DNA of 60,116 nt, filler included. It is 4 parts of 4 records of this genome, joined end to end, with 100 filler letters (N's around TTAATTAATTAA, not from the genome) between each part and the next. Parts side by side here need not be neighbours in the genome. Positions count along the whole stretch, not along the records: positions 14,261 to 32,881 come from SRR31156797_13140; 3 more parts are not named here. One strand, written 5' to 3'. Each line of letters starts with the position of its first letter. The first letter of the stretch is position 1. Both the position numbers and the translations under genes were made by a program. Below the pieces are notes generated by a model. The model searched no databases and was not told the DNA's origin. It saw only the letters and a program-made list of their open reading frames with translations. This document shows positions 1 through 60,116 of this stretch, piece after piece.

Positions 1-2214
1 CCCGAGCCGGAAAGCATGATCCGTGGACCGCCGGCAATGGTCCAGGAGCACCTGCCCCACCCGGACAAGGGCCTCATCCCCCATCTGGTGACCATAACGA
101 TCATTATACTGTTTGAAATAATCGATGTCCATGATCGCAAAAGCCAGGTATTGGCCGGAGCGGCGGACCCTGCGAATTTCAAGGGGAAAGATCTCCTTGA
201 ATTTTCGCCTATTAAAAAGACCGGTCAACGGATCCATGGCCGCAAGCAGTTTTACCTTGTCCTTTTCCTTGCGCAACGCATCTTCAGCCTGGTTTCTTAC
301 CTGGATCTCCTTTCGGAGTCTCAGGTTCAGGTTTGACAGGCGCCGGTTCCAGTAAACGGAAGCCCACAGGATCACCAGGGCCGGCAACAGCACCTTCCAG
401 AGCAGCCCATAGTCAAAACCATGCTCATATCGCAGGGTGATCCACTTCTGATAGATGGTGTTCCGTTCCTTTTCAGAGATGGAAGCGACCGCCTTTTCAA
501 CCAGTGCCGCAAACAGGGGCCAGTCGTTACGCACGGCCATGCTGATCTCAAGTCCATGGGGGGTTGTTCCGGAAACCTTGAGATTGGTGATTCCCTCTTT
601 CTTGATAATATAATTTGCCGTGGCAAGGTTGCCCACATAGGCGTAAGCCTTTCCCGAGACCACAAGGTCAAGGGCCTTTGCCGTGGTGTCTTCAGGATGA
701 AGATCGATGGCCGGATAGTTTTCCCTGAGAATCTCATGTTCCGCATAATCCCTGACAACGGCAACCGTCCATCCATTCAAGGCCGTCAGGTCCTCCACAA
801 AATCCACATCTTCATTGGTGACCACCACCAGGGGAAAACGCAGGTAGGGTTGAGTAAAGGTCATGGTCTTTTGCCGCCGGGCAGTGGGAGCAACGGCGGC
901 CATCATGTCCAGCTGCCTGTTTTCCATGGCGGTCAAGGTGTCCGACCAGCTCATCTCCTTTGAATAGACAAACCGTATGCCAAGACGCTCTTCAAGGATT
1001 CGTACATGGTCGGCGACAATGCCTTCATACCTGCCGTCCGGGGCAATGGATTCAAACGGCGGAGAGTTCACATCGATCCCAAGGCGAATCCTGGGATGTC
1101 CGGCCAGCCACCGGCGCTCCTGCTCGGTGAGGGAGAGCCCCCCGGCACCGGAATAATACGCGTCGATCAGATAAAGCAAATCAAAATGGTACAGCAACGA
1201 CGCACTATGGGATTTTGATAACCCCCTGAAATCGATGCGTTCCCAGGAGTCGGCCAGAAAGCCGGCCACCTGGTCAACGTTGCTGCTGTCGATGGCATAC
1301 ATCCCGGTATTGAACACGGTGTTTTCCTGGGAGAAATCCCTGGCGTTCAGGTAATCGTACATCAGGATCAGCGCCCAGGCCCCTTCGAACATGTGCCCCC
1401 CCACACTCACCCCGATTTGACGGGATCGAATCCCTTTTACGGCATCGGCGCTCCAGTCGATGCCGCCGGTCACGATCCTGTCCCGGCCAATGCCCATCCC
1501 ATTGACGGCATCCATCACCCCAAGGGCGATATCGTCCCCGGCCGCCCACACCGTATTGATATCGGGATAACGGCGAAATGTTGATTCAAACACCGCCCTG
1601 GCCTTTTCCCGGCTCCAGCTTTTGCCGGCATCCACGATCCCGTACAGGGTCACATCCTCCCGGTTTGAAACAACCGTTTTCAACCCATTGACACGATCAA
1701 TGGATGATTTTTCCCGGGGATTTCCCTGGATGGCAAGCATGCGGATCCTGTCCCATCCGGCCGCTTTACCGATATCGATCAACCGTTCGGCAAGCAATCC
1801 CCCGGCCCTGACATCACCCGGTGTAATGCTGCCGATCCAGTAGGGAAACTGTTTTCGCGGCACCATCATGGGATCGCCAAAACCTGTGTTATAAAGCAGG
1901 GCGGGCACCTTGAACCGGCCCGCGACCCTGAGGATCTCCCGGCCGACATTTTCGTAATTCATGAAAATGATACCGTCCGTTCCCAGTCGGCAGGCGTTTC
2001 TCACCTGTTCCAGCATGGTTTCCCCACGGTTGCCGGCATCATGGACCGTAAGGGTCACCCCAAGATCCCCGGCCGCCGACCGGGTAAGCCTGACCAGGGT
2101 GGACCAGAAACGGGTGTCATCCCGGGGAACGAACAGGGACACCCGGAAAGCCGCAACCGGAGAGACAAACAGCAGGGAAAGAATCACGATAACGACCAAC
2201 CTGCTTTTTACCAT
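1..2214 (-). CDS. Diguanylate cyclase with two periplasmic binding-protein sensor domains (type I sugar-binding-like + type II PBPb), TM helix and GGDEF; 3' end truncated at window edge
   Basis: Not in the ORF track because it runs off the edge. Hand translation gives one open minus frame from ATG 2214 (RBS GGAGGAGG just upstream): signal MVKSRLVVIVILSLLFVSPVAA, LTEQERRWLAGHPRIRLGID, TM DYGLLWKVLLPALVILWASVYWNRRL, DPLTGLFNRR, IMDIDYFKQYNDRYGHQMGDEAL, ending AFRLG at the start of the GG(D/E)EF motif. Confidence 0.9.
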   Translation of the reverse strand, partial: MVKSRLVVIVILSLLFVSPVAAFRVSLFVPRDDTRFWSTLVRLTRSAAGDLGVTLTVHDAGNRGETMLEQVRNACRLGTDGIIFMNYENVGREILRVAGRFKVPALLYNTGFGDPMMVPRKQFPYWIGSITPGDVRAGGLLAERLIDIGKAAGWDRIRMLAIQGNPREKSSIDRVNGLKTVVSNREDVTLYGIVDAGKSWSREKARAVFESTFRRYPDINTVWAAGDDIALGVMDAVNGMGIGRDRIVTGGIDWSADAVKGIRSRQIGVSVGGHMFEGAWALILMYDYLNARDFSQENTVFNTGMYAIDSSNVDQVAGFLADSWERIDFRGLSKSHSASLLYHFDLLYLIDAYYSGAGGLSLTEQERRWLAGHPRIRLGIDVNSPPFESIAPDGRYEGIVADHVRILEERLGIRFVYSKEMSWSDTLTAMENRQLDMMAAVAPTARRQKTMTFTQPYLRFPLVVVTNEDVDFVEDLTALNGWTVAVVRDYAEHEILRENYPAIDLHPEDTTAKALDLVVSGKAYAYVGNLATANYIIKKEGITNLKVSGTTPHGLEISMAVRNDWPLFAALVEKAVASISEKERNTIYQKWITLRYEHGFDYGLLWKVLLPALVILWASVYWNRRLSNLNLRLRKEIQVRNQAEDALRKEKDKVKLLAAMDPLTGLFNRRKFKEIFPLEIRRVRRSGQYLAFAIMDIDYFKQYNDRYGHQMGDEALVRVGQVLLDHCRRSTDHAFRLG

Positions 2215-2330
2215 CAATGCCTCCTCCGGAAATATTTTTCTCACATCATACAGCCTATCGCAGCGATTGTTCAAGGGAAATGAGGCCATGGACGCCCCCG
2301 CCGACAGCGCCGGTTCTTCATTTTTCGTTT

Positions 2331-2354
2331 TTATAAAAACCTTGATTTTTATAA
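2331..2354. promoter_or_regulatory. AT-rich inverted repeat in divergent promoter region (possible operator)
   Basis: TTATAAAAA-N6-TTTTTATAA between the divergent DGC and the T6SS operon. Confidence 0.3.
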
Positions 2355-2455
2355 TGACACCGGCTAAACATGAATAGAATCATCCAAGCCCCAAAACAGT
2401 ATAATATCGTAGCCGCTTGAGTAGCATCCATTGACACGAACAGGGAAATGGCGCT

Positions 2456-4360
2456 GTGGAAAAAGCTTTTGAGACGATCTCTTTGATTCCGTACATCGAA
2501 TCCGCCGGTGGTGGATTTCGCCTGAAGATAGCCTTGACCGACCCACGGTCCATGGAAGAATCCGCGTTTCCCTTCCAGCTCGTGAATGCCCCCCGGCCCC
2601 TGTCCCGGCTGGTCAGGGCGGCCATCACAACCGGCCATGGCGCCACCATCAGGCAACTCTTTCTCCTGGTCCAGCACCATGGCGCCGTCCCCCCCGGCGA
2701 CGGCCTCACCCGGGTGACAAACACCACCATCGATACCCTGTGGCAGCAGACCCGGACGGCCTATTCCGACGCCCCGGAAAAAGCACACGGTTTCATTCCC
2801 TTTCCGGACAAGGGGGAGCAGGAAACGCCCCCCCCGTATTTCAAACCCCTGTTTTTCTGCAAGGAACGGCACATTTACTTTCATCCCCCCTGCCCTGAAT
2901 GCGGAAAAGAACTCACCCTGTGCCGGGATGACGAACAATTGAAACGGGCGGGCCTGGCCATGTTTTCGACCTCCATGGAACGCCATCTATACTGCCCCGG
3001 CTGTGTTGCCTCAAAGGGTTCCTCGACCTTTTATAAATGGTCGCGACAGCCCGGCGACGCCGTGTTTGTCAAGGACAGGACAGACCTGGTCGTTGACTTT
3101 AAGCTGCTGAGGCAGCCGGGGGCCCCCCAATGCGGTTTTCCCTGCACCTCCTGCCCCAACCACAGCGAGTGCTACATCCTGGACCAGAAGGCAAAGAAGC
3201 GCATCGCCTTTTTTTCCTTTTATCCCTTTTACATGCTCGTGTTCGAGGCTTGCGCCCTGAACGCGGTTGATTTCCAGGCCCTTGCCGCAGGCGCCCCGGA
3301 AGACGAGATCAACCAGATGCTTCACCAGGGAAGCAAAGGGGTCACCCTTCCCTTTCCCTGCCGGTTTTTCTTTGAAAATGACGAGCGGCTCTTCCTGGAG
3401 ATCCTGTTCGTGAAGCTGTCGTTCCTGGGCCAGGTGCTGGACATCCTCACGGCACGGGCAGACCGTGGGATCTGGCCCGGCAGCGGGTTCACGGCCCAAA
3501 GCCTCTGGATCGAGCCCATGAAAGAAACAACGCCCCTGCCCTGGCTCTGGAGCTTCAGGGTCGCCATGATCGACCTTCTGGAAACCGCCCCCGGCCAGAG
3601 CGGTTCAAGGGAATTTTCAATCCCCGCTTTTTTCCGTTTTTTTTCCTCCCTCTGGTTCTACACCCTGGCCGTGAACAAGACCCAGACCTTTGAGAGCGTT
3701 CTCAGAAAGATCGATACCCCCACGGATGCCATGGAAAGGGAAACGCCCCTTGCCATGGAGGACATCTTCTGGGACCCGGCGCGTTTTGAACCGCCAAAGG
3801 AATATCACCGGTTCTGGGCCGAGGCCGTCCAGCTGGGACTTGGCATGAAAACGGTCACGGGGGAGGACACCCTGAACCGGGTGACAGCGCTTCTGGCCGA
3901 CCGGATAAAAAAACTTGGACAAGAGATCAAAGAGACGCTCTTTGCCCCGACCCAGGGCCGCCCCATAGCCCCCCGTGAACAAAGAGCCGCTCCCGACACG
4001 GTAAAAAACCCGGCCCTGGCACAAATGCTCACCGCCATCCTCCGGAGGTGGCAGACTGAGGCCACGGAGAGCACCGGAACCTCCGGGGAGATGATAGGGA
4101 TGGAGGATGACGACGTGCTTGAGACCGTCGTCCTCTCTGGGCCAAAGGAGGAACAGGAGCTGGACAAGACCGTTGTGATCACCCCGGATTCCCAGCCTCC
4201 CCAGGAGGAAGGACTTGAAAAGACCATGATCATGTCGGTGCCGACAGCGCCTTCCCCGCCGGAGCCGGGCCCGGCAAGTCCGGCGGAAAAAGGATTTGAC
4301 GATCTCGAGGAGACCGTGATCCTGACACCCGGCAAACAACAAAAGGAGAAAAAGCCATGA
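2456..4360 (+). CDS. T6SS-associated hypothetical protein, Cys-rich (putative metal-binding) with acidic/Pro-rich tail
   Basis: 634-aa ORF heading the operon. Cys clusters CKERHIYFHPPCPECG...LC, YCPGC and CGFPCTSCPNHSEC; disordered tail with four TxxI/L/M motifs. Confidence 0.8.
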   Translation: MEKAFETISLIPYIESAGGGFRLKIALTDPRSMEESAFPFQLVNAPRPLSRLVRAAITTGHGATIRQLFLLVQHHGAVPPGDGLTRVTNTTIDTLWQQTRTAYSDAPEKAHGFIPFPDKGEQETPPPYFKPLFFCKERHIYFHPPCPECGKELTLCRDDEQLKRAGLAMFSTSMERHLYCPGCVASKGSSTFYKWSRQPGDAVFVKDRTDLVVDFKLLRQPGAPQCGFPCTSCPNHSECYILDQKAKKRIAFFSFYPFYMLVFEACALNAVDFQALAAGAPEDEINQMLHQGSKGVTLPFPCRFFFENDERLFLEILFVKLSFLGQVLDILTARADRGIWPGSGFTAQSLWIEPMKETTPLPWLWSFRVAMIDLLETAPGQSGSREFSIPAFFRFFSSLWFYTLAVNKTQTFESVLRKIDTPTDAMERETPLAMEDIFWDPARFEPPKEYHRFWAEAVQLGLGMKTVTGEDTLNRVTALLADRIKKLGQEIKETLFAPTQGRPIAPREQRAAPDTVKNPALAQMLTAILRRWQTEATESTGTSGEMIGMEDDDVLETVVLSGPKEEQELDKTVVITPDSQPPQEEGLEKTMIMSVPTAPSPPEPGPASPAEKGFDDLEETVILTPGKQQKEKKP

Positions 4361-4393
4361 ACCGACCCGAGCCTGATTTCCCGGACAAAGCCC

Positions 4394-5119
4394 ATGAATA
4401 AATCAGGGATGATGGATACACTGGAACACGCCCTTGCCGACCTGTTCCAGGAACAGGGCCCGGATGCGGAGCATGCTCTGGAAACCTATTTAAGGGAGAA
4501 GCTGGCAGCCCTTGAGCTTAAGGAACAGACAGAGCTGCTCCTTGAACTGATCCAGCGGTTCGACCCTGAATGCGCGACGGCCAGCGGGGCCATGACCGTG
4601 GACGACACCCAGCTGGCCAGGATCTGCTCCCTCCTGCTCGGCAGGGATCTGACCCGGGAGGGCCTTACGCCGGACCAGCTTCTGGAGAAGCTTGCCGACT
4701 CGCTGAACACCGTGTTCGACGCCCTGAACCGGCTGATCAGCACCATCAACGCCACCCTTGTGGGTGACCATGACTCGGACCAGACCATCCGCCAGGTAAT
4801 TGGCTACCACCTTGGGGGGGAGGAGGACGCAACAAGCCTTGAAAAGCATATCGGCCAGATCTCAAGTGCGTTCCTGGCCACCCAGAACGCCTTTAAGCAG
4901 GCGGCCCAGGCAAAGGTGGAGCAGATCCTCCAGGAATTTGCCCCGGACAAGATAGAACAGGATGCCGGTGTGACCCGTTTGAGTCCCATGCGCAAGGCCA
5001 AATGCTATGACGCCTACGAAGCAAAGTTCGCAAAATTCCGGCGCTGGGTCGAGTCCGACGGATTCATGGAGTCCTATTTAAGGGAGGTCGAAAGAAACTG
5101 CCACAAAATTTCATTGTAA
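4394..5119 (+). CDS. Protein resembling the TagH/Fha C-terminal helical domain, without an FHA domain
   Basis: C-terminal AFKQAAQAKVEQILQEFAPDKIE...KAKCYDAYEAKF...FMESYLREVER resembles T6SS Fha C-termini; located immediately before tssJ. Confidence 0.65.
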   Translation: MNKSGMMDTLEHALADLFQEQGPDAEHALETYLREKLAALELKEQTELLLELIQRFDPECATASGAMTVDDTQLARICSLLLGRDLTREGLTPDQLLEKLADSLNTVFDALNRLISTINATLVGDHDSDQTIRQVIGYHLGGEEDATSLEKHIGQISSAFLATQNAFKQAAQAKVEQILQEFAPDKIEQDAGVTRLSPMRKAKCYDAYEAKFAKFRRWVESDGFMESYLREVERNCHKISL

Positions 5120-5133
5120 CAAAGGAGAAACCC

Positions 5134-5676
5134 GTGAAACTTCCATTCAGCTATTTCGTTGTCCTGGCCGTTGTTCTCATCTGTTCCTGCGCTCCAAAGG
5201 TCCTGCCGCCGCCCCAGTGGACCTATGAAACCGATGCCGTCAAGGTGAGGATCAAGGCCGACCCCATGCTCAACCGGGACGAGGGCAAGGCCCACACCCT
5301 CCATGCCTGTTTTTACCAGCTCAAGGATCCCAACGCCTTCAACCAGCTGGCAGGCGACCGGGAAGGCCTCTACAGCCTCCTTCGCTGCGACCTGTTCGAT
5401 CCGGGGGTTGCCAGCTCAAAGACCGTAACGGTCAATCCCGGGGAGGATACCACCCTGGTCTTTGACCGGGCGGAATCGGCCAAGTACTTTGCCGTGGTCG
5501 CAGGCTATTACGGCATCAAAAAGGACCGGATCGTCCGGCTGATCCAATTCCCGGTCATCACTGAACGGAAAGGCTTCTTCACGACGGCCAAAACCCGGCG
5601 CCCGGGCCTCCTGGACGTGACCCTGACCCTCGGCGCCCTGCAGATCGAGAACCTCAAGGAGAATGTGGATGAATAA
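5134..5676 (+). CDS. tssJ: T6SS outer-membrane lipoprotein TssJ
   Basis: Lipobox ICSC, ADPMLN, YQLKD, YFAVVAGYY; precedes tssK; RBS AGGAG. Confidence 0.9.
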   Translation: MKLPFSYFVVLAVVLICSCAPKVLPPPQWTYETDAVKVRIKADPMLNRDEGKAHTLHACFYQLKDPNAFNQLAGDREGLYSLLRCDLFDPGVASSKTVTVNPGEDTTLVFDRAESAKYFAVVAGYYGIKKDRIVRLIQFPVITERKGFFTTAKTRRPGLLDVTLTLGALQIENLKENVDE

Positions 5677-7054
5677 ACCCCTGTTCTGGCACCAGGGCCT
5701 GTTTTTACAGCCCCAGCATTTCCAGTTGAACGACCTGTACCAGCGTTCCCTGGTGGAGCCGGTCTACCGCTATTTTCCGCCCTATCCCTGGGGGGTTGCC
5801 AGCCTTGATATCATAGCGTCGGCCCTGGCCAACTTTTCGGTTGATATTTCAGCCGGGGAATTCCTCTTCCCGGACAACACCCATGCCGTGCTCTCCAGGA
5901 ACGCCGTGATCCAGGCCCGGTCCTTCGAGCAGGCCTGGACGGACGGAAGCAAGCGCTTTACCGTGTATGTCGGCCTCAAAAAGTTCAGCCACGACAAGGA
6001 AAATGTCTCGGTGGTGCCCGATCCTTCCCACTGCGGGGAGCAGACCACCCGCTTTGTCTCGGCAACGGATCCCCAGGAGGTCCGGGACCTTCACCACACC
6101 GGCCCCGGGGCCCAGGTGAAACAGATGGACCTGCTGCTCAGGATCTTCTGGGAGAGTGAACTGCCCCAGCTGGGGGATTATCTGATCATTCCCGTGGCCC
6201 GCCTGGAGCGGAGCGGGGAGGAGATCCTGCTGTCCAAACGGTTCATTCCCCCCTGCGTCACGGTCAGCGCCTCCACGGTCCTGGAGGATCTTATCCGGGA
6301 GATCATGGACCAGCTGGGGGCAAAAACCCGCCAGCTCGAAGCGAGCAAACGGGACAAGGGCGTCCATACGGCCGAGTTCGGGTCAAGGGACATGGTGTTC
6401 ATGCTGGCCCTCAGGTCCCTGAACCGATACCTGCCCCTGCTGTCCCACTACCGTAGCACCCCCCAGCTCCATCCCTGGTCCCTGTACGGGGTGCTCAGGC
6501 AGCTGGTGGGAGAGCTATCCTCCTTTTCCGTGGAAATATCGGCTACGGGAGAGCTTGCGGACGGCACCCACCTGATGAAGCGCTATGACCACAAAGAACT
6601 CTGGGAGTGCTTCTCCACCATCCAGAGCCTCATCACCAGGCTGCTGGACGACATCACCGCGGGTCCGGAGTATGTGATCGCCCTGGCCTATGACGGCACC
6701 TATTTTACGGCCGAGCTGGCCCCCCAAATCTTTGACGGGCACAACCGCTTCTTCCTGGTTTTCCAGTCCGAAGAGGCCCCCGAGGCCCTGGTGGAGGCCG
6801 TGACCCACATTGCAAAGCTGGGGGCCCGGGAGTCGCTGCCCATTCTCATTGCCCAGTCATTGCCGGGCATACGGTCGGACCATCTTTCCACCGTGCCCCA
6901 GGAGCTGCCCAGAAAAGCCGGTTGCGTCTACTTTCAGCTCGACCACCACGGGGAGCAGTGGGCCCAGGTCCAGGCCCGGAACAACCTTGCCCTGTACTGG
7001 GACATGGCGCCGGAGGATCTCACCGTGGAACTGATGGTGGTAAGAAGGAGTTAG
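5669..7054 (+). CDS. tssK: T6SS baseplate subunit TssK
   Basis: N-terminal KPLFWHQGLFLQPQHFQ, FIPPC, HPWSLY, LPGI...VPQELP motifs. Confidence 0.95.
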   Translation: MNKPLFWHQGLFLQPQHFQLNDLYQRSLVEPVYRYFPPYPWGVASLDIIASALANFSVDISAGEFLFPDNTHAVLSRNAVIQARSFEQAWTDGSKRFTVYVGLKKFSHDKENVSVVPDPSHCGEQTTRFVSATDPQEVRDLHHTGPGAQVKQMDLLLRIFWESELPQLGDYLIIPVARLERSGEEILLSKRFIPPCVTVSASTVLEDLIREIMDQLGAKTRQLEASKRDKGVHTAEFGSRDMVFMLALRSLNRYLPLLSHYRSTPQLHPWSLYGVLRQLVGELSSFSVEISATGELADGTHLMKRYDHKELWECFSTIQSLITRLLDDITAGPEYVIALAYDGTYFTAELAPQIFDGHNRFFLVFQSEEAPEALVEAVTHIAKLGARESLPILIAQSLPGIRSDHLSTVPQELPRKAGCVYFQLDHHGEQWAQVQARNNLALYWDMAPEDLTVELMVVRRS

Positions 7055-7055
7055 A

Positions 7056-7730
7056 ATGCGACTTGCCGACTGCTTCACCGATATTTTTGCCTACACCCTG
7101 TTCCTGGCAAAGAGCGGCCAGTCCAGGGGGGTCTCCTTTGACCAGGCAATGGCCGACACGGACCGGATGCTCCAGGAGAGCGTAAGCCTTGCCCAGGGCA
7201 TGGGCATTCCCGATATGGATTATGACCTTGCCCGGTTTGCCGTGGCCGCCTGGGTGGACGAAGCGATCATGGGATCCGCCTGGGAGGGTAAGGGCCTGTG
7301 GCAACGGGAGCAGCTCCAGCGGCGGCTGTACCAGACCACCGAGGCGGGAGAGCTCTTCTTCCAGCGCCTCAACACGGTGGGGCCCCACCAGAACGAGGTA
7401 AGGGAGGTGTTCTACCTTTGCCTGGCCCTTGGCTTCACCGGCCAGTACTGCAACCCCGGAGACGAGATGCTCCTGGACCAGTTGAAGAGCTCCAACCTCA
7501 AACTGATAACGGGCAGCTCGGTGGAGCTGCCTTCCCTGACGTCCATGCCCCTGTTTCCCGAGGCCCTGGCCCGGGAAGAAAGCCGGGAACAGGCCCGGGG
7601 CCGGAGCCGGTTCTCCCTTATGTTCCTGGGGGCCTTTATCATTCCCCTGGGGCTGTACGGGACCCTGTTCGTCCTGTACCGGTTCATACTGTCAAACATT
7701 GGAGAGACCATCATAGGCAGGATACCATAG
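7056..7730 (+). CDS. tssL: T6SS membrane subunit TssL (DotU family), no OmpA domain
   Basis: ARFAVAAWVDE, LQRRLY...AGELFF, EVFYLCLALGFTGQY, C-terminal TM helix. Confidence 0.95.
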   Translation: MRLADCFTDIFAYTLFLAKSGQSRGVSFDQAMADTDRMLQESVSLAQGMGIPDMDYDLARFAVAAWVDEAIMGSAWEGKGLWQREQLQRRLYQTTEAGELFFQRLNTVGPHQNEVREVFYLCLALGFTGQYCNPGDEMLLDQLKSSNLKLITGSSVELPSLTSMPLFPEALAREESREQARGRSRFSLMFLGAFIIPLGLYGTLFVLYRFILSNIGETIIGRIP

Positions 7731-10700
7731 ATGAAGACCTTGTTCCTCAAACTAATGAAGATCGTTCTACTGCTGGCACTGGCCCTGTTCGCCTTCCTCT
7801 TGCTTGTAGGGGCCGTGGTCTGGGCGGGATGGCCCCTGTGGGTGGTTGCCTTTGTCGCGGCCGGCATTGCCGGCATCATCCTGGGCCTGGTCCTGCTCAA
7901 GAAGCTGATGGCAAGAAGGCAGGAGCAGCGCTTTGTCCAGCAGATCATCCTCCAGGACGACCAGAGCATGGCGTCCATGAACCAGTCGGAGCAGGATACC
8001 GCAAAGGCCATGCAGCAAAAGTGGAAGGAGGCCATGGATGCCCTGAAGCGCTCCCATTTGAAGAGCCGGGGCAATCCCTTGTACGTGCTCCCCTGGTACA
8101 TGGTGATCGGCACCAGCGGATCTGGCAAGACCACGGCCATCAAGAGCGCACGGCTCACCTCCTCCTTTGAGGACGCCCAGGCCGTGTCCGGCCTGTCCGG
8201 CACAAAGAACTGCGACTGGTGGTTTTTCGAGCAGGCCATTCTCATTGACACGGCGGGCCGCTACGCCGTTCCCGTGGACGAGACCCGGGACCGGGAGGAG
8301 TGGCAGCGTTTCCTCTCCCTGCTGGCCAAGTACCGGAAAAAAGAGCCCCTGAACGGCCTCATCGTCACCATTGCCGCCGATGCCCTCAACACCATGGATC
8401 CCGAAGCCATCGACCAGTACGGCAAGGGAATCCGGATGCGCATCGACGAGATCATGCGGGTGCTGGGATCCAAATTCCCGGTCTATGCCATGGTGACCAA
8501 ATGCGACCTTGTCCACGGCATGACCCGGTTCTGCGACCGTCTGCCCGAGGAGAGCCTGAAGCAGGCCATGGGATCGGTGAACCGGGATACCACCGGCCAG
8601 GAGCCGGGCACCCTTGTCACCCAGGCCTTTGAATCCATGGGCCAGCGCATTCGCGATCTCACCCTCCTGCTCCTCCACGCCCTTCGGGGCAGCGCCCCGG
8701 ATCCCGAGCTGCTGCTCTTTCCCAAGGAGTTTGAAAAACTTGAGCCGGGCCTGAAACGATTCATCAACCGGGTATTCCAGGAGACCCCCTACCAGGAGAC
8801 CCCGATTTTCCGGGGGATCTTCTTCACCTCCGGCCGCCAGGAGGGCACCCCGTTTTCCCATTTTCTCAAGGACCTGGGGCTGATCAGCGAACAGGAGGTA
8901 CTCCCCGGCACCAGCAAGGGGCTGTTCCTCCACGACTTTTTCGCCTCCCTTCTTCCCGGGGACAGGGGGCTTTTCACCCTGACCCAGCAGGGCGCCCAAT
9001 GGCTGCGGCTCACCAAAAGCCTGGGGTTCGCCTCCTTTGTCGCCATTGTCATCGCCTTTTGCGGACTGCTCAGCTTCTCCTTTGTCAAGAACCTCAACAC
9101 CCTGAAGCAGGTGACCGTGGAATTCGCCACCCCCGGCATACTCCAGGGGGAACTGTTGAGCGACATCATCGCCCTGGAGCGGTTCAACCAGGCCATCATC
9201 CAGGTGGAGAAAGAAAACCGGCAATGGTGGATTCCCCGGTTCGGCCTGACCGAAAGCCTGGACGTTGAAACCCGGCTGAAGGAGAAGTACTGCTCCCTCA
9301 TGCACGAGCGGTTCATCGATCCCCTCGACAAGCACAGGGCCGACGCCATGTCCTACATGGACGCCGGCACCCCGGATCAAACCAGGATAAATCACATGGT
9401 CCACCTGACCAAACGAATCAACCTGATCCGGGCACGGCTTGAAAACGAAAGCCTGGAAGCCCTGTCCTCCCGGCCCCAGCCCGGATACAGGGGAGTTGAC
9501 CTGAACATCGGACAGGCCATCGTGGAGGAGGTCCGGCAAAAACTGAAGAACCTTTATCTATATACCCTGTTCTGGCGCACCGATACCCAGGCCCTCAACC
9601 GGGAGATGAACGATCATCAAAAATGGCTTGCCCGGCTCATCACCCTGGAGGGCACCACCATGAACTGGCTGGTGACCTGGGCCAATGCCCGGCCGGATCT
9701 TGCGCCTTACACCCTTGCCGGATTCTGGGGCATGGAAAAAGAGACCGCCGGCGCCATCGGGGTGCCACCGGCCTACACCCTCAAGGGAAGGGAGGAGATC
9801 CTCGGCCTTATCAAAGAGACTGAAGCGGCATTGACAGATCCCCTGGTCATTGCCGCCCTGAAGCGCGAGTTCCTTGCCTGGTACCGGACAAACTACCTCA
9901 CCACCTGGCACCGGTTTGTGAAGGCCTTTCCCCAGGGCAAAAAAGCCCTTTCAACCCGGGACCAGTGGAAAACCATCGCCGAAACCATTCATCTGCCCAC
10001 CAATCCCTATGGGGCATTGCTGACCACGGCAACCAATGAGCTTGGACCGTTTTCAGGCGCGGACGACCTGCCCCGGTGGATCACGCTCCTTGACCAGCTG
10101 AAACTGGTGGAAGCCCAGGCCGCCGTGATCAAAGCCCAGGAAATCGGAAAGGCAGGGGTGATACGAACCGCTACGGACCGCCTGAAGAGCAGCCTTACCA
10201 GGGGCCACACGGCTCCCTCCGGCATGGGGCAGCCTGAAACCATGATGGCGGCGGGCAAGGCCCTGCTGACCTATCAGGAGGCCCTTGGGACCCTCGCGCC
10301 CATGACCGCCTCCCAAAAGGCCGCCTTCAATGGGGCCACCAGTATCTACACGGGGGATCCCTCCACCAATGAATCCTCCTATTTCCTGGCCCGCAAGGCC
10401 GTCAAGACCCTGAGAAAAACCGTGGACCGGTCCGGCGGAAGCGCCGACGAGATATGGACCCTTGTAAGGGGTCCCCTGGACCTGTTCCAGGAATTCATTC
10501 TCAAGGAGAGCGCCTGCGAACTCCAGAAGGCATGGGAAAAAAAGGTGCTGGTGGAGCTGACCGGCCTGGGCAGGGGGGCGAACACCAGCGCCCTTATTCT
10601 GGGGGATGACGGACTTGCCACCCAATTTCTCAACAAGGAAGCCGCCCCCTTTATCGGGCGGGGACTGAAAAAAGGGTTCCACTCGGCCAGGATCAACAAC

Positions 10701-11213
10701 CGGGGCATCCCCTTTGAACCCGCGTTTCTCACCTTCCTGACCCGGGGCAAGGTGGTGGTGAACCCCTCCCGGAAAGAGTACACGGTGAAGATCAGGGGAT
10801 ATCCCACCCATGCCAACGACGGGGCCCTTTTCCAGCCCCATGCCACCGTGCTCATGCTGGAGTGCGATGGCACCGCCACCGAACTTGAGAATCTCAACTA
10901 CCCCGTGACGGAATTTTTTAAATGGTCCTTTAACAAAAAATGCGATCTCATCCTCAAGATCAAGGTGTCCGACCTGATCCTTGAAAAAAGGTACACGGGC
11001 GTCAATGCGTTTCCCAAATTCCTCAAAGATTTTTCAAGCGGCAGCCGCACCTTTTATCCGGGAAATTTCCCGGCCCATAAGGCGGACCTGCAACGGATGA
11101 AAATCCGCTATATCAAGGTGAAATACGGATTCAAGGGCCACGGGCCGGTGGTGAAACTTTTGGCCGCATCACCGGGGAAGGTGCCCACGGAGATCGTCAA
11201 ATGCTGGGATTAA
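7731..11213 (+). CDS. tssM: T6SS membrane subunit TssM (IcmF)
   Basis: Two N-terminal TMs, LYVLPWYMVIGTSGSGKTT, CDWWF, IDTAGRY, PLNG, TKCDL, FRGIFFTSG, third TM and long periplasmic region. Confidence 0.95.
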   Translation: MKTLFLKLMKIVLLLALALFAFLLLVGAVVWAGWPLWVVAFVAAGIAGIILGLVLLKKLMARRQEQRFVQQIILQDDQSMASMNQSEQDTAKAMQQKWKEAMDALKRSHLKSRGNPLYVLPWYMVIGTSGSGKTTAIKSARLTSSFEDAQAVSGLSGTKNCDWWFFEQAILIDTAGRYAVPVDETRDREEWQRFLSLLAKYRKKEPLNGLIVTIAADALNTMDPEAIDQYGKGIRMRIDEIMRVLGSKFPVYAMVTKCDLVHGMTRFCDRLPEESLKQAMGSVNRDTTGQEPGTLVTQAFESMGQRIRDLTLLLLHALRGSAPDPELLLFPKEFEKLEPGLKRFINRVFQETPYQETPIFRGIFFTSGRQEGTPFSHFLKDLGLISEQEVLPGTSKGLFLHDFFASLLPGDRGLFTLTQQGAQWLRLTKSLGFASFVAIVIAFCGLLSFSFVKNLNTLKQVTVEFATPGILQGELLSDIIALERFNQAIIQVEKENRQWWIPRFGLTESLDVETRLKEKYCSLMHERFIDPLDKHRADAMSYMDAGTPDQTRINHMVHLTKRINLIRARLENESLEALSSRPQPGYRGVDLNIGQAIVEEVRQKLKNLYLYTLFWRTDTQALNREMNDHQKWLARLITLEGTTMNWLVTWANARPDLAPYTLAGFWGMEKETAGAIGVPPAYTLKGREEILGLIKETEAALTDPLVIAALKREFLAWYRTNYLTTWHRFVKAFPQGKKALSTRDQWKTIAETIHLPTNPYGALLTTATNELGPFSGADDLPRWITLLDQLKLVEAQAAVIKAQEIGKAGVIRTATDRLKSSLTRGHTAPSGMGQPETMMAAGKALLTYQEALGTLAPMTASQKAAFNGATSIYTGDPSTNESSYFLARKAVKTLRKTVDRSGGSADEIWTLVRGPLDLFQEFILKESACELQKAWEKKVLVELTGLGRGANTSALILGDDGLATQFLNKEAAPFIGRGLKKGFHSARINNRGIPFEPAFLTFLTRGKVVVNPSRKEYTVKIRGYPTHANDGALFQPHATVLMLECDGTATELENLNYPVTEFFKWSFNKKCDLILKIKVSDLILEKRYTGVNAFPKFLKDFSSGSRTFYPGNFPAHKADLQRMKIRYIKVKYGFKGHGPVVKLLAASPGKVPTEIVKCWD

Positions 11214-11902
11214 GCCGAAAAAACGCCCCATGGCAATGGTCGATGACAGGCAAGCACCCCGCCTTTGGCGACTATCTGTACCACAACCTTGACAGCCCCA
11301 TGGTCAAAGCGTTCTCGGCCTGGGTGGAGCGGGGCATGGCCCTGCGGAAGGACCAGCAGGTCAATGACCGCTATTTTTCCTACCGGTTCTGGACCCGGGG
11401 GGGCAAAAAACACAGCCTGGTCTGCGGTATTGTCAAGGACAGCTGCGACACCATGGGACGGTCCTATCCCCTGGTGGTCATGGGCAGCGGCACCATCCAT
11501 GGCTGGGAGAAACGATGGGACACCGTATTTCGGGCATTTGGCCCGGTGCTCAGGGAATTTGAGGAGATCGCCTCAAAACGGTTTGACTCCTTCGGCACCC
11601 TCGAGGCCAGGTTGCGGCGAATTTCCTTCAGGCCCTCGGATTTTGCCACCCAGGGCGCCGAGGCAGGAAAAGACAAAGACCTGTTCCTGGGCCTGGACCT
11701 GTGCACCCGGGATTGCTGCACCATTGCCCTTGGGCCGGGGGCCCCCAGGCCTGCCACACGGTTTGAACGCTGTCCCCTGCCGGTGGCGGCCTTCATGGGC
11801 GGGGCGCCCGAGGCCCCGGTTTTAACCGTTTATGCACGGCCCCTGGTGCCGGGGGATTTCAAGGAGCTGTTCAGTGGGACCCTCAGGCCCACTGCGCCAT
11901 AA
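11201..11902 (+). CDS. tagF: T6SS-associated TagF (DUF2094) family regulator
   Basis: GKHPAFGDY and SCDTMGRSYPL motifs; follows tssM. Confidence 0.85.
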   Translation: MLGLSRKNAPWQWSMTGKHPAFGDYLYHNLDSPMVKAFSAWVERGMALRKDQQVNDRYFSYRFWTRGGKKHSLVCGIVKDSCDTMGRSYPLVVMGSGTIHGWEKRWDTVFRAFGPVLREFEEIASKRFDSFGTLEARLRRISFRPSDFATQGAEAGKDKDLFLGLDLCTRDCCTIALGPGAPRPATRFERCPLPVAAFMGGAPEAPVLTVYARPLVPGDFKELFSGTLRPTAP

Positions 11903-11925
11903 CCGTTTTTGCACGGCCCCTGGTG
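11823..11925 (+). repeat. 26-bp direct repeat (11823-11848 and 11900-11925), one mismatch
   Basis: TAACCGTTTATGCACGGCCCCTGGTG vs TAACCGTTTTTGCACGGCCCCTGGTG, 77-bp period. Confidence 0.85.
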
Positions 11926-11982
11926 ACAGAAAATAAAATTTCGAACCGCCGGGAGATGACCGGACAATAGAATGGAGACACC

Positions 11983-12810
11983 ATGAATACCAAACAACTG
12001 ATCCTGAACGGAGAGCTGACAAAGGCGAGAGAGGAACTGATCCAGGGGATAAAAAAGGCCCCGGGCGACCCGGCCCTCAGGACCCACCTTTTCCAGGTGC
12101 TTCTTTTCCTGGGGGAGTGGGACAAGGCCCTGGTCCACCTCAATGCCCTGGCAAGGGGGGACAAGGAGACCCGCATGGGACATGAGGTCTATACCGGCCT
12201 GATCCGGGCGGAACAGGAACGGACCGCGGTGGCGGAGCTCAAGAAAGAACCCTCGTTTCTGCCCGGGCGGCCCGAATACACGGATCTTTATTTCAAGGCC
12301 CAGGAGGCCGCCATCCAGGGGAAACCGGAGGCGGCGGGGAAGCTTTTCCAAAAGATCGAGGAGGAAAAGCCCTTGATATCGGGCTTTATCGACAAAGAGC
12401 CCTTTTCCGGTTTCACGGACACGGACACCCTGCTCAACGGTTTCCTGGAGGTCATGGAGTATGACCGCTACCTCTGGCTTCCCTTTGAGGCCATACGGGA
12501 GATCACCGTCTTTGCGCCCCGGACCCTGATCGACCTTGTCTGGGCAAAGGGAAACGTCACCACCTGGGAGGGGCTCACCATGTCATGCTTTTTCCCGGTA
12601 CTCTATCCCCTGTCCCACAGCCACCCGGACCACCGGGTCAAGATGGGCAGGATGACGGACTGGCAGCCCCTGGGCGGTCCCTATGCCAGAACCCGGGGCC
12701 AGCATGTGTACCGGATCGGAGAGCGGGATGTTTCCCTACTTGAAATCCAAACCGTGGTGTTCAACCAACCGGTCACCGACGACCATGGAGAAGAAAGCGA
12801 TGGATCTTGA
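11983..12810 (+). CDS. tagJ: T6SS accessory protein TagJ/HsiE (ImpE/SciE family)
   Basis: IKKAPGDPALRTHLFQVLLFLGEWDKA, IRAEQER, DTDT, YLWLPF, PRTLIDLVW, MGRMTDW. Confidence 0.9.
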   Translation: MNTKQLILNGELTKAREELIQGIKKAPGDPALRTHLFQVLLFLGEWDKALVHLNALARGDKETRMGHEVYTGLIRAEQERTAVAELKKEPSFLPGRPEYTDLYFKAQEAAIQGKPEAAGKLFQKIEEEKPLISGFIDKEPFSGFTDTDTLLNGFLEVMEYDRYLWLPFEAIREITVFAPRTLIDLVWAKGNVTTWEGLTMSCFFPVLYPLSHSHPDHRVKMGRMTDWQPLGGPYARTRGQHVYRIGERDVSLLEIQTVVFNQPVTDDHGEESDGS

Positions 12811-14160
12811 AGCGATACTGGCCCCCATTCCCGGGGAGACCCCCTGCGGGGAAAACCTTCGCTACACCCCGGTCTATGATGAGATCCAGGAGGCCAGACG
12901 GGCCGACGATCTTCTGGACCAGGGGGAATGGCAGCACGAGGTCAAGACCGCCGACTGGTCCAGGGCAATGGAGCTCACCCTTGAGGCCCTGACCACCAAG
13001 AGCAAGGATCTCCAGATTACCGCCTGGCTCATGGAAGCCCTCACCCATCTCAAGGGATTTGACGGGGTGTTGTTCGGTTTCCAGGTGTTCAACGGGTTGT
13101 TTGAACAATTCTGGGAGCCCCTCTACCCCGAAATCGACGAGGGCGACCTGGACTACCGGGTGGGTCCCCTGGAATTCCTCAACGAAAAACTCTGGCTGCC
13201 CATCAAGCAGATTCCCCTGACAGACCCCTCCACCAGCCGGGGCTTCACCTTCATGCAGTGGCAGGAATCCAAGCTCATGGGATCGGAAAAAGAGACCATG
13301 AGCGATGACAAGCGCCGGGTCGCCCGCCAGGAGATGATAGACGACGGCAAGGTATCGCCGGAGGAGTTTGAGGCCGGCGTCCGGGCGTCGTCACGGGCCT
13401 ATTACGAAGCCCTGTTCCAGTCCGTCACCCAATGCCAGGAGGAGTTCAACCGGTTTGACGCGGCCGTGGACGACAAATTCGGCAGGGAGGCCCCGCGGCT
13501 TGCCGAGCTCAAAGAGAGCATTGAAGAATGCCTCCGCCTTGTTACAACCATTGTGAAGGAAAAACGGGAGCTCGAGCCCGATCCGGAACCGGCGGCGGAG
13601 ACTGAAACTGAAGCGGCCCCGGCCGAAGCACCCGGGACGATCCCGGCCCAGGCCCAGTCCCAGAAACCCCTCCCGCCCGGTGTTGCGCCAATGGCGCCGG
13701 CGGCCCCTGGCCCGGCCCCGGCCCAGGCCGGAGCACAGGTATTCCAGGTCAACCGCCTCATGGGCGGGGGCGGCATGGAAGAGGCCCTGTGGCAGAATGC
13801 CAGGGCCACCCTGGCGCAACAGGGCATCAAACCCGCTCTGGAACAGCTCCTGGGGGCCTCCTGCAGTGCCCAGTCCGTCAGGGAGCGCACCAATTTCCGG
13901 CTCCTCATGGCCCGGCTCTGCCTCGAGGCGGACCGGCCCGACCTGGCACGGCCCATTGTGGAAGAGCTCACCACCCTGGTGGAAGAGCTGCAGCTGGAGC
14001 GCTGGGAATCCCCCATCTGGATCGCCGAAGCCCTGGGCACCCTTTACCAGTGCCTGATGGCCAGGGGCTCCACGGACGACGACCACTACCGGGCCACCGA
14101 GCTGCTTACACGGCTCACCACCCTGGATGTCACCAAGGCCATGGAGTTTTCCATGGGAGG
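12800..14160 (+). CDS. tssA: T6SS protein TssA (ImpA_N + VasJ-like C-terminus), cut at contig end near its C-terminus
   Basis: LAPIPGETPCGENLRY...YDEIQEARR, ADW, SKDLQITAWL, FWEPLYP, Pro/Ala linker, RFRLLMARLC-like segment, LERWE. Start placed at ATG 12800 after GGAG. Confidence 0.92.
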
Positions 14161-14260
14161 NNNNNNNNNNNNNNNNNNNNNNNNNNNNNNNNNNNNNNNN
14201 NNNNTTAATTAATTAANNNNNNNNNNNNNNNNNNNNNNNNNNNNNNNNNNNNNNNNNNNN
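14161..14260. other. Artificial contig-joining spacer
   Basis: N44-TTAATTAATTAA-N44 (stops in all frames). Confidence 0.98.
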
Positions 14261-14350
14261 ACGGTCACGGACCGTCCCTGGTCTTTGACCGAGGTTCGCT
14301 CCACAACGAAGATTGAAAAAACTCAGTGGGTTACAGAGACTTTCATATAA
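14261..14350 (+). CDS. Possible 3' end of an upstream gene (partial)
   Basis: Open frame TVTDRPWSLTEVRSTTKIEKTQWVTETFI* ending 14 nt before the tube gene; too short to identify. Confidence 0.3.
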   Translation, partial: TVTDRPWSLTEVRSTTKIEKTQWVTETFI

Positions 14351-14364
14351 AAAGGGAATAAAAA

Positions 14365-14874
14365 ATGGCAGCTCCGTTATTTACCGTTAATGCACATCGG
14401 CATGATCCATACCGAACATTTAAATTCCAGGTGGTTATCGACGGCAAGCCCGTTGCCGGCCTGCGAAAAATGACTGCCCTGAAAAGAACGACCGAAGCGG
14501 TTTCCTGGCGCAGTGCCGGCGACCAGAGCCATGAGCGCAAATTGCCGGGGGGCACCAAATATGATGGTATTACCCTGGAACAGGGACTCACCCACGATCC
14601 CGTGTTTGAAAACTGGGCCAACGCCGTGAACAACTTTCAGGGTGATGCGGCCATGTCACTGAGAAATTTCAGGAAGGACATCGTTATTAACGTGCTGAAC
14701 ATGCAGGGACAAATTGCGATTTCCTACGTAATTTATCGCGCCTGGGTGTCGGAATACCAGGCACTTCCTGATTTTGATGCAGGCAATACCAATACCGTGG
14801 GGATACAGACCATCAAACTGGAACATGAGGGTTGGGAACGCGACACCTCAGTGACCGAACCCACAGAAAACTAA
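14365..14874 (+). CDS. eCIS tail tube protein (T4 gp19-like, Afp1/5 type)
   Basis: RHDPYRTFKFQV, KLPGGTKYDGITLEQGLTHD, AWVSEYQALPDFDA, KLEHEGWERD. Confidence 0.93.
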   Translation: MAAPLFTVNAHRHDPYRTFKFQVVIDGKPVAGLRKMTALKRTTEAVSWRSAGDQSHERKLPGGTKYDGITLEQGLTHDPVFENWANAVNNFQGDAAMSLRNFRKDIVINVLNMQGQIAISYVIYRAWVSEYQALPDFDAGNTNTVGIQTIKLEHEGWERDTSVTEPTEN

Positions 14875-14877
14875 CCC

Positions 14878-15684
14878 ATGCAACGCGTCCGGTTGCCGGG
14901 TGGACTGCTGGTTGACGGAACCCGCCACCAAATTGCGCTTTTCCGGCCCCTGACCGGGACCGTTGAACTGGCCATTGCCCAGGCCCGTGAAATCAATGAA
15001 TTTTATCCGGCCTTTGTCACCCGCATCCTGTCTGCTGCCGTGGCGTCCGTGGGTACCGAGCCCTTTACCCCCCATGTGGCAAAAGCCATATCAGTAGCGG
15101 ACCGGCAGGTATTGTTGGGAACACTTCTGGCCATGCTGGGCAAGGATACCATATGGATGCAGCCGTGGTGCCCGTCATGCGGTCAGCGTTTTGATGTGCC
15201 TGTCACCCATTCACAGCTTCCCATTGTAGACGCCCCGGGTGATTATCCGGTATTCCAGGGCAGGGTGGGGGATCAGACCGTTGGACTTAGGGTACTGACC
15301 GGTGAAGCCGAGGAGATGCTCTCCACCATTGAGGATGATGCGGCGGCATTAAGTGCATTGGTTGCATATGTCGTTGACTGGGGGGATGAAAAACCCTTGG
15401 GCCGGCTCACCAGAGATGAACTTGACCAGATTGAGCAGCAGTTGGAAGAGGGTTCCCCGGCCATTGCCGAAGAGGTGATGAGTCAGTGTCCCTATTGCGA
15501 TGCAGATGTAACACTGGCATTGGATTTCATTGCCGGATTGCTTGAAGAGGATTCAATTTTGCAAGACATTCATGAAATTGCCATGCATTATCATTGGAGC
15601 CAGGAGGCCATCACAGCCCTGCCGCGGATGCGCAGAAAACAGTATTTAAAAATGATAAATACTGCCCGGGGGCTTGGGGAGTGA
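14878..15684 (+). CDS. eCIS tail-assembly chaperone/baseplate-associated protein with CxxC motifs and DUF6760-like C-terminus
   Basis: LPGG...FRPLTG, SVADRQ, CPSC and CPYC, IHEIAMHYHWSQEAITALPRMRRKQY. Confidence 0.75.
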   Translation: MQRVRLPGGLLVDGTRHQIALFRPLTGTVELAIAQAREINEFYPAFVTRILSAAVASVGTEPFTPHVAKAISVADRQVLLGTLLAMLGKDTIWMQPWCPSCGQRFDVPVTHSQLPIVDAPGDYPVFQGRVGDQTVGLRVLTGEAEEMLSTIEDDAAALSALVAYVVDWGDEKPLGRLTRDELDQIEQQLEEGSPAIAEEVMSQCPYCDADVTLALDFIAGLLEEDSILQDIHEIAMHYHWSQEAITALPRMRRKQYLKMINTARGLGE

Positions 15685-15687
15685 ACC

Positions 15688-16638
15688 ATGGGTCTGTTTC
15701 AACGATTTATTAAACAAAGTAAACAAAGAGTTTGGGCATACGGCCCCGGACCTGATTTGCCGGTCTCATCACATGATGAGGCCATAATGGCAAATGAGAC
15801 CGGGCCGAAAGCCGATCAGCACAGGGCCAGACATTCCGGACGGATTGTCGACAGGACGCGTGACCTTTCAGCCGTAAGAGATGGTGATTCGAAACCCGTT
15901 TTAGATCTGGGACAGGAAGACGATAGTAACGTGGGAATGAGTAATGATTACGTTGGAAACAGTAATGTAAGTAGCATATCAACTGATTTCAGTGACCCTG
16001 GTGTCACCTTGAATACCCAGGATTTTCAAAGCGGGCCGTCGCATTCCAATGATTTGGAAAGTGATCCCTGCATTGTGAAAAATGATATTCAAATCAGTAA
16101 GATGCAATCTTGCAAGACACATAAAACGGAAAGTGAAAATGAACAAGTTGAGTTGGACGCTGGTGAGGAGACAGGTTTGCCAAGGGGGAACCGTGCCGGC
16201 CCTGTTGCTGATATTTTATTGCATGAGAATCAAACAAAAATGAATCGTCCACAAAAGGAACCCGAAGAACGGTATCAGGACCAAACGCCTGAAATGGACG
16301 CCGACGGGATGCTTTTCAATAAAGCCGCCCTCACGGAAAAAAGAGTGCCTGAAACGGAAAATGACAGTGCCGTATCCATGGAAAGGGCACTGGACCACCC
16401 TGATCTTCCGGCGGGTGTACGCGGGGCATTGGAAAAAATCCAGGCGGATTTTATCAAACAGCCCGATCCAGACATGAAACGCGCAGTAAGCGTCCAAAAC
16501 AAACAGACGCAAAAGGTATCAATCGGCCGGGTCACTGTCCGGGTGAAGCTGCCCGAAGAAAAGCCCCCGGCACATAAACCGGCCCCCTCTTTTGGCGCTG
16601 AAAAAATAGTCAGCCGGTACTTTATGGGAGGCGCATAA
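15688..16638 (+). CDS. eCIS-associated intrinsically disordered protein
   Basis: 316 aa, acidic low-complexity, short C-terminal VSIGRVTVRV motif; translationally coupled to the next gene. Confidence 0.65.
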   Translation: MGLFQRFIKQSKQRVWAYGPGPDLPVSSHDEAIMANETGPKADQHRARHSGRIVDRTRDLSAVRDGDSKPVLDLGQEDDSNVGMSNDYVGNSNVSSISTDFSDPGVTLNTQDFQSGPSHSNDLESDPCIVKNDIQISKMQSCKTHKTESENEQVELDAGEETGLPRGNRAGPVADILLHENQTKMNRPQKEPEERYQDQTPEMDADGMLFNKAALTEKRVPETENDSAVSMERALDHPDLPAGVRGALEKIQADFIKQPDPDMKRAVSVQNKQTQKVSIGRVTVRVKLPEEKPPAHKPAPSFGAEKIVSRYFMGGA

Positions 16639-17279
16639 TGGCGTTAAATCCTTCGGGATTGTCAGAGGCGGTCCTGGCGTTGCGCACGCTGCTGGGACAG
16701 CATATTAACGGGCTTGATGAAAACCGTATCAATATCGGCGCGCCCAAACAAACCCAGGATGAGCTGACCGGGTCTGATCAACAGCTTAGTATTTTTGTCT
16801 ACAATGCACAGATTTCACCCAATACGGCAGATGTGCATCCGCTGGATACGCCTACCGTAAGGCTTCATTGCCTGATTACACCGTTTGGGGTAGCCGATTC
16901 CGAAGCCAATATCTCGGCAGGTGAAAATGAGTTGAGATTAATGGGAGAGGTGCTGCGCGTGATGCACGAAAACCCCTCAATCACCTTACGCCGTCAGGAC
17001 GGCCAAGTGTATGCGAGCATTCAGCTTATGCTCAAAAATGTGGACGAAGATCACATGAACCAAATCTGGTCTGCCCAGCCCGATACCGCCTACCGTCTTT
17101 CGGTGGGGTGCGAACTTGCCCTGGTACCGGTCACCATTGAGCCCCCAGCAAGACCCCAGGCACCGGACACCCGTTTGGTTCAAGTCCGCCACTATGCAAA
17201 ACCCCTCCATGGCACCGACCCCCAGGAGGTTATTGACAACCGGACACCCGACATTACTGAAATTGTAAACCCGGACTGA
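16638..17279 (+). CDS. eCIS tail terminator/cap (Pvc16/Afp16, DUF4255)
   Basis: LSIFVY, LHCLITP, LMGEVLRVMHENP, QIWSA...YRLSV pattern; precedes the ATPase. Confidence 0.85.
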   Translation: MALNPSGLSEAVLALRTLLGQHINGLDENRINIGAPKQTQDELTGSDQQLSIFVYNAQISPNTADVHPLDTPTVRLHCLITPFGVADSEANISAGENELRLMGEVLRVMHENPSITLRRQDGQVYASIQLMLKNVDEDHMNQIWSAQPDTAYRLSVGCELALVPVTIEPPARPQAPDTRLVQVRHYAKPLHGTDPQEVIDNRTPDITEIVNPD

Positions 17280-17283
17280 TGTT

Positions 17284-18633
17284 ATGAGATGTGCTGACCC
17301 AGCCTGGACCATTGAAAAAGATGCATCCTCCACACCGTTGCTGTCACAGGAATGGGAACGGGTGGAGATGATCTGCCGTTGTCTGGCTGAAATCCGCAAG
17401 GGCAAACTGCCCGACCAAGAGATGAAAAAACAGCTGCACAGGTACCAGCACAAAGTTGCCGAACTTCGCAACAGTCCGAATTGGAAACAATTTACCGGTA
17501 AATATGCGCTTTCAAATATTGATCTGGATATCTGCATGTTTGCAGCAGCCCCCCAGTTTAATCCCCAGGTGGGCTGGCTGATGCACAATCTTCAGCCCAG
17601 CATCAATGCCACAGCCCCCTGCGGCGCGTTAATTGCCGAACTGCTCTTTTTGAACACCCAGGAAATTCCTTTGCTGCGCAAACAGCTAGACCGCAATTCT
17701 ACACTCTTCACCCAGGGGATTGTGCAATGTGAAAAAGATGATTTTTACGCGCCCATAAAGCCCACCAGTGCGTTTCTCTCTTTTTTGCAAAGCCGGGGTC
17801 AAACAAAGATGATCCCTCAAATTGCCGGGGCAACCCACATTCAGCAAGCGGGCACACTGGATGACCTGGTGATCAGCAAACGCTGCCGCAGGGTCCTGGA
17901 TGAGTTCCTCCATTTTGTCCGCCACGGCCACTGGGTCCAGGAACAGTGGGGGGCGTCCGTGTTCGGCGGTCCGGTGGCACTTTTCAGCGGCCCCTCGGGC
18001 ACCGGGAAAACCTTTGCGGCTGCCGTGATCGCCAACGAGCTTGATTTTCCATGTTTCCGGGTTGATCTGGGCATGCTGGTCAGTAAATATATCGGTGAGA
18101 CCGAAAAAAATCTCAGTGCGCTTTTCGAGGCTGCCGGCGGTCACCAGGCCGTACTGCTTTTTGACGAAGCCGACAGCCTGTTCGGCAAACGTGGTGAAGT
18201 CCGGGATGCCCGGGACCGTTACGCCAATATGGAAGTCAGCCATCTGCTGAGCCGGATGGAAACCCATCATGGCCCCTGCATTCTCACCACCAACCTGCGG
18301 CGGCATCTGGATCCTGCCTTTGCCCGGCGTTTTCAGATGAGTGCGGAGTTTGTACGCCCGGATGCCCATGCACGCCTTGAGCTTTGGAAAAAGCTGCTGC
18401 CCCCCAAAGCCCCCATGGCAAAAGAGGTGGACATGGTCAAGCTTAGCCAAACTTTATCGTTAACCGGTGCCCAGATTCGCAACATCATCCTGCATGCCGC
18501 CTGTTGTGCCGCAGGCGGCAAGACCCCGATTGACAACCGCCATTTGGCCCGTGCCGCTTATGTGGAAATGCGTAAAGAAGGAAAAGAGGTGGTTTTATCC
18601 AGCCTGGGCGAACTCAAGGCGTTTCTCCAATGA
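17284..18633 (+). CDS. eCIS AAA+ ATPase (Afp15/Pvc15)
   Basis: Walker A GPSGTGKT, VSKYIGETEKNL, Walker B LLFDEADSLFGKR, DRYAN, LDPAFARRF. Confidence 0.95.
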   Translation: MRCADPAWTIEKDASSTPLLSQEWERVEMICRCLAEIRKGKLPDQEMKKQLHRYQHKVAELRNSPNWKQFTGKYALSNIDLDICMFAAAPQFNPQVGWLMHNLQPSINATAPCGALIAELLFLNTQEIPLLRKQLDRNSTLFTQGIVQCEKDDFYAPIKPTSAFLSFLQSRGQTKMIPQIAGATHIQQAGTLDDLVISKRCRRVLDEFLHFVRHGHWVQEQWGASVFGGPVALFSGPSGTGKTFAAAVIANELDFPCFRVDLGMLVSKYIGETEKNLSALFEAAGGHQAVLLFDEADSLFGKRGEVRDARDRYANMEVSHLLSRMETHHGPCILTTNLRRHLDPAFARRFQMSAEFVRPDAHARLELWKKLLPPKAPMAKEVDMVKLSQTLSLTGAQIRNIILHAACCAAGGKTPIDNRHLARAAYVEMRKEGKEVVLSSLGELKAFLQ

Positions 18634-18875
18634 TCCGGATTAACGATCTGGTCATTGAGCTACCGGCCCAGCTGGGGCATAAGGCAGATCGTATTGCCAG
18701 ACTCGTGCGGGAAAAAAGCGCAGGTTTGCAGATTAATTGCCGGGAAACAAACTTTCCGGGAACAATGGACACCATGGCGCTTGGGGATATCGAAATTAAA
18801 ATGCCGGCAACTGATAACGCGATTGCAAAACAAATTGTTTTACGCATCGAACAGTCACTGAAAAAACGAGGTTGA
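18630..18875 (+). CDS. Small eCIS-associated hypothetical protein
   Basis: 81 aa, ATGA overlap with the ATPase; IRINDLVIELP start. Confidence 0.6.
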   Translation: MIRINDLVIELPAQLGHKADRIARLVREKSAGLQINCRETNFPGTMDTMALGDIEIKMPATDNAIAKQIVLRIEQSLKKRG

Positions 18876-18876
18876 T

Positions 18877-19485
18877 ATGCTGACCAAGGGAGCCTTGATC
18901 GAATACTCAAAGGACACCATGCCTTTGCTGCTGGGGTTTGAATTCAATCCCAGAAACATTACCTTCAACCGCAGCACCAGCTGGACATCAAAAGAGACAC
19001 AATCATTAAATAAAGATCCGGATAAAACCGGCAGCCTGGAGATGGTTTCCGACGGTATCACATTTTCTCTTGAATTTTTGCTGGATGCAACGGACCGGAT
19101 GAATGATGATACAGGCCTGGCCGCTGCATTTGGGGTACAGCCACAGATTGATGTCATTGAACGTATGGCCACCCTGCAACCATCCAAATCCGAAGGGGTC
19201 CTAAAACTTTGGGTTGTGTTAAAAAAAAACGAGCATACCACGCATAAAAAATTGCCCACCCTTTTGTTTTTGTGGGGCATGCGTATAATTCCGTGCCAGA
19301 TGACCAGTTGCAGCGTGAACAATGAGGCATTTCTTCCAACACTGATTCCCTACCGTGCAAGGGTTGACCTAACACTCAAGGTCATGGAAGACCATGCCCT
19401 TTATGCCGCGGAGCAAGTGCGGCAGCTGGCCATGATCGCAGCACATCATCTTGATCCCGGAACGCAAATACTGAGCACCATCTGA
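18877..19485 (+). CDS. CIS tube-initiator protein (Afp7 N-terminal-like)
   Basis: FEFNPRNIT, LLDATD, LFLWG, PYRARVDLTL. Confidence 0.8.
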   Translation: MLTKGALIEYSKDTMPLLLGFEFNPRNITFNRSTSWTSKETQSLNKDPDKTGSLEMVSDGITFSLEFLLDATDRMNDDTGLAAAFGVQPQIDVIERMATLQPSKSEGVLKLWVVLKKNEHTTHKKLPTLLFLWGMRIIPCQMTSCSVNNEAFLPTLIPYRARVDLTLKVMEDHALYAAEQVRQLAMIAAHHLDPGTQILSTI

Positions 19486-19498
19486 TGGGAGTTTACCA

Positions 19499-19783
19499 AT
19501 GATCTTTAAAACCTCCAGATATCAAAAACTTTGTGACAATACAGAAAATATGCGGCTGCCCCACCGCCCCATAGAGACCTTGGACGGGCTGCTCGAACAT
19601 ACCGTGACAGGCGGTCAGCGCCTGGATCAGATTGCAGCCTACTATTATAATGACCCTTCGGCCTTTTGGCGTATCCTGGATGCCAATCCGGATATACGTT
19701 CCGCAGCTGATTTCTGTATGGGTGACTATGCCGGTCAAACCATTGTGATTCCGGGGATAGACCCGAACAAGTTAAAGGGTTAA
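19499..19783 (+). CDS. LysM-like protein (Afp7 C-terminal half)
   Basis: HTVTGGQRLDQIAAYYYNDPSAFWRILDANP...GQTIVIP. Confidence 0.85.
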   Translation: MIFKTSRYQKLCDNTENMRLPHRPIETLDGLLEHTVTGGQRLDQIAAYYYNDPSAFWRILDANPDIRSAADFCMGDYAGQTIVIPGIDPNKLKG

Positions 19784-19790
19784 CCACGCC

Positions 19791-20858
19791 ATGCTTGAAC
19801 CATCCCAAGCCTATGCCGCAGCGCCGAACTGCATTGTCGCCATTGACGGAACGCCCATTGACGATCTGGCCGATGCCTTGATCTTTGCTGAAACCAGCAT
19901 TCACCGCAACAGACCGGCCATGGCCCGTCTGGCCTTCAGCACAACCCGTTCGGAGGATGACGGCAACTGGCAGGTTATTGACTCTGAGTTGCTGCGCCCC
20001 TGGAAGGCCCTGGATATTACAGCGATTCTGGATGGCGAGGAAACGGTGCTGTTTTCAGGGTACATTGTCCAAATCGAGATCGAATTCATCAATCAAGCCC
20101 CCCATGTTATGGTGATCGGCCAGGATAAGACCATCCTGCTGGACCGGGAACATAAAACACGGGTGTGGGGGGATGCAAACCAGCCGGTAACCGATGAAGA
20201 TGTGGTAAACGCAATTGTGGCCGAATACGGGCTGTCTGCCCAGGCCCATACCGGCGGCAGCCATTGCGGATTAAACCAGGATGAAACCGATGTCCGCCTG
20301 ATGCATCGCCTGGCCCGGGCCAATGGATTTGAACTGGCCCTTTGTGAAGACTGTTTCTATTTTGGCCCCCCCCGCCTGGATGCTGAAAATAAAAATCCCA
20401 TTTTAATCTATTGCGGCGAACAGACCAATTGTTCGGCGTTCAAGCTGCTGGATGACGGCTACAAGCCCGATGCCGTCCAGGTTGATGTCTACCATGACCG
20501 GGATTATGAACGACAGGTTTTAAATCCCGAGCAGGAAAGGCTTGGCACGGAGCCGTGCGATCAGACATCCTGCGCCTTGGGGCCGTTTGTGTGGAAGGCT
20601 CAGGTACATGGACTGCCGGCAGCCCAGGGCCTGGCCGAAGCCAAAGCCCGGGTGGAGGAACATGCATGGAAAATCAGGGCAACCGGCTCCTTGGACGGCC
20701 TGGCTTACGGCGCGGTGCTAAGTCCTGGAAAAACTGTTATGGTCCAGGGTATCGGTCAAACGCACACCGGCAGGTATTACGTGGAAGAAGTGACGCATAA
20801 GATCAGTACACAAGGATATCAGCAGGACTTTGTCCTCTTGCGCAATGCGCGCAAATGA
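19791..20858 (+). CDS. Spike hub protein (phage late control D / gp27-like half of VgrG/Afp8)
   Basis: LFSGYI, QDETDVRLMHRLARANGF, VQGIGQTHTGRYYVEEVTHKI...YQQDFVL. Confidence 0.88.
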   Translation: MLEPSQAYAAAPNCIVAIDGTPIDDLADALIFAETSIHRNRPAMARLAFSTTRSEDDGNWQVIDSELLRPWKALDITAILDGEETVLFSGYIVQIEIEFINQAPHVMVIGQDKTILLDREHKTRVWGDANQPVTDEDVVNAIVAEYGLSAQAHTGGSHCGLNQDETDVRLMHRLARANGFELALCEDCFYFGPPRLDAENKNPILIYCGEQTNCSAFKLLDDGYKPDAVQVDVYHDRDYERQVLNPEQERLGTEPCDQTSCALGPFVWKAQVHGLPAAQGLAEAKARVEEHAWKIRATGSLDGLAYGAVLSPGKTVMVQGIGQTHTGRYYVEEVTHKISTQGYQQDFVLLRNARK

Positions 20859-20919
20859 GCTTAAAACTCGATAATCGAATACAAAGACACCGGGCATCAT
20901 ATAGAGGAACAACACGTTC

Positions 20920-21735
20920 ATGGATCAGTTGCTGGAAAAGTTATATCAACAGCTTAGCTCAAAAAAATACGGCAAGTACCGGGCCACGGTCGTTGACCGT
21001 GATGATCCCGAGGGCAAGGGACGGTTGCGCCTGCTGATTCCGGCGGTGCTCGGCGACCAGGAGAGCGACTGGGCCCTGCCCTGTTTTTCCAACGGCGGCA
21101 GCAGTGATGTGGGATCAATCACGATTCCCGAACTCGATGCCCATGTCTGGGTCGAATTTGAGGCAGGCGACCCGAGCCTGCCTATCTGGACGGGTACTTT
21201 TTTCGGCCGGGACGATAATCTTCCCGACGAGGCGCAAATAAGCCCGCCGGATGCCCGTGTGGTAAAGACCCCCAAAGGCTCTGTCTTTGCCATAAGCGAT
21301 CAGGGCGATGCCGAATCAATCCTGCTCAAACACTATGCCGGTCAACAGCTCAACATGGATGCCGGGGGCAATGTGACCATTGAAAACACCCGGGGGGAAA
21401 CCATAAATCTTGATGCTGAAAACCAACGGCTCACATGTGAAGACAGACAGGGAAATGCCATTGAGCTGGATAGTTCGGGGATTACCATTAAGGAAACAGG
21501 GGGCGCCGAAATCACCCTAAAAGACGGTGCCGTCATAATCGAAGGCGCCCAGGAAGTTACGCTTGACGCCATGGCCGTCAATTTAGGCGGCAGCGGCGGA
21601 GAGGGAGTGATCAAAGGGCAGAGTTTTATGAATATATATGCGACGCACACCCATGCAACATCCATGGGGCCATCGGGACCACCAATTCCCATGGGCGAGT
21701 TCGCCACCATCTCCTTTAAAGTGAAAAGCACCTAG
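20920..21735 (+). CDS. Spike protein (baseplate assembly V / gp5 OB-fold + beta-helix) with HxH apex
   Basis: YGKYRATVVDRDDPEGKGRL, WALP, VWVEFEAGDPSLPIWTG; C-terminal THTHAT. Confidence 0.92.
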   Translation: MDQLLEKLYQQLSSKKYGKYRATVVDRDDPEGKGRLRLLIPAVLGDQESDWALPCFSNGGSSDVGSITIPELDAHVWVEFEAGDPSLPIWTGTFFGRDDNLPDEAQISPPDARVVKTPKGSVFAISDQGDAESILLKHYAGQQLNMDAGGNVTIENTRGETINLDAENQRLTCEDRQGNAIELDSSGITIKETGGAEITLKDGAVIIEGAQEVTLDAMAVNLGGSGGEGVIKGQSFMNIYATHTHATSMGPSGPPIPMGEFATISFKVKST

Positions 21736-21744
21736 GGGTAAGCC

Positions 21745-23361
21745 ATGAAGATACGGCAAAATAACGAATTTTTAAAATTTCCCATGGCCGTGGCGGCAGA
21801 CGGCCTGCAGGTCGCTTCGCGTACCGAGCATATCCGGGATCAAATCGAACAACTCCTTTTTACGGGCAACAATGAACGGGTGCTTCGCCCTGAATATGGG
21901 GCAGGGGCTAAAAAACTGGTGTTCGAGCCGGTGAATTCTTATCTTTGCCGGATTACCCAGAAGCGTATTCAAGTCGGCCTTATGGAATTGCTCCAGGGCG
22001 AGGCCGCCCCGGAGTCGATTTCGGTTGAGGTCACGGCCGAAAACGAAAAACTGTTCATTGATATCAGTTACACCCTGGCGGCCATTGATTTAGAACAAAA
22101 TCACACCTTCCCGGTCCAATGGTCCGATACCATGTCCTCGCCAGACATGGTTGCCAAACAATGGGATTTTTCAAAAAAAGAAGAGACCCGGGCTTGTACC
22201 CCGAACCTGAAGCTTGATTTTGTCCAGGACGAGGCAGGCAACTGGTCGGCCCAGCGCCGGGTGGAGAACCTGCCCGAAGAACTGCCCGATTGTCCGGACG
22301 ACTTTGACTGGAAACAGCGGGACTGGGACAGCTTTCGTTTTGCCATGCTCTCTGACTTGAAACGCGCGTTTCCCCAACGTACGGACTGGTCGGTTTCGGA
22401 TCTGGAAACCGTACTTGTGGAAATTTTGGGGTTCGGGCTGGACATGCTTTCGGATAAAGCGGATCGCATCATGAACGAATCCTTTCTGGAAACCGCCTGC
22501 GATGCGGACCGTATCAAATTGTTTACCGATTTTATCGGATACAATCCATACACGAGACTTTCCCCCGAAATTTCGGATGTGTCCGATTACTGGCGCAGCA
22601 CCCCCCATGAGATGAACCTGGCCCGACGTTACGCGCCCATGGAAATTATCAGCCAGGAGCGCATGGTGACCCCGGATGATTATGCCCAATGCCTCACCCG
22701 CCATCCCCTGGTCGAGCAGTGCCTGGTTTCTTTGTCCTGGGACGGATCAACCCAGGTGATGACCACGGCCTTTATTCTTCCCGGCGGGCTCAAGCTTGAT
22801 ACGGTTCTGGACGGGCACCAAATCACCGATGATTTAAAACGTTCCATTGCGGCATTTCACAAGGCCCTTGATTTTTCAGTGCAGCGCAGCGGGATATGCT
22901 GGATGCCGGATCTGACCGACGGCGTTACGCCGCGCATGCTGCTGGAACGCTATGTCAACCTGTATCGCATGGCAGGACAAACAGTCAGGCTCATGGATGC
23001 CCGGCAAGTGGGAATTGATATCACGCTGCATGTGACCATTCAGCCCAATTTTTACTGCTCGGAGGTGATGTACGAAGTCAAGCGCATCATGAATGATGAA
23101 CCCGGGGGATTTTTTGAACCCGGCCGCCTGGGCTTTGGTGAAGACGTGACCATCGGTGATATTATGGAGTGGGTCATGTCCGTTGACGGTGTGGCCAATG
23201 TCCGGGCCGATCAATTAAAACGCAGCGGCAACTGGCCGGATGTCACCGCCGGCGGTGTTATTGCCCTTAAAAATAATGAGTATGCCGTGATCCGAAATTC
23301 CCTGGGTATCCCCCCTGTCGGCAAATTTGTCCTCACATTTTTGGGAGGTATTAAAGGATGA
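21745..23361 (+). CDS. gp25/GPW (Afp9) sheath initiator fused to a baseplate-J-like domain
   Basis: N-terminal HIRDQIEQLLFTGNNERVLRPEYGAG (gp25), then RDWDSFRFAML, QERMVTPDDY, FFEPGRLGFGEDV (baseplate J). Confidence 0.82.
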   Translation: MKIRQNNEFLKFPMAVAADGLQVASRTEHIRDQIEQLLFTGNNERVLRPEYGAGAKKLVFEPVNSYLCRITQKRIQVGLMELLQGEAAPESISVEVTAENEKLFIDISYTLAAIDLEQNHTFPVQWSDTMSSPDMVAKQWDFSKKEETRACTPNLKLDFVQDEAGNWSAQRRVENLPEELPDCPDDFDWKQRDWDSFRFAMLSDLKRAFPQRTDWSVSDLETVLVEILGFGLDMLSDKADRIMNESFLETACDADRIKLFTDFIGYNPYTRLSPEISDVSDYWRSTPHEMNLARRYAPMEIISQERMVTPDDYAQCLTRHPLVEQCLVSLSWDGSTQVMTTAFILPGGLKLDTVLDGHQITDDLKRSIAAFHKALDFSVQRSGICWMPDLTDGVTPRMLLERYVNLYRMAGQTVRLMDARQVGIDITLHVTIQPNFYCSEVMYEVKRIMNDEPGGFFEPGRLGFGEDVTIGDIMEWVMSVDGVANVRADQLKRSGNWPDVTAGGVIALKNNEYAVIRNSLGIPPVGKFVLTFLGGIKG

Positions 23362-26189
23362 AACCGATTACTCGCTGGAATCGTGCCGGGCTGTCGCGCT
23401 TTCGTTATATTGATGGGAATGCCCCCAGCTTTTTTGCCGAAATGGTCGCTCAATACCGCACGCGGCTTCTGGACCAACAACCGCCGGTATTGAGCAAAAA
23501 AAACGCCCCATTACAGGCGTCACGACTTTACGGCAACCAGAGCAGGGAATGGGGGGCACAAATACTTCGCAGTTTTGCGCGCAGCAGCCACGTGCTCACC
23601 GAGCATATCAACGATTTTGCAAACGAGATGACCGTCCCCACCGCTGCCCGGTGGGAATCCCTGCGCAAGTTAGCCAATATGGTAAATTATCTGCCCGCAC
23701 CACCGGCATCTGCGGCAACCTACCTGGCGCTTACGGTTAAAGCGGGTAAAAAAGGCACGGTCGGGCACGGCCTGCAGATCAAACAAAAACCCGGCAGCAA
23801 CGAACAACTGTTATTTGAAACCATAGCCGACCTGCGGGTGAATGCCTGTCTCAATCAATTCTTTGCCAAAAACTATAATGTCTGTCCGGCGATTCTTAAA
23901 GGATCTGAAATAGAGCTGGAGGGCCGTCTGGAGGATTTAAAAACATCCAGACCGATTTTGATTGCGGATGAAGAAAACGGCAAAAGCCATGCCGCAGTCC
24001 TTCAATCCATTCTGCCCAAAAAAAATACAACGGTGTTAAAAATTCACCCGGCCCTGCCTGCAGGCACGGGTATTCGTAAAGGGCGGGCCATCATCTATTG
24101 CAATCCCGAAGTGGCCGCGCCGCTGACAGGTCCCGCATCCGGACAAGTGAGCCTGAAACAGGCGTTCATGCTCAGGGAAAAGCCGGATCTGGTCCGGGGG
24201 GATATTATTGTTATATCCGATGGTTCACGTACCCGCTTTGCCAAGGTACGCAAGGTTGATGGTCATAATGTGGTGGTTCACGCAGATACATCCACCGGCG
24301 GGCCACAATGGCTGGGCAGTTTTGACAGCCCCAGGACCTATGTAAGCAAAGCCCTTGAAATTTCCATTTCCGGTATTTGGGAACGGGCCGGTAAAATTTC
24401 GACCTTGATGGTTCCCGGGGACTGGACATGGCTGGCCGGCAGTGACGTGGCCGATGTAAAGTGGCTGGGCCAGGGCAAAAAGTTTAAACTTGCCCAGGGG
24501 GCTCAGGTGCTAAGCGTTGATTATCAACCACCGGGCAAAGCCTCCCTCAAAAAATATAATGAAGGATATTCCTATGTGCGCATCTCCCATGCAAATATGC
24601 CCGGCGACTTTTTAAACCCCCAGAGAATTGTTGTTGTGCCCCGTGTGAAAACCTGGAAGCTGGACAGATTTTTGGATCAGCTCACCAATATCAACGGCGT
24701 TGAACAATTTGAATGCATGCCTGAAGATAAAATTGTAAGCAATGCCTACGGGGTCATTCGCCGGAAGAATCAACTCTGCTGGGGCAGGCTCCTTCAGCTC
24801 AGACGTTTTGATGGGGTGTTAAAGGGTTTGGTTGAATCGCCCCAGGCCTGGGGCGGGGGATTGTACTATCTGGCACAGACCAGGCTTTATACCGCCTTTA
24901 AAAAACAGCTGCGCTGTCACGGGTGGCAGCGCAATGAAACGGTGGTGGCGCCGGAATGCATTGTGCCCCATGATCCCGGTGTTTTGGATGCCTTGTCTTT
25001 GAACAGGCGTATTTTTGTGACGAGCAACTCGGCTGTCCATACGGCCAGAGTCTCAGGGATAGACCGCAAGTCAGGATGTTTCAGCCTGACGGTTTCAGGA
25101 CTGTCGCCCGGGGAGGCATTGTTAAGCTTTTCCACATCCTTTGCCGGGAATGTCTGCAAAGTTTTTCATGGCAAACAGGCCCCATCAAAAATTGTCTCCT
25201 CGGGGGATCAATGTGTGCCGTGGTTCACCATTGCCCTTGATGTAACCGATATTTCATATATCCCAAACAGCAGTTTTTCAACAGGTGTTGCGGCTGATAT
25301 TGAGGTGATCATCCATGGTGAGACCTGGCAGCAGGTGGAGCAGCTAACAGATTCCCGGGAAGCCGATCGCCACTATGTGGCCCAGTTGCAGGCCGACGGC
25401 TCCCTGCGCTTGTCTTTTGGCGACGGCATTAAGGGGAAAATGATTCCACCGGGTGTGGACAATATTCAAATTTGCTTTCGAAGGGGCAATGGGTTATCAG
25501 GAAACTGTGAAGCCCATACCCTGGAAAAATTATCAGCCCCCCATCCGCTCATAGAATCCGTGCACCAGCCATTCCCAGCGTTTGGCGGGAACAGCCGTGA
25601 GCCCGAAGATTCGCTTAGGACCCATATTGCCGACAAACTTTTTGCCATGGACCGTGCGGTGAGCGTGGAGGATTTCACCCACCTGGCTTCCCTGCACAGT
25701 TCGGTGTGGCAGGCCGTTGCCCGGGAGGGCGGATACGCCTCAAGCAGGGCCAAGTTGATTGATGTGGTGGTTGTCCCGGCCGGCGGGACAGCCTTGCACA
25801 AAGACTTGAAAAAACAGTTGCGCCTCTTTCTGGAGAGCCGGGCCATTCCCGGTATTGTTGTGCGCGTGGAAGAATATGTCGAGTTAAATCCTTTCATTGA
25901 GGTAGAACTGTTTATCGACAGCTCACGTTTCGATCCAGATGGGGTAAAAAACACGGCCCGCACACGTCTGGAGGCCGATTACGGTCTCAAACAGGCTATT
26001 TTAGGACAATCCCTTGGCATTGGGGGATTCTATAAACGGCTCGAAGCCATAACGGGCGTAGAACACGCAAAGGTGACAATAAACGGCCGGCTTTTACAGT
26101 CTGAATTTGCCGTGGGCTTCAATGAGCTCGCCTGTCTTGACAGGCAGGGTAACAACTTGGAAATTCGCACAATGGAGTATAGCTTATGA
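23358..26189 (+). CDS. eCIS baseplate J-like protein (Afp11 type)
   Basis: TAARWESLRKLANMVNY, LSFGDGIKG, GGNSREP, DRAVSVEDF. Confidence 0.88.
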   Translation: MKPITRWNRAGLSRFRYIDGNAPSFFAEMVAQYRTRLLDQQPPVLSKKNAPLQASRLYGNQSREWGAQILRSFARSSHVLTEHINDFANEMTVPTAARWESLRKLANMVNYLPAPPASAATYLALTVKAGKKGTVGHGLQIKQKPGSNEQLLFETIADLRVNACLNQFFAKNYNVCPAILKGSEIELEGRLEDLKTSRPILIADEENGKSHAAVLQSILPKKNTTVLKIHPALPAGTGIRKGRAIIYCNPEVAAPLTGPASGQVSLKQAFMLREKPDLVRGDIIVISDGSRTRFAKVRKVDGHNVVVHADTSTGGPQWLGSFDSPRTYVSKALEISISGIWERAGKISTLMVPGDWTWLAGSDVADVKWLGQGKKFKLAQGAQVLSVDYQPPGKASLKKYNEGYSYVRISHANMPGDFLNPQRIVVVPRVKTWKLDRFLDQLTNINGVEQFECMPEDKIVSNAYGVIRRKNQLCWGRLLQLRRFDGVLKGLVESPQAWGGGLYYLAQTRLYTAFKKQLRCHGWQRNETVVAPECIVPHDPGVLDALSLNRRIFVTSNSAVHTARVSGIDRKSGCFSLTVSGLSPGEALLSFSTSFAGNVCKVFHGKQAPSKIVSSGDQCVPWFTIALDVTDISYIPNSSFSTGVAADIEVIIHGETWQQVEQLTDSREADRHYVAQLQADGSLRLSFGDGIKGKMIPPGVDNIQICFRRGNGLSGNCEAHTLEKLSAPHPLIESVHQPFPAFGGNSREPEDSLRTHIADKLFAMDRAVSVEDFTHLASLHSSVWQAVAREGGYASSRAKLIDVVVVPAGGTALHKDLKKQLRLFLESRAIPGIVVRVEEYVELNPFIEVELFIDSSRFDPDGVKNTARTRLEADYGLKQAILGQSLGIGGFYKRLEAITGVEHAKVTINGRLLQSEFAVGFNELACLDRQGNNLEIRTMEYSL

Positions 26190-27754
26190 GTGAGCCTGCA
26201 AACATGCCACCCAATCATTCCCGGTTCGGGCACCTGCTTTACCATGCGCTGCCCGATCATTACCGGGACAGTGACGACGGGACGTTGGCCCAGTATCTGG
26301 ACATCTGCGGCAGCCTTCTGGACCGGATCAATCACGCCCTTGATACCCTGCATGAAGATTTTCTTCCGGGCGGGGCCGATGCGATGGCCGGGGCACAGTC
26401 CTGGACAATCCCGTACACAGCCAAACTTTATGGTGCAAAACCGGTCTGCCCCGATGATGAAGGGCGCAGGCGGGAAGTGCAAAACAGCATTCGCTGGAAT
26501 AAGCAAAAAGGGACGCTGCGGTGCATAGAAGAGATTGTCGAGGCCCTGGGGGATGTGGAGTGCGTTATCTGTGAAGGACGAAACAAAACCATATCTTCGG
26601 TTCACATCGGGCAGCCGCGTCTGCCTGGGGCCTATTTCGGACAAAAAGAAAACGAAAATGCAGCAGCCCTGCATCCGGGCAACCCGGCAGCCACCCCGTT
26701 CATTGGCCGGACTATGGCACCGGAACTTGCAGAAATCATCAGCCCGGATGTTGAAAAATCGACCATTGCAGGCAAATCCGTGACCTGGCGCACGCCTAAG
26801 AACCATGGTGTCCCCCAAGCGGCCAACGCATTTTTTGACCGCTCATTGCGCAGCCTTGATTTTCGTAAAGCCTCCATCAGAGGCGGTCAGGCAAATCCCT
26901 CCCGCATTGTGCTGCACCTTCCCCCGTTTACAGGTTTTTTCCAACCCGGAATGGAACCGATGACATGGAATCCTGACTGGCGCACCAGTGGCCATGAAAG
27001 CCAACTGTTGTCCGTAACCCGTACTCCACAGGACCAGGCACGCGATGTGCTGGAGATCAGAGGGAACAGTAGCAAACCGGTTTATCTGAAAGGCCGGATA
27101 CTGATAAAAACCCTGGACGTGGTTCTGAAAAATGTGGTGCTGCAGGACAGTCTGGAGGTCCGGGGCGGTAACCTGACCATGTCCCGGTGTGCGGTGTCCA
27201 ACGTGGTGGTGACCAGCCGGCATGTGAAAGACCCCTGGTGTACGGTGAACGATTCCCTGGTGAACAGTTTGCAGCTTGCCCGGGGCACAATCCGCCTGGA
27301 ACACGTCACGCTGCTGGAAAAAATTATTTGCGATACACTGCTGGCAAGTGATTCAATTTTGACGGTATCCCATGTAAAACGCGGCGATGAAAAGAAAATT
27401 TCTCTTGATGGATATCTGCGTTATTCAATGGTCCCCAAGGGCTTTTTGGGGCAACCTAAAACCATGGAACTTCAATGGGATAGCGCAACGGTACGTGAAG
27501 AAAAGCCCCATTTTTTCACATCCGACTGGGGGACGCCGGGCTTTGGTGCCGTAGTGCGGGGATCTTCGAATTTTGCAGAATACGGCGCGGAAAACCAGGG
27601 GGCACTGGGGTGTTACAACCACATGTTCTTTTCCCGCAGATTTGCGGCCATGAAACGCAAGGTAAAGGATTTTCTGGCCTTCGGAATGACTGCGGCTGTG
27701 GTGGAGGACCCGCTTCTGTGGGATGAGGGGCTATTTGGACTTTCAAATGACTGA
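26186..27754 (+). CDS. eCIS baseplate wedge protein (P2 gpI/Afp12-like)
   Basis: LYHALPDHYRDSD, SWTIPY, RRREVQNSIRWNKQKGTL, YGAENQGALG. Confidence 0.82.
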   Translation: MSEPANMPPNHSRFGHLLYHALPDHYRDSDDGTLAQYLDICGSLLDRINHALDTLHEDFLPGGADAMAGAQSWTIPYTAKLYGAKPVCPDDEGRRREVQNSIRWNKQKGTLRCIEEIVEALGDVECVICEGRNKTISSVHIGQPRLPGAYFGQKENENAAALHPGNPAATPFIGRTMAPELAEIISPDVEKSTIAGKSVTWRTPKNHGVPQAANAFFDRSLRSLDFRKASIRGGQANPSRIVLHLPPFTGFFQPGMEPMTWNPDWRTSGHESQLLSVTRTPQDQARDVLEIRGNSSKPVYLKGRILIKTLDVVLKNVVLQDSLEVRGGNLTMSRCAVSNVVVTSRHVKDPWCTVNDSLVNSLQLARGTIRLEHVTLLEKIICDTLLASDSILTVSHVKRGDEKKISLDGYLRYSMVPKGFLGQPKTMELQWDSATVREEKPHFFTSDWGTPGFGAVVRGSSNFAEYGAENQGALGCYNHMFFSRRFAAMKRKVKDFLAFGMTAAVVEDPLLWDEGLFGLSND

Positions 27755-27773
27755 TTGAGATCATAAAAAGAGG

Positions 27774-30212
27774 TTGGCAATGAAAATACAGATTTCCGGT
27801 AATGGTTTTTGTGAGGATAAGCAGTTTTCCGGGGTTTATCTGCAACAGGGAAGAATGCTGCTGGATGCGGACTGGAATGAACAGGTTGATATCTCCAAAA
27901 ACGCACTCCAGGGAGCCATGGCTGATGTGATCGGTTCGGGTATCCCCAAGGATGGGGGCGTTACGGTTGACACAAATGGCCGGATTTCTAAAGGTGTCTT
28001 TTATGCAAATGGAGAGCGGGTCGAACTAAAAAGCACGGTGGACCTGCTCAAGTGCCTGCCGCCGGTGCCTTCCGGCCAGGAACTGGTTTTTTACGCAGAC
28101 GTCTTTGAACGTGAAATCACGGCGGTTGAAGATCCGGATATTTGCGATCCGGCGCTTTATGGCGCAGACACCTGTACCCGCACCAAAAAAGTGGTGCAGT
28201 CACGGTGGATTAAAAAAACGCTGTTTAGTGGACTGCCCCAGGCCGGTAAATCCCGGTTCAAAATCCAACGCATCGGAGCGGTGGAGCCATGCCTTTTCCG
28301 GCTGGAAATTCATGATATCAACCTTGCAAAAAAACAGCTCACCCTGAAATGGTCCTTTGAAAACGGCGCAGAGCAGTATCGGGCGGACGAGTATCCCAAA
28401 GATTTTGCTGCCGGCAACTGGGTGTATGAATATTTTGATGCAGACTCCGAAGGATTTTACGGATTTAATCCCCCAGGCTCCACGCTTCAGCGGCCGGTTT
28501 TAACACGGGACATCGAAAATAATCCCGGCAGCCATGGGTTTGTCAAACGCTGGGACGGTTTTGCAACCATTGAATACAGCCAGGTGACCCATGGTGTTTT
28601 AAAACAGGGGAAACTGTCATCTCTTTATCATCATAACGGTCTTCAACTGGATCCCAACCTGGGGCAGGGCATCGGCGGGGCAATCCGCTACGGTACGGCC
28701 AACAATTTCTTCTCAGTGAATCTGGGATCGCTGCTACTGGAACTGTCTTTGGATATGAACGCCCTTTTTGTGGGAGATTACTGGCAGGTCAAGATCAGGG
28801 CACAGTATCCTGATCTTTTGCTGGACCAAGCGCTGCCCAACGGCTACCGGCACCATTACATTAAACTGGCTGAAAAAAAACCATCCCAACCGTTACAGAT
28901 GGTTGATGGCCGGCATGCCGCCTTCCCATCGTTAACCACGCTGACATCCGGTGATATTGCCGGAGAAACCGCCGGAAAAACCGTGGCCCAGGAACTGCAA
29001 ACTTTGGCAGATAAAAATGCCGTACAGGATGGTCGGCTGGATACCTGCGAATCGGATATTGCCGGACTGCGCGAATCAATCAAACACAATGAGCAACGCC
29101 TGGCCTTGTGGGGCAGGGGGGTGGTTGCCGGGTGCATTCCGGTTGAGCCCGAAACAACCATTGTCGCTGAGCGCCTGTCGGTTGCCATGGACTTTACGTC
29201 GGGCACTTTGATCGACGGCACAGGCGCGCTCTGGATGAACACAGGCACTTTAGGCTTAACGTTTTCAGCCGACGGCGTGTTCACGTTTCACAAACAAAGC
29301 ACCCTTATTTCGACATTGAAGACGAAATATAATATCAGCGGTATTACGATCAACCGTGAGATGGGCTCAGTTGTGACTTTTACGGATAACCCGCTTCTGC
29401 TGCTGGAAATCCTCCAGGCCTATGCTACAATGGATTTGCCCCAAATACTGACCAAAGCCGATGATTTCGATCCCAAAGATTTTGTAAAAATGGACACCGC
29501 CGGAACCATTGAAACACCCATATACGTATACCCCGAAGACGGAAAACTCAAAACCCTGTGTGCATATTTCAAAGATGAAAACGCGGCCGATGCATTGATC
29601 TTTGATGTCTCCCGGCGCACCGAACTTCTGCTGGGCCGGCTCGAACATAAAACCATCCCGCGTACCGCAACAGACAGATACACCCGGGCCGGCACCAGAG
29701 AAACATTCAAAGTGGTTGAAAAATCCCCGCGCATCCAACGTGTATTTAAAACCCCAACAACTCCGGTTGGCCGGTCCATTCATGAAAAAGAGTGGGCTGA
29801 TTATTCGTGTTTTTCACAAACTACACCGCCCAATGACGGGCAGATCTGTGTGGGCACCCTGATCGTTGCGGGCAAAGAGGCTGCCGTGGTCACCACCGGT
29901 CGTGAACAGGTGTACACGTCACCATTCAGGCAGGTCAGCCCGTTGTTTAAAACGCAATCTCCAACGGCTACAGGCTCAGGTGATACACCACAGGGGCCGC
30001 GGTATGATGTCCAGTTAACGGCAGTGGGGCTATCCAAAATCGCTTTTTTGAAAGCCTACCGGGATTTGACAGGCGTTAGCCTGGCTGAAGCCACAACAAT
30101 GATAGAATCGGGTGAACCTATCCTCATGAGCGACGTAAGCGCCCTTGATGCCCGAAGATTCAAGGCAAGGCTGGAGGCCACAGGGGCCGCCGTCAAATTG
30201 ATCTCGCTGTAA
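27774..30212 (+). CDS. DUF6519-family eCIS fibre-position protein with C-terminal ribosomal L7/L12-like domain
   Basis: FSGVYLQQGRMLLDADWNEQ, YADVFEREITAVEDP, ADTCTR, FRLEIH, LKWSFENGA (DUF6519); coiled coil + WGRGVVAG; C-terminal L12-CTD-like 30003-30212. Start may be ATG 27780. Confidence 0.88.
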   Translation: MAMKIQISGNGFCEDKQFSGVYLQQGRMLLDADWNEQVDISKNALQGAMADVIGSGIPKDGGVTVDTNGRISKGVFYANGERVELKSTVDLLKCLPPVPSGQELVFYADVFEREITAVEDPDICDPALYGADTCTRTKKVVQSRWIKKTLFSGLPQAGKSRFKIQRIGAVEPCLFRLEIHDINLAKKQLTLKWSFENGAEQYRADEYPKDFAAGNWVYEYFDADSEGFYGFNPPGSTLQRPVLTRDIENNPGSHGFVKRWDGFATIEYSQVTHGVLKQGKLSSLYHHNGLQLDPNLGQGIGGAIRYGTANNFFSVNLGSLLLELSLDMNALFVGDYWQVKIRAQYPDLLLDQALPNGYRHHYIKLAEKKPSQPLQMVDGRHAAFPSLTTLTSGDIAGETAGKTVAQELQTLADKNAVQDGRLDTCESDIAGLRESIKHNEQRLALWGRGVVAGCIPVEPETTIVAERLSVAMDFTSGTLIDGTGALWMNTGTLGLTFSADGVFTFHKQSTLISTLKTKYNISGITINREMGSVVTFTDNPLLLLEILQAYATMDLPQILTKADDFDPKDFVKMDTAGTIETPIYVYPEDGKLKTLCAYFKDENAADALIFDVSRRTELLLGRLEHKTIPRTATDRYTRAGTRETFKVVEKSPRIQRVFKTPTTPVGRSIHEKEWADYSCFSQTTPPNDGQICVGTLIVAGKEAAVVTTGREQVYTSPFRQVSPLFKTQSPTATGSGDTPQGPRYDVQLTAVGLSKIAFLKAYRDLTGVSLAEATTMIESGEPILMSDVSALDARRFKARLEATGAAVKLISL

Positions 30213-30372
30213 CCCAATGCGGTTTATCTGTACACACATGGAGGCCAGGCCATAAAGACAGTTGGCGAAAAAGCCTGATAAATAGGCAAAAAGAGCATGG
30301 ATCGCGGTGTTGATTGGTCACAATGGACAAAAGCAGCCTATCTGATGGGCTGGGATTAAGAGGAGATTTGTA

Positions 30373-31377
30373 ATGAAACTTTCCTGGAAAGCAATTTTTA
30401 TCAGTATCTGCATAACCGTATTCACCACGGCAACCGTATATGCCCAGGTGCCCATGAAAGGATGGTTTCTTGCCGCGCAAGCCTGTGAAGCATATCAGTC
30501 GATTAAAAAAGGAACCAACCCGGGGCATGTCAGGCTGGTTCAAAAGAAAAAGTATGAACTCATCGCTAAAAACAAGGAGGCAGCCACCTACTACCGCATC
30601 AAGGTAATCGGTGCCACGCCCCGGCAGCGGTGGGTAAAGGCCTCGTGCGGGGTTATTTTTGCAGAAAATGATAAGGTTAAAGTGGCGCAACCTGCTGTCA
30701 CACCGCTTAAAACTAAACCTTTGCAGGCCAATACCCCCCAGCCCGAATACCTTCTGGCCATCAGCTGGCAGCCGGCATTCTGCCAGACCCACCAGGCAAA
30801 ATCCGAGTGCCGGACCCAGGATAAAAGCAGATATGATGCTGATCATTTCACCTTGCACGGCCTATGGCCCCAACCCAGGTCGAATATCTACTGTACCACA
30901 GATAAAAAGAATAAAAGTCTGGATGAACTGAAACGGTATTATCAGCTCCCGGAACCTGACCTGTCCAGGACAACCTACAAACAGTTGACCCGGGTGATGC
31001 CCGGGGTGCGGTCATTTCTTCATCGCCATGAGTGGATAAAACACGGCACCTGTTATGACCCAGACCCTGAAGCCTATTTTCAGGAATCCATAATGCTGAT
31101 GAGGCAGATAAACAGATCTGCAGTCAGGGACTATTTTTCCGCCAATATTGGAAATACCGTTTCCGTTTCTGATATCAGGGATAAATTTGACCAGGCATTC
31201 GGACCCGGGGCAGGAAAAAAAGTAAAAGTAAAATGCCGCAACGGTATGATAACTGAATTGTGGATCAATCTTAAAGGAGAGATCACGCCGCAATCGGATG
31301 TTGCCCTGCTGCTGAAAAACGCAGACACGACCGCATCAAAATGCAGATCCGGCCTGGTTGACCCAGTGGGGTATTGA
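30373..31377 (+). CDS. Secreted ribonuclease T2 family protein with N-terminal SH3-like domain
   Basis: Signal peptide; YLLAISWQPAFC, FTLHGLWP (CAS I), HEWIKHGTC (CAS II); own RBS AGGAG. Confidence 0.93.
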   Translation: MKLSWKAIFISICITVFTTATVYAQVPMKGWFLAAQACEAYQSIKKGTNPGHVRLVQKKKYELIAKNKEAATYYRIKVIGATPRQRWVKASCGVIFAENDKVKVAQPAVTPLKTKPLQANTPQPEYLLAISWQPAFCQTHQAKSECRTQDKSRYDADHFTLHGLWPQPRSNIYCTTDKKNKSLDELKRYYQLPEPDLSRTTYKQLTRVMPGVRSFLHRHEWIKHGTCYDPDPEAYFQESIMLMRQINRSAVRDYFSANIGNTVSVSDIRDKFDQAFGPGAGKKVKVKCRNGMITELWINLKGEITPQSDVALLLKNADTTASKCRSGLVDPVGY

Positions 31378-31426
31378 AAATACAAGACTTTATTCTACGT
31401 GGTCAGGCAGGTTGTTTTAGTAACAC

Positions 31427-32614
31427 CTACACCACCTGTCCGGCGGCCCAGGCCGAAGACCATGCCCACTGAAAATTGTATCCGCCCAGCCACCCGGTGA
31501 CATCCAGCACTTCGCCGATGGCGTAAAGCCCCGGGACATCCCGGGATTCCATTGTCTTTGAAGAAAACCTGCGGCAATCAATGCCGCCGACGGTCACCTC
31601 GGCGGTTCTGTATCCTTCGGTGCCGCCGGGCTGGATGTTCCAGGCATGGATTTCGTCTGCCACATGTTTGAGTCCCTGGCGGGAAAGGGCGTGAACAGGG
31701 CTGTTCAACAGTTTTTCATTCAGGCGGGCCTTGACCAGACGCGTTGGAAGATGCTCCACCAGGACGGATTTCACATGGCGTTTGGGCCGGGTCTGCCGCG
31801 CTGTTTCCAGCAATTTTTCCATATTTCCATCCGGGAAAAGGTCGATGGTCAGCGTACCTCCGGGTTGCCAGAAGGATGAGGCCTGAAGGATCACAGGGCC
31901 GCTCAGCCCCCGGTGGGTAAACAGAAGCTGCTCTTTAAATGAGGCAGAGCCCGTGCTGACCAGAGCCTTGACTGAAATCCCGGCCAGGGGTGCAAGAACA
32001 GTCTTATCCCCGGGCTGGAGCGTAAAGGGAACAAGGCCGGGCCGGGGCCGTACCACAGGAATACCGAACTGCTCGGCCACCTTATATCCGAACGGCGTAG
32101 CACCGGCTGCAGGCATAGAGACACCTCCGGTTGCAATAACCAGGGATGAGCCGTTCATTATTTCCCCGGCGGTGCGGATTCGAAACCCCTGGGTAGAAGG
32201 CTGTCTTTCGATACCAGTAACGCTTATTTTGGGTGTCAGGCTGACGCCGGCACTGTGACACTCTGCCAGCAACATCTCAAGGATCTGCCCGGCACTGTCC
32301 GTGCAGAACAACTGGCTGTGCTCCCGTTCGCTGAAGCGGATCCCGTATTCCCGGACAAGAGCGATAAAATCCTGTGGCCGGTAACGGCTGAGCGCGGATT
32401 TTACAAAGTGCGGATTGGAAGAGATATAATTTTGCGCACTGACCCTACGGTTTGTAAAGTTGCACCTGCCGCCGCCGGACATGAGAATCTTGCGCCCGGG
32501 CTTGGGGCCGTGGTCCAGAACTTTTACACGTCTCCCGCGTTTCCCGGCCTGGGCCGCGCACATCAGCCCGGAGGCGCCTGCCCCGATAATCACCACATCG
32601 TATTTACTTTTCAT
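31427..32614 (-). CDS. HI0933/YhiN-family NAD(P)/FAD-dependent oxidoreductase
   Basis: IIGAGASG, KILMSGGGRCNFTN, LFTHRGLSGP, AEVTVGG, GWLGGYNFQWAWSS. Confidence 0.95.
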   Translation of the reverse strand: MKSKYDVVIIGAGASGLMCAAQAGKRGRRVKVLDHGPKPGRKILMSGGGRCNFTNRRVSAQNYISSNPHFVKSALSRYRPQDFIALVREYGIRFSEREHSQLFCTDSAGQILEMLLAECHSAGVSLTPKISVTGIERQPSTQGFRIRTAGEIMNGSSLVIATGGVSMPAAGATPFGYKVAEQFGIPVVRPRPGLVPFTLQPGDKTVLAPLAGISVKALVSTGSASFKEQLLFTHRGLSGPVILQASSFWQPGGTLTIDLFPDGNMEKLLETARQTRPKRHVKSVLVEHLPTRLVKARLNEKLLNSPVHALSRQGLKHVADEIHAWNIQPGGTEGYRTAEVTVGGIDCRRFSSKTMESRDVPGLYAIGEVLDVTGWLGGYNFQWAWSSAWAAGQVV

Positions 32615-32664
32615 ACTCTTTTCTGCCTGCCCATCAGCCCGCTTGTCCGGGCCGAATCCATTTG

Positions 32665-32881
32665 TTATGCGCTTATTTTTTCTCGCACCCGGGCAACCTC
32701 CGGGCTTTCAATGTACTCATCATAGGACATGAGGCGGTCAATGATCCCGTCTGAGGTGACCTCGATGATACGGTTGGCAATGGTGTTGACAAACTCATGG
32801 TCGTGGGAGGTGAAAAGAACCACTTCGGGGAACGCCACCAGGCTGTCGTTAAGGGCGGTGATGGATTCCAGGTCCAGGTGG
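32665..32881 (-). CDS. ABC-F family ATPase, C-terminal fragment (YbiT-like)
   Basis: Hand translation HLDLESITALNDSLVAFPEVVLFTSHDHEFVNTIANRIIEV...ISA*. Confidence 0.85.
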
Positions 32882-32981
32882 NNNNNNNNNNNNNNNNNNN
32901 NNNNNNNNNNNNNNNNNNNNNNNNNTTAATTAATTAANNNNNNNNNNNNNNNNNNNNNNNNNNNNNNNNNNNNNNNNNNNN
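32882..32981. other. Artificial contig-joining spacer
   Basis: N-run with central TTAATTAATTAA. Confidence 0.98.
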
Positions 32982-33276
32982 GGCATTGTTCACATACAGC
33001 CTGTTCCGCATCTTTGAGTTCTTTGTCGAATTTGATGTCTGTTTTATCATATATAATAGTCGGGAGTATTAGGGGGGGTACTGTTTCCGGAAAACGGTCA
33101 ATTACGGCACGTTTAATTTGGGCCATTGCCTTTAATTCCTGAACCACGGACCAGCGCTCTGGATCCAGAATATAAATGGGCTGGACAGCGCGCTTTTCCA
33201 CCAGCAGGAGATATAACATCCTGAAACTGGAGTCCCACCCTCCGGTCATGAGAACATTGCGGGGTTCATTATCCAT
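32982..33276 (-). CDS. PP-loop (QueC-like adenine-nucleotide alpha-hydrolase) protein, partial
   Basis: NVLMTGGWDSSF SGGxDS-type motif; truncated by spacer. Confidence 0.65.
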
Positions 33277-33334
33277 AAATTCCTCCTATAAAAGCCTGTC
33301 TTCTGTCATTCCTGTATCATCCAAAAACCTGAAG

Positions 33335-33910
33335 TTAACGCTCCTTTATGATCCTGGCCGGATTACCCACGGCCACGACACGGTCCGGGATATCTTTCAC
33401 CACCACGGTACCGGCACCGATAACGGTTTGTTTGCCGACATTGGCCATGACCACGCTCCGGTCCCCCACAAAAGTTTTCTCCCCGATGTGGACCCGAGCA
33501 TAGACGCCATCAGCCTCCAATGCCCCTTTGGAAGGATCTGAAAAGTCATGCATCCGCCCGCCGGACAGAATGGAGCAGCCTCCTGAGATAACGGCCTTGT
33601 CTCCGATATCGGCAAGGCCTATCGTTGTGTTCATGCCGATGCCGCAACCGTCGCCAACGCTTGCATCCATCTTGGTGACAACCGCACCGAAGAGGAGGAT
33701 TGTATTTTTTCCGAATTTTCTGAGGGTCATTCGGTAATAAGCTCCTCGGACGAAGGTGCCGGTCATCCCCGGCAACAAGCTCATCAATTGAGCATTGTAC
33801 TGGAAGAGCCCTTGTGTACCGACACGTTTGCCGATAAGCGCCAAGGCTGCGAACGGGAATGCAGCAACAAGAGCCGCTGCTCTGCACACCTTCTTAATCA
33901 ATTTTTTCAT
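33335..33910 (-). CDS. Hexapeptide-repeat O-acetyltransferase
   Basis: HIGEKTFVG, IGAGTVVVKDIP...VGNPAR. Confidence 0.9.
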   Translation of the reverse strand: MKKLIKKVCRAAALVAAFPFAALALIGKRVGTQGLFQYNAQLMSLLPGMTGTFVRGAYYRMTLRKFGKNTILLFGAVVTKMDASVGDGCGIGMNTTIGLADIGDKAVISGGCSILSGGRMHDFSDPSKGALEADGVYARVHIGEKTFVGDRSVVMANVGKQTVIGAGTVVVKDIPDRVVAVGNPARIIKER

Positions 33911-33946
33911 GTTTTTTCCTTTTTGGACATTTACATGAAACGGGCA

Positions 33947-35101
33947 TCAACCCGTCAACTTTTTTCTCAGTAACAACATGGCCTTGTAGGCCATCCGGAA
34001 GAACCGGGCCACCTTGTTTCCTTTATGCTCCATGAGGAACAGATAGGTATACCACCCACCGGGATAAACAATGGATCCGTCTTGAAACACGATAGACTGA
34101 GCACCGATGCGGGCGATCTTGAAACACCCGGACTTGTCCCAGCCGCCCTGGTCCCGTTTAGCCGACCCCACGGTGACCCCTTTGTATAAATTGGAGGCGA
34201 TGTTCTCTGCCTCGTCGGAATATCCACCGCCGGGCCAGCAGAAAATATCAATGGATTTACCGAGGTTTTTCTCCAGAAGGCGCTTGGATTCGGAAAGCTC
34301 CCAACGGACCCGCTCCAGGTACTGTTCTTCGGTCTCGTGGATGCCCTCTCCTGCTGAGGCCGTCAATTCCGAAGCCTTGGCTTCCAGAATGGAGCGCCAG
34401 TCCGGTTTATCAAAGAAGCCTTTGCCCTGTTGTGCACAAAACGCAATCAGTTCGTCCCGGACAGACGGATCAGGGAAATAGGCTGGGCCGCTTAGTGATT
34501 TTTGATGTGCATAAACCGGAGCGCCCCAGTTGCCGCGATAGGGGGTTTTGCTTAAATAGGCAAACTTCATCTCCGGCCTGTCATTCCAGTCCATCCAGAC
34601 ATAGTCGTCACCCGGATGATGGAAATCCACGATTTTGGGGGAGGAAAAATACCAGGTATGGGTCATGGCATGGGACTGAATTTCCATGACCCCCCGCTTT
34701 TCCATCTCCCGCATTTCATCCCAGTTGAGAAAGCCGTATAATTCCAACTCCTCGATAGGCACATCACCATATCTTGGGCGCAGACCGGTGGAGGGATCCA
34801 CAAAGTCAGGGTTCACAAATAGCGTGCCGCAAAAGCCGTACTTTTCCAGGATCGGTGCGGCAAACACCCAGTTGTCCAGGTAGCCGTCATCAAAGGTCAG
34901 ATAGACTGCCTTATCCGGATACTCGCCGGTCTTGTGGCATTTCAGGAACTCGGCACTGGTCAGGGTGCGGTAACCACGCTCTTTGAGAATGCGCATCTCA
35001 TGATCAAAGGTCTCAAAGGGCATGGTCAAAAAATTCCATACCCAGTCCGGCTTTGGGATGCCGACGGTGTGGTACATAATGCAAGGGACTTTACGGGACA
35101 T
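33947..35101 (-). CDS. Polysaccharide deacetylase (CE4)
   Basis: MYH, LTFDDGYLDNW, QSHAMTH, CWPGG. Confidence 0.92.
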   Translation of the reverse strand: MSRKVPCIMYHTVGIPKPDWVWNFLTMPFETFDHEMRILKERGYRTLTSAEFLKCHKTGEYPDKAVYLTFDDGYLDNWVFAAPILEKYGFCGTLFVNPDFVDPSTGLRPRYGDVPIEELELYGFLNWDEMREMEKRGVMEIQSHAMTHTWYFSSPKIVDFHHPGDDYVWMDWNDRPEMKFAYLSKTPYRGNWGAPVYAHQKSLSGPAYFPDPSVRDELIAFCAQQGKGFFDKPDWRSILEAKASELTASAGEGIHETEEQYLERVRWELSESKRLLEKNLGKSIDIFCWPGGGYSDEAENIASNLYKGVTVGSAKRDQGGWDKSGCFKIARIGAQSIVFQDGSIVYPGGWYTYLFLMEHKGNKVARFFRMAYKAMLLLRKKLTG

Positions 35102-36426
35102 TAGCGCTCAACCTCACAAATTGTATAGCGGTGCTTGCCACCAACGGTTTTCGGGATGTCGTCCACGTACTGGACATCCAGGAAAAAAGAGGGCGTGACA
35201 TCGGCCCGGATGCGGGCTTCAAGAGCCTCGACCATGGACTGGCTTTCATCATCAAAGTTTTTCCCGCGCACGATCTTCAGGTGGATGCGTTCCCGCTCCT
35301 GTTGTCTGAACTGGAACGCCTTGACTCCCTTGAGGGCGGCCAGCAGGCGGACGAAATAGGTGCCGTGAATGGCATTTCCTTCGGGAGAGAGGAAGCTATC
35401 GTAAATGCGGCCGATGTCCATCTTCATGAGCGGAAAACCCCGTCCGCATGAGCAGTTCCCCTCCAACGGCTCACCGCAGTCTCCAATGTCGTAACGGATG
35501 AACGGCATACCGGGGTTGGCCAGGGAGGTGGCGATTATTTTTTGTGATCCGGTCTGCGGGTCAGGCATGAATTCAATATAAGACGAATGGGTCAGCAGGT
35601 GCATGCCGCCTTTGTCGCATTCTGTTGAAATACAAGGCACCTCGCGACTGCCGTACTGGTCGTAAACAGGGCAGGAAAACGCTTTGGCAAACAGCTCCCG
35701 CTGCCAGTCATGCATTTTTTCAGCCGAGGACATTACGCCCTTAACCCCGGGCAGGTTGATTTTTCTTTCCAGCAGAAAACTGGACAGATCGGTCAGAACG
35801 GACGGATAGCCGTATAGGAACAGCTTTTTATATTTACTAATCTCCCGGGTCCAGTCGGCCAGGACACCCTGATTGTACTGGTAGGCGTTTAGGGCGGTGG
35901 AACCGGCCACACAGGCCTTTATTTTTTTCATGGCACTGGATTTCTTGCCGAATTCCTTGGGGTTACCCCATATCTGGATGATCATGTCGCCGGGTTTCCA
36001 GCCCATCCAGGACTGGGCCAGCATCATGGTGCCGTTCATTTTATCCCACACCTCCCGGCTCTGGTAAAAGGCCACGGGTTCACCCGTGGAACCGCCGCTG
36101 CTGTTTTTAACAAGATTCTGTTTATCTACGGCAGTGGAGATAAGATCATTTCCGTATTGACGTACAATGTCCTTGGTCAGGATCGGCAGCCGGGCAAAAT
36201 CATCAAACGTTTTGATGTCCTGGTGTGTGATGCCAATCTCACGCATGACGCCCTGGTAATAAGGCACTGTCTCGGCAGCGTGTCTTACAAGCGCTTTGAT
36301 GCGCTCAAGCTGGATGGCCCGTAATTCATCCGTGGACATCCATTGGAAACGGGAGGCTTCCTCCCAATACTGATACCGTTTGTCTCCACGCAACTGGTTC
36401 AGTGTTTTTCGAACAAAACCGATCAT
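35101..36426 (-). CDS. Phenylacetate-CoA-ligase-like adenylate-forming enzyme (CapK type)
   Basis: LPILTK, SSGGSTGEP, YGYPS, YGSRE, PFIRYDIGD, CSCGRG, GKHR. Confidence 0.9.
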   Translation of the reverse strand: MIGFVRKTLNQLRGDKRYQYWEEASRFQWMSTDELRAIQLERIKALVRHAAETVPYYQGVMREIGITHQDIKTFDDFARLPILTKDIVRQYGNDLISTAVDKQNLVKNSSGGSTGEPVAFYQSREVWDKMNGTMMLAQSWMGWKPGDMIIQIWGNPKEFGKKSSAMKKIKACVAGSTALNAYQYNQGVLADWTREISKYKKLFLYGYPSVLTDLSSFLLERKINLPGVKGVMSSAEKMHDWQRELFAKAFSCPVYDQYGSREVPCISTECDKGGMHLLTHSSYIEFMPDPQTGSQKIIATSLANPGMPFIRYDIGDCGEPLEGNCSCGRGFPLMKMDIGRIYDSFLSPEGNAIHGTYFVRLLAALKGVKAFQFRQQERERIHLKIVRGKNFDDESQSMVEALEARIRADVTPSFFLDVQYVDDIPKTVGGKHRYTICEVER

Positions 36427-37520
36427 GATACAACCCTATGGTATAATTTCAAGTATTGTGCACACATGGCACGGTTGCTAAATTGTTTGGTTACCAGCTT
36501 AACGCCCTCTACAGCAAATGCCTGACGCTTTTCCGGATGATCCAACATCCAGATCATGGCTGAGGCCAGTGCCTTATGATCCTCTGGTGGAACAACCAGG
36601 CCATTGTCACCGTTGGACAGGATTTCCGATACGCCGCCCACATCCGTTGCGACCACGGGAACCCCGCAGCTCATAGCCTCCAGTACAGAGATGGGGGCTC
36701 CCTCCCGCTTGGAAGGCAGGACAAAAATATCCATACCCCGAAGCAGTTCCGGCACATTATCCCGGCGGCCAAGCATGAATACGGAGTTGCTGAGACCGTA
36801 TTCTTCAATCATTTGTTCCACATCCCGGCGGGTCTCACCGTCGCCGACCAGAACAAGAGAGATATTATCATGGTATTCCAGCACATCCTTAAAAGCCAAT
36901 AGCAGGTTGCCGTGGTCCTTGGCCTCGGTCATACGGGCCACCAAACCGAACACAATTCCTTTGCCGGGAATCAGGCCGCCCCGTTCAGAGTTTCCTTCAA
37001 CATCGAACCGGTCAATATCTACAGCATTTGGGATATGTTCCACCCGCTGCAGGGGCAGGCCGAGGTATTGGTGGAAGAAAATTTTAAGGTCATGGGAAAC
37101 AGTTGTTATGGCATCCAATAGAGGAGCCAGCAGCTTGATGGTGGTCCTGACCAGCGGTTTTGTCTGGATAGAATGTTTGGCATGCTCGGTATAGATAATT
37201 TTCACCCCGGCCAGCTTTGCCGGGATAACTACAAAAAGCAACAGATAGCCGGCCTGAACGTGGACCACATCTATCTTGTTCTCTTTGAAGAACCTGTACA
37301 GCACCCGCCAGGTGCCGAATTTACCCCGGTTCCCGGCGTCAATGCTGTGATAGTCTAACTTTCGTGCCTGGAGGGATTCCTCTAAGGGGCCGCCGTCACC
37401 AAAGATACCGCACACGATCCCATCAACCGAGTTGCGGGTACCATCCAGTATGGTCATCCCCAGGTTCTCGGCTCCGCCATGGCTTAAGGTAAAGATGGCC
37501 TGGGCTACACGCAGTTTCAT
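36423..37520 (-). CDS. Glycosyltransferase family 4
   Basis: GGAE, YTEH, KDH, PSKREGAPISVLEAM, TDVGG. Confidence 0.92.
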   Translation of the reverse strand: MKLRVAQAIFTLSHGGAENLGMTILDGTRNSVDGIVCGIFGDGGPLEESLQARKLDYHSIDAGNRGKFGTWRVLYRFFKENKIDVVHVQAGYLLLFVVIPAKLAGVKIIYTEHAKHSIQTKPLVRTTIKLLAPLLDAITTVSHDLKIFFHQYLGLPLQRVEHIPNAVDIDRFDVEGNSERGGLIPGKGIVFGLVARMTEAKDHGNLLLAFKDVLEYHDNISLVLVGDGETRRDVEQMIEEYGLSNSVFMLGRRDNVPELLRGMDIFVLPSKREGAPISVLEAMSCGVPVVATDVGGVSEILSNGDNGLVVPPEDHKALASAMIWMLDHPEKRQAFAVEGVKLVTKQFSNRAMCAQYLKLYHRVVS

Positions 37521-38321
37521 CTAAATATCCAGTTCTTCATGTGCTTTGAGCCAGGCATTAAATCGCTTGTCCCCAACCCTTTCTTTGAGTTCCTCAGGGA
37601 TGGGAAGCTTGCCGATGATGCGCATGGGGTTGCCGCCCACCAGGGTGAAAGGAGGAACGTTTCCGCTGAGATGAGTACCGATCTGGGCGACCACCCCATC
37701 GCCCACAACTGTCCCGGGATAGATTTTCGTTTGAGCAGCAAGAAAGCAGAAGCTTCCGATGGTAACGGGCCTGATGCTCTTTGGGGACGGGCCACCGCCC
37801 CCCGAGGTAAGGCGAGCCATTGTGTCTCTGACGGGATGACCTGAGTTGTCGGATATGAACTTGCAGCCCACCAGGTTCCACTCACCAATGGTGATACTTT
37901 TGGCCACGATGATCCGGCACTCAGGGGCAATATAGTTATTATTCCCCACATCAAGGATTGGGGTTTCGTCTAGGACACCTAGACCGGTAAAGCTGACGTT
38001 GTCGTACATGCTCACATTGTCGCCCAGACGCACACGGATCTTGCCGCCGATGGTAGAGGAACCGTTCCCGGCATACCACATCTTGAAGTTGGAACCAACC
38101 TTCTCGCACATGGATTTAAACATGGGCTCGTAATAAACGATACGCCAGAAATTGTGCCAGATCGACCGACGGTTCAGCCACTCTGCATACAGGAAGCGGT
38201 GGAAAGGACCGATCACAGGGACGGAAAAACCACCCACCCCTTTAAATATTCTGTAAAGGAAATCATCCAGCGGCGTTTCTCTTTTCTTTATTCTTCGCTT
38301 AAATTTAACAAATAGTGCCAT
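37521..38321 (-). CDS. Hexapeptide-repeat acyltransferase with N-terminal extension
   Basis: SITIG, SDNSGHP, PVTIG, VGGNP. Confidence 0.85.
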   Translation of the reverse strand: MALFVKFKRRIKKRETPLDDFLYRIFKGVGGFSVPVIGPFHRFLYAEWLNRRSIWHNFWRIVYYEPMFKSMCEKVGSNFKMWYAGNGSSTIGGKIRVRLGDNVSMYDNVSFTGLGVLDETPILDVGNNNYIAPECRIIVAKSITIGEWNLVGCKFISDNSGHPVRDTMARLTSGGGGPSPKSIRPVTIGSFCFLAAQTKIYPGTVVGDGVVAQIGTHLSGNVPPFTLVGGNPMRIIGKLPIPEELKERVGDKRFNAWLKAHEELDI

Positions 38322-38339
38322 TATATCTCCTGGATTTTG

Positions 38340-39200
38340 CTACTTAGGGGGCTTGTAGCCATGCCTATCCAACGCGTCTCCTGCCACATCCTTAATAGCG
38401 GCAACATCTTCGTGGGACAGCAGTTCATATTCCTTGTAATTCATGTTTCTGATTTTGGATTTCACCCCGTGGACCCGCCACTCGTAATTGGTGATGTCAA
38501 TGTCCGGCAGGTCCACACCCAGAAAGTCCATGATTTTTATCATGGATTCAGTTGTGTTTTCGGCAAAGTCTTCATAATAGAGCGGCAGGTAGTTCCTGAT
38601 GCCCCTGGACTGCTCATGCGCCACCTCATCGGCCACCATCCACTGCCGGGCACACATCTCAATGGGGTATTCATCATATGGAGTGCCCCAGCGCGTCATG
38701 TTTGCATTACACTGAATTCCTTTTGCAACGGCATAGCCGTCGCGGATGATATGGATGAAATAGGCATTGTGGAAATGTTTCTGCAAGTAGTTCATCCGGG
38801 TCATGCTGGTAATTGATTTTTCAACCAAGTACCTGGCATTTTTCGGATACCAGATGGACCAGTGTTTTTTTATGCGCTGCGCTTCCTTGAATCCGGCACC
38901 CTCCATGGAAATCCTGTCAAGGCATTCACAGAACATGCGCGGCCAGCCGTAGGTCTCTGGATAGGGTAGCACATCGGTGAGGAATTGTCCTTCATTGGGC
39001 AGCCCCCCGAATCCGGGCAGTTCACCTAAAATTTTGGCAAGAATCGTTGTACCGGAATCATAGCATCCGGCAACAAAAATCCATTTTTCAGGTTGCAGAT
39101 CCCTGCCAAACGGAAGCAGCATCTGCTGCACAGGTTTTTTCATGAGCAGGGCAAGTAAAACATTGACGGCTTTTTTGTTCAGGGTATTTTTTAAAGACAT
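38340..39200 (-). CDS. Sulfotransferase family protein
   Basis: FVAGCYDSGTT (5'-PSB-like), VEKS, IIRDG, YEDF. Confidence 0.85.
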   Translation of the reverse strand: MSLKNTLNKKAVNVLLALLMKKPVQQMLLPFGRDLQPEKWIFVAGCYDSGTTILAKILGELPGFGGLPNEGQFLTDVLPYPETYGWPRMFCECLDRISMEGAGFKEAQRIKKHWSIWYPKNARYLVEKSITSMTRMNYLQKHFHNAYFIHIIRDGYAVAKGIQCNANMTRWGTPYDEYPIEMCARQWMVADEVAHEQSRGIRNYLPLYYEDFAENTTESMIKIMDFLGVDLPDIDITNYEWRVHGVKSKIRNMNYKEYELLSHEDVAAIKDVAGDALDRHGYKPPK

Positions 39201-39235
39201 CGGGAACCTCGTTCAATCTCATTATGTGACAAAAC

Positions 39236-40351
39236 TTATCCGCTTACCTTGTTATATAAGTCTATGATGGAATTTACACGATAATAGGGTTGAAATCGTT
39301 CTTTTACAATGACTTTTCCCATTTTTCCCATATCGCGCATTCTTTCTTTATCCGATACGAACCGGGCCAATCCATCGGCCAGGGCGCTGCTGTCTCCATG
39401 GGGCACCATGTACCCGCTACCACCTTCCTCCACCACTTCCGGAACACCGCCCACACGGGTGGCAAGAACAGGCTTGCCAAACAGCATGGCCTCCAGGGCG
39501 ACATTGGGCATCCCTTCACTCAGGGAAGGGAGTACCAACCCATCTGCGGCAGCGTAGAACCCGGACATATCCTTAAAATATCCGGCAAACTGTATGGTTT
39601 TTTCCAGGCCATGTTCCAGCACTTGTTGTTCCAGCTCTGCCCGGCATGGGCCGTCACCGACAAAAAGGAATTTAACGTTATCCAAGGCATCACGTTCCTT
39701 GGCAACCGCCTCCACCAGTATATCGTGCCCTTTTTCCGGGCTGAGCCGGCCCACGGTGCACAGGAGCAGTTCCTCTTTATCAATACCGAACTTGTTCCGC
39801 ATCTTTGTGGGATCATGATTAAGATTGTACTCGGCCTCATCCACCGCGTTGGGTATTATCGCTACCTTGTGGTCAATCATGGGACCGAGGCGGGTAGCGG
39901 TGTTTTCTGATACGGAGACAATGGTGTCGGCAAAGCGGATAAGTGCGAGGTCCAGCCACCTGTACAGGTGCATCTTGAAATTTTCAGTGGTCCAGCCATG
40001 CACGAATGCCACCCACAGCTTGCCGGTCAGCATCTTCAGTAGCAAACACAACACATGGGACTTATAGCCGTGGGACTGGTAGATATCAAAGTCCCGGGCT
40101 TTAGCAATGGCCCATATCTGCCTGATCATGCTCAGGTCAAAACTGCTTCTTTGGCGGAGCAGCTCCAGTTCCACATCCGTCTTCCTCATTTTTTCGATGA
40201 ATTCGGAATCTGCATTGCCGCTGGCATCAAAGGCGACCACTACAGGGCTGCATTTTTTCAAGCCGCCGCAGCGCAGGAACTGGATCAACCCTTTACCGGG
40301 ACCACCGAGGATTCGGGACGCCATGCATATCAAAATCTTTTTACCTGCCAT
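39236..40351 (-). CDS. Glycosyltransferase family 4
   Basis: HGYKS, GRLSPEKG, PSLSEGMPNVALEAM. Confidence 0.92.
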   Translation of the reverse strand: MAGKKILICMASRILGGPGKGLIQFLRCGGLKKCSPVVVAFDASGNADSEFIEKMRKTDVELELLRQRSSFDLSMIRQIWAIAKARDFDIYQSHGYKSHVLCLLLKMLTGKLWVAFVHGWTTENFKMHLYRWLDLALIRFADTIVSVSENTATRLGPMIDHKVAIIPNAVDEAEYNLNHDPTKMRNKFGIDKEELLLCTVGRLSPEKGHDILVEAVAKERDALDNVKFLFVGDGPCRAELEQQVLEHGLEKTIQFAGYFKDMSGFYAAADGLVLPSLSEGMPNVALEAMLFGKPVLATRVGGVPEVVEEGGSGYMVPHGDSSALADGLARFVSDKERMRDMGKMGKVIVKERFQPYYRVNSIIDLYNKVSG

Positions 40352-40352
40352 A

Positions 40353-41879
40353 TTATACTTCCTGTTTTACCTGTTCCCGGGGGGGGTGAAGGGCCTTGCG
40401 CACCATGACCAGAAAGGTGGCGCAGAACAGCAGGATATTGAGGGTAAAAACCCAGCCGATCTCCAATGAGAATTTGTCAAACCTGGTAAAGATGAAAAAG
40501 TAGACCAGGGTCTGGGGAATCATAAAAATGACCAGTGGCTTGGCGTACACGGTGTACAGGTAGCGCATGACCGGAACCTGCATTTTCCTGAACATCATGA
40601 CGGGGAAAATGATTGCCCTGAAGAACAGCATGGTCGATCCCATGGTCCAGAGAATGCCGGCCATACCGTACCTTGGCACCACAAAGAAGAGTGCCGTAAG
40701 ATTGATGGCAAACTCGATGATCGAAAGGACCACCATGAAGTTCTGGTTGGAGGTGCCGATGACCAGATTACGACTGGGAATATGGGATGCAAACAAGACA
40801 TAGGGAATGACCAGGGCATAAACCACCATTGATGATTCCACCAGCTCCGGCCCGACCCAGAAATAAAGGAAGGACTGGCAATAGACTGCGATCATAAATC
40901 CACCAAAGGCTGCCACGGCAAAACAATATGAGGAGATGGTGATATAGTCGTTGATCATTCGCTTGGGGTCATCCTCATGTTTGCTGAAATACGGGGTCAT
41001 GATGTCAAAGGAACTGCGCATCAGATCGTCGAAGTACTTCAGCAACTGCAGGCCGATGGTATATACGGTGACAGCGGGCAGGCTGATATAAAGCGCGATA
41101 AAATAAGTCTGCATCCTTCTGCCGAACATAATGGACACCGCATGCAGGAACAGGGAAAAACTGTACGATGTCAACTCTTTGAGAATCCGATACTCAAAGC
41201 TCCTTGGATGCAGGGAAAAGATGATCGCCCTCCTGGCAAAGACATAATAGGCGAAGTACTCAAGGAAGATGAACAGCGCATTAGGGATGATGATTCCAAA
41301 GAGGCCATATCCGTTCAGGACCATGTATATAATGACGAGATTCATCAGCACCGATTTGATCATGACGATCAGGGATATGGTATTCCACTTGAGCTGGGCC
41401 CGGAGCACGCCATGAAACACCCGCAGGGGGATCATACTCCCGCAGGCAAATATCAGGAACATGACAGCCGTGACCACGTCATCTGACATTCCTGCCATGT
41501 ATTTCGCCCGGATGTAAGAATAGCCCGAGAGGATCAGAAGCAGGGCAATGACCATTGCCCCGCACAGGATATAAAAGGCAGTGGTGATGCACTTTTCTGT
41601 ACTGTTTTCACCCCAGGCCTTGTATTTTCTTGAAACAAACCGGGCCACACTGGTGGAATAGCCGAAGTCAAATATCATGAAATAGATGAGCAGGGTGTTA
41701 ACCAGGATCCACTTGGCGTATTCGGTGCTGCCCAAGGTACGAACCAGGATGGGCGTTACTACCAGTCCCGTGGCAATGGTCAGGACGTAGGCTGCATTGC
41801 GTGATAAAGAACTGCTCAGGATGTATTTTACGACCGACATGGGAATAATCCTTTTCGTTCCATGGCTTGAATTATCCAT
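40353..41879 (-). CDS. Wzx-type oligosaccharide flippase
   Basis: Many TM helices; TPILVRTLGSTEY, DFGYSTSVARFVS. Confidence 0.88.
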   Translation of the reverse strand: MDNSSHGTKRIIPMSVVKYILSSSLSRNAAYVLTIATGLVVTPILVRTLGSTEYAKWILVNTLLIYFMIFDFGYSTSVARFVSRKYKAWGENSTEKCITTAFYILCGAMVIALLLILSGYSYIRAKYMAGMSDDVVTAVMFLIFACGSMIPLRVFHGVLRAQLKWNTISLIVMIKSVLMNLVIIYMVLNGYGLFGIIIPNALFIFLEYFAYYVFARRAIIFSLHPRSFEYRILKELTSYSFSLFLHAVSIMFGRRMQTYFIALYISLPAVTVYTIGLQLLKYFDDLMRSSFDIMTPYFSKHEDDPKRMINDYITISSYCFAVAAFGGFMIAVYCQSFLYFWVGPELVESSMVVYALVIPYVLFASHIPSRNLVIGTSNQNFMVVLSIIEFAINLTALFFVVPRYGMAGILWTMGSTMLFFRAIIFPVMMFRKMQVPVMRYLYTVYAKPLVIFMIPQTLVYFFIFTRFDKFSLEIGWVFTLNILLFCATFLVMVRKALHPPREQVKQEV

Positions 41880-43000
41880 TCGGAAAACATCTCAGCCTTG
41901 TCAGCCCAGGTCTGGCCCTTCAGTACAGCCTCGACATCGGCTTGCTGCCCCCCATTTAAAGCCTCATCAATGGCAGCAGGAAATTTATCCTTGGTGTCTG
42001 CAGCGCGTATTGCCCCTCCCAGCTTCAACACTTCAGGCAGCGGTGTCGATACCACCGGCACCCCGGACGCAATATATTCCTTCAACTTCAACGGATTAAT
42101 ATTCCTGGAAAGCTCATTGAGGACATAGGGAAGAATGGCCACATCAAACCCTGCCACATAGTGGGGGAGGGATTCATATGAAACAGGTGGCAGGTGGTGA
42201 AAATTGCCATAAGGCTCTAAACGATCAAGGGAGACTTTCGTGTTTCCAATCAAGACAACAGAATAGTCCGGCCTGAAAGTCAAAATTTTTTCAAGCAGGT
42301 CCTGGTCCGTCCTCTCGTCAATAAGGCCGAAGTATCCAATGACCGGTTTTTTAATGGTTTCAAAGGCCTTATCCGGTTTCACTCTGCCTGCTTTCTGGAA
42401 ATGGTTTAAATCCACACCATGTGTGAGAAGGTGGGTTGGACCATTCGCCGCTTTTTTATTTTTGGCCAGCCTGTCAGACACGGCGGCTACAAAATCAACT
42501 TTTCCAAGCAACTCGTTTTCCAGGGTGGAAGCCAATTGCTTTTGGACACCAGGCCATTCACTGAATTCATCCACACAATAATACACATCCAGCACTTCAT
42601 CTAAGTGGCCGATGTAATCCGCTGAATTGGGGAGTGAGGATATTACAATGGGGTCCTTGAATTTCAAGCCGTCAGCAGCTTTTCTGACCCTGGATATGAC
42701 CTGTCGCTTGTTGAAGGTGCGCATGGGGGAAAATTGATTGTACGGTACCATGAACGGAGCGATAATCTCCAGGTTTGAAGGCAGTGACATTGATTCCGTT
42801 TCGCTCCTCTTCATCCATTCCCGGCCCTTTTCAAAAATTCTTTTTATATCGTAAAGTGACAGCGTTGGATTTCTCAGACCGATGGTATTCACCCACAGCA
42901 ACCTGTTGTGGGTCCGGAACACGTTCATTAAATGCTGGCAACTGAATGGATGTCGTCCCCAATCATCCGAAAAAACTATGATATCCCTTCCGGCAATCAT
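41828..43000 (-). CDS. Glycosyltransferase (GT4, TuaH-like)
   Basis: FSDDWGRHPFSCQHL, YYCVDEF, HGVD, NPLKLKEY. Confidence 0.9.
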   Translation of the reverse strand: MIAGRDIIVFSDDWGRHPFSCQHLMNVFRTHNRLLWVNTIGLRNPTLSLYDIKRIFEKGREWMKRSETESMSLPSNLEIIAPFMVPYNQFSPMRTFNKRQVISRVRKAADGLKFKDPIVISSLPNSADYIGHLDEVLDVYYCVDEFSEWPGVQKQLASTLENELLGKVDFVAAVSDRLAKNKKAANGPTHLLTHGVDLNHFQKAGRVKPDKAFETIKKPVIGYFGLIDERTDQDLLEKILTFRPDYSVVLIGNTKVSLDRLEPYGNFHHLPPVSYESLPHYVAGFDVAILPYVLNELSRNINPLKLKEYIASGVPVVSTPLPEVLKLGGAIRAADTKDKFPAAIDEALNGGQQADVEAVLKGQTWADKAEMFSEWIIQAMERKGLFPCRS

Positions 43001-43020
43001 ACCATGAATCCTTACACGGT

Positions 43021-45285
43021 TTAAGGGAGATAGGGGCCTTCAAACACCCCCCCCCCAAAGGTCGTCACGATGATCTTGTCGTGACGGCCGGGTTGAAAAT
43101 TTATCGACTGTATAGTCGCGAACGGGAATGCTTCATATGGCTCCCAGGACCGTCCCCGGTCCCTGCTGTACAGCAGGCCATGGTACGTTGTGCCGACATA
43201 TAGCAGCTTCGGGTCGTCCGGATGAACGGCAAAGCTCATCGTGTGATCCCATGTTTTGCCGCCGGCAGCCTTGCCGATCTGCTTGTCAGTGAGGATGTGG
43301 TCCCAGGACTTTCCACCATCGACGGTCCGGTAAAGCCCACCTGTGAGCCAGCGTCCTGCCGGGGACGTGGCCGTGACGTATATCTCATCTTCATTTTTCG
43401 GGTTAAGCCATATGGATGTGGTGTGCCAATTAAGGTTTGAACCGGATGAAATGTGAATCCAGCTTTCTCCTTTGTCTGTAGATTTCCATACACCGCCTGG
43501 CACCTTATAGACTACGCCTCTTTTGCGCAGGCCCGTAATCAGGCAGTACAAATTACCGCTTTTGGGATGAATCGCCACCCGCAGGACATGCATATTGGGC
43601 AAGACACCCAGGCCGTTGCTTTTTCGGGCCCAGGTCCTGCCGCCGTCATCTGAGCGGTACACACCCGCCCTTTCGGATTCACCAAACAACCCTGCATAAA
43701 GGGTCCGATTATCCCTATGCGATTTTGGGTCCAGAGCAATGGACGTACACACCCGCCCCGGCAGTGCACCTTCTGACTTACGGTCATAGGGTGTTTTCCA
43801 ACTCTTTCCTGCATCCGTGCTTACGACCACGCCGCCCAGGCTTCGTTTGGGCCGGGTAGGGGAAAGCGCCATGTCGTGGGGAATGTCATGCCGCACACTT
43901 GCGGCCGCGTAGATGCGTCCCTCCACATCCGGGTCCAGGGCAATCTGGTAAAACGTGTTCCTCCATGGGCTGCCATGGGCGGCCCAGCTCCAGGTTTTGC
44001 CGTGGTCCGTGGATCGTACAAAACCAATGTCAGAGTATGCAGCATAGTGACGGTTCCGGTCGAAGGGATCAAAATAGTATTCCCAGCAGCTGGTAATCTC
44101 CAGCCCGGTGGATTGATACTCCATGGACGTGATGCCTTTCTCAGGAGGCAGCGTGTTGTTGATTATCGGTTGCCAGCTTTCTCCGCCATCCCGGGTCTCA
44201 TAAATATCGCCCTGGGTGGTCAATATGAGGTGGCCGGCATCAAAGGGATCTATGGCCACGCCCCGATTTGTGATGAAATGGCCCCAGTACAGCTCGGTCT
44301 GGGTCCAGGCCGGTGTAACATTGGCATCAGAAAAAATTTTTTTGCTCCACTTGACATTGAGGCGAAAAACGTTCTTCCAGGATTTGCCGCCATCGGTAGA
44401 ACGGAGCAATTCCCTGTTCCGCTCTCCCCCTGTCTGGGCAGCGTAGACCATCCGGTCCTGTGAATTGTCCATCACGAGATGCTTTTCGCCCTTGTAGGGG
44501 GACTTGACCAGTTCCCAAGAATTTCCGCCATCTATAGACCGAATAATCCCCAGGCCTTTCAGGCTGGCAAAAAGAACATGTCCGGATGAGGATATGCCCC
44601 CGACCATGCTGAGAACAGGGGTATCCTTGCCCGCTCCTCTGACCGTAACACTTTTAGGGGTCCAGGTTTTGCCCCTGTCTTTGCTCATCATTAGTGTGGC
44701 CGGGGCAGCCATCATGTAGATAGTATCCCTTAATACCACGAATTCCGATCCCGAAGAGTCCAGTATCTTTTTATAATTGTTTCCGTAATCTTCGGAGCGC
44801 CAAACGCCTTTTTCTGAGGCAACAAGCAGTACGTTTGTGGAACCGGGTAATGCACAGACCTGCCTGACTTTTTCTTTCTGCCAGGGACGGTCTCCGGCAA
44901 CTTGCCAGGTGGCCCCATTGTCCCGGCTCACCATCATAATCCGGAATCGGGCGATTACGAACACAGCATCCGGGAAATACGCGGCGGGGGGAGAAAACTG
45001 TAGGAAACGGAGATTATTTTTCCAATGTATTAGTTTCCATGTCTCACCACTGTCGGTGGTGCGAAAGGCTGCCCCCATGTCCGTGCCGATGACGGCCAGT
45101 CCTTTATGGTAAGGCGAAAAAGATGGAATATAGGTTCCCCCGGCCCCACCCGGGCCGCGGGATGTGAACACCGGTCCCGGTTGGGAGGCGAAAGCCCTGT
45201 TATCACCATTCAGCGACAGAAGCGCAACCAATATGAAGAGGAACAAGATCAATGCAGTGATTGTATCCCATCTTTTTGTAGTCAT
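43021..45285 (-). CDS. Exported BNR/Asp-box double beta-propeller glycoside hydrolase (GH74-like)
   Basis: Signal peptide; about 13 S/TxDxGxxW repeats; GPGGAG, GTDMG and YSDIG motifs. Confidence 0.8.
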   Translation of the reverse strand: MTTKRWDTITALILFLFILVALLSLNGDNRAFASQPGPVFTSRGPGGAGGTYIPSFSPYHKGLAVIGTDMGAAFRTTDSGETWKLIHWKNNLRFLQFSPPAAYFPDAVFVIARFRIMMVSRDNGATWQVAGDRPWQKEKVRQVCALPGSTNVLLVASEKGVWRSEDYGNNYKKILDSSGSEFVVLRDTIYMMAAPATLMMSKDRGKTWTPKSVTVRGAGKDTPVLSMVGGISSSGHVLFASLKGLGIIRSIDGGNSWELVKSPYKGEKHLVMDNSQDRMVYAAQTGGERNRELLRSTDGGKSWKNVFRLNVKWSKKIFSDANVTPAWTQTELYWGHFITNRGVAIDPFDAGHLILTTQGDIYETRDGGESWQPIINNTLPPEKGITSMEYQSTGLEITSCWEYYFDPFDRNRHYAAYSDIGFVRSTDHGKTWSWAAHGSPWRNTFYQIALDPDVEGRIYAAASVRHDIPHDMALSPTRPKRSLGGVVVSTDAGKSWKTPYDRKSEGALPGRVCTSIALDPKSHRDNRTLYAGLFGESERAGVYRSDDGGRTWARKSNGLGVLPNMHVLRVAIHPKSGNLYCLITGLRKRGVVYKVPGGVWKSTDKGESWIHISSGSNLNWHTTSIWLNPKNEDEIYVTATSPAGRWLTGGLYRTVDGGKSWDHILTDKQIGKAAGGKTWDHTMSFAVHPDDPKLLYVGTTYHGLLYSRDRGRSWEPYEAFPFATIQSINFQPGRHDKIIVTTFGGGVFEGPYLP

Positions 45286-45302
45286 AATTTGCTCCGTATC
45301 TT

Positions 45303-46547
45303 TTAAGACGTTCCTGAATCCCCGACTATAACTGTCTCATTAAACTCCTCATTATCACGGAGTTCATCAATGGTGTTTAAAATAAAAAATACTGCCAACA
45401 GATAAAACATGTTGAAAAAATAGCCTACGGAAAGAAACATGCTGCCGACAAACTGGCCGAAAAAGGAGATGTAAAGCCCCCTGTAGAGCGGATAATGAAT
45501 TCTTAATGTCATGGCCGGGTTATCATTACGCTGTTTGAGGCGTTTGAGAGGGCCAAGGGTCATGAACAGATAGCATACTAGACCGACAATCCCAAGTTCT
45601 GTCCCGATCTGGATAACGGCATTGTGTGCGGTCATATACTGATCGTCTTCAATGCCCTGGGCTACAGAAAACTGGCCAACTCCGACCCCTGTAAGAGGGT
45701 TGCTGCGAAACAATTCCAGTCCGTTCTCCCAGATTGCCAGCCGGCCGGCATCACTGGTAAAATTGTAATCGGATTGTATATCCGTCAGGGTTGACATGCG
45801 TTCCCAAAAGGTGTCGGGAAGGAAAAACATGGCGATGATTCCCAAAAAGATTCCAGCCAGAATAAACTTGAAACTGGTTTTTTCGAACCTTAGAAACATC
45901 AGGATCACGGCTATAAATGACAGCATGGCCCCGCGTGACTGCGTTAATGCGATGGCAATAATCGAAAGCAAGACCGATCCGTACCCAATGATCTTGAGAA
46001 AGTTGTTTTTGATCGTCTGCATGAAATAGTACATGAGTGGCAACAGCGACGTCAGTACATAAGCGATATCATTTGGATCGTAGGAGAATTGGTATATGGA
46101 AATACGGCCTTCGCCGTAGTTTTTTACCAGCATTATTGACAAGAGGGTGAATACTGTCAAGCCGCTGCCGAGCAAAGCCTTCAACCCGGCCTCACCCTTG
46201 GCCAATATGAGCAAAAGACCGAAAAACGCAACCACGTATAGAAATGCAATGGATTTTTGGACGGAACCGGACACCCATACGCTGAACGGTATGGAGATGT
46301 ATACCATGGCAATGAAAAAAACCACGTACTTGAACAATGGAGACAATTGGTGAATTTCCCAGAGGGATTGTTTTCTTTCGGCGGTGATGGCCGCACAAAT
46401 TGAAAAACACACCGTTAAAAACCCGAGCCCCCGAAAAGAAAAGACAGGATGCAGGTTCGCCAGCCTACCGACAAAGACCAGCATTAACATATATATGGCG
46501 AGGCGCGGCATTAAACCGATGCTTGGAATTCTGTTGCCCACTGACAT
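45303..46547 (-). CDS. O-antigen ligase/Wzy-like polymerase
   Basis: DPND, TQSRGA, GRLAIW, PLTGVGVGQF, AHN...ELGIVG. Confidence 0.9.
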   Translation of the reverse strand: MSVGNRIPSIGLMPRLAIYMLMLVFVGRLANLHPVFSFRGLGFLTVCFSICAAITAERKQSLWEIHQLSPLFKYVVFFIAMVYISIPFSVWVSGSVQKSIAFLYVVAFFGLLLILAKGEAGLKALLGSGLTVFTLLSIMLVKNYGEGRISIYQFSYDPNDIAYVLTSLLPLMYYFMQTIKNNFLKIIGYGSVLLSIIAIALTQSRGAMLSFIAVILMFLRFEKTSFKFILAGIFLGIIAMFFLPDTFWERMSTLTDIQSDYNFTSDAGRLAIWENGLELFRSNPLTGVGVGQFSVAQGIEDDQYMTAHNAVIQIGTELGIVGLVCYLFMTLGPLKRLKQRNDNPAMTLRIHYPLYRGLYISFFGQFVGSMFLSVGYFFNMFYLLAVFFILNTIDELRDNEEFNETVIVGDSGTS

Positions 46548-47665
46548 TACGACTGCCTCGGTTTCCAGGAGATGTACTTTTCGCCCTTGAGATACTGGAC
46601 AAATCCGATAACGGCGCTTAAGTGGAGCAGAAGGAAGCTGAACGGTAATTGTTTGATGCCGCTGTTGGCCTCACGATAGACATAGGCTGCCGTGTAAAAC
46701 AATATTTGTACGATCAGTGTCAGGGCGTAGAAGCCACCTTTGGCCAGGATGAATATGTTTGCCAGCAAGAGCAGGGTCATGAGCGGCAGGGTAAGCCAGC
46801 GCAATATCTTGTGAGAGAAGAGCTGCCACAGGAAACCCCAGCAGCCTTTTTCAACCAGCTTGGGCAGCTGGGAAAAGACAATGATCCAGGACTGGGTCAT
46901 GATCCGGGTCTGTCGTTTGAGTTCGCCGGGGCCGACCTCATCCATGGGTTCCCGGCAGATGGCGGCACCTTCCTGAACAGCCAAGCTTTCAGCCATGACG
47001 GCCTGGACAGGATGCAGGAAATCGTTGATGTGCTCGGGCACCATCTCCCGGTAGAGGGTTCGGCGCATGGCATAGATGGCGCCGTCTGCACCCACGATGC
47101 CCCAGAGCGAGGACTCCATCATCTTTATCCAGTCCTCATAGCGGCGATAAGCCCCGCTGCCGGACTCTCCATTTTCGATAATATATTCGGAGTGGCCGGA
47201 CACCAGCCCGATATACGGGTCAGCAAACCGCCGGGCCAGCTTTATGACAGCGTCAGTGTCAAACATGGAATTGGCGTCAGTGAAAACCAGAATGTCGCTG
47301 GGGGTTTCATGCGCTGCCCGATTGAGGGCCGCAGTTTTGCCCTGATTGGTTTCCTGCACCAGCAGGCGAATGCGGTCATTGGCAAACTGGTCCACGATTT
47401 CCTCGGTCCGGTCAGTGCTCCCGTCGGAAACGATGAGAAAATCCAGGCGGTCTTCAGGATATTCAAGCGCCAAAAAATTCTTGATTTTATCTTCAATGAC
47501 GGACGCTTCATTAAAGGCCGACAGGATAATGGTTACAGTGGGCAATTCTGTCTCTGGCGGGATTTGTTGATGCGGCCCAAGCTTGGTCAGCATCTTGAGG
47601 ACCAGCGGATAGCCGATGAAAGCATACAAGAGCAGGATCAGGGAACACCAGAACAACGCTTCCAT
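46547..47665 (-). CDS. Glycosyltransferase family 2
   Basis: SAFNE, SDGSTD, GKTAALN, FTDAN, HKILRW, C-terminal TMs. Confidence 0.92.
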   Translation of the reverse strand: MEALFWCSLILLLYAFIGYPLVLKMLTKLGPHQQIPPETELPTVTIILSAFNEASVIEDKIKNFLALEYPEDRLDFLIVSDGSTDRTEEIVDQFANDRIRLLVQETNQGKTAALNRAAHETPSDILVFTDANSMFDTDAVIKLARRFADPYIGLVSGHSEYIIENGESGSGAYRRYEDWIKMMESSLWGIVGADGAIYAMRRTLYREMVPEHINDFLHPVQAVMAESLAVQEGAAICREPMDEVGPGELKRQTRIMTQSWIIVFSQLPKLVEKGCWGFLWQLFSHKILRWLTLPLMTLLLLANIFILAKGGFYALTLIVQILFYTAAYVYREANSGIKQLPFSFLLLHLSAVIGFVQYLKGEKYISWKPRQS

Positions 47666-48834
47666 TACATAATTCCTAAGTTGCCCAGTTCAAGGGTCAC
47701 GTCTTGGATGTCCGTATCTGTGACATAGGCCTGGGTGGGTAGTGTGACAAGGGTCCTGGCAATCTGTTCAGCACCGGGGTACTCGCCCTGGCCCGCCATA
47801 TACTCCTTAAGCGCTTCAATTTCGTGCAGCCCTGTCGGATAGGACGGTACAACCCCGTACTCGGTCATGACTGCATCCGGCGATGCATCAAGCAGGGGCA
47901 AACGCAGCCAGACAGACTCGGCCCTGTTGATCAACGTCGGAAATTTTCTGTCGGGCAAGTGGGCCATCCACTTGGCGGCCAGTCGTTTTCGATCCAGATT
48001 GATCCCATCAAGACGGCGTAGCATCTGTTCGCCCAATCCGCACTGGAACGGGCTTAATTCCATCACCTCGAAATTAGGATCGAAGTGGGACTCACCCAGC
48101 TTCAGGAATGGCAGGCTGTTCGGGATCCAGTAGAGCCGGGGGTGCATGAGAAAACACAGAGCCAGGGCCATAACACTGATTTTGATCATGCCGGGAATTT
48201 TGATTTTTTCGGGTCGGCTTTTTTCCAGTGCCTGGGCCAGTGCGGCATGGCGTGTCACCAGGATACCGCCGTCAACAGCGGAAACATTCTTGCCCCGGCT
48301 CAAGCTGAAAAGACCTAGGTCACCCATGGTGCCTGCCTGTTTTCCCTTGTAAGTGGCCCCCATGGCCTGTGCTGCATCATCAAAAAGCGGCACCGAATGT
48401 TTGTCGGCGATTTTGGAGATGGGATCCATGTCTGCCGGGCAGCCGAACAGGTGGCAGACCAGGATACACAGGGTTTTATCCGTGATTGCGTGCTCAAGGC
48501 TTGCCAAATCAGGGCTCATGGTCTCCGGGTCTATATCATAAAGGCTGACCTTGAACCCTGCCTGAACCACGGCCGAGGGCACGGAAAATGAGGTGTAGGC
48601 AGGAATCAGGACTTCGTCCTTTTCAGGATGGAGCATGTTTAATGCGGTCAGGCCCGCACTGATGGCTCCGCGGCCGGACGAATAAAGAAAGGTGTACTTC
48701 TGGGAAAAACGGCCGGCAATCTGCTGCTTGAACCGCTCAATGCTGCCGTTGCCGTCAAGTGCTGCGCGCAAGCCGTGAAAGATGTCCGCAATGGTGAAAG
48801 GTACACCGGAAGGAGCCAGGGCGCGGTATGTCAC
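47665..48834 (-). CDS. DegT/DnrJ/EryC1/StrS PLP-dependent aminotransferase
   Basis: SSGR, PAYT, HLFG, DDAAQAMG, FSLSRGK. Start reassigned to GTG 48834 (GTGA overlap with the FemAB stop). Confidence 0.85.
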   Translation of the reverse strand: MTYRALAPSGVPFTIADIFHGLRAALDGNGSIERFKQQIAGRFSQKYTFLYSSGRGAISAGLTALNMLHPEKDEVLIPAYTSFSVPSAVVQAGFKVSLYDIDPETMSPDLASLEHAITDKTLCILVCHLFGCPADMDPISKIADKHSVPLFDDAAQAMGATYKGKQAGTMGDLGLFSLSRGKNVSAVDGGILVTRHAALAQALEKSRPEKIKIPGMIKISVMALALCFLMHPRLYWIPNSLPFLKLGESHFDPNFEVMELSPFQCGLGEQMLRRLDGINLDRKRLAAKWMAHLPDRKFPTLINRAESVWLRLPLLDASPDAVMTEYGVVPSYPTGLHEIEALKEYMAGQGEYPGAEQIARTLVTLPTQAYVTDTDIQDVTLELGNLGIM

Positions 48835-49886
48835 GGGATGTTTCTCACAATGGGCGGGCCGATGATCTTGGTCAGCTCCACCGGCAGTTTCTGCCAAACC
48901 TTGATGGCGAGCTGGAACTTGGTGTTCTCGGGATTCATCTCCGGCAGTTCGCCGCCATTTGCCATGACATACTGCCAGTTGAGCTGCACCGGCTGGGCAC
49001 CCCACTGCTTTTTGAAGCGGTACGTGCCCTTGTTCGGAGTGGAGCGACCGAAATCAAAAGTGTTGCAACCCGACGTGCAGGCATGCTCCAGCAGGGTCCA
49101 GTAGAGGAGGTTGTTGGGACACAACGGGTTGTAGACCCGTATGGACGATGCCCAGGGGATTTCGAACATACCTTTGTACCAGGTGCTGAAACCGGCACAG
49201 ATACAGCCGTCATCCGGGTGGTTCACCGTGAATATACGGGTGGTGGCCGGAAATGCGTCAAGTACATTCTTGAAGAGTGACCGGGAATAGACGGGCGTGC
49301 CTAAATCACGCATGTTCCGGGCGAACACCTTGTAAAAATCGTCAAGAAGTTCATGGCGGCCGGAGGCGGCCGTGAGTCCGGACTTTTCGGCCTTGCGAAT
49401 CTGATTGCGTACCTTGGCCTTGAATCCCTTCCACAACACTTTCGGATCCGGGTCGAGGCCAAGCCGCATGGTCACCTTGTGCGTCTTGGCGGGTAATCCC
49501 TCTGCCACCTCACCGATGTGGCGAAGCTCCAAAAAATCTGCCCTGTTCTCTAAAACCAACGTTTCTGCCCGGTCAAGCAGCAAGTTTACAACACGGGGGT
49601 CGCGTGCCAGGATGCCGCCGAAATTGAAGAACGGGAGTGAGGTCAAAAATGTGCCGAACAACCGGCTTTTCATTAAGACCACAGGCAGGATGCCATGGAT
49701 CGTGCCTGACTCGTCTTTTGCCCACAGGGGGCAGGCACGGTGTCCAAAGGTTTTCTCCACCACACCGAGCCAGCCGGTCTGGTGGTAGTTGGCTGCACCG
49801 TCAGTTTGATGGACAAACCCATCCCAGGCCTCAACGTCGGCGGACGAAGACAGGTCGGCCAGTGAAACCGATATCCCGTTAGGCAT
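48831..49886 (-). CDS. FemAB-family protein of the PEP-CTERM/exosortase system
   Basis: LFGTFLTSLPFFNFGG, KVRNQIRKA, NMRDLGTPVY, FDFGRS, FKKQWGA. Confidence 0.93.
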   Translation of the reverse strand: MPNGISVSLADLSSSADVEAWDGFVHQTDGAANYHQTGWLGVVEKTFGHRACPLWAKDESGTIHGILPVVLMKSRLFGTFLTSLPFFNFGGILARDPRVVNLLLDRAETLVLENRADFLELRHIGEVAEGLPAKTHKVTMRLGLDPDPKVLWKGFKAKVRNQIRKAEKSGLTAASGRHELLDDFYKVFARNMRDLGTPVYSRSLFKNVLDAFPATTRIFTVNHPDDGCICAGFSTWYKGMFEIPWASSIRVYNPLCPNNLLYWTLLEHACTSGCNTFDFGRSTPNKGTYRFKKQWGAQPVQLNWQYVMANGGELPEMNPENTKFQLAIKVWQKLPVELTKIIGPPIVRNIP

Positions 49887-50016
49887 GAGAACCTCCGATA
49901 TTAATAAAGAAAACAGATTCTTTCAGGTGTAAATTTGTCAGTAGAGTTGTTTGCTGTAAGGTGATAGTCATGAAACTCTCTTTTTCTATTCAGAACAAAA
50001 AAATTAGCGGCAATTG

Positions 50017-50871
50017 TTATCGTTTCTGTGGATGTTTTTTTGATATTCTGCCTAAAAAATAAGACAATAAAAATAATAGAAAAAGCCCCAAAAAAAATAC
50101 AACCATTCCTGAAAATTCATGGAGGAAGCCTTGTGCAAACTGCTTTCCAAATGCAACAGACAACCACGCTGTGATGGATAAACGGAAAATATTAACGAAA
50201 ATAGCAATGGGAATTGAAGATAAAAAAAATAAAAATTTATTAAATTTGTTTGTATCAATAAAAAATGCAAAAGGAACACTTAAGGCCATCATGGTTGTCA
50301 ATGACCTTATACCGGAGCAGGCATCTACCACTTCAAGGGTGATTGTAGGCAAGGTTAAAACATTTCCTTCCCTTAGAATTGGCATACCTGAAAATCTGAT
50401 GACTTGCTCGGTTAAAAAGGAGGAAAGCAACTGCAGGGGAAATGCTAATTTATTCCATATGATTGCTGGTATTGGAATCATGAAAATCAGGTAAGCAATA
50501 GGAATAAAAAGTTTTAACGTTATTTTTTTTCCATAAAGAAACAGGCAGATTCCTATAAGCAGAATAATAATAGAAGTTCGTTGAAGGAAATATTCCGCTC
50601 CTATTTTTGCGATAATCAGCTGGGCACAGGCAAAAATAATTATGAATAATCCCAATATGGATGGGTTATGCGGGAGGTTTGTCAGTTCATCCTTTAGGGA
50701 GTAAATTAAATATGCAGCAATAAATGGAATTAAGTATCCATGGGAATAGTTTGGATTTGTGCCCCAAGCCTCGATCATTGTTTCCAGGAAAGGATAATAG
50801 AGCAGTAAGAAACCGATTCCCAAAAGGAAAACAGGACCATAATTATTTTTTATTTTAATTATTTTTTCCAT
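50017..50871 (-). CDS. Exosortase (EpsH family)
   Basis: YSHGYLIP, REGN, VVDACSGIRSL (Cys), NIFR (Arg), LHEFSG (His). Likely start ATG 50871. Confidence 0.93.
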   Translation of the reverse strand: MEKIIKIKNNYGPVFLLGIGFLLLYYPFLETMIEAWGTNPNYSHGYLIPFIAAYLIYSLKDELTNLPHNPSILGLFIIIFACAQLIIAKIGAEYFLQRTSIIILLIGICLFLYGKKITLKLFIPIAYLIFMIPIPAIIWNKLAFPLQLLSSFLTEQVIRFSGMPILREGNVLTLPTITLEVVDACSGIRSLTTMMALSVPFAFFIDTNKFNKFLFFLSSIPIAIFVNIFRLSITAWLSVAFGKQFAQGFLHEFSGMVVFFLGLFLLFLLSYFLGRISKKHPQKR

Positions 50872-51517
50872 TAACTTCGCTGCCTGGAATAAATTGGGCG
50901 GATAATTCATTAATTTTATTTATAAAAATCATTGTATCTTCTGTGTTGGATTCCCCTTCATGGTTTGGATAACTAACAACCCGGATGAACGAGCCATCCC
51001 GTCTTCCTTTAAAAACAGCGTCAAGCACTAGATATATCTTTTCAAGGTACTCAGAGTAAATAACCCTGCCACGGTTATAATACCAATAGTAGCCATAACT
51101 ATGACTACCGCTATGAGATAAAGTAAGTTTTTTGATTTTATCGCGATTCTTATGTAGTTCAATAATTTTTGTATTCATAATTTTTACCCCTCCACCTGGC
51201 AGGCAATTGAGGGGAGAGTGGTATGAACCGGTAACACCGACAGCATCAAAATAGCTTATGTATAAATTGATGAGGCTTCCTTTTGGGGAGATATAGTTAA
51301 AACTGATATAATCTGTAACCCCAAGCATGTCGGATATATTTTCAGACAGATCATGGGAGTCTATTTTTTTCCAATCACCGATCTGTTCCGGAAAATCTGA
51401 CAAGGGCTTTAATATCGGCGTTGGTTTAACAGAGTCTGATTTCTGGATCACAATAAATGTGACCATAAAAACAGCCAGTATAATCAGAATTCTTTTATGA
51501 AAATCAGTTATTATCAA
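50855..51517 (-). CDS. epsI: EpsI family exosortase-associated protein
   Basis: LSDFPEQIGDW, HSPLNCLPGGG, YWYYNRGR, RRDGSFIRV. Confidence 0.9.
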   Translation of the reverse strand: MIITDFHKRILIILAVFMVTFIVIQKSDSVKPTPILKPLSDFPEQIGDWKKIDSHDLSENISDMLGVTDYISFNYISPKGSLINLYISYFDAVGVTGSYHSPLNCLPGGGVKIMNTKIIELHKNRDKIKKLTLSHSGSHSYGYYWYYNRGRVIYSEYLEKIYLVLDAVFKGRRDGSFIRVVSYPNHEGESNTEDTMIFINKINELSAQFIPGSEVNGKNN

Positions 51518-52323
51518 GATAGTCTTTACAGGATAAAAAGTTGTAATGTGAAAAGTTATTAATTAATTTACAAAGCCTGCTTTCTGTTTTTGCCTGGTTA
51601 ACATAGTGGCGGAATTTAAAACTCATAGGGGCTTGATCAACTTTTGGCTGGGCAGGATCAAATTCCCATGGATGGGAGTAAAATACAAACGCATCCTCAT
51701 GTTTGAGAATTTGACGCATACCGTATAGAAAAAGACCTAAAGGAAAAAGCCTGAAATATCCGCCTCCGCCAAGGGGTATGGTCTTGGATCCAAACTTAAG
51801 GTTGCTGATTGGAATTTCATACAAATCATTGTCAAGTTTGTAAAGCGATTTGTCTAAAATTTTGCCGGGCAGACTGATCGTTCCGTATCTGCCATGCATG
51901 GAAAAAGAATTGTAACTGGAATCATAGAGATGTCCGGTCTTTTTTATTATTTGCAAAATATTGTCATTAATTGCAAAGCTTGGTGCACGGTATCCGTAAA
52001 CAGCCGTTCCTATTATATCTTCTAAGAGGCTCTTTCCGTCTTTTAAATCCCGTTCTAACTCTTCTGGTGTAAGCGCTGTACATAGATGATGATTTTTTCC
52101 GTGGGAAGCAATTTCATGCCCCCTCCCGCTTATTTCACGGACGAGGTGGGGTAGTTTTTTAGCGATCCATCCCAATATAAAGAAAGTGGCCTTGGGTTTG
52201 AAATCAAAAGAATCCAAAAGGTCTAATATTTTGTGAACATTTTTTTCAACCCTCAATTCCTGATTATTCCAGGATGAGAACGAAATATTTCCTTTAAAGT
52301 TTTCAACCTGGAACCAGTCTTCT
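51504..52323 (-). CDS. XrtA-system polysaccharide deacetylase (DUF3473), 5' truncated
   Basis: EDWFQVEN (hand translation at contig edge), ATFFILGW, GHEIASHG, GYRAPSF, GGGYFRL, HPWEFDP. Confidence 0.92.
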
Positions 52324-52423
52324 NNNNNNNNNNNNNNNNNNNNNNNNNNNNNNNNNNNNNNNNNNNNTTAATTAATTAANNNNNNNNNNNNNNNNNNNNN
52401 NNNNNNNNNNNNNNNNNNNNNNN
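52324..52423. other. Artificial contig-joining spacer
   Basis: N-run with central TTAATTAATTAA. Confidence 0.98.
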
Positions 52424-52428
52424 TTAAT

Positions 52429-52456
52429 CTCACTACTCACCACTCATAACTCACAT
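52429..52456 (+). repeat. Degenerate heptamer tandem repeat (CTCAYNN x4)
   Basis: CTCACTA CTCACCA CTCATAA CTCACAT at contig start. Confidence 0.55.
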
Positions 52457-52493
52457 CTTTCATATAAAGAAAAAAAGAGGTGCCGGTCAAGGA

Positions 52494-53603
52494 ATGCTTG
52501 CCGAAAAAATAGATAAATCGTTTGAGGAAATTTATACGGTCCGTCCGGGTAAGGATGCGGCGGGTGATCATATTTTTTCTTTGCTGTTGAAAAGAACCTA
52601 TGATATCCAGCCCCATTCCCCGGCCAAACGATCAGAGCGATTCGAAGGCCTGGTAGAAAACGATATATATTACGATAACGGTGATCCCCAATGGGCGTGT
52701 GTAAAGTATGAATCCGACCTGGCTCCCTACAAGATAGCCACGGATGTTGTATTGATCGGCAAAGCCTATGCGCCTCATGGGAAACCCGTCAACATGCTGG
52801 ATGCCGTCATTGAAATCGGGGAAAACCAAAAGGTGGTCCGGGTTATCGGGGACCGGAAATGCATGTATGGGAATCCGGAGCCGTTGTTTACCGAGCCGGC
52901 TGCATTCAGGCAAATGGAACTGCGGTATGAAAAGGCGTATGGAGGGTGGGACCGGAACAGTGATCCGGAAATGCCCTTTGCCTATCCCCGAAATCCTTTG
53001 GGTACCGGCATTGCAGTTAAAAATATTCCGGAAGTCATTGACGGACTTGTATTGCCAAACCTGGAAGATCCAAAAGATTTGCTGACCCCTGAGCGAATTG
53101 TAATGGGAGAGGCAAACGCGTGGAACCGGCAGCCGTTGCCCCAGGGATTTGGCTGGTTTCAAAAAACATGGTACCCGCGCTGTTCTTTTGTGGGAGCCGT
53201 TCCCGGATTTGTGGATATGGATGAGGTGATGCGTGAAGAAGCCCTTGGCCTGGTCCCGCAAAACCAGATTGCCCTGGCCCGTCAATTTAAGCTGCCGGGC
53301 TTTGACGTTCGGTTTAACAATGGGGCATCATTGGGATTGTCACTGCCCTATCTTTCCGGTGATGAAACCATCAGGCTCAAACATTTGACGCCGGACGGTG
53401 ATCTTTCCTTTGTATTGCCCGGTGAAGCGCCATGTATGATGATGGACATCGGTTTGGGTGAAAAAGAACTGACACCGGTGCTTCATACGGTGTGTATCCG
53501 AATGGAAGATATGCAGGTTGATTTGGTGTGGCGCGGGGCACACACCTATCCGGGGGTTGATTGGCTGCCGGAAATGAAAAAACTTGAAACGGCCATATGT
53601 TAA
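52494..53603 (+). CDS. DUF2169 T6SS effector adaptor, copy 1
   Basis: YESDLAPYKIATDVVLIGKAYAP, YEKAYGG, NPLGTG, LPNLEDP, PQGFG, LHTVCI, LVWRG. Confidence 0.9.
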   Translation: MLAEKIDKSFEEIYTVRPGKDAAGDHIFSLLLKRTYDIQPHSPAKRSERFEGLVENDIYYDNGDPQWACVKYESDLAPYKIATDVVLIGKAYAPHGKPVNMLDAVIEIGENQKVVRVIGDRKCMYGNPEPLFTEPAAFRQMELRYEKAYGGWDRNSDPEMPFAYPRNPLGTGIAVKNIPEVIDGLVLPNLEDPKDLLTPERIVMGEANAWNRQPLPQGFGWFQKTWYPRCSFVGAVPGFVDMDEVMREEALGLVPQNQIALARQFKLPGFDVRFNNGASLGLSLPYLSGDETIRLKHLTPDGDLSFVLPGEAPCMMMDIGLGEKELTPVLHTVCIRMEDMQVDLVWRGAHTYPGVDWLPEMKKLETAIC

Positions 53604-54739
53604 CAATGAACAATTTGGAAAACCAAAAAGAGATGCCTCCATCTGAAGCCAATAATGGGGATGTGGTGAGAAAAATCGTTCTTCCCGGCCAATCTCCTGA
53701 AGGCGAACATATCTTAAGCGTTCTGGTGAAGCGGACCTATGATATTGTGCCGGATAGGAGATGCACCCGAGCAGAATCGGACAGGAAGCTGATCCCCGGG
53801 GATGTACACTATGGCGATCCCATGAATTCCTGTGTTCAGTATGAGGCTGATTTTATTCCTTATAAATTGGCAACAGACATCGTGTTAAATGGAAAAGCAT
53901 ATGCTCCGGCAGGATCATCCGTCCGGCAACTGACCGCCAGCATAGCCGTGGGGCAGTTTCGAAAAGATATCCTGGTGACCGGGGACCGCGTCTGCTCATT
54001 TCAGGGAAAGGGAAAAGCCGTATTTTCAGAGCCGAAACCCTTTGAAACCATGGATATTCGTTACGAAAACGCTTATGGCGGTATTGATATTCATTCCGAT
54101 CCCCAACTGCCCTGTGCCTATCCCCGCAATCATTTAGGGTGCGGTTTTGTTGCGGGAAACGGCAAAAATAAGATGGAAAATCTTTCTTTACCAAATATCG
54201 AAGATCCGGGTGACCCGCTCACACCGGAACGAATTTTTACAGGCCGGATCAAGCAGTGGGAACAACAACCCATGCCCCAGGGATTAGGATGGTTTGCCAA
54301 AAGCTGGCAGCCACGGGCCGGCCTGGCCGGTGTCATGCCTGCAGACAAGGCATTTGAACAAGAACTCAGGCAAGCTTACAAAGCAGCCATTCCGGCTGCA
54401 CAGCAAAAAGTATATGAAGACACCAAGCTGCCGGACATGGATTTTCGTTTTTTTAATGGGGCTTCCCAAGGGTTGGTGGTTCCGTTTTTAAACGGAAATG
54501 AATCCTGTCACCTGGCCCATTTAACCCCTGAGTGTCAATTGAACTTCCGGTTACCGGGAGATATACCCGGAATCGGTATAGACATCGGTAACGGCATACA
54601 GAGACCCGATGTTGTTCTGCATACTGTGATGATTCATGCCCAAGAACGGCAACTGGATCTTGTATGGCGGGGCGCAGTTTCTTACCCGGGTCCGGACTGG
54701 CTACCTGAAATGCGCAAGATGGAGGTGGATATCCAATGA
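53597..54739 (+). CDS. DUF2169 T6SS effector adaptor, copy 2
   Basis: YEADFIPYKLATDIVLNGKAYAP, YENAYGG, LPNIEDP, RFFNGA, LHTV, LVWRG. Confidence 0.9.
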   Translation: MLTMNNLENQKEMPPSEANNGDVVRKIVLPGQSPEGEHILSVLVKRTYDIVPDRRCTRAESDRKLIPGDVHYGDPMNSCVQYEADFIPYKLATDIVLNGKAYAPAGSSVRQLTASIAVGQFRKDILVTGDRVCSFQGKGKAVFSEPKPFETMDIRYENAYGGIDIHSDPQLPCAYPRNHLGCGFVAGNGKNKMENLSLPNIEDPGDPLTPERIFTGRIKQWEQQPMPQGLGWFAKSWQPRAGLAGVMPADKAFEQELRQAYKAAIPAAQQKVYEDTKLPDMDFRFFNGASQGLVVPFLNGNESCHLAHLTPECQLNFRLPGDIPGIGIDIGNGIQRPDVVLHTVMIHAQERQLDLVWRGAVSYPGPDWLPEMRKMEVDIQ

Positions 54740-55131
54740 GTGGACAACAATACTACGGAAAACCGCAGCCGGTCAATTTCATGGCTGTTTTTGGTGGGAT
54801 TATTCTGGCTGGTGTGGTGGGCTATGCAGTTTTTATGGGAATCAACTCTTTTGGATTAGAGGAAAAAAAAGGCAGTGCCGTTATTACGGAGAAGGGGTAC
54901 CGTGAGGCGGGTAAAACATATATCACACAAAAAATAGGGAACCGGATCCAGAGCGTGCCCCAAATCACCCCTGAGGCGTATATATTAACAATGAAAATTG
55001 ACGGTAATAAAACGCAATTTCCAACCACCAGGGCTCTATATCAAGCAATTGATACCGGTGACAGGGTCAATGTCATGTATATCCGGAAACGGATTACCGG
55101 TTCGCTTCAGATTGTGGATGTGAAACGGTAG
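54736..55131 (+). CDS. Small single-TM protein with OB-fold-like C-terminus
   Basis: One TM helix, then a beta-rich region ending LYQAIDTGDRVNVMY; ATGA-coupled to DUF2169 copy 2. Confidence 0.7.
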   Translation: MSGQQYYGKPQPVNFMAVFGGIILAGVVGYAVFMGINSFGLEEKKGSAVITEKGYREAGKTYITQKIGNRIQSVPQITPEAYILTMKIDGNKTQFPTTRALYQAIDTGDRVNVMYIRKRITGSLQIVDVKR

Positions 55132-55159
55132 ACGGTCAACCGCAATAAAGGAGAAGAGA

Positions 55160-55930
55160 ATGCCGCTTTTTCCGGCCAGCAAATTGATGGATACGGTAGT
55201 CGGCGTAGATGTTCATGCCGTTGTGGGCGTACCGGTCCATCCATATTTCGGTCCCATATATCTCTGGCACTCACCCAAGTTCCCATCAGCGGACGTGCTG
55301 ATTAACGGAATGCCGGCGTGTACGGTGGGTGCCATGGGATATTTTGTTCATATTCCCCAGGGGGTTCCGGTGCCGCCCACGCCCACCAACGCGTCTTACT
55401 GGACCCGTTACCTGACCAATATCGCCATGGGCGTGGTGCTCATGGCTCTCACGACCCTGGCCAATATCGCCATTGCCGGTATTGCCGCCATGATTCCCAA
55501 GCCAAAAAGCGCGGAGGATTTTATCAAGGATGTGACGGGTATTGACACGACCAACGCTGTGACGACCTGGGAGACCGTTAAAGGCAGTTTTGCCGCATTT
55601 ACCCAGTGGCAGACCTGGGTAAAATTGCTGATGCCGCCTATACCCTATCCGGGCGCTCAAGGGTCCACCGCCGTGGGCAGTCCCAATGTCACCGTTAACG
55701 GCGGACCACTGGCATTTGCAGCGCCGTTGGTGGCCACATCCTGCAGTGATATCCCCGTGGTTCCCAATGCCGTGACACTGGGATTTTCAAATGTAATGGT
55801 CGGGGTGAGTATGGCGGCTTTGATACGGGGTATTGCCGTGAGTACAGCACAAGGGGCGGTTTCCGCCGGGGTCGGGGCCGGGGTGTCCCGGTTTCAAAGC
55901 CGAAGGCAAGGCCGAAGAAGTGGCGGCTGA
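55160..55930 (+). CDS. Stand-alone PAAR-like spike-tip protein with hydrophobic insert (Rhs N-terminal module)
   Basis: ASKLMDTVVGVDVH, PVHPYFG, VLINGMPA, GSPNVTVNGGP, NVMVG; hydrophobic helices; RBS AGGAG. Confidence 0.75.
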   Translation: MPLFPASKLMDTVVGVDVHAVVGVPVHPYFGPIYLWHSPKFPSADVLINGMPACTVGAMGYFVHIPQGVPVPPTPTNASYWTRYLTNIAMGVVLMALTTLANIAIAGIAAMIPKPKSAEDFIKDVTGIDTTNAVTTWETVKGSFAAFTQWQTWVKLLMPPIPYPGAQGSTAVGSPNVTVNGGPLAFAAPLVATSCSDIPVVPNAVTLGFSNVMVGVSMAALIRGIAVSTAQGAVSAGVGAGVSRFQSRRQGRRSGG

Positions 55931-55981
55931 GGGAGATAACCTGGGTCCGGTCGGACCCGTAGAATTGTAAAGGAAATGTAA

Positions 55982-58900
55982 ATGGTGCAGGGCCGGAAAA
56001 GTGCGGGACATCCCGTGGATGTGGCATCGGGAGAGCTTTATTCCACACATGAAGATATTTCCATCCCCGGAAAGGTGGCGCTAACCTGGGAACGCCGGTA
56101 CAGCACCTCCCTTTTAAACAGCCAGCCTACACCTCTGGGGCCGGGATGGACCACCCGGTACTTTGCTACCCTGACCCAAAATGAAATCGGGTTTATTTTT
56201 GTATCGCCTGAAGGGGGCACTCAGGAATTTGCAGATCCTGAACATACCATTGATCAGGGCGGCATTGTCCGCAATCTCGGCACGTTTCAGGAATTGAGTA
56301 AAAGAGGCAGTCAGTACATCATCACACAATGGGATGTGGATACAGGCGAAATCGAGCGCTTTGTTTTCAACCAGGGGCAAAAAGGGGCGGTATGGCCTTT
56401 GGCCTGCATTGAGGATGTCACCGGCCAGGGTCTGGATCTTTTTTGGGATGAAGCAGGGCGGTTGAGCCGCATCAAACAGCGTCTTGAACAACGTTCCCTT
56501 GTGGTTGATTATACCCCGGAAAATCAGATCAGCGCTGTGTCCTTTCTTTCTCCGGAGCATCAACGTCAGATTTTGATACGATATGAATATGACGGGCAAG
56601 GCCGGTTGATTGCCGCAGTTGATGCCCTGAATCATACGGATCAGTACGAATACGACAAGAACGCCGGGATGACCCGGGAGTTTTTGAAAGGCGGCGGTGT
56701 TTTTGATTTTAAGTTTGATGATCAGGGGCGCTGTATACGGACTTCAGGTATTGACGGGTATGATGAAAAAAATTTCCGGTATCTGGATCATATCGGATGG
56801 ACTGAGGTTACCGACAGCCATGGGGAGATAAGGCGATACCAGTGGAATCCAAACGGGCAGATCATCACTGAAATTGATCCCCTTGGCGAGACGACCAAAA
56901 CAGCCTATGACGAGTTTGACCGCATTATCGAAAAAATCGATGCCAACGGCCATGCAACACGGTACGAATATGATGAACAGGGTAACTATGCCAAGATCAC
57001 GGATGCTTTGGGACAGACAGCATTATTTACCTATAATCAGACCCATCAATCCGTCAGTTATACAAATAATGCGGGCCATTGCTGGTACCGGTTCTACGAT
57101 TTCAGAAATTATCTAATCGGTACGAAAAATCCTGAAGGAAACAGCTATCGTCTGGCTTATGACGCGAAGGGCAACCTGACGGAAATTACTGATCCCCTGG
57201 GCAACCATTTGAGGCTGACCTATTCGGAATTCGAGGTACTGGAATCGACTACGGACTGGGAGGGCCACATTACCCGATACCAGACCGATGCTTTGGGAAG
57301 AGTGACTGAGACCATTGATGCCCTGGGACATCCGACCCGGTTTCAATATGATGTTTTGGATAACCTGGTCCGGATTGAGTACCCAGACAAAACCCATGAA
57401 ACATACCGTTACGACCCGGCTAAACGGCTGACCCAGATTCTTGACCGGAATGGTCGCGTTACCCGTTTTGCTTTCGGTTCCTGCGGCCGGCTCATGGAGC
57501 GGGTTGATCCCCAGGGACTAACCACTCGGTTTGGGTGGGGCAATGAACCGGACCTGTTAAGGACCGTCACCAATGCCAAGGGAGAGGTCTATCTTTTTGA
57601 GTATAACGCGACCGGCCTAGTCACGCGTGAGATCGGTTTTGACAGACGGGAATTGACCTTCGAGTACGATCCAGCCGGAAACCGTGTTGCCATGGTCAAC
57701 GGGATGGGGGAACGGATTGTTTACCAGAGGGATGCGCTGGGGCGGCTTACGGGCCAGCAATTACCTGACGGTGGTGAAGCAGAATTTAAATATAATTCGG
57801 CCGGATTGCTTGTACAAGCCTGCAATGCCGACAGTGAGATTTCGTTTGAACGGGATCGTATCGGACGCATCGTACATGAAATCCAGAACGGTCATGTGAT
57901 CGAACGTTCCTTTGACGCAGTGGGCGATTTGCTGCAACTCCGGTCGGCGTCCGGATTCCAGATTGATTATCGATTTGATGCCAATTCCCGGTTAAGTCAA
58001 TTTACTGTGAATGGCCATGAAGAAACCGTGCTGGAACGTGATGCCCTTGGTTCTGAAATCCAGCGGACACTCCCGGGCCGGATAGCGTTAAACCAGCAGT
58101 TTGATGACATGGGCCGCCTTATTGAACAGGCGCTTTTTTCTCCATCATCCTTTGACACCCCGAAAGCATTAATTCAACGAAATTATGCCTATGAAAAAGC
58201 ACAGCTTGTTGGGATCAATGACCAGCACTGGGGGAAAACAAAATACGTATATGACCCTTCTGAACGGTTGATTCAAGCCCTGCGGGAAAACGGAGCCAGT
58301 GAAACTTTTCAATTTGATGAGAATGATAATATTACCGTCATTGAACAGGGAGATAGAAACGCAAACCTGTTCTATGGGCCGGGTGACCGTCTATTGTCCA
58401 AAGATAATACCTCGTTTGATTATGATGGCCAAGGGCGTCTGATTAAAAAAAGGGAAATTCTGGAAAACGGGGATGCAAATGAATGGCAGTATGAATGGGA
58501 TGCCCTGGATCAGTTACACTCTGTTACCAACCCAGATGGAGAAATATGGCAGTATACCTATGATCCGTTTGGACGCCGGATTGAAAAGAAGTCTCCGGAA
58601 GGACATCGGTTCGGGTTTGTCTGGGATGAAGATGTCGTTCTTCACGAGTTCAGGGATGACGCTGTTTCTGCAAGCTGGGTGTTTGATCCGCATAGCTTCA
58701 GGCCTTTGTGTAAGCTGGAAAGTGCTCAGTTATATTCGGTTATCACTGACCATCTGGGAACTCCCAAAGAGATGGTGGACCGCTACGGACGTATTGCCTG
58801 GCGGGCGGATTATTATGCCTGGGGAGAGGTGAAAGAACAGTCTAAAGGAGAGATAGATTGCCCTGTTAGATTCCCCGGTCAATGGTTGGATATCGAAAGT

Positions 58901-59428
58901 GGACTTTATTACAATCGTTTTAGGTATTATGAGCCTAACTCTGCAAGATACATAAGTCCTGATCCAATAAAACTAATGGGAGGAATGAATATCTATGGGT
59001 ATACATATGCTCCGACTATTTTTTCAGATCCATTAGGTTTAGTGATCAATACAACCGCAGATCGAACTCACATTACATATCGTGGAACGAAAGGGGGAAG
59101 ACCATACATCGGATATGCGAGTGCTCCGGGGAATTTAACCGGTCAGCAAGTATTATCAAGAAGGTATAGTAGTGGTTTTTCGGCTGAAGGTTTGGATGGG
59201 ACCCCAACAATTAAATATAGAGGACATGGGGAGAGTTTACAAGATAGTCGAGCCGTAAAAGCAACAGCAAGAGGGCTAGAACAAAGGCACTTTGAAGATG
59301 CTGGAGGGCTTAAAGGTACGGCAAACCGGCAAAATCCGGTTGGAGAGAGGAATTCTAATAGACAAACATATCTAGATGCTGCGGACGAACATTTAAAAGA
59401 ACAAAAAAGAAAGTCGGAAAGTTGTTAA
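55982..59428 (+). CDS. Rhs toxin: DUF6531 + YD repeats + Rhs core + GIY-YIG/URI-fold nuclease C-terminal domain
   Basis: GHPVDVASGE, LGPGW, YD repeats, TDHLGTP, RFPGQW...GLYYNRFRYY, PTIFSDPLGL; CT from 59042. Confidence 0.95.
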   Translation: MVQGRKSAGHPVDVASGELYSTHEDISIPGKVALTWERRYSTSLLNSQPTPLGPGWTTRYFATLTQNEIGFIFVSPEGGTQEFADPEHTIDQGGIVRNLGTFQELSKRGSQYIITQWDVDTGEIERFVFNQGQKGAVWPLACIEDVTGQGLDLFWDEAGRLSRIKQRLEQRSLVVDYTPENQISAVSFLSPEHQRQILIRYEYDGQGRLIAAVDALNHTDQYEYDKNAGMTREFLKGGGVFDFKFDDQGRCIRTSGIDGYDEKNFRYLDHIGWTEVTDSHGEIRRYQWNPNGQIITEIDPLGETTKTAYDEFDRIIEKIDANGHATRYEYDEQGNYAKITDALGQTALFTYNQTHQSVSYTNNAGHCWYRFYDFRNYLIGTKNPEGNSYRLAYDAKGNLTEITDPLGNHLRLTYSEFEVLESTTDWEGHITRYQTDALGRVTETIDALGHPTRFQYDVLDNLVRIEYPDKTHETYRYDPAKRLTQILDRNGRVTRFAFGSCGRLMERVDPQGLTTRFGWGNEPDLLRTVTNAKGEVYLFEYNATGLVTREIGFDRRELTFEYDPAGNRVAMVNGMGERIVYQRDALGRLTGQQLPDGGEAEFKYNSAGLLVQACNADSEISFERDRIGRIVHEIQNGHVIERSFDAVGDLLQLRSASGFQIDYRFDANSRLSQFTVNGHEETVLERDALGSEIQRTLPGRIALNQQFDDMGRLIEQALFSPSSFDTPKALIQRNYAYEKAQLVGINDQHWGKTKYVYDPSERLIQALRENGASETFQFDENDNITVIEQGDRNANLFYGPGDRLLSKDNTSFDYDGQGRLIKKREILENGDANEWQYEWDALDQLHSVTNPDGEIWQYTYDPFGRRIEKKSPEGHRFGFVWDEDVVLHEFRDDAVSASWVFDPHSFRPLCKLESAQLYSVITDHLGTPKEMVDRYGRIAWRADYYAWGEVKEQSKGEIDCPVRFPGQWLDIESGLYYNRFRYYEPNSARYISPDPIKLMGGMNIYGYTYAPTIFSDPLGLVINTTADRTHITYRGTKGGRPYIGYASAPGNLTGQQVLSRRYSSGFSAEGLDGTPTIKYRGHGESLQDSRAVKATARGLEQRHFEDAGGLKGTANRQNPVGERNSNRQTYLDAADEHLKEQKRKSESC

Positions 59429-59455
59429 GTATAGATAATTATTATAAGGAGATAT

Positions 59456-59992
59456 ATGCTTAAAAGAATTATATGGAAAGAGGGTGCGCAACTGACGTTT
59501 AAGCTTAGTGATAATCTGTATACTTTAGGACAAATGTTAAAAGATCCTTATATATGTTTTTATAAGCTGTCGAGCAGTAAACCGGAAGTTGAACTTGAAA
59601 AAGAAAATCCTCTTTTTATAATACCTGTTGCTAGAGATTTTTTACAAAAAAGAACAATAAAAAAAAATAACAAACCTAACACGGGAAAAAACGTAGATCT
59701 CCCAAGGATCTGGATACGTCCTAAAGACAACAATAAAGGAGGGTTCCCTTGGCTGGGTGGCGATTTAGTTGAGATTGATCCTGAATTGGGAGATTTAGGG
59801 ATGGATAATAAAGTTTTGATATATGATCTTGATAAAGATGCTCCAGAATTGGAAAAATATGAATTGACGAATATATGGACTGATCATGCATTGGTTTCTC
59901 GTCTACAATTATCTTTGAAAGAAAAGAAAAATATAGATCCATTAAAAGAAATGATTTTTTTTGGAAAGGACAAATACGGAATTTTTAGTTAA
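59456..59992 (+). CDS. Cognate immunity protein (Imm26-like)
   Basis: Immediately downstream of the toxin, AT-rich, RBS AGGAG; N-terminus WKEGAQLTFKLSDNLYTLGQM resembles Imm26. Confidence 0.7.
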   Translation: MLKRIIWKEGAQLTFKLSDNLYTLGQMLKDPYICFYKLSSSKPEVELEKENPLFIIPVARDFLQKRTIKKNNKPNTGKNVDLPRIWIRPKDNNKGGFPWLGGDLVEIDPELGDLGMDNKVLIYDLDKDAPELEKYELTNIWTDHALVSRLQLSLKEKKNIDPLKEMIFFGKDKYGIFS

Positions 59993-60116
59993 AAGAGGAG
60001 AAAAGCCTCAGTTTATAAATTCAGAATTCACGACGCTACATTTATAAACACTTAATGATTTTATTCAATGATCCAGTTTTTGTTAGTTTGCCCAACTTCG
60101 GCGTTGGAAACAATTT

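Follow-up and report, generated by a model that had tools for sequence, protein, structure and literature searches.

A DUF6519-type fibre gene of a contractile injection system that ends in an L7/L12 C-terminal-domain module

The domain eBAP5 (DUF6519) has been described as the baseplate-anchor domain of eCIS fibres, in which it is combined with macroglobulin-like shafts and with pectin-lyase, lectin or hemagglutinin C-termini, and the predicted attachment partner of these fibres is a Tail_P2_I protein (Nachmias et al., Nat Commun 2026, PMC12923769). L12 domains have been reported from phages, embedded in polypeptides of up to 724 amino acids and missing from some of the homologues, which the authors read as repeated independent acquisition; the roles of these proteins are unknown and were discussed in terms of an action on host ribosomes (Mizuno et al., Nat Commun 2019, PMC6375957).

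The gene analysed here, hereafter called the fibre gene, matches the eBAP5 fibres in its DUF6519 N-terminus, its Tail_P2_I neighbour, its location in a contractile injection system (CIS) locus and its modular C-terminus, but this C-terminus is an L12 domain, which is absent from the C-termini given in the main text of PMC12923769. In that main text the words "ribosomal", L12, PF00542 and ClpS do not occur. With the phage bL12-domain proteins (PMC6375957) the gene shares the embedded-domain pattern, including homologues without the module (P0011-P0013), but here the domain belongs to a fibre-position protein of a phage-tail-like particle and is encoded on a bacterial chromosome. A tblastn search of a phage collection with the module returned six records of 33-38 % identity, all unannotated. 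No literature linking L7/L12 with contractile injection was found, and the statement in the initial annotation that no description of the fusion was known agrees with the literature searched, including the main text of PMC12923769.

The injection-system locus and the fibre gene

The window, i.e. the whole stretch of DNA that was analysed (60,116 nucleotides, filler included), consists of four concatenated contigs, of which the CIS contig spans positions 14261-32881 (Table 1). The organism is an environmental bacterium of the sulfate-reducer, Desulfobacterales type, and the findings have no bearing on disease. The CIS cluster codes for a gp19-type tube, a baseplate-hub-like protein, an unknown protein, a Pvc16_N cap and an AAA+ ATPase, and further for a CIS_tube protein, a tail protein, a VgrG-like spike, a gp25 fusion and a baseplate wedge protein of 943 amino acids. 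The fibre gene thus comes after tube, Pvc16_N, AAA, CIS_tube, VgrG-like, gp25, wedge and Tail_P2_I genes. The fibre-like position assigned to it at the outset is borne out by this order, with the gene lying directly 3' of the Tail_P2_I gene, and by the equation of DUF6519 with the eBAP5 anchor (PMC12923769).

The cluster is collinear with a locus in the complete genome G022 (83.8 % nucleotide identity over 16,044 aligned columns), in which a gene for the sheath (Phage_sheath_1 and Phage_sheath_1C) lies upstream and one for an eCIS_core (PF13699) protein downstream, and which shows the position of the fibre gene within a complete CIS locus. A tblastn search of the window gave no sheath homologue (lowest E 0.29), because the CIS contig begins at 14261. 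An eCIS_core gene was likewise not found on the CIS contig of the window, but is present in the G022 locus and on a contig of sequencing run X5. The idea of a CIS fused to a T6SS and devoid of a sheath was rejected, the T6SS and CIS blocks being separate contigs with an artificial spacer between them.

Table 1 Features of the window (positions along the whole stretch; residues in the 812-codon frame)
Feature	Position	Strand	Details
Artificial contig-join spacer	14161..14260	.	N x44, TTAATTAATTAA, N x44
Remaining CIS cluster	14365..26189	+	Same contig as the fibre gene
AAA+ ATPase, Afp15 type	17284-18633		N-terminal winged-helix-like region
Tail_P2_I-like baseplate gene	26186..27754	+	Immediately 5' of the fibre gene; PF09684 18.7 bits, under the cut-off of 20.6; E 0.0017
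eBAP5/DUF6519-type CIS tail-fibre gene with C-terminal L12-CTD module	27780..30212	+	810 aa from ATG 27780
N-terminal DUF6519/eBAP5 region, presumed baseplate anchor	27780..28913	+	~residues 3-380; PF20129
Predicted long helix, possible coiled-coil shaft	28983..29111	+	Residues 404-446; low-confidence AF2 monomer
Thr/Ser/Gly/Pro-rich linker	29940..30002	+	Residues 723-743; predicted disordered
L7/L12 C-terminal-domain fold module	30003..30209	+	Residues 744-812; beta-alpha-alpha-beta-alpha-beta; stop 30210-30212
Artificial spacer	32882-32981		Identical to 14161-14260
Artificial spacer	52324-52423		

The mechanically predicted open reading frame (27774..30212, + strand) starts with TTG and has 812 codons, and residues of the fibre protein are numbered in this frame (TTG 27774). 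Translation probably begins at ATG 27780, because this codon is preceded by an AGAGG motif and the homologues begin with MKIQISG. At the N-terminus DUF6519 (PF20129) was recognized with 52.5 bits (cut-off 22.4) in two stretches, the best of which covers residues 16-67, and the N-terminal region is the slowest evolving part of the gene (dN/dS 0.15 against G022). The AF2 monomer of the full-length protein had a mean pLDDT of only 52.1, which is insufficient for searching with the fold of the shaft, and no PHROGs family matched the protein at E<=0.01. The linker differs in length and composition between homologues, has a dN/dS of 0.35-0.43 and is predicted to be disordered, with a pLDDT <50 at residues 1-15 of an AF2 model built for the C-terminal 90 amino acids. 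For positions 29400-30400 no RNA data set containing the stretch was listed. The in-frame join of the C-terminal module to the DUF6519 protein behind this linker, as first described, was recovered at the same residues.

Fold and conservation of the C-terminal module

The Pfam family Ribosomal_L12 (PF00542) matched residues 744-809 over profile positions 1-66 of 67 with 45.6 bits (cut-off 25.9, E 8.6e-12), and the last 90 amino acids alone scored 50.9 bits. All 17 distinct matches obtained with phmmer against PDB sequences were L7/L12, bL12 or bL12m. The top match was E. coli 1CTF (E 4.2e-9), aligned over 67 residues without gaps with 28 of 67 identities by hand count, which is the figure given in the initial annotation for the last ~69 residues. 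For the C-terminal 90 amino acids, AF2 gave a model with a mean pLDDT of 80.8, about 90 across the L12 domain, and in a Foldseek search this model superimposed on 1ctf with an rmsd of 1.3 A (66 columns, TM 0.88), the first 13 ranks being L7/L12 chains or ribosome entries. The fibre protein thus combines, in one reading frame, a DUF6519 protein with a C-terminus that has a genuine L12-CTD fold.

On the 1CTF alignment, in which the E. coli L12 position equals the fibre residue minus 690, the equivalents K65 (K755), V66 (I756), I69 (L759), K70 (K760) and R73 (R763) are kept and those of K81 (A771) and K84 (T774) are lost, exactly as had been annotated. The module therefore has the fold and length of bL12 (PF00542; PDB 1CTF) and its helix-4 positions K65, V/I66, I/L69, K70 and R73 together with the T76-G77 turn. 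Unlike bL12, the fibre protein has neither the N-terminal dimerisation and L10-binding domain nor the L12 hinge, the module being attached instead to a protein of ~740 amino acids, and its gene sits in a CIS cluster and not in the rplJ-rplL-rpoB operon. The profile for full-length L7/L12 (TIGR00855) accordingly scored 41.6 bits (cut-off 84.4), covering only positions 50-123 of 125, and no L12 N-terminal family was found in the Pfam scan of the fibre protein at E<=1.

An L12 domain together with PF20129 and/or PF00542 was found in 9 of the 84 full-protein matches listed, namely seven full-length proteins of 61-85 % identity (P0003-P0009), a fragment (P0014) and a protein of 33 % identity (P0015); in the precomputed annotation all 84 homologues listed have PF20129 except the fragment P0014. 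Additional copies of the fusion are P0087 and the fragment P0156. The complete genome G022 codes for an orthologue of 814 amino acids with both DUF6519 and L12 domains, the fusion is also found in MAG.189, and a contig of 23,974 letters from run X5, which belongs to a different study, covers positions 27767-30272 unbroken. From a possible source run, X1, there were only scattered contig pieces along the stretch. Two tandem L12 modules are present in P0009 and two weak ones in P0015. P0011-P0013, the closest homologues that lack an L12 module (44-45 % identity), end where the linker starts. The dN/dS of the module in three pairwise comparisons was 0.37, 0.35 and 0.27, against 0.15 for the N-terminal part, and the module is under purifying selection. 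The fusion is genuine, conserved and in frame, and is not an assembly artefact.

The DUF6519+L12 architecture, a search for which had been proposed in the initial annotation, does exist elsewhere but is rare. Among 158 loci with a DUF6519-type N-terminal ORF an L12 HMM match was present in the same ORF only in that of G022 (L190), and the only further matches were L001 and L003, a split copy in one MAG. Because of this rarity the fusion is not a general solution for DUF6519 fibres. A metagenome scan with the fibre protein gave no close fusion-bearing locus, the best match (L081, 45 % identical) being without L12. Word-index searches with the C-terminal part returned only P0003, P0004 and P0087, a result with little bearing on the spread of the fusion.

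Origin of the module

The module and the rplL product of a close relative share only 32 % identity. In G001, rplL codes for 130 amino acids, is separate from the fibre gene and lies between rplJ-like and rpoB-like ORFs, and G001 and G022 each have one canonical L12 match (104.7-105.8 bits) in addition to the fibre match (57.6-58.1 bits), so that the separate canonical rplL anticipated earlier is present in two relatives carrying the fusion. In a tree of 69 columns, in which 114 of 183 inner branches had support <80, the fibre module groups with non-ribosomal L12-like repeat proteins and apart from the local rplL, the rows adjoining the fibre clade being P0213 and P0144. A recent capture of the host rplL was rejected on the basis of the 32 % identity and of the tree, in which support is mostly weak. 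The earlier proposal that a ribosomal domain had been co-opted is too simple, as the nearest kin are non-ribosomal repeat proteins.

Judged from these sequence comparisons, the module appears to belong to a larger pool of L12-CTD modules outside the ribosome, most of them in tandem, which pass from one protein to another. Two or more copies, with a range of 2-8, were present in 145 of 147 other L12-like proteins, 42 of which have an N-terminal hydrophobic segment. Among 112 proteins scanned from the best 150 matches listed, TIR_2 was found in 10, TIR in 6, Pkinase in 2, zinc ribbons in 4, 2 and 2, and KAP NTPase and caspase in one each; no DUF6519 N-terminus was found among P0088-P0235. These repeat proteins are the nearest kin outside the fibre clade, score 35-51 bits per domain, similar to canonical L12, and resemble the fibre in having C-terminal modules and Pro/Ser/Thr-rich linkers; they differ in consisting of repeats alone or in being fused to TIR, kinase, zinc-ribbon and similar domains. 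Neither a name for them nor a paper describing widespread non-ribosomal L12-CTD modules was found in the literature searched.

Possible ligands and the role of the module

We give about even odds to a reading in which the conserved fusion carries a flexible, distal ligand-binding head, with a module drawn from the non-ribosomal pool and not copied recently from rplL. The eBAP5 N-terminal part would anchor the fibre to the Tail_P2_I baseplate protein, and the flexible linker of about 20 residues would join the module to the eBAP5/DUF6519 fibre. L12 CTDs are soluble, and such a small L12-like domain would be able to swing on the linker at the distal end of the fibre, serving as a ligand-binding head through its conserved helix-4 face.

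In ribosomal L12, residues of helix 4 contact translational GTPases. Over 12 fibre modules the conservation of this face was 0.92 for K65, 0.75 for I66 and I69, 0.83 for K70 and 1.0 for R73, and T76, G77 and L80 were also conserved at 1.0. Of the positions from helix 5 onward that do not vary among 30 canonical L12 sequences, K81 is A in 0.58 of the fibre modules, K84 is K in only 0.5 and T in the window, and P91, K95, E96, G97 and K100 are lost. The binding of canonical factors may therefore be weakened or changed, given the loss of positions in helix 5 and beyond that are invariant in canonical L12, and the conservation of helix 4 could simply reflect the stability of the fold.

Co-folding with EF-Tu, proposed in the initial annotation, gave an ipSAE of 0.55 (0.58, 0.49 and 0.55 in the separate runs) against 0.00 for the best of three controls, and the verdict was "weak support". 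The runs shared at least 70 % of contacts, and the pLDDT of the partner was at least 79. In the calibration 58 of the 80 solved complexes reached the mark, as did 2 of the 110 mismatched pairs, but scores of <=0.60 account for passes from 7 of the 80 solved complexes and for both passing mismatches, so that a pass in the range of the EF-Tu score is likelier wrong than right unless the guess is likely a priori. Moreover, the EF-Tu docking was set up with a custom alignment and a GTP ligand, unlike the calibration, and the solved ribosome structures contain L12-factor contacts, so that the pass may show likeness only. The sole candidate ligand with computational support is a G-domain protein, for example EF-Tu, to which the docking points weakly.

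Taken further, these observations could mean that EF-Tu, EF-G or IF2 is captured by the module within the producer cell, either during assembly in the cytoplasm or in a CIS that acts intracellularly like the Streptomyces and thylakoid-anchored systems, which would link the translational state of the cell to assembly, masking or firing. We regard this as unlikely. It is consistent with the conserved factor-binding residues of helix 4, with the EF-Tu docking, with the intracellular action of some CIS in the catalogue (PMC12923769) and with the usually cytoplasmic domains (TIR, zinc ribbon, Pkinase, KAP NTPase, caspase) carried by L12-like proteins, which suggest that L12-like modules usually meet cytoplasmic partners. 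However, eCIS_core (PF13699), named for eCIS loci, is encoded in the G022 locus, where the fibre is anchored in the manner of extracellular systems; the 42 of 147 L12-like proteins with a hydrophobic N-terminal segment indicate exported or membrane-anchored contexts too; and canonical positions, K81 and K84 among them, have degenerated. On the ribosome one L12 CTD by itself binds factors with low affinity, which also counts against such binding. A broader form, in which the head would take hold of a translational GTPase, EF-Tu or another, on the surface of the target cell, as a receptor, or in the cytoplasm of the producer, with the fibre as one case of a mobile L12-CTD class, is similarly doubtful.

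Next in probability, and also unlikely, is a passenger module that binds no ligand and acts as a small, fast-folding, soluble cap that stabilises or protects the C-terminus of the fibre. The close homologues P0011-P0013 do without the module, its copy number varies from one to two, its sequence changes more quickly than that of the anchor (dN/dS 0.27-0.37 against 0.15), and fibres swap domains of many kinds, 165 Pfam domains being reported (PMC12923769), all of which would fit a dispensable cap. Yet surface residues of helix 4 that are relevant to binding in L12 are conserved at 0.75-1.0 across the clade, the module is retained in homologues down to 33 % identity (P0015), and a monomeric domain on a disordered linker would be a poor stabiliser of a trimeric shaft, all of which counts against a passive cap.

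That the module is a ClpS-like docking site for the AAA+ ATPase of the locus, used in assembly or cargo loading, is highly improbable. The module has an alpha/beta fold related to that of the AAA+ adaptor ClpS, whose chains appear from rank 14 onward in the Foldseek search (TM 0.57-0.67), and the ATPase has a winged-helix-like region at its N-terminus, but identity to ClpS is 7-14 % and all L12 entries rank higher. No ClpS family was listed in the Pfam scan of the fibre protein at E<=1, at which the HMMER filters drop most matches above ~0.1. ClpS binds the Clp_N domain, and the Pfam scan of the ATPase (E<=0.01) listed AAA, WHD and AAA_22 only, with no Clp_N. Furthermore, most DUF6519 fibres function without the module.

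An assembly or annotation artefact, i.e. a chimeric join of the fibre gene with an rplL fragment, against which four contigs with artificial spacers in one window advise caution, is refuted for practical purposes by the location of all three spacers neither inside nor near the gene, by the unbroken contig of another study across it, by the recurrence of the fusion in the 9 of 84 matches listed, in the complete genome G022 (83.8 % nucleotide identity) and in MAG.189, and by the low identity to the rplL of the relative, which shows that the module is no copy of it.

CIS fibres determine the attachment targets of protein-injecting particles, and the catalogue of their binding domains dates only from 2026. 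A fibre ending in L12 points to a protein ligand and not to the glycans that are usually assumed, and for a module of about 70 residues the partner is directly searchable by pull-down. Should the head indeed bind translational GTPases, binding in the cytoplasm of the producer would couple the assembly or firing of the particle to translation, and TIR, kinase, caspase and KAP-NTPase proteins of the conflict type, together with phage proteins, would reach the translation machinery through their L12-CTD modules. L12-CTD-like modules are common outside the ribosome, in tandem arrays and in fusions with TIR, kinase, caspase and zinc-ribbon domains, and the fibre may offer a tractable entry to their general role.

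The fibre gene and its C-terminal domain

The mechanical ORF call for the fibre gene begins at a TTG codon which is probably not the true start. An AGAGG motif lies 6 bases ahead of the ATG at 27780 (...AAAAGAGGTTGGCAATG...), and the N-terminus of every full-length homologue is MKIQISG or MRTQISG, so translation most likely begins at 27780, giving a protein of 810 amino acids. Residues are numbered here in the 812-residue frame, counted from TTG 27774. The translation matched exactly the last residues as read in the initial annotation, and the Thr/Ser/Gly/Pro linker reported ahead of them was present (see table).

According to the main text of a recent catalogue (PMC12923769, 2026), DUF6519 corresponds to eBAP5, which occurs in 658 genes and is among five domains that serve eCIS fibres as baseplate anchors. 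The catalogue finds approximately 90 % of fibre genes on the downstream side of homologues of Tail_P2_I and Afp11/12, and it predicts attachment of eBAP5 to the Tail_P2_I protein. The present gene lies directly downstream of a Tail_P2_I-like gene and thereby fits the eBAP5 fibre position, so that its earlier placement as a fibre agrees with the main text of the catalogue.

Features of the window and of the fibre gene
Feature	Position (nt unless stated)	Strand	Description
First contig	1-14160		
T6SS block	4394-14212 (contig part 4394-14160)		Partial cluster; GC ~0.60; FHA-C domain protein, TssJ, TssK (VasE), DotU/TssL, IcmF-like TssM (1160 aa), TagF, ImpE, ImpA/TssA-like
Second contig (CIS)	14261-32881		
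Tail_P2_I-like gene	26186-27754	+	Directly upstream of fibre gene; Pfam 18.7 bits, just below cut-off of 20.6
Fibre ORF	27774-30212	+	812 codons counted from TTG; mechanical ORF call
Thr/Ser/Gly/Pro-rich stretch	residues 723-743	+	Directly before L12 module
L12 module	30003-30209 (residues 744-812)	+	From translation
RNase T2 family gene	30373-31377		334 aa, signal-peptide-like N-terminus; only in window, not in G022 or X5
Third contig	32982-52323		
ORFs in low-GC patch	50017-50910, 50855-51517, 51504-52256	-	
Fourth contig	52424-60116		

A Pfam scan of the C-terminus, suggested in the initial annotation, was positive: PF00542 matched residues 744-809 over profile positions 1-66 of 67 with 45.6 bits (E 8.6e-12, curated cut-off 25.9 bits), and the last 90 residues alone gave 50.9 bits. 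The 17 distinct sequences matched by phmmer among all PDB chain sequences were all L7/L12, bL12 or mitochondrial bL12, the best being E. coli 1CTF (E 4.2e-9), which aligned without gaps over 67 residues with 28 identities by hand count. With E. coli numbering, fixed by this alignment as protein residue minus 690, K65, K70 and R73 are the same in the module, whereas V66 is replaced by Ile, I69 by Leu, K81 by Ala and K84 by Thr, in agreement with the helix residues previously listed as kept or lost.

When the last 90 residues were modelled with AlphaFold2 from a 13-row alignment, the mean pLDDT was 80.8 (approximately 90 over the domain, under 50 in the initial 15 residues of the linker) and the predicted topology was beta-alpha-alpha-beta-alpha-beta. 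Ranks 1-13 of a Foldseek search against the PDB were all L7/L12 chains or ribosome entries, with 1ctf at an rmsd of 1.3 Å over 66 columns (target-normalised TM 0.88, 42 % identity). Judged by sequence and predicted fold, the protein ends in an L12 C-terminal domain, and the original observation of such an end on the fibre protein was confirmed in every detail.

The NCBIfam full-length L12 model gave 41.6 bits (cut-off 84.4), covering only model positions 50-123, and no L12 N-terminal domain family was found in the Pfam scan of the fibre protein, which is not a ribosomal protein. The separate canonical rplL anticipated earlier was seen in the relatives G001 and G022, a complete genome with a full CIS locus. 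G001 (MAG.189), a Desulfobacterales MAG and the nearest of the GTDB genomes, has its fibre gene split across two small contigs (L001 and L003) and a separate 130-aa rplL flanked by rplJ-like and rpoB-like ORFs; the fibre module is identical to this rplL at 22 of 69 positions (32 %). Among 41 genomes (G001 and 40 relatives), 36 had a canonical L12 match of 104-114 bits, and only G001 (58.1 bits) and G022 (57.6 bits) had a second, weaker match, located in both in a long open frame.

Conservation of the fusion and the surrounding locus

The L12 domain was found in 9 of the 84 database proteins matching the whole fibre protein, namely P0003-P0009 (808-889 aa, 61-85 % identity), P0014, which is a fragment, and P0015 (959 aa), which is distant at 33 % identity; the fragments P0087 and P0156 were two further carriers. 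P0009 has two tandem modules (73.8 and 75.9 bits, local HMM), P0015 two weak ones and P0016 one partial module. P0011-P0013 (44-45 % identity), the closest homologues that lack the module, terminate at ...REQISTSPFMQLAVK, precisely where the linker of the window protein starts. Two homologues were automatically named merely 'ribosomal protein L7/L12' by JGI.

The G022 orthologue (814 aa) matched DUF6519 with 54.5 bits and Ribosomal_L12 with 53.3 bits, and its locus is collinear with window positions 14261-30272 in a single 16,044-column alignment (83.8 % nucleotide identity). When public contigs were compared with the CIS contig, one of 23,974 letters from X5, a sequencing run of a different study and organism label, spanned 27767-30272 gaplessly, differing at 186 letters and bridging both linker and module, and thus gave independent support for the fusion.

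DUF6519-type N-terminal ORFs occurred in 158 loci (GTDB and metagenome scans, plus locus L190 of G022). L190 was the only one of these in which the L12 HMM matched that very ORF, its sole other match being the C-terminal contig of MAG.189; the fusion is thus rare, a feature of a narrow clade, labelled Desulfobacterales in record titles, that uses a widespread mobile module. The only DUF6519 literature found was the catalogue and its preprint. Neither ribosomal nor L12, PF00542 or ClpS occurs in the main text of the catalogue, which lists 165 Pfam domains in its supplements, and no description of the L12 CTD or L7/L12 together with contractile injection was found in the literature searched. The one paper retrieved for Ribosomal_L12 together with tail fibres is, by its listing, about CRISPR spacers of C. 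difficile. Within that literature, with the catalogue represented by its main text, the earlier statement that the fusion had no prior description was borne out: an eBAP5 fibre with a distal L12 domain is not described there.

The spacers at 14161-14260, 32882-32981 and 52324-52423 are identical (44 N, TTAATTAATTAA, 44 N), a pattern that arises when contigs are concatenated through a linker carrying stops in all frames. Because the contigs were joined artificially, gene adjacency and the GC step from ~0.60 to ~0.52 across spacers are not real, and the position of the T6SS block directly before the CIS cluster is an artefact of separate contigs on either side of spacer 14161-14260. ORFs that reach into the spacers are truncated, among them the ImpA/TssA-like ORF (12683-14212), which runs into this spacer and is cut by the contig end. 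No TssB/C, Hcp, TssE/F/G or ClpV was found on the T6SS contig (1-14160).

Only 104 bp of the CIS contig precede the tube gene, and the sheath gene has therefore been lost to the contig boundary; in G022 the tube is preceded by a sheath gene of 495 aa (Phage_sheath_1 and Phage_sheath_1C), and tblastn with its product found no sheath gene in the window (best E 0.29). After the fibre, G022 encodes an 831-aa eCIS_core (PF13699) protein. An eCIS_core gene of approximately 2.6 kb follows the fibre gene directly in the X5 contig as well, both sequences having this extra length where the window passes from 30272 to 30282; from the CIS contig of the window the gene is truly absent, and the RNase T2 family gene is found there instead. 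The region after the fibre gene, on the cargo side, is variable (window 30273-31426, L196:3881-6376 in G022).

Two CIS-cluster ORFs keep their position in G022: one of 316 aa (15688-16638; no Pfam or PHROG match), at a site where one might look for a tape-measure or tube-initiator protein, and one of 81 aa (18630-18875; no Pfam match). In 52494-59992, two adjoining DUF2169 genes (369 and 380 aa) are followed downstream by a 256-aa ORF without a Pfam match, an RHS-repeat protein of 1148 aa (DUF6531, RHS repeats, RHS core) and a 178-aa ORF, an arrangement resembling a polymorphic toxin with its immunity gene of the T6SS type. GC falls to 0.41 at 58001-60000, and a patch at 50001-52000, in the final part of the third contig, has 0.357 compared with ~0.50-0.54 in flanking windows.

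Binding face and proposed function

The factor-binding surface of L12 consists of helices 4 and 5. When 12 fibre modules, 30 canonical L12 and 146 other modules were aligned to one HMM (E. coli numbering), the fibre modules kept K65 (0.92), I66 (0.75), I69 (0.75) and K70 (0.83), with R73, T76, G77 and L80 at 1.0; A83, K107, E111, G114 and V117 were likewise kept. Position 81 was Ala in 0.58 and position 84 Lys in just 0.5 of them, and P91, K95, E96, G97 and K100 were lost; positions 81, 84, 91, 95, 96, 97 and 100 were at 0.97-1.0 in the canonical proteins.

Co-folding of the module with G022 EF-Tu (397 aa) and GTP, as proposed earlier, gave an ipSAE of 0.55 (runs 0.58, 0.49 and 0.55; best of three controls 0.00; tool verdict 'weak support'). 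The job differed from the calibration in its custom alignment and riding ligand. Since solved ribosome structures contain L12-factor contacts, the pass may reflect nothing more than recognition of the module as L12 by the model. The runs shared at least 70 % of contacts, with module pLDDT at least 79, and the output named no interface. In the calibration, 58 of 80 solved complexes attained the docking mark, as did 2 of 110 mismatched pairs; at ipSAE ≤0.60 just 7 of the 80 passed, and both passing mismatches fell there.

The best-supported reading is a CIS fibre with a conserved anchor and shaft and one L12-fold module, or two in some relatives, on a disordered linker at the C-terminus. This is the end at which such fibres carry their binding domains, and the module is proposed, with about even confidence, as the ligand-binding head. 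A translational GTPase, met on the target surface or inside the producer, is a doubtful ligand. The initial interpretation is supported in part.

Nei-Gojobori dN/dS for the pairs window/G022, window/MAG.189 and G022/MAG.189, respectively, was 0.37, 0.35 and 0.27 in the module and 0.43, 0.35 and 0.35 in the linker, compared with 0.15 in the N-terminal 380 residues (window/G022) and 0.21-0.25 in the whole gene; the module is constrained, yet evolves approximately twice as fast as the anchor. A structural passenger with no specific ligand is an unlikely reading of the module. ClpS-like docking is highly improbable, ClpS entering the Foldseek list at rank 14 (TM 0.57-0.67, identity 7-14 %). An assembly artefact, with a chimeric join at the linker, was dismissed because homologous database proteins, the complete genome G022 and the gapless X5 contig have the same fusion.

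L12-type modules outside the ribosome

A phmmer search of 1.84 billion representative proteins with the last 90 residues gave 1011 matches with E≤1e-3, of which 91 had E≤1e-10. Among the best 150 of the 1011, lengths were 96-3776 aa, most had 2-7 matched stretches and rplL-sized single-domain proteins were nearly absent, in a ranking tilted to multi-copy proteins because whole-sequence scores sum over repeats. PF00542 matched all 112 of these 150 that were taken for a Pfam scan, which omitted the fibre homologues P0005 and P0014, P0138 (3776 aa) and P0201-P0235. Further domains in the 112 were TIR_2 (10) and TIR (6), zinc ribbons (4, 2 and 2), Pkinase and SPOR (2 each) and KAP NTPase, HSP70, caspase, Big_5, SprB and VWA_3 (1 each); PADLOC models matched through the TIR and kinase domains. 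The module itself was matched by several PHROG families of unknown function, among them phrog_26927 in 101/112 and phrog_5819 in 83/112.

The 147 non-fibre proteins had 1-8 modules apiece, with at least two in 145 (local HMM); modules were C-terminal in 81 and made up the whole protein in 41, and 42 had a hydrophobic segment within the first 40 residues. None of P0088-P0235 had the DUF6519 N-terminus; their tandem modules are usually C-terminal, on Pro/Ser/Thr-rich linkers.

The window module scored 35-51 bits per domain against the L12-like proteins and 39.6 bits against E. coli L12, similar values from which sequence distance therefore indicates no donor. For 191 domain rows (146 other, 30 canonical from relatives of G001, 15 fibre), a quick maximum-likelihood tree was built on 69 columns, with support below 80 on 114 of 183 inner branches. 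In it, 10 fibre modules formed a single clade (SH-aLRT 95) and 13 of the 15 grouped together (support 49); the next rows outside were the repeat proteins P0213 and P0144, not the local canonical L12. The fusion parallels the phage polypeptides described by Mizuno et al. (2019, PMC6375957), where bL12 domains are embedded in larger polypeptides and homologues can be without the domain. No description of L7/L12 with TIR domains or conflict systems, or of a non-ribosomal tandem L12-CTD class, was found in the literature searched. The broad, apparently unnamed spread of L12-CTD modules emerged as a by-product of this analysis and may be its more general result.
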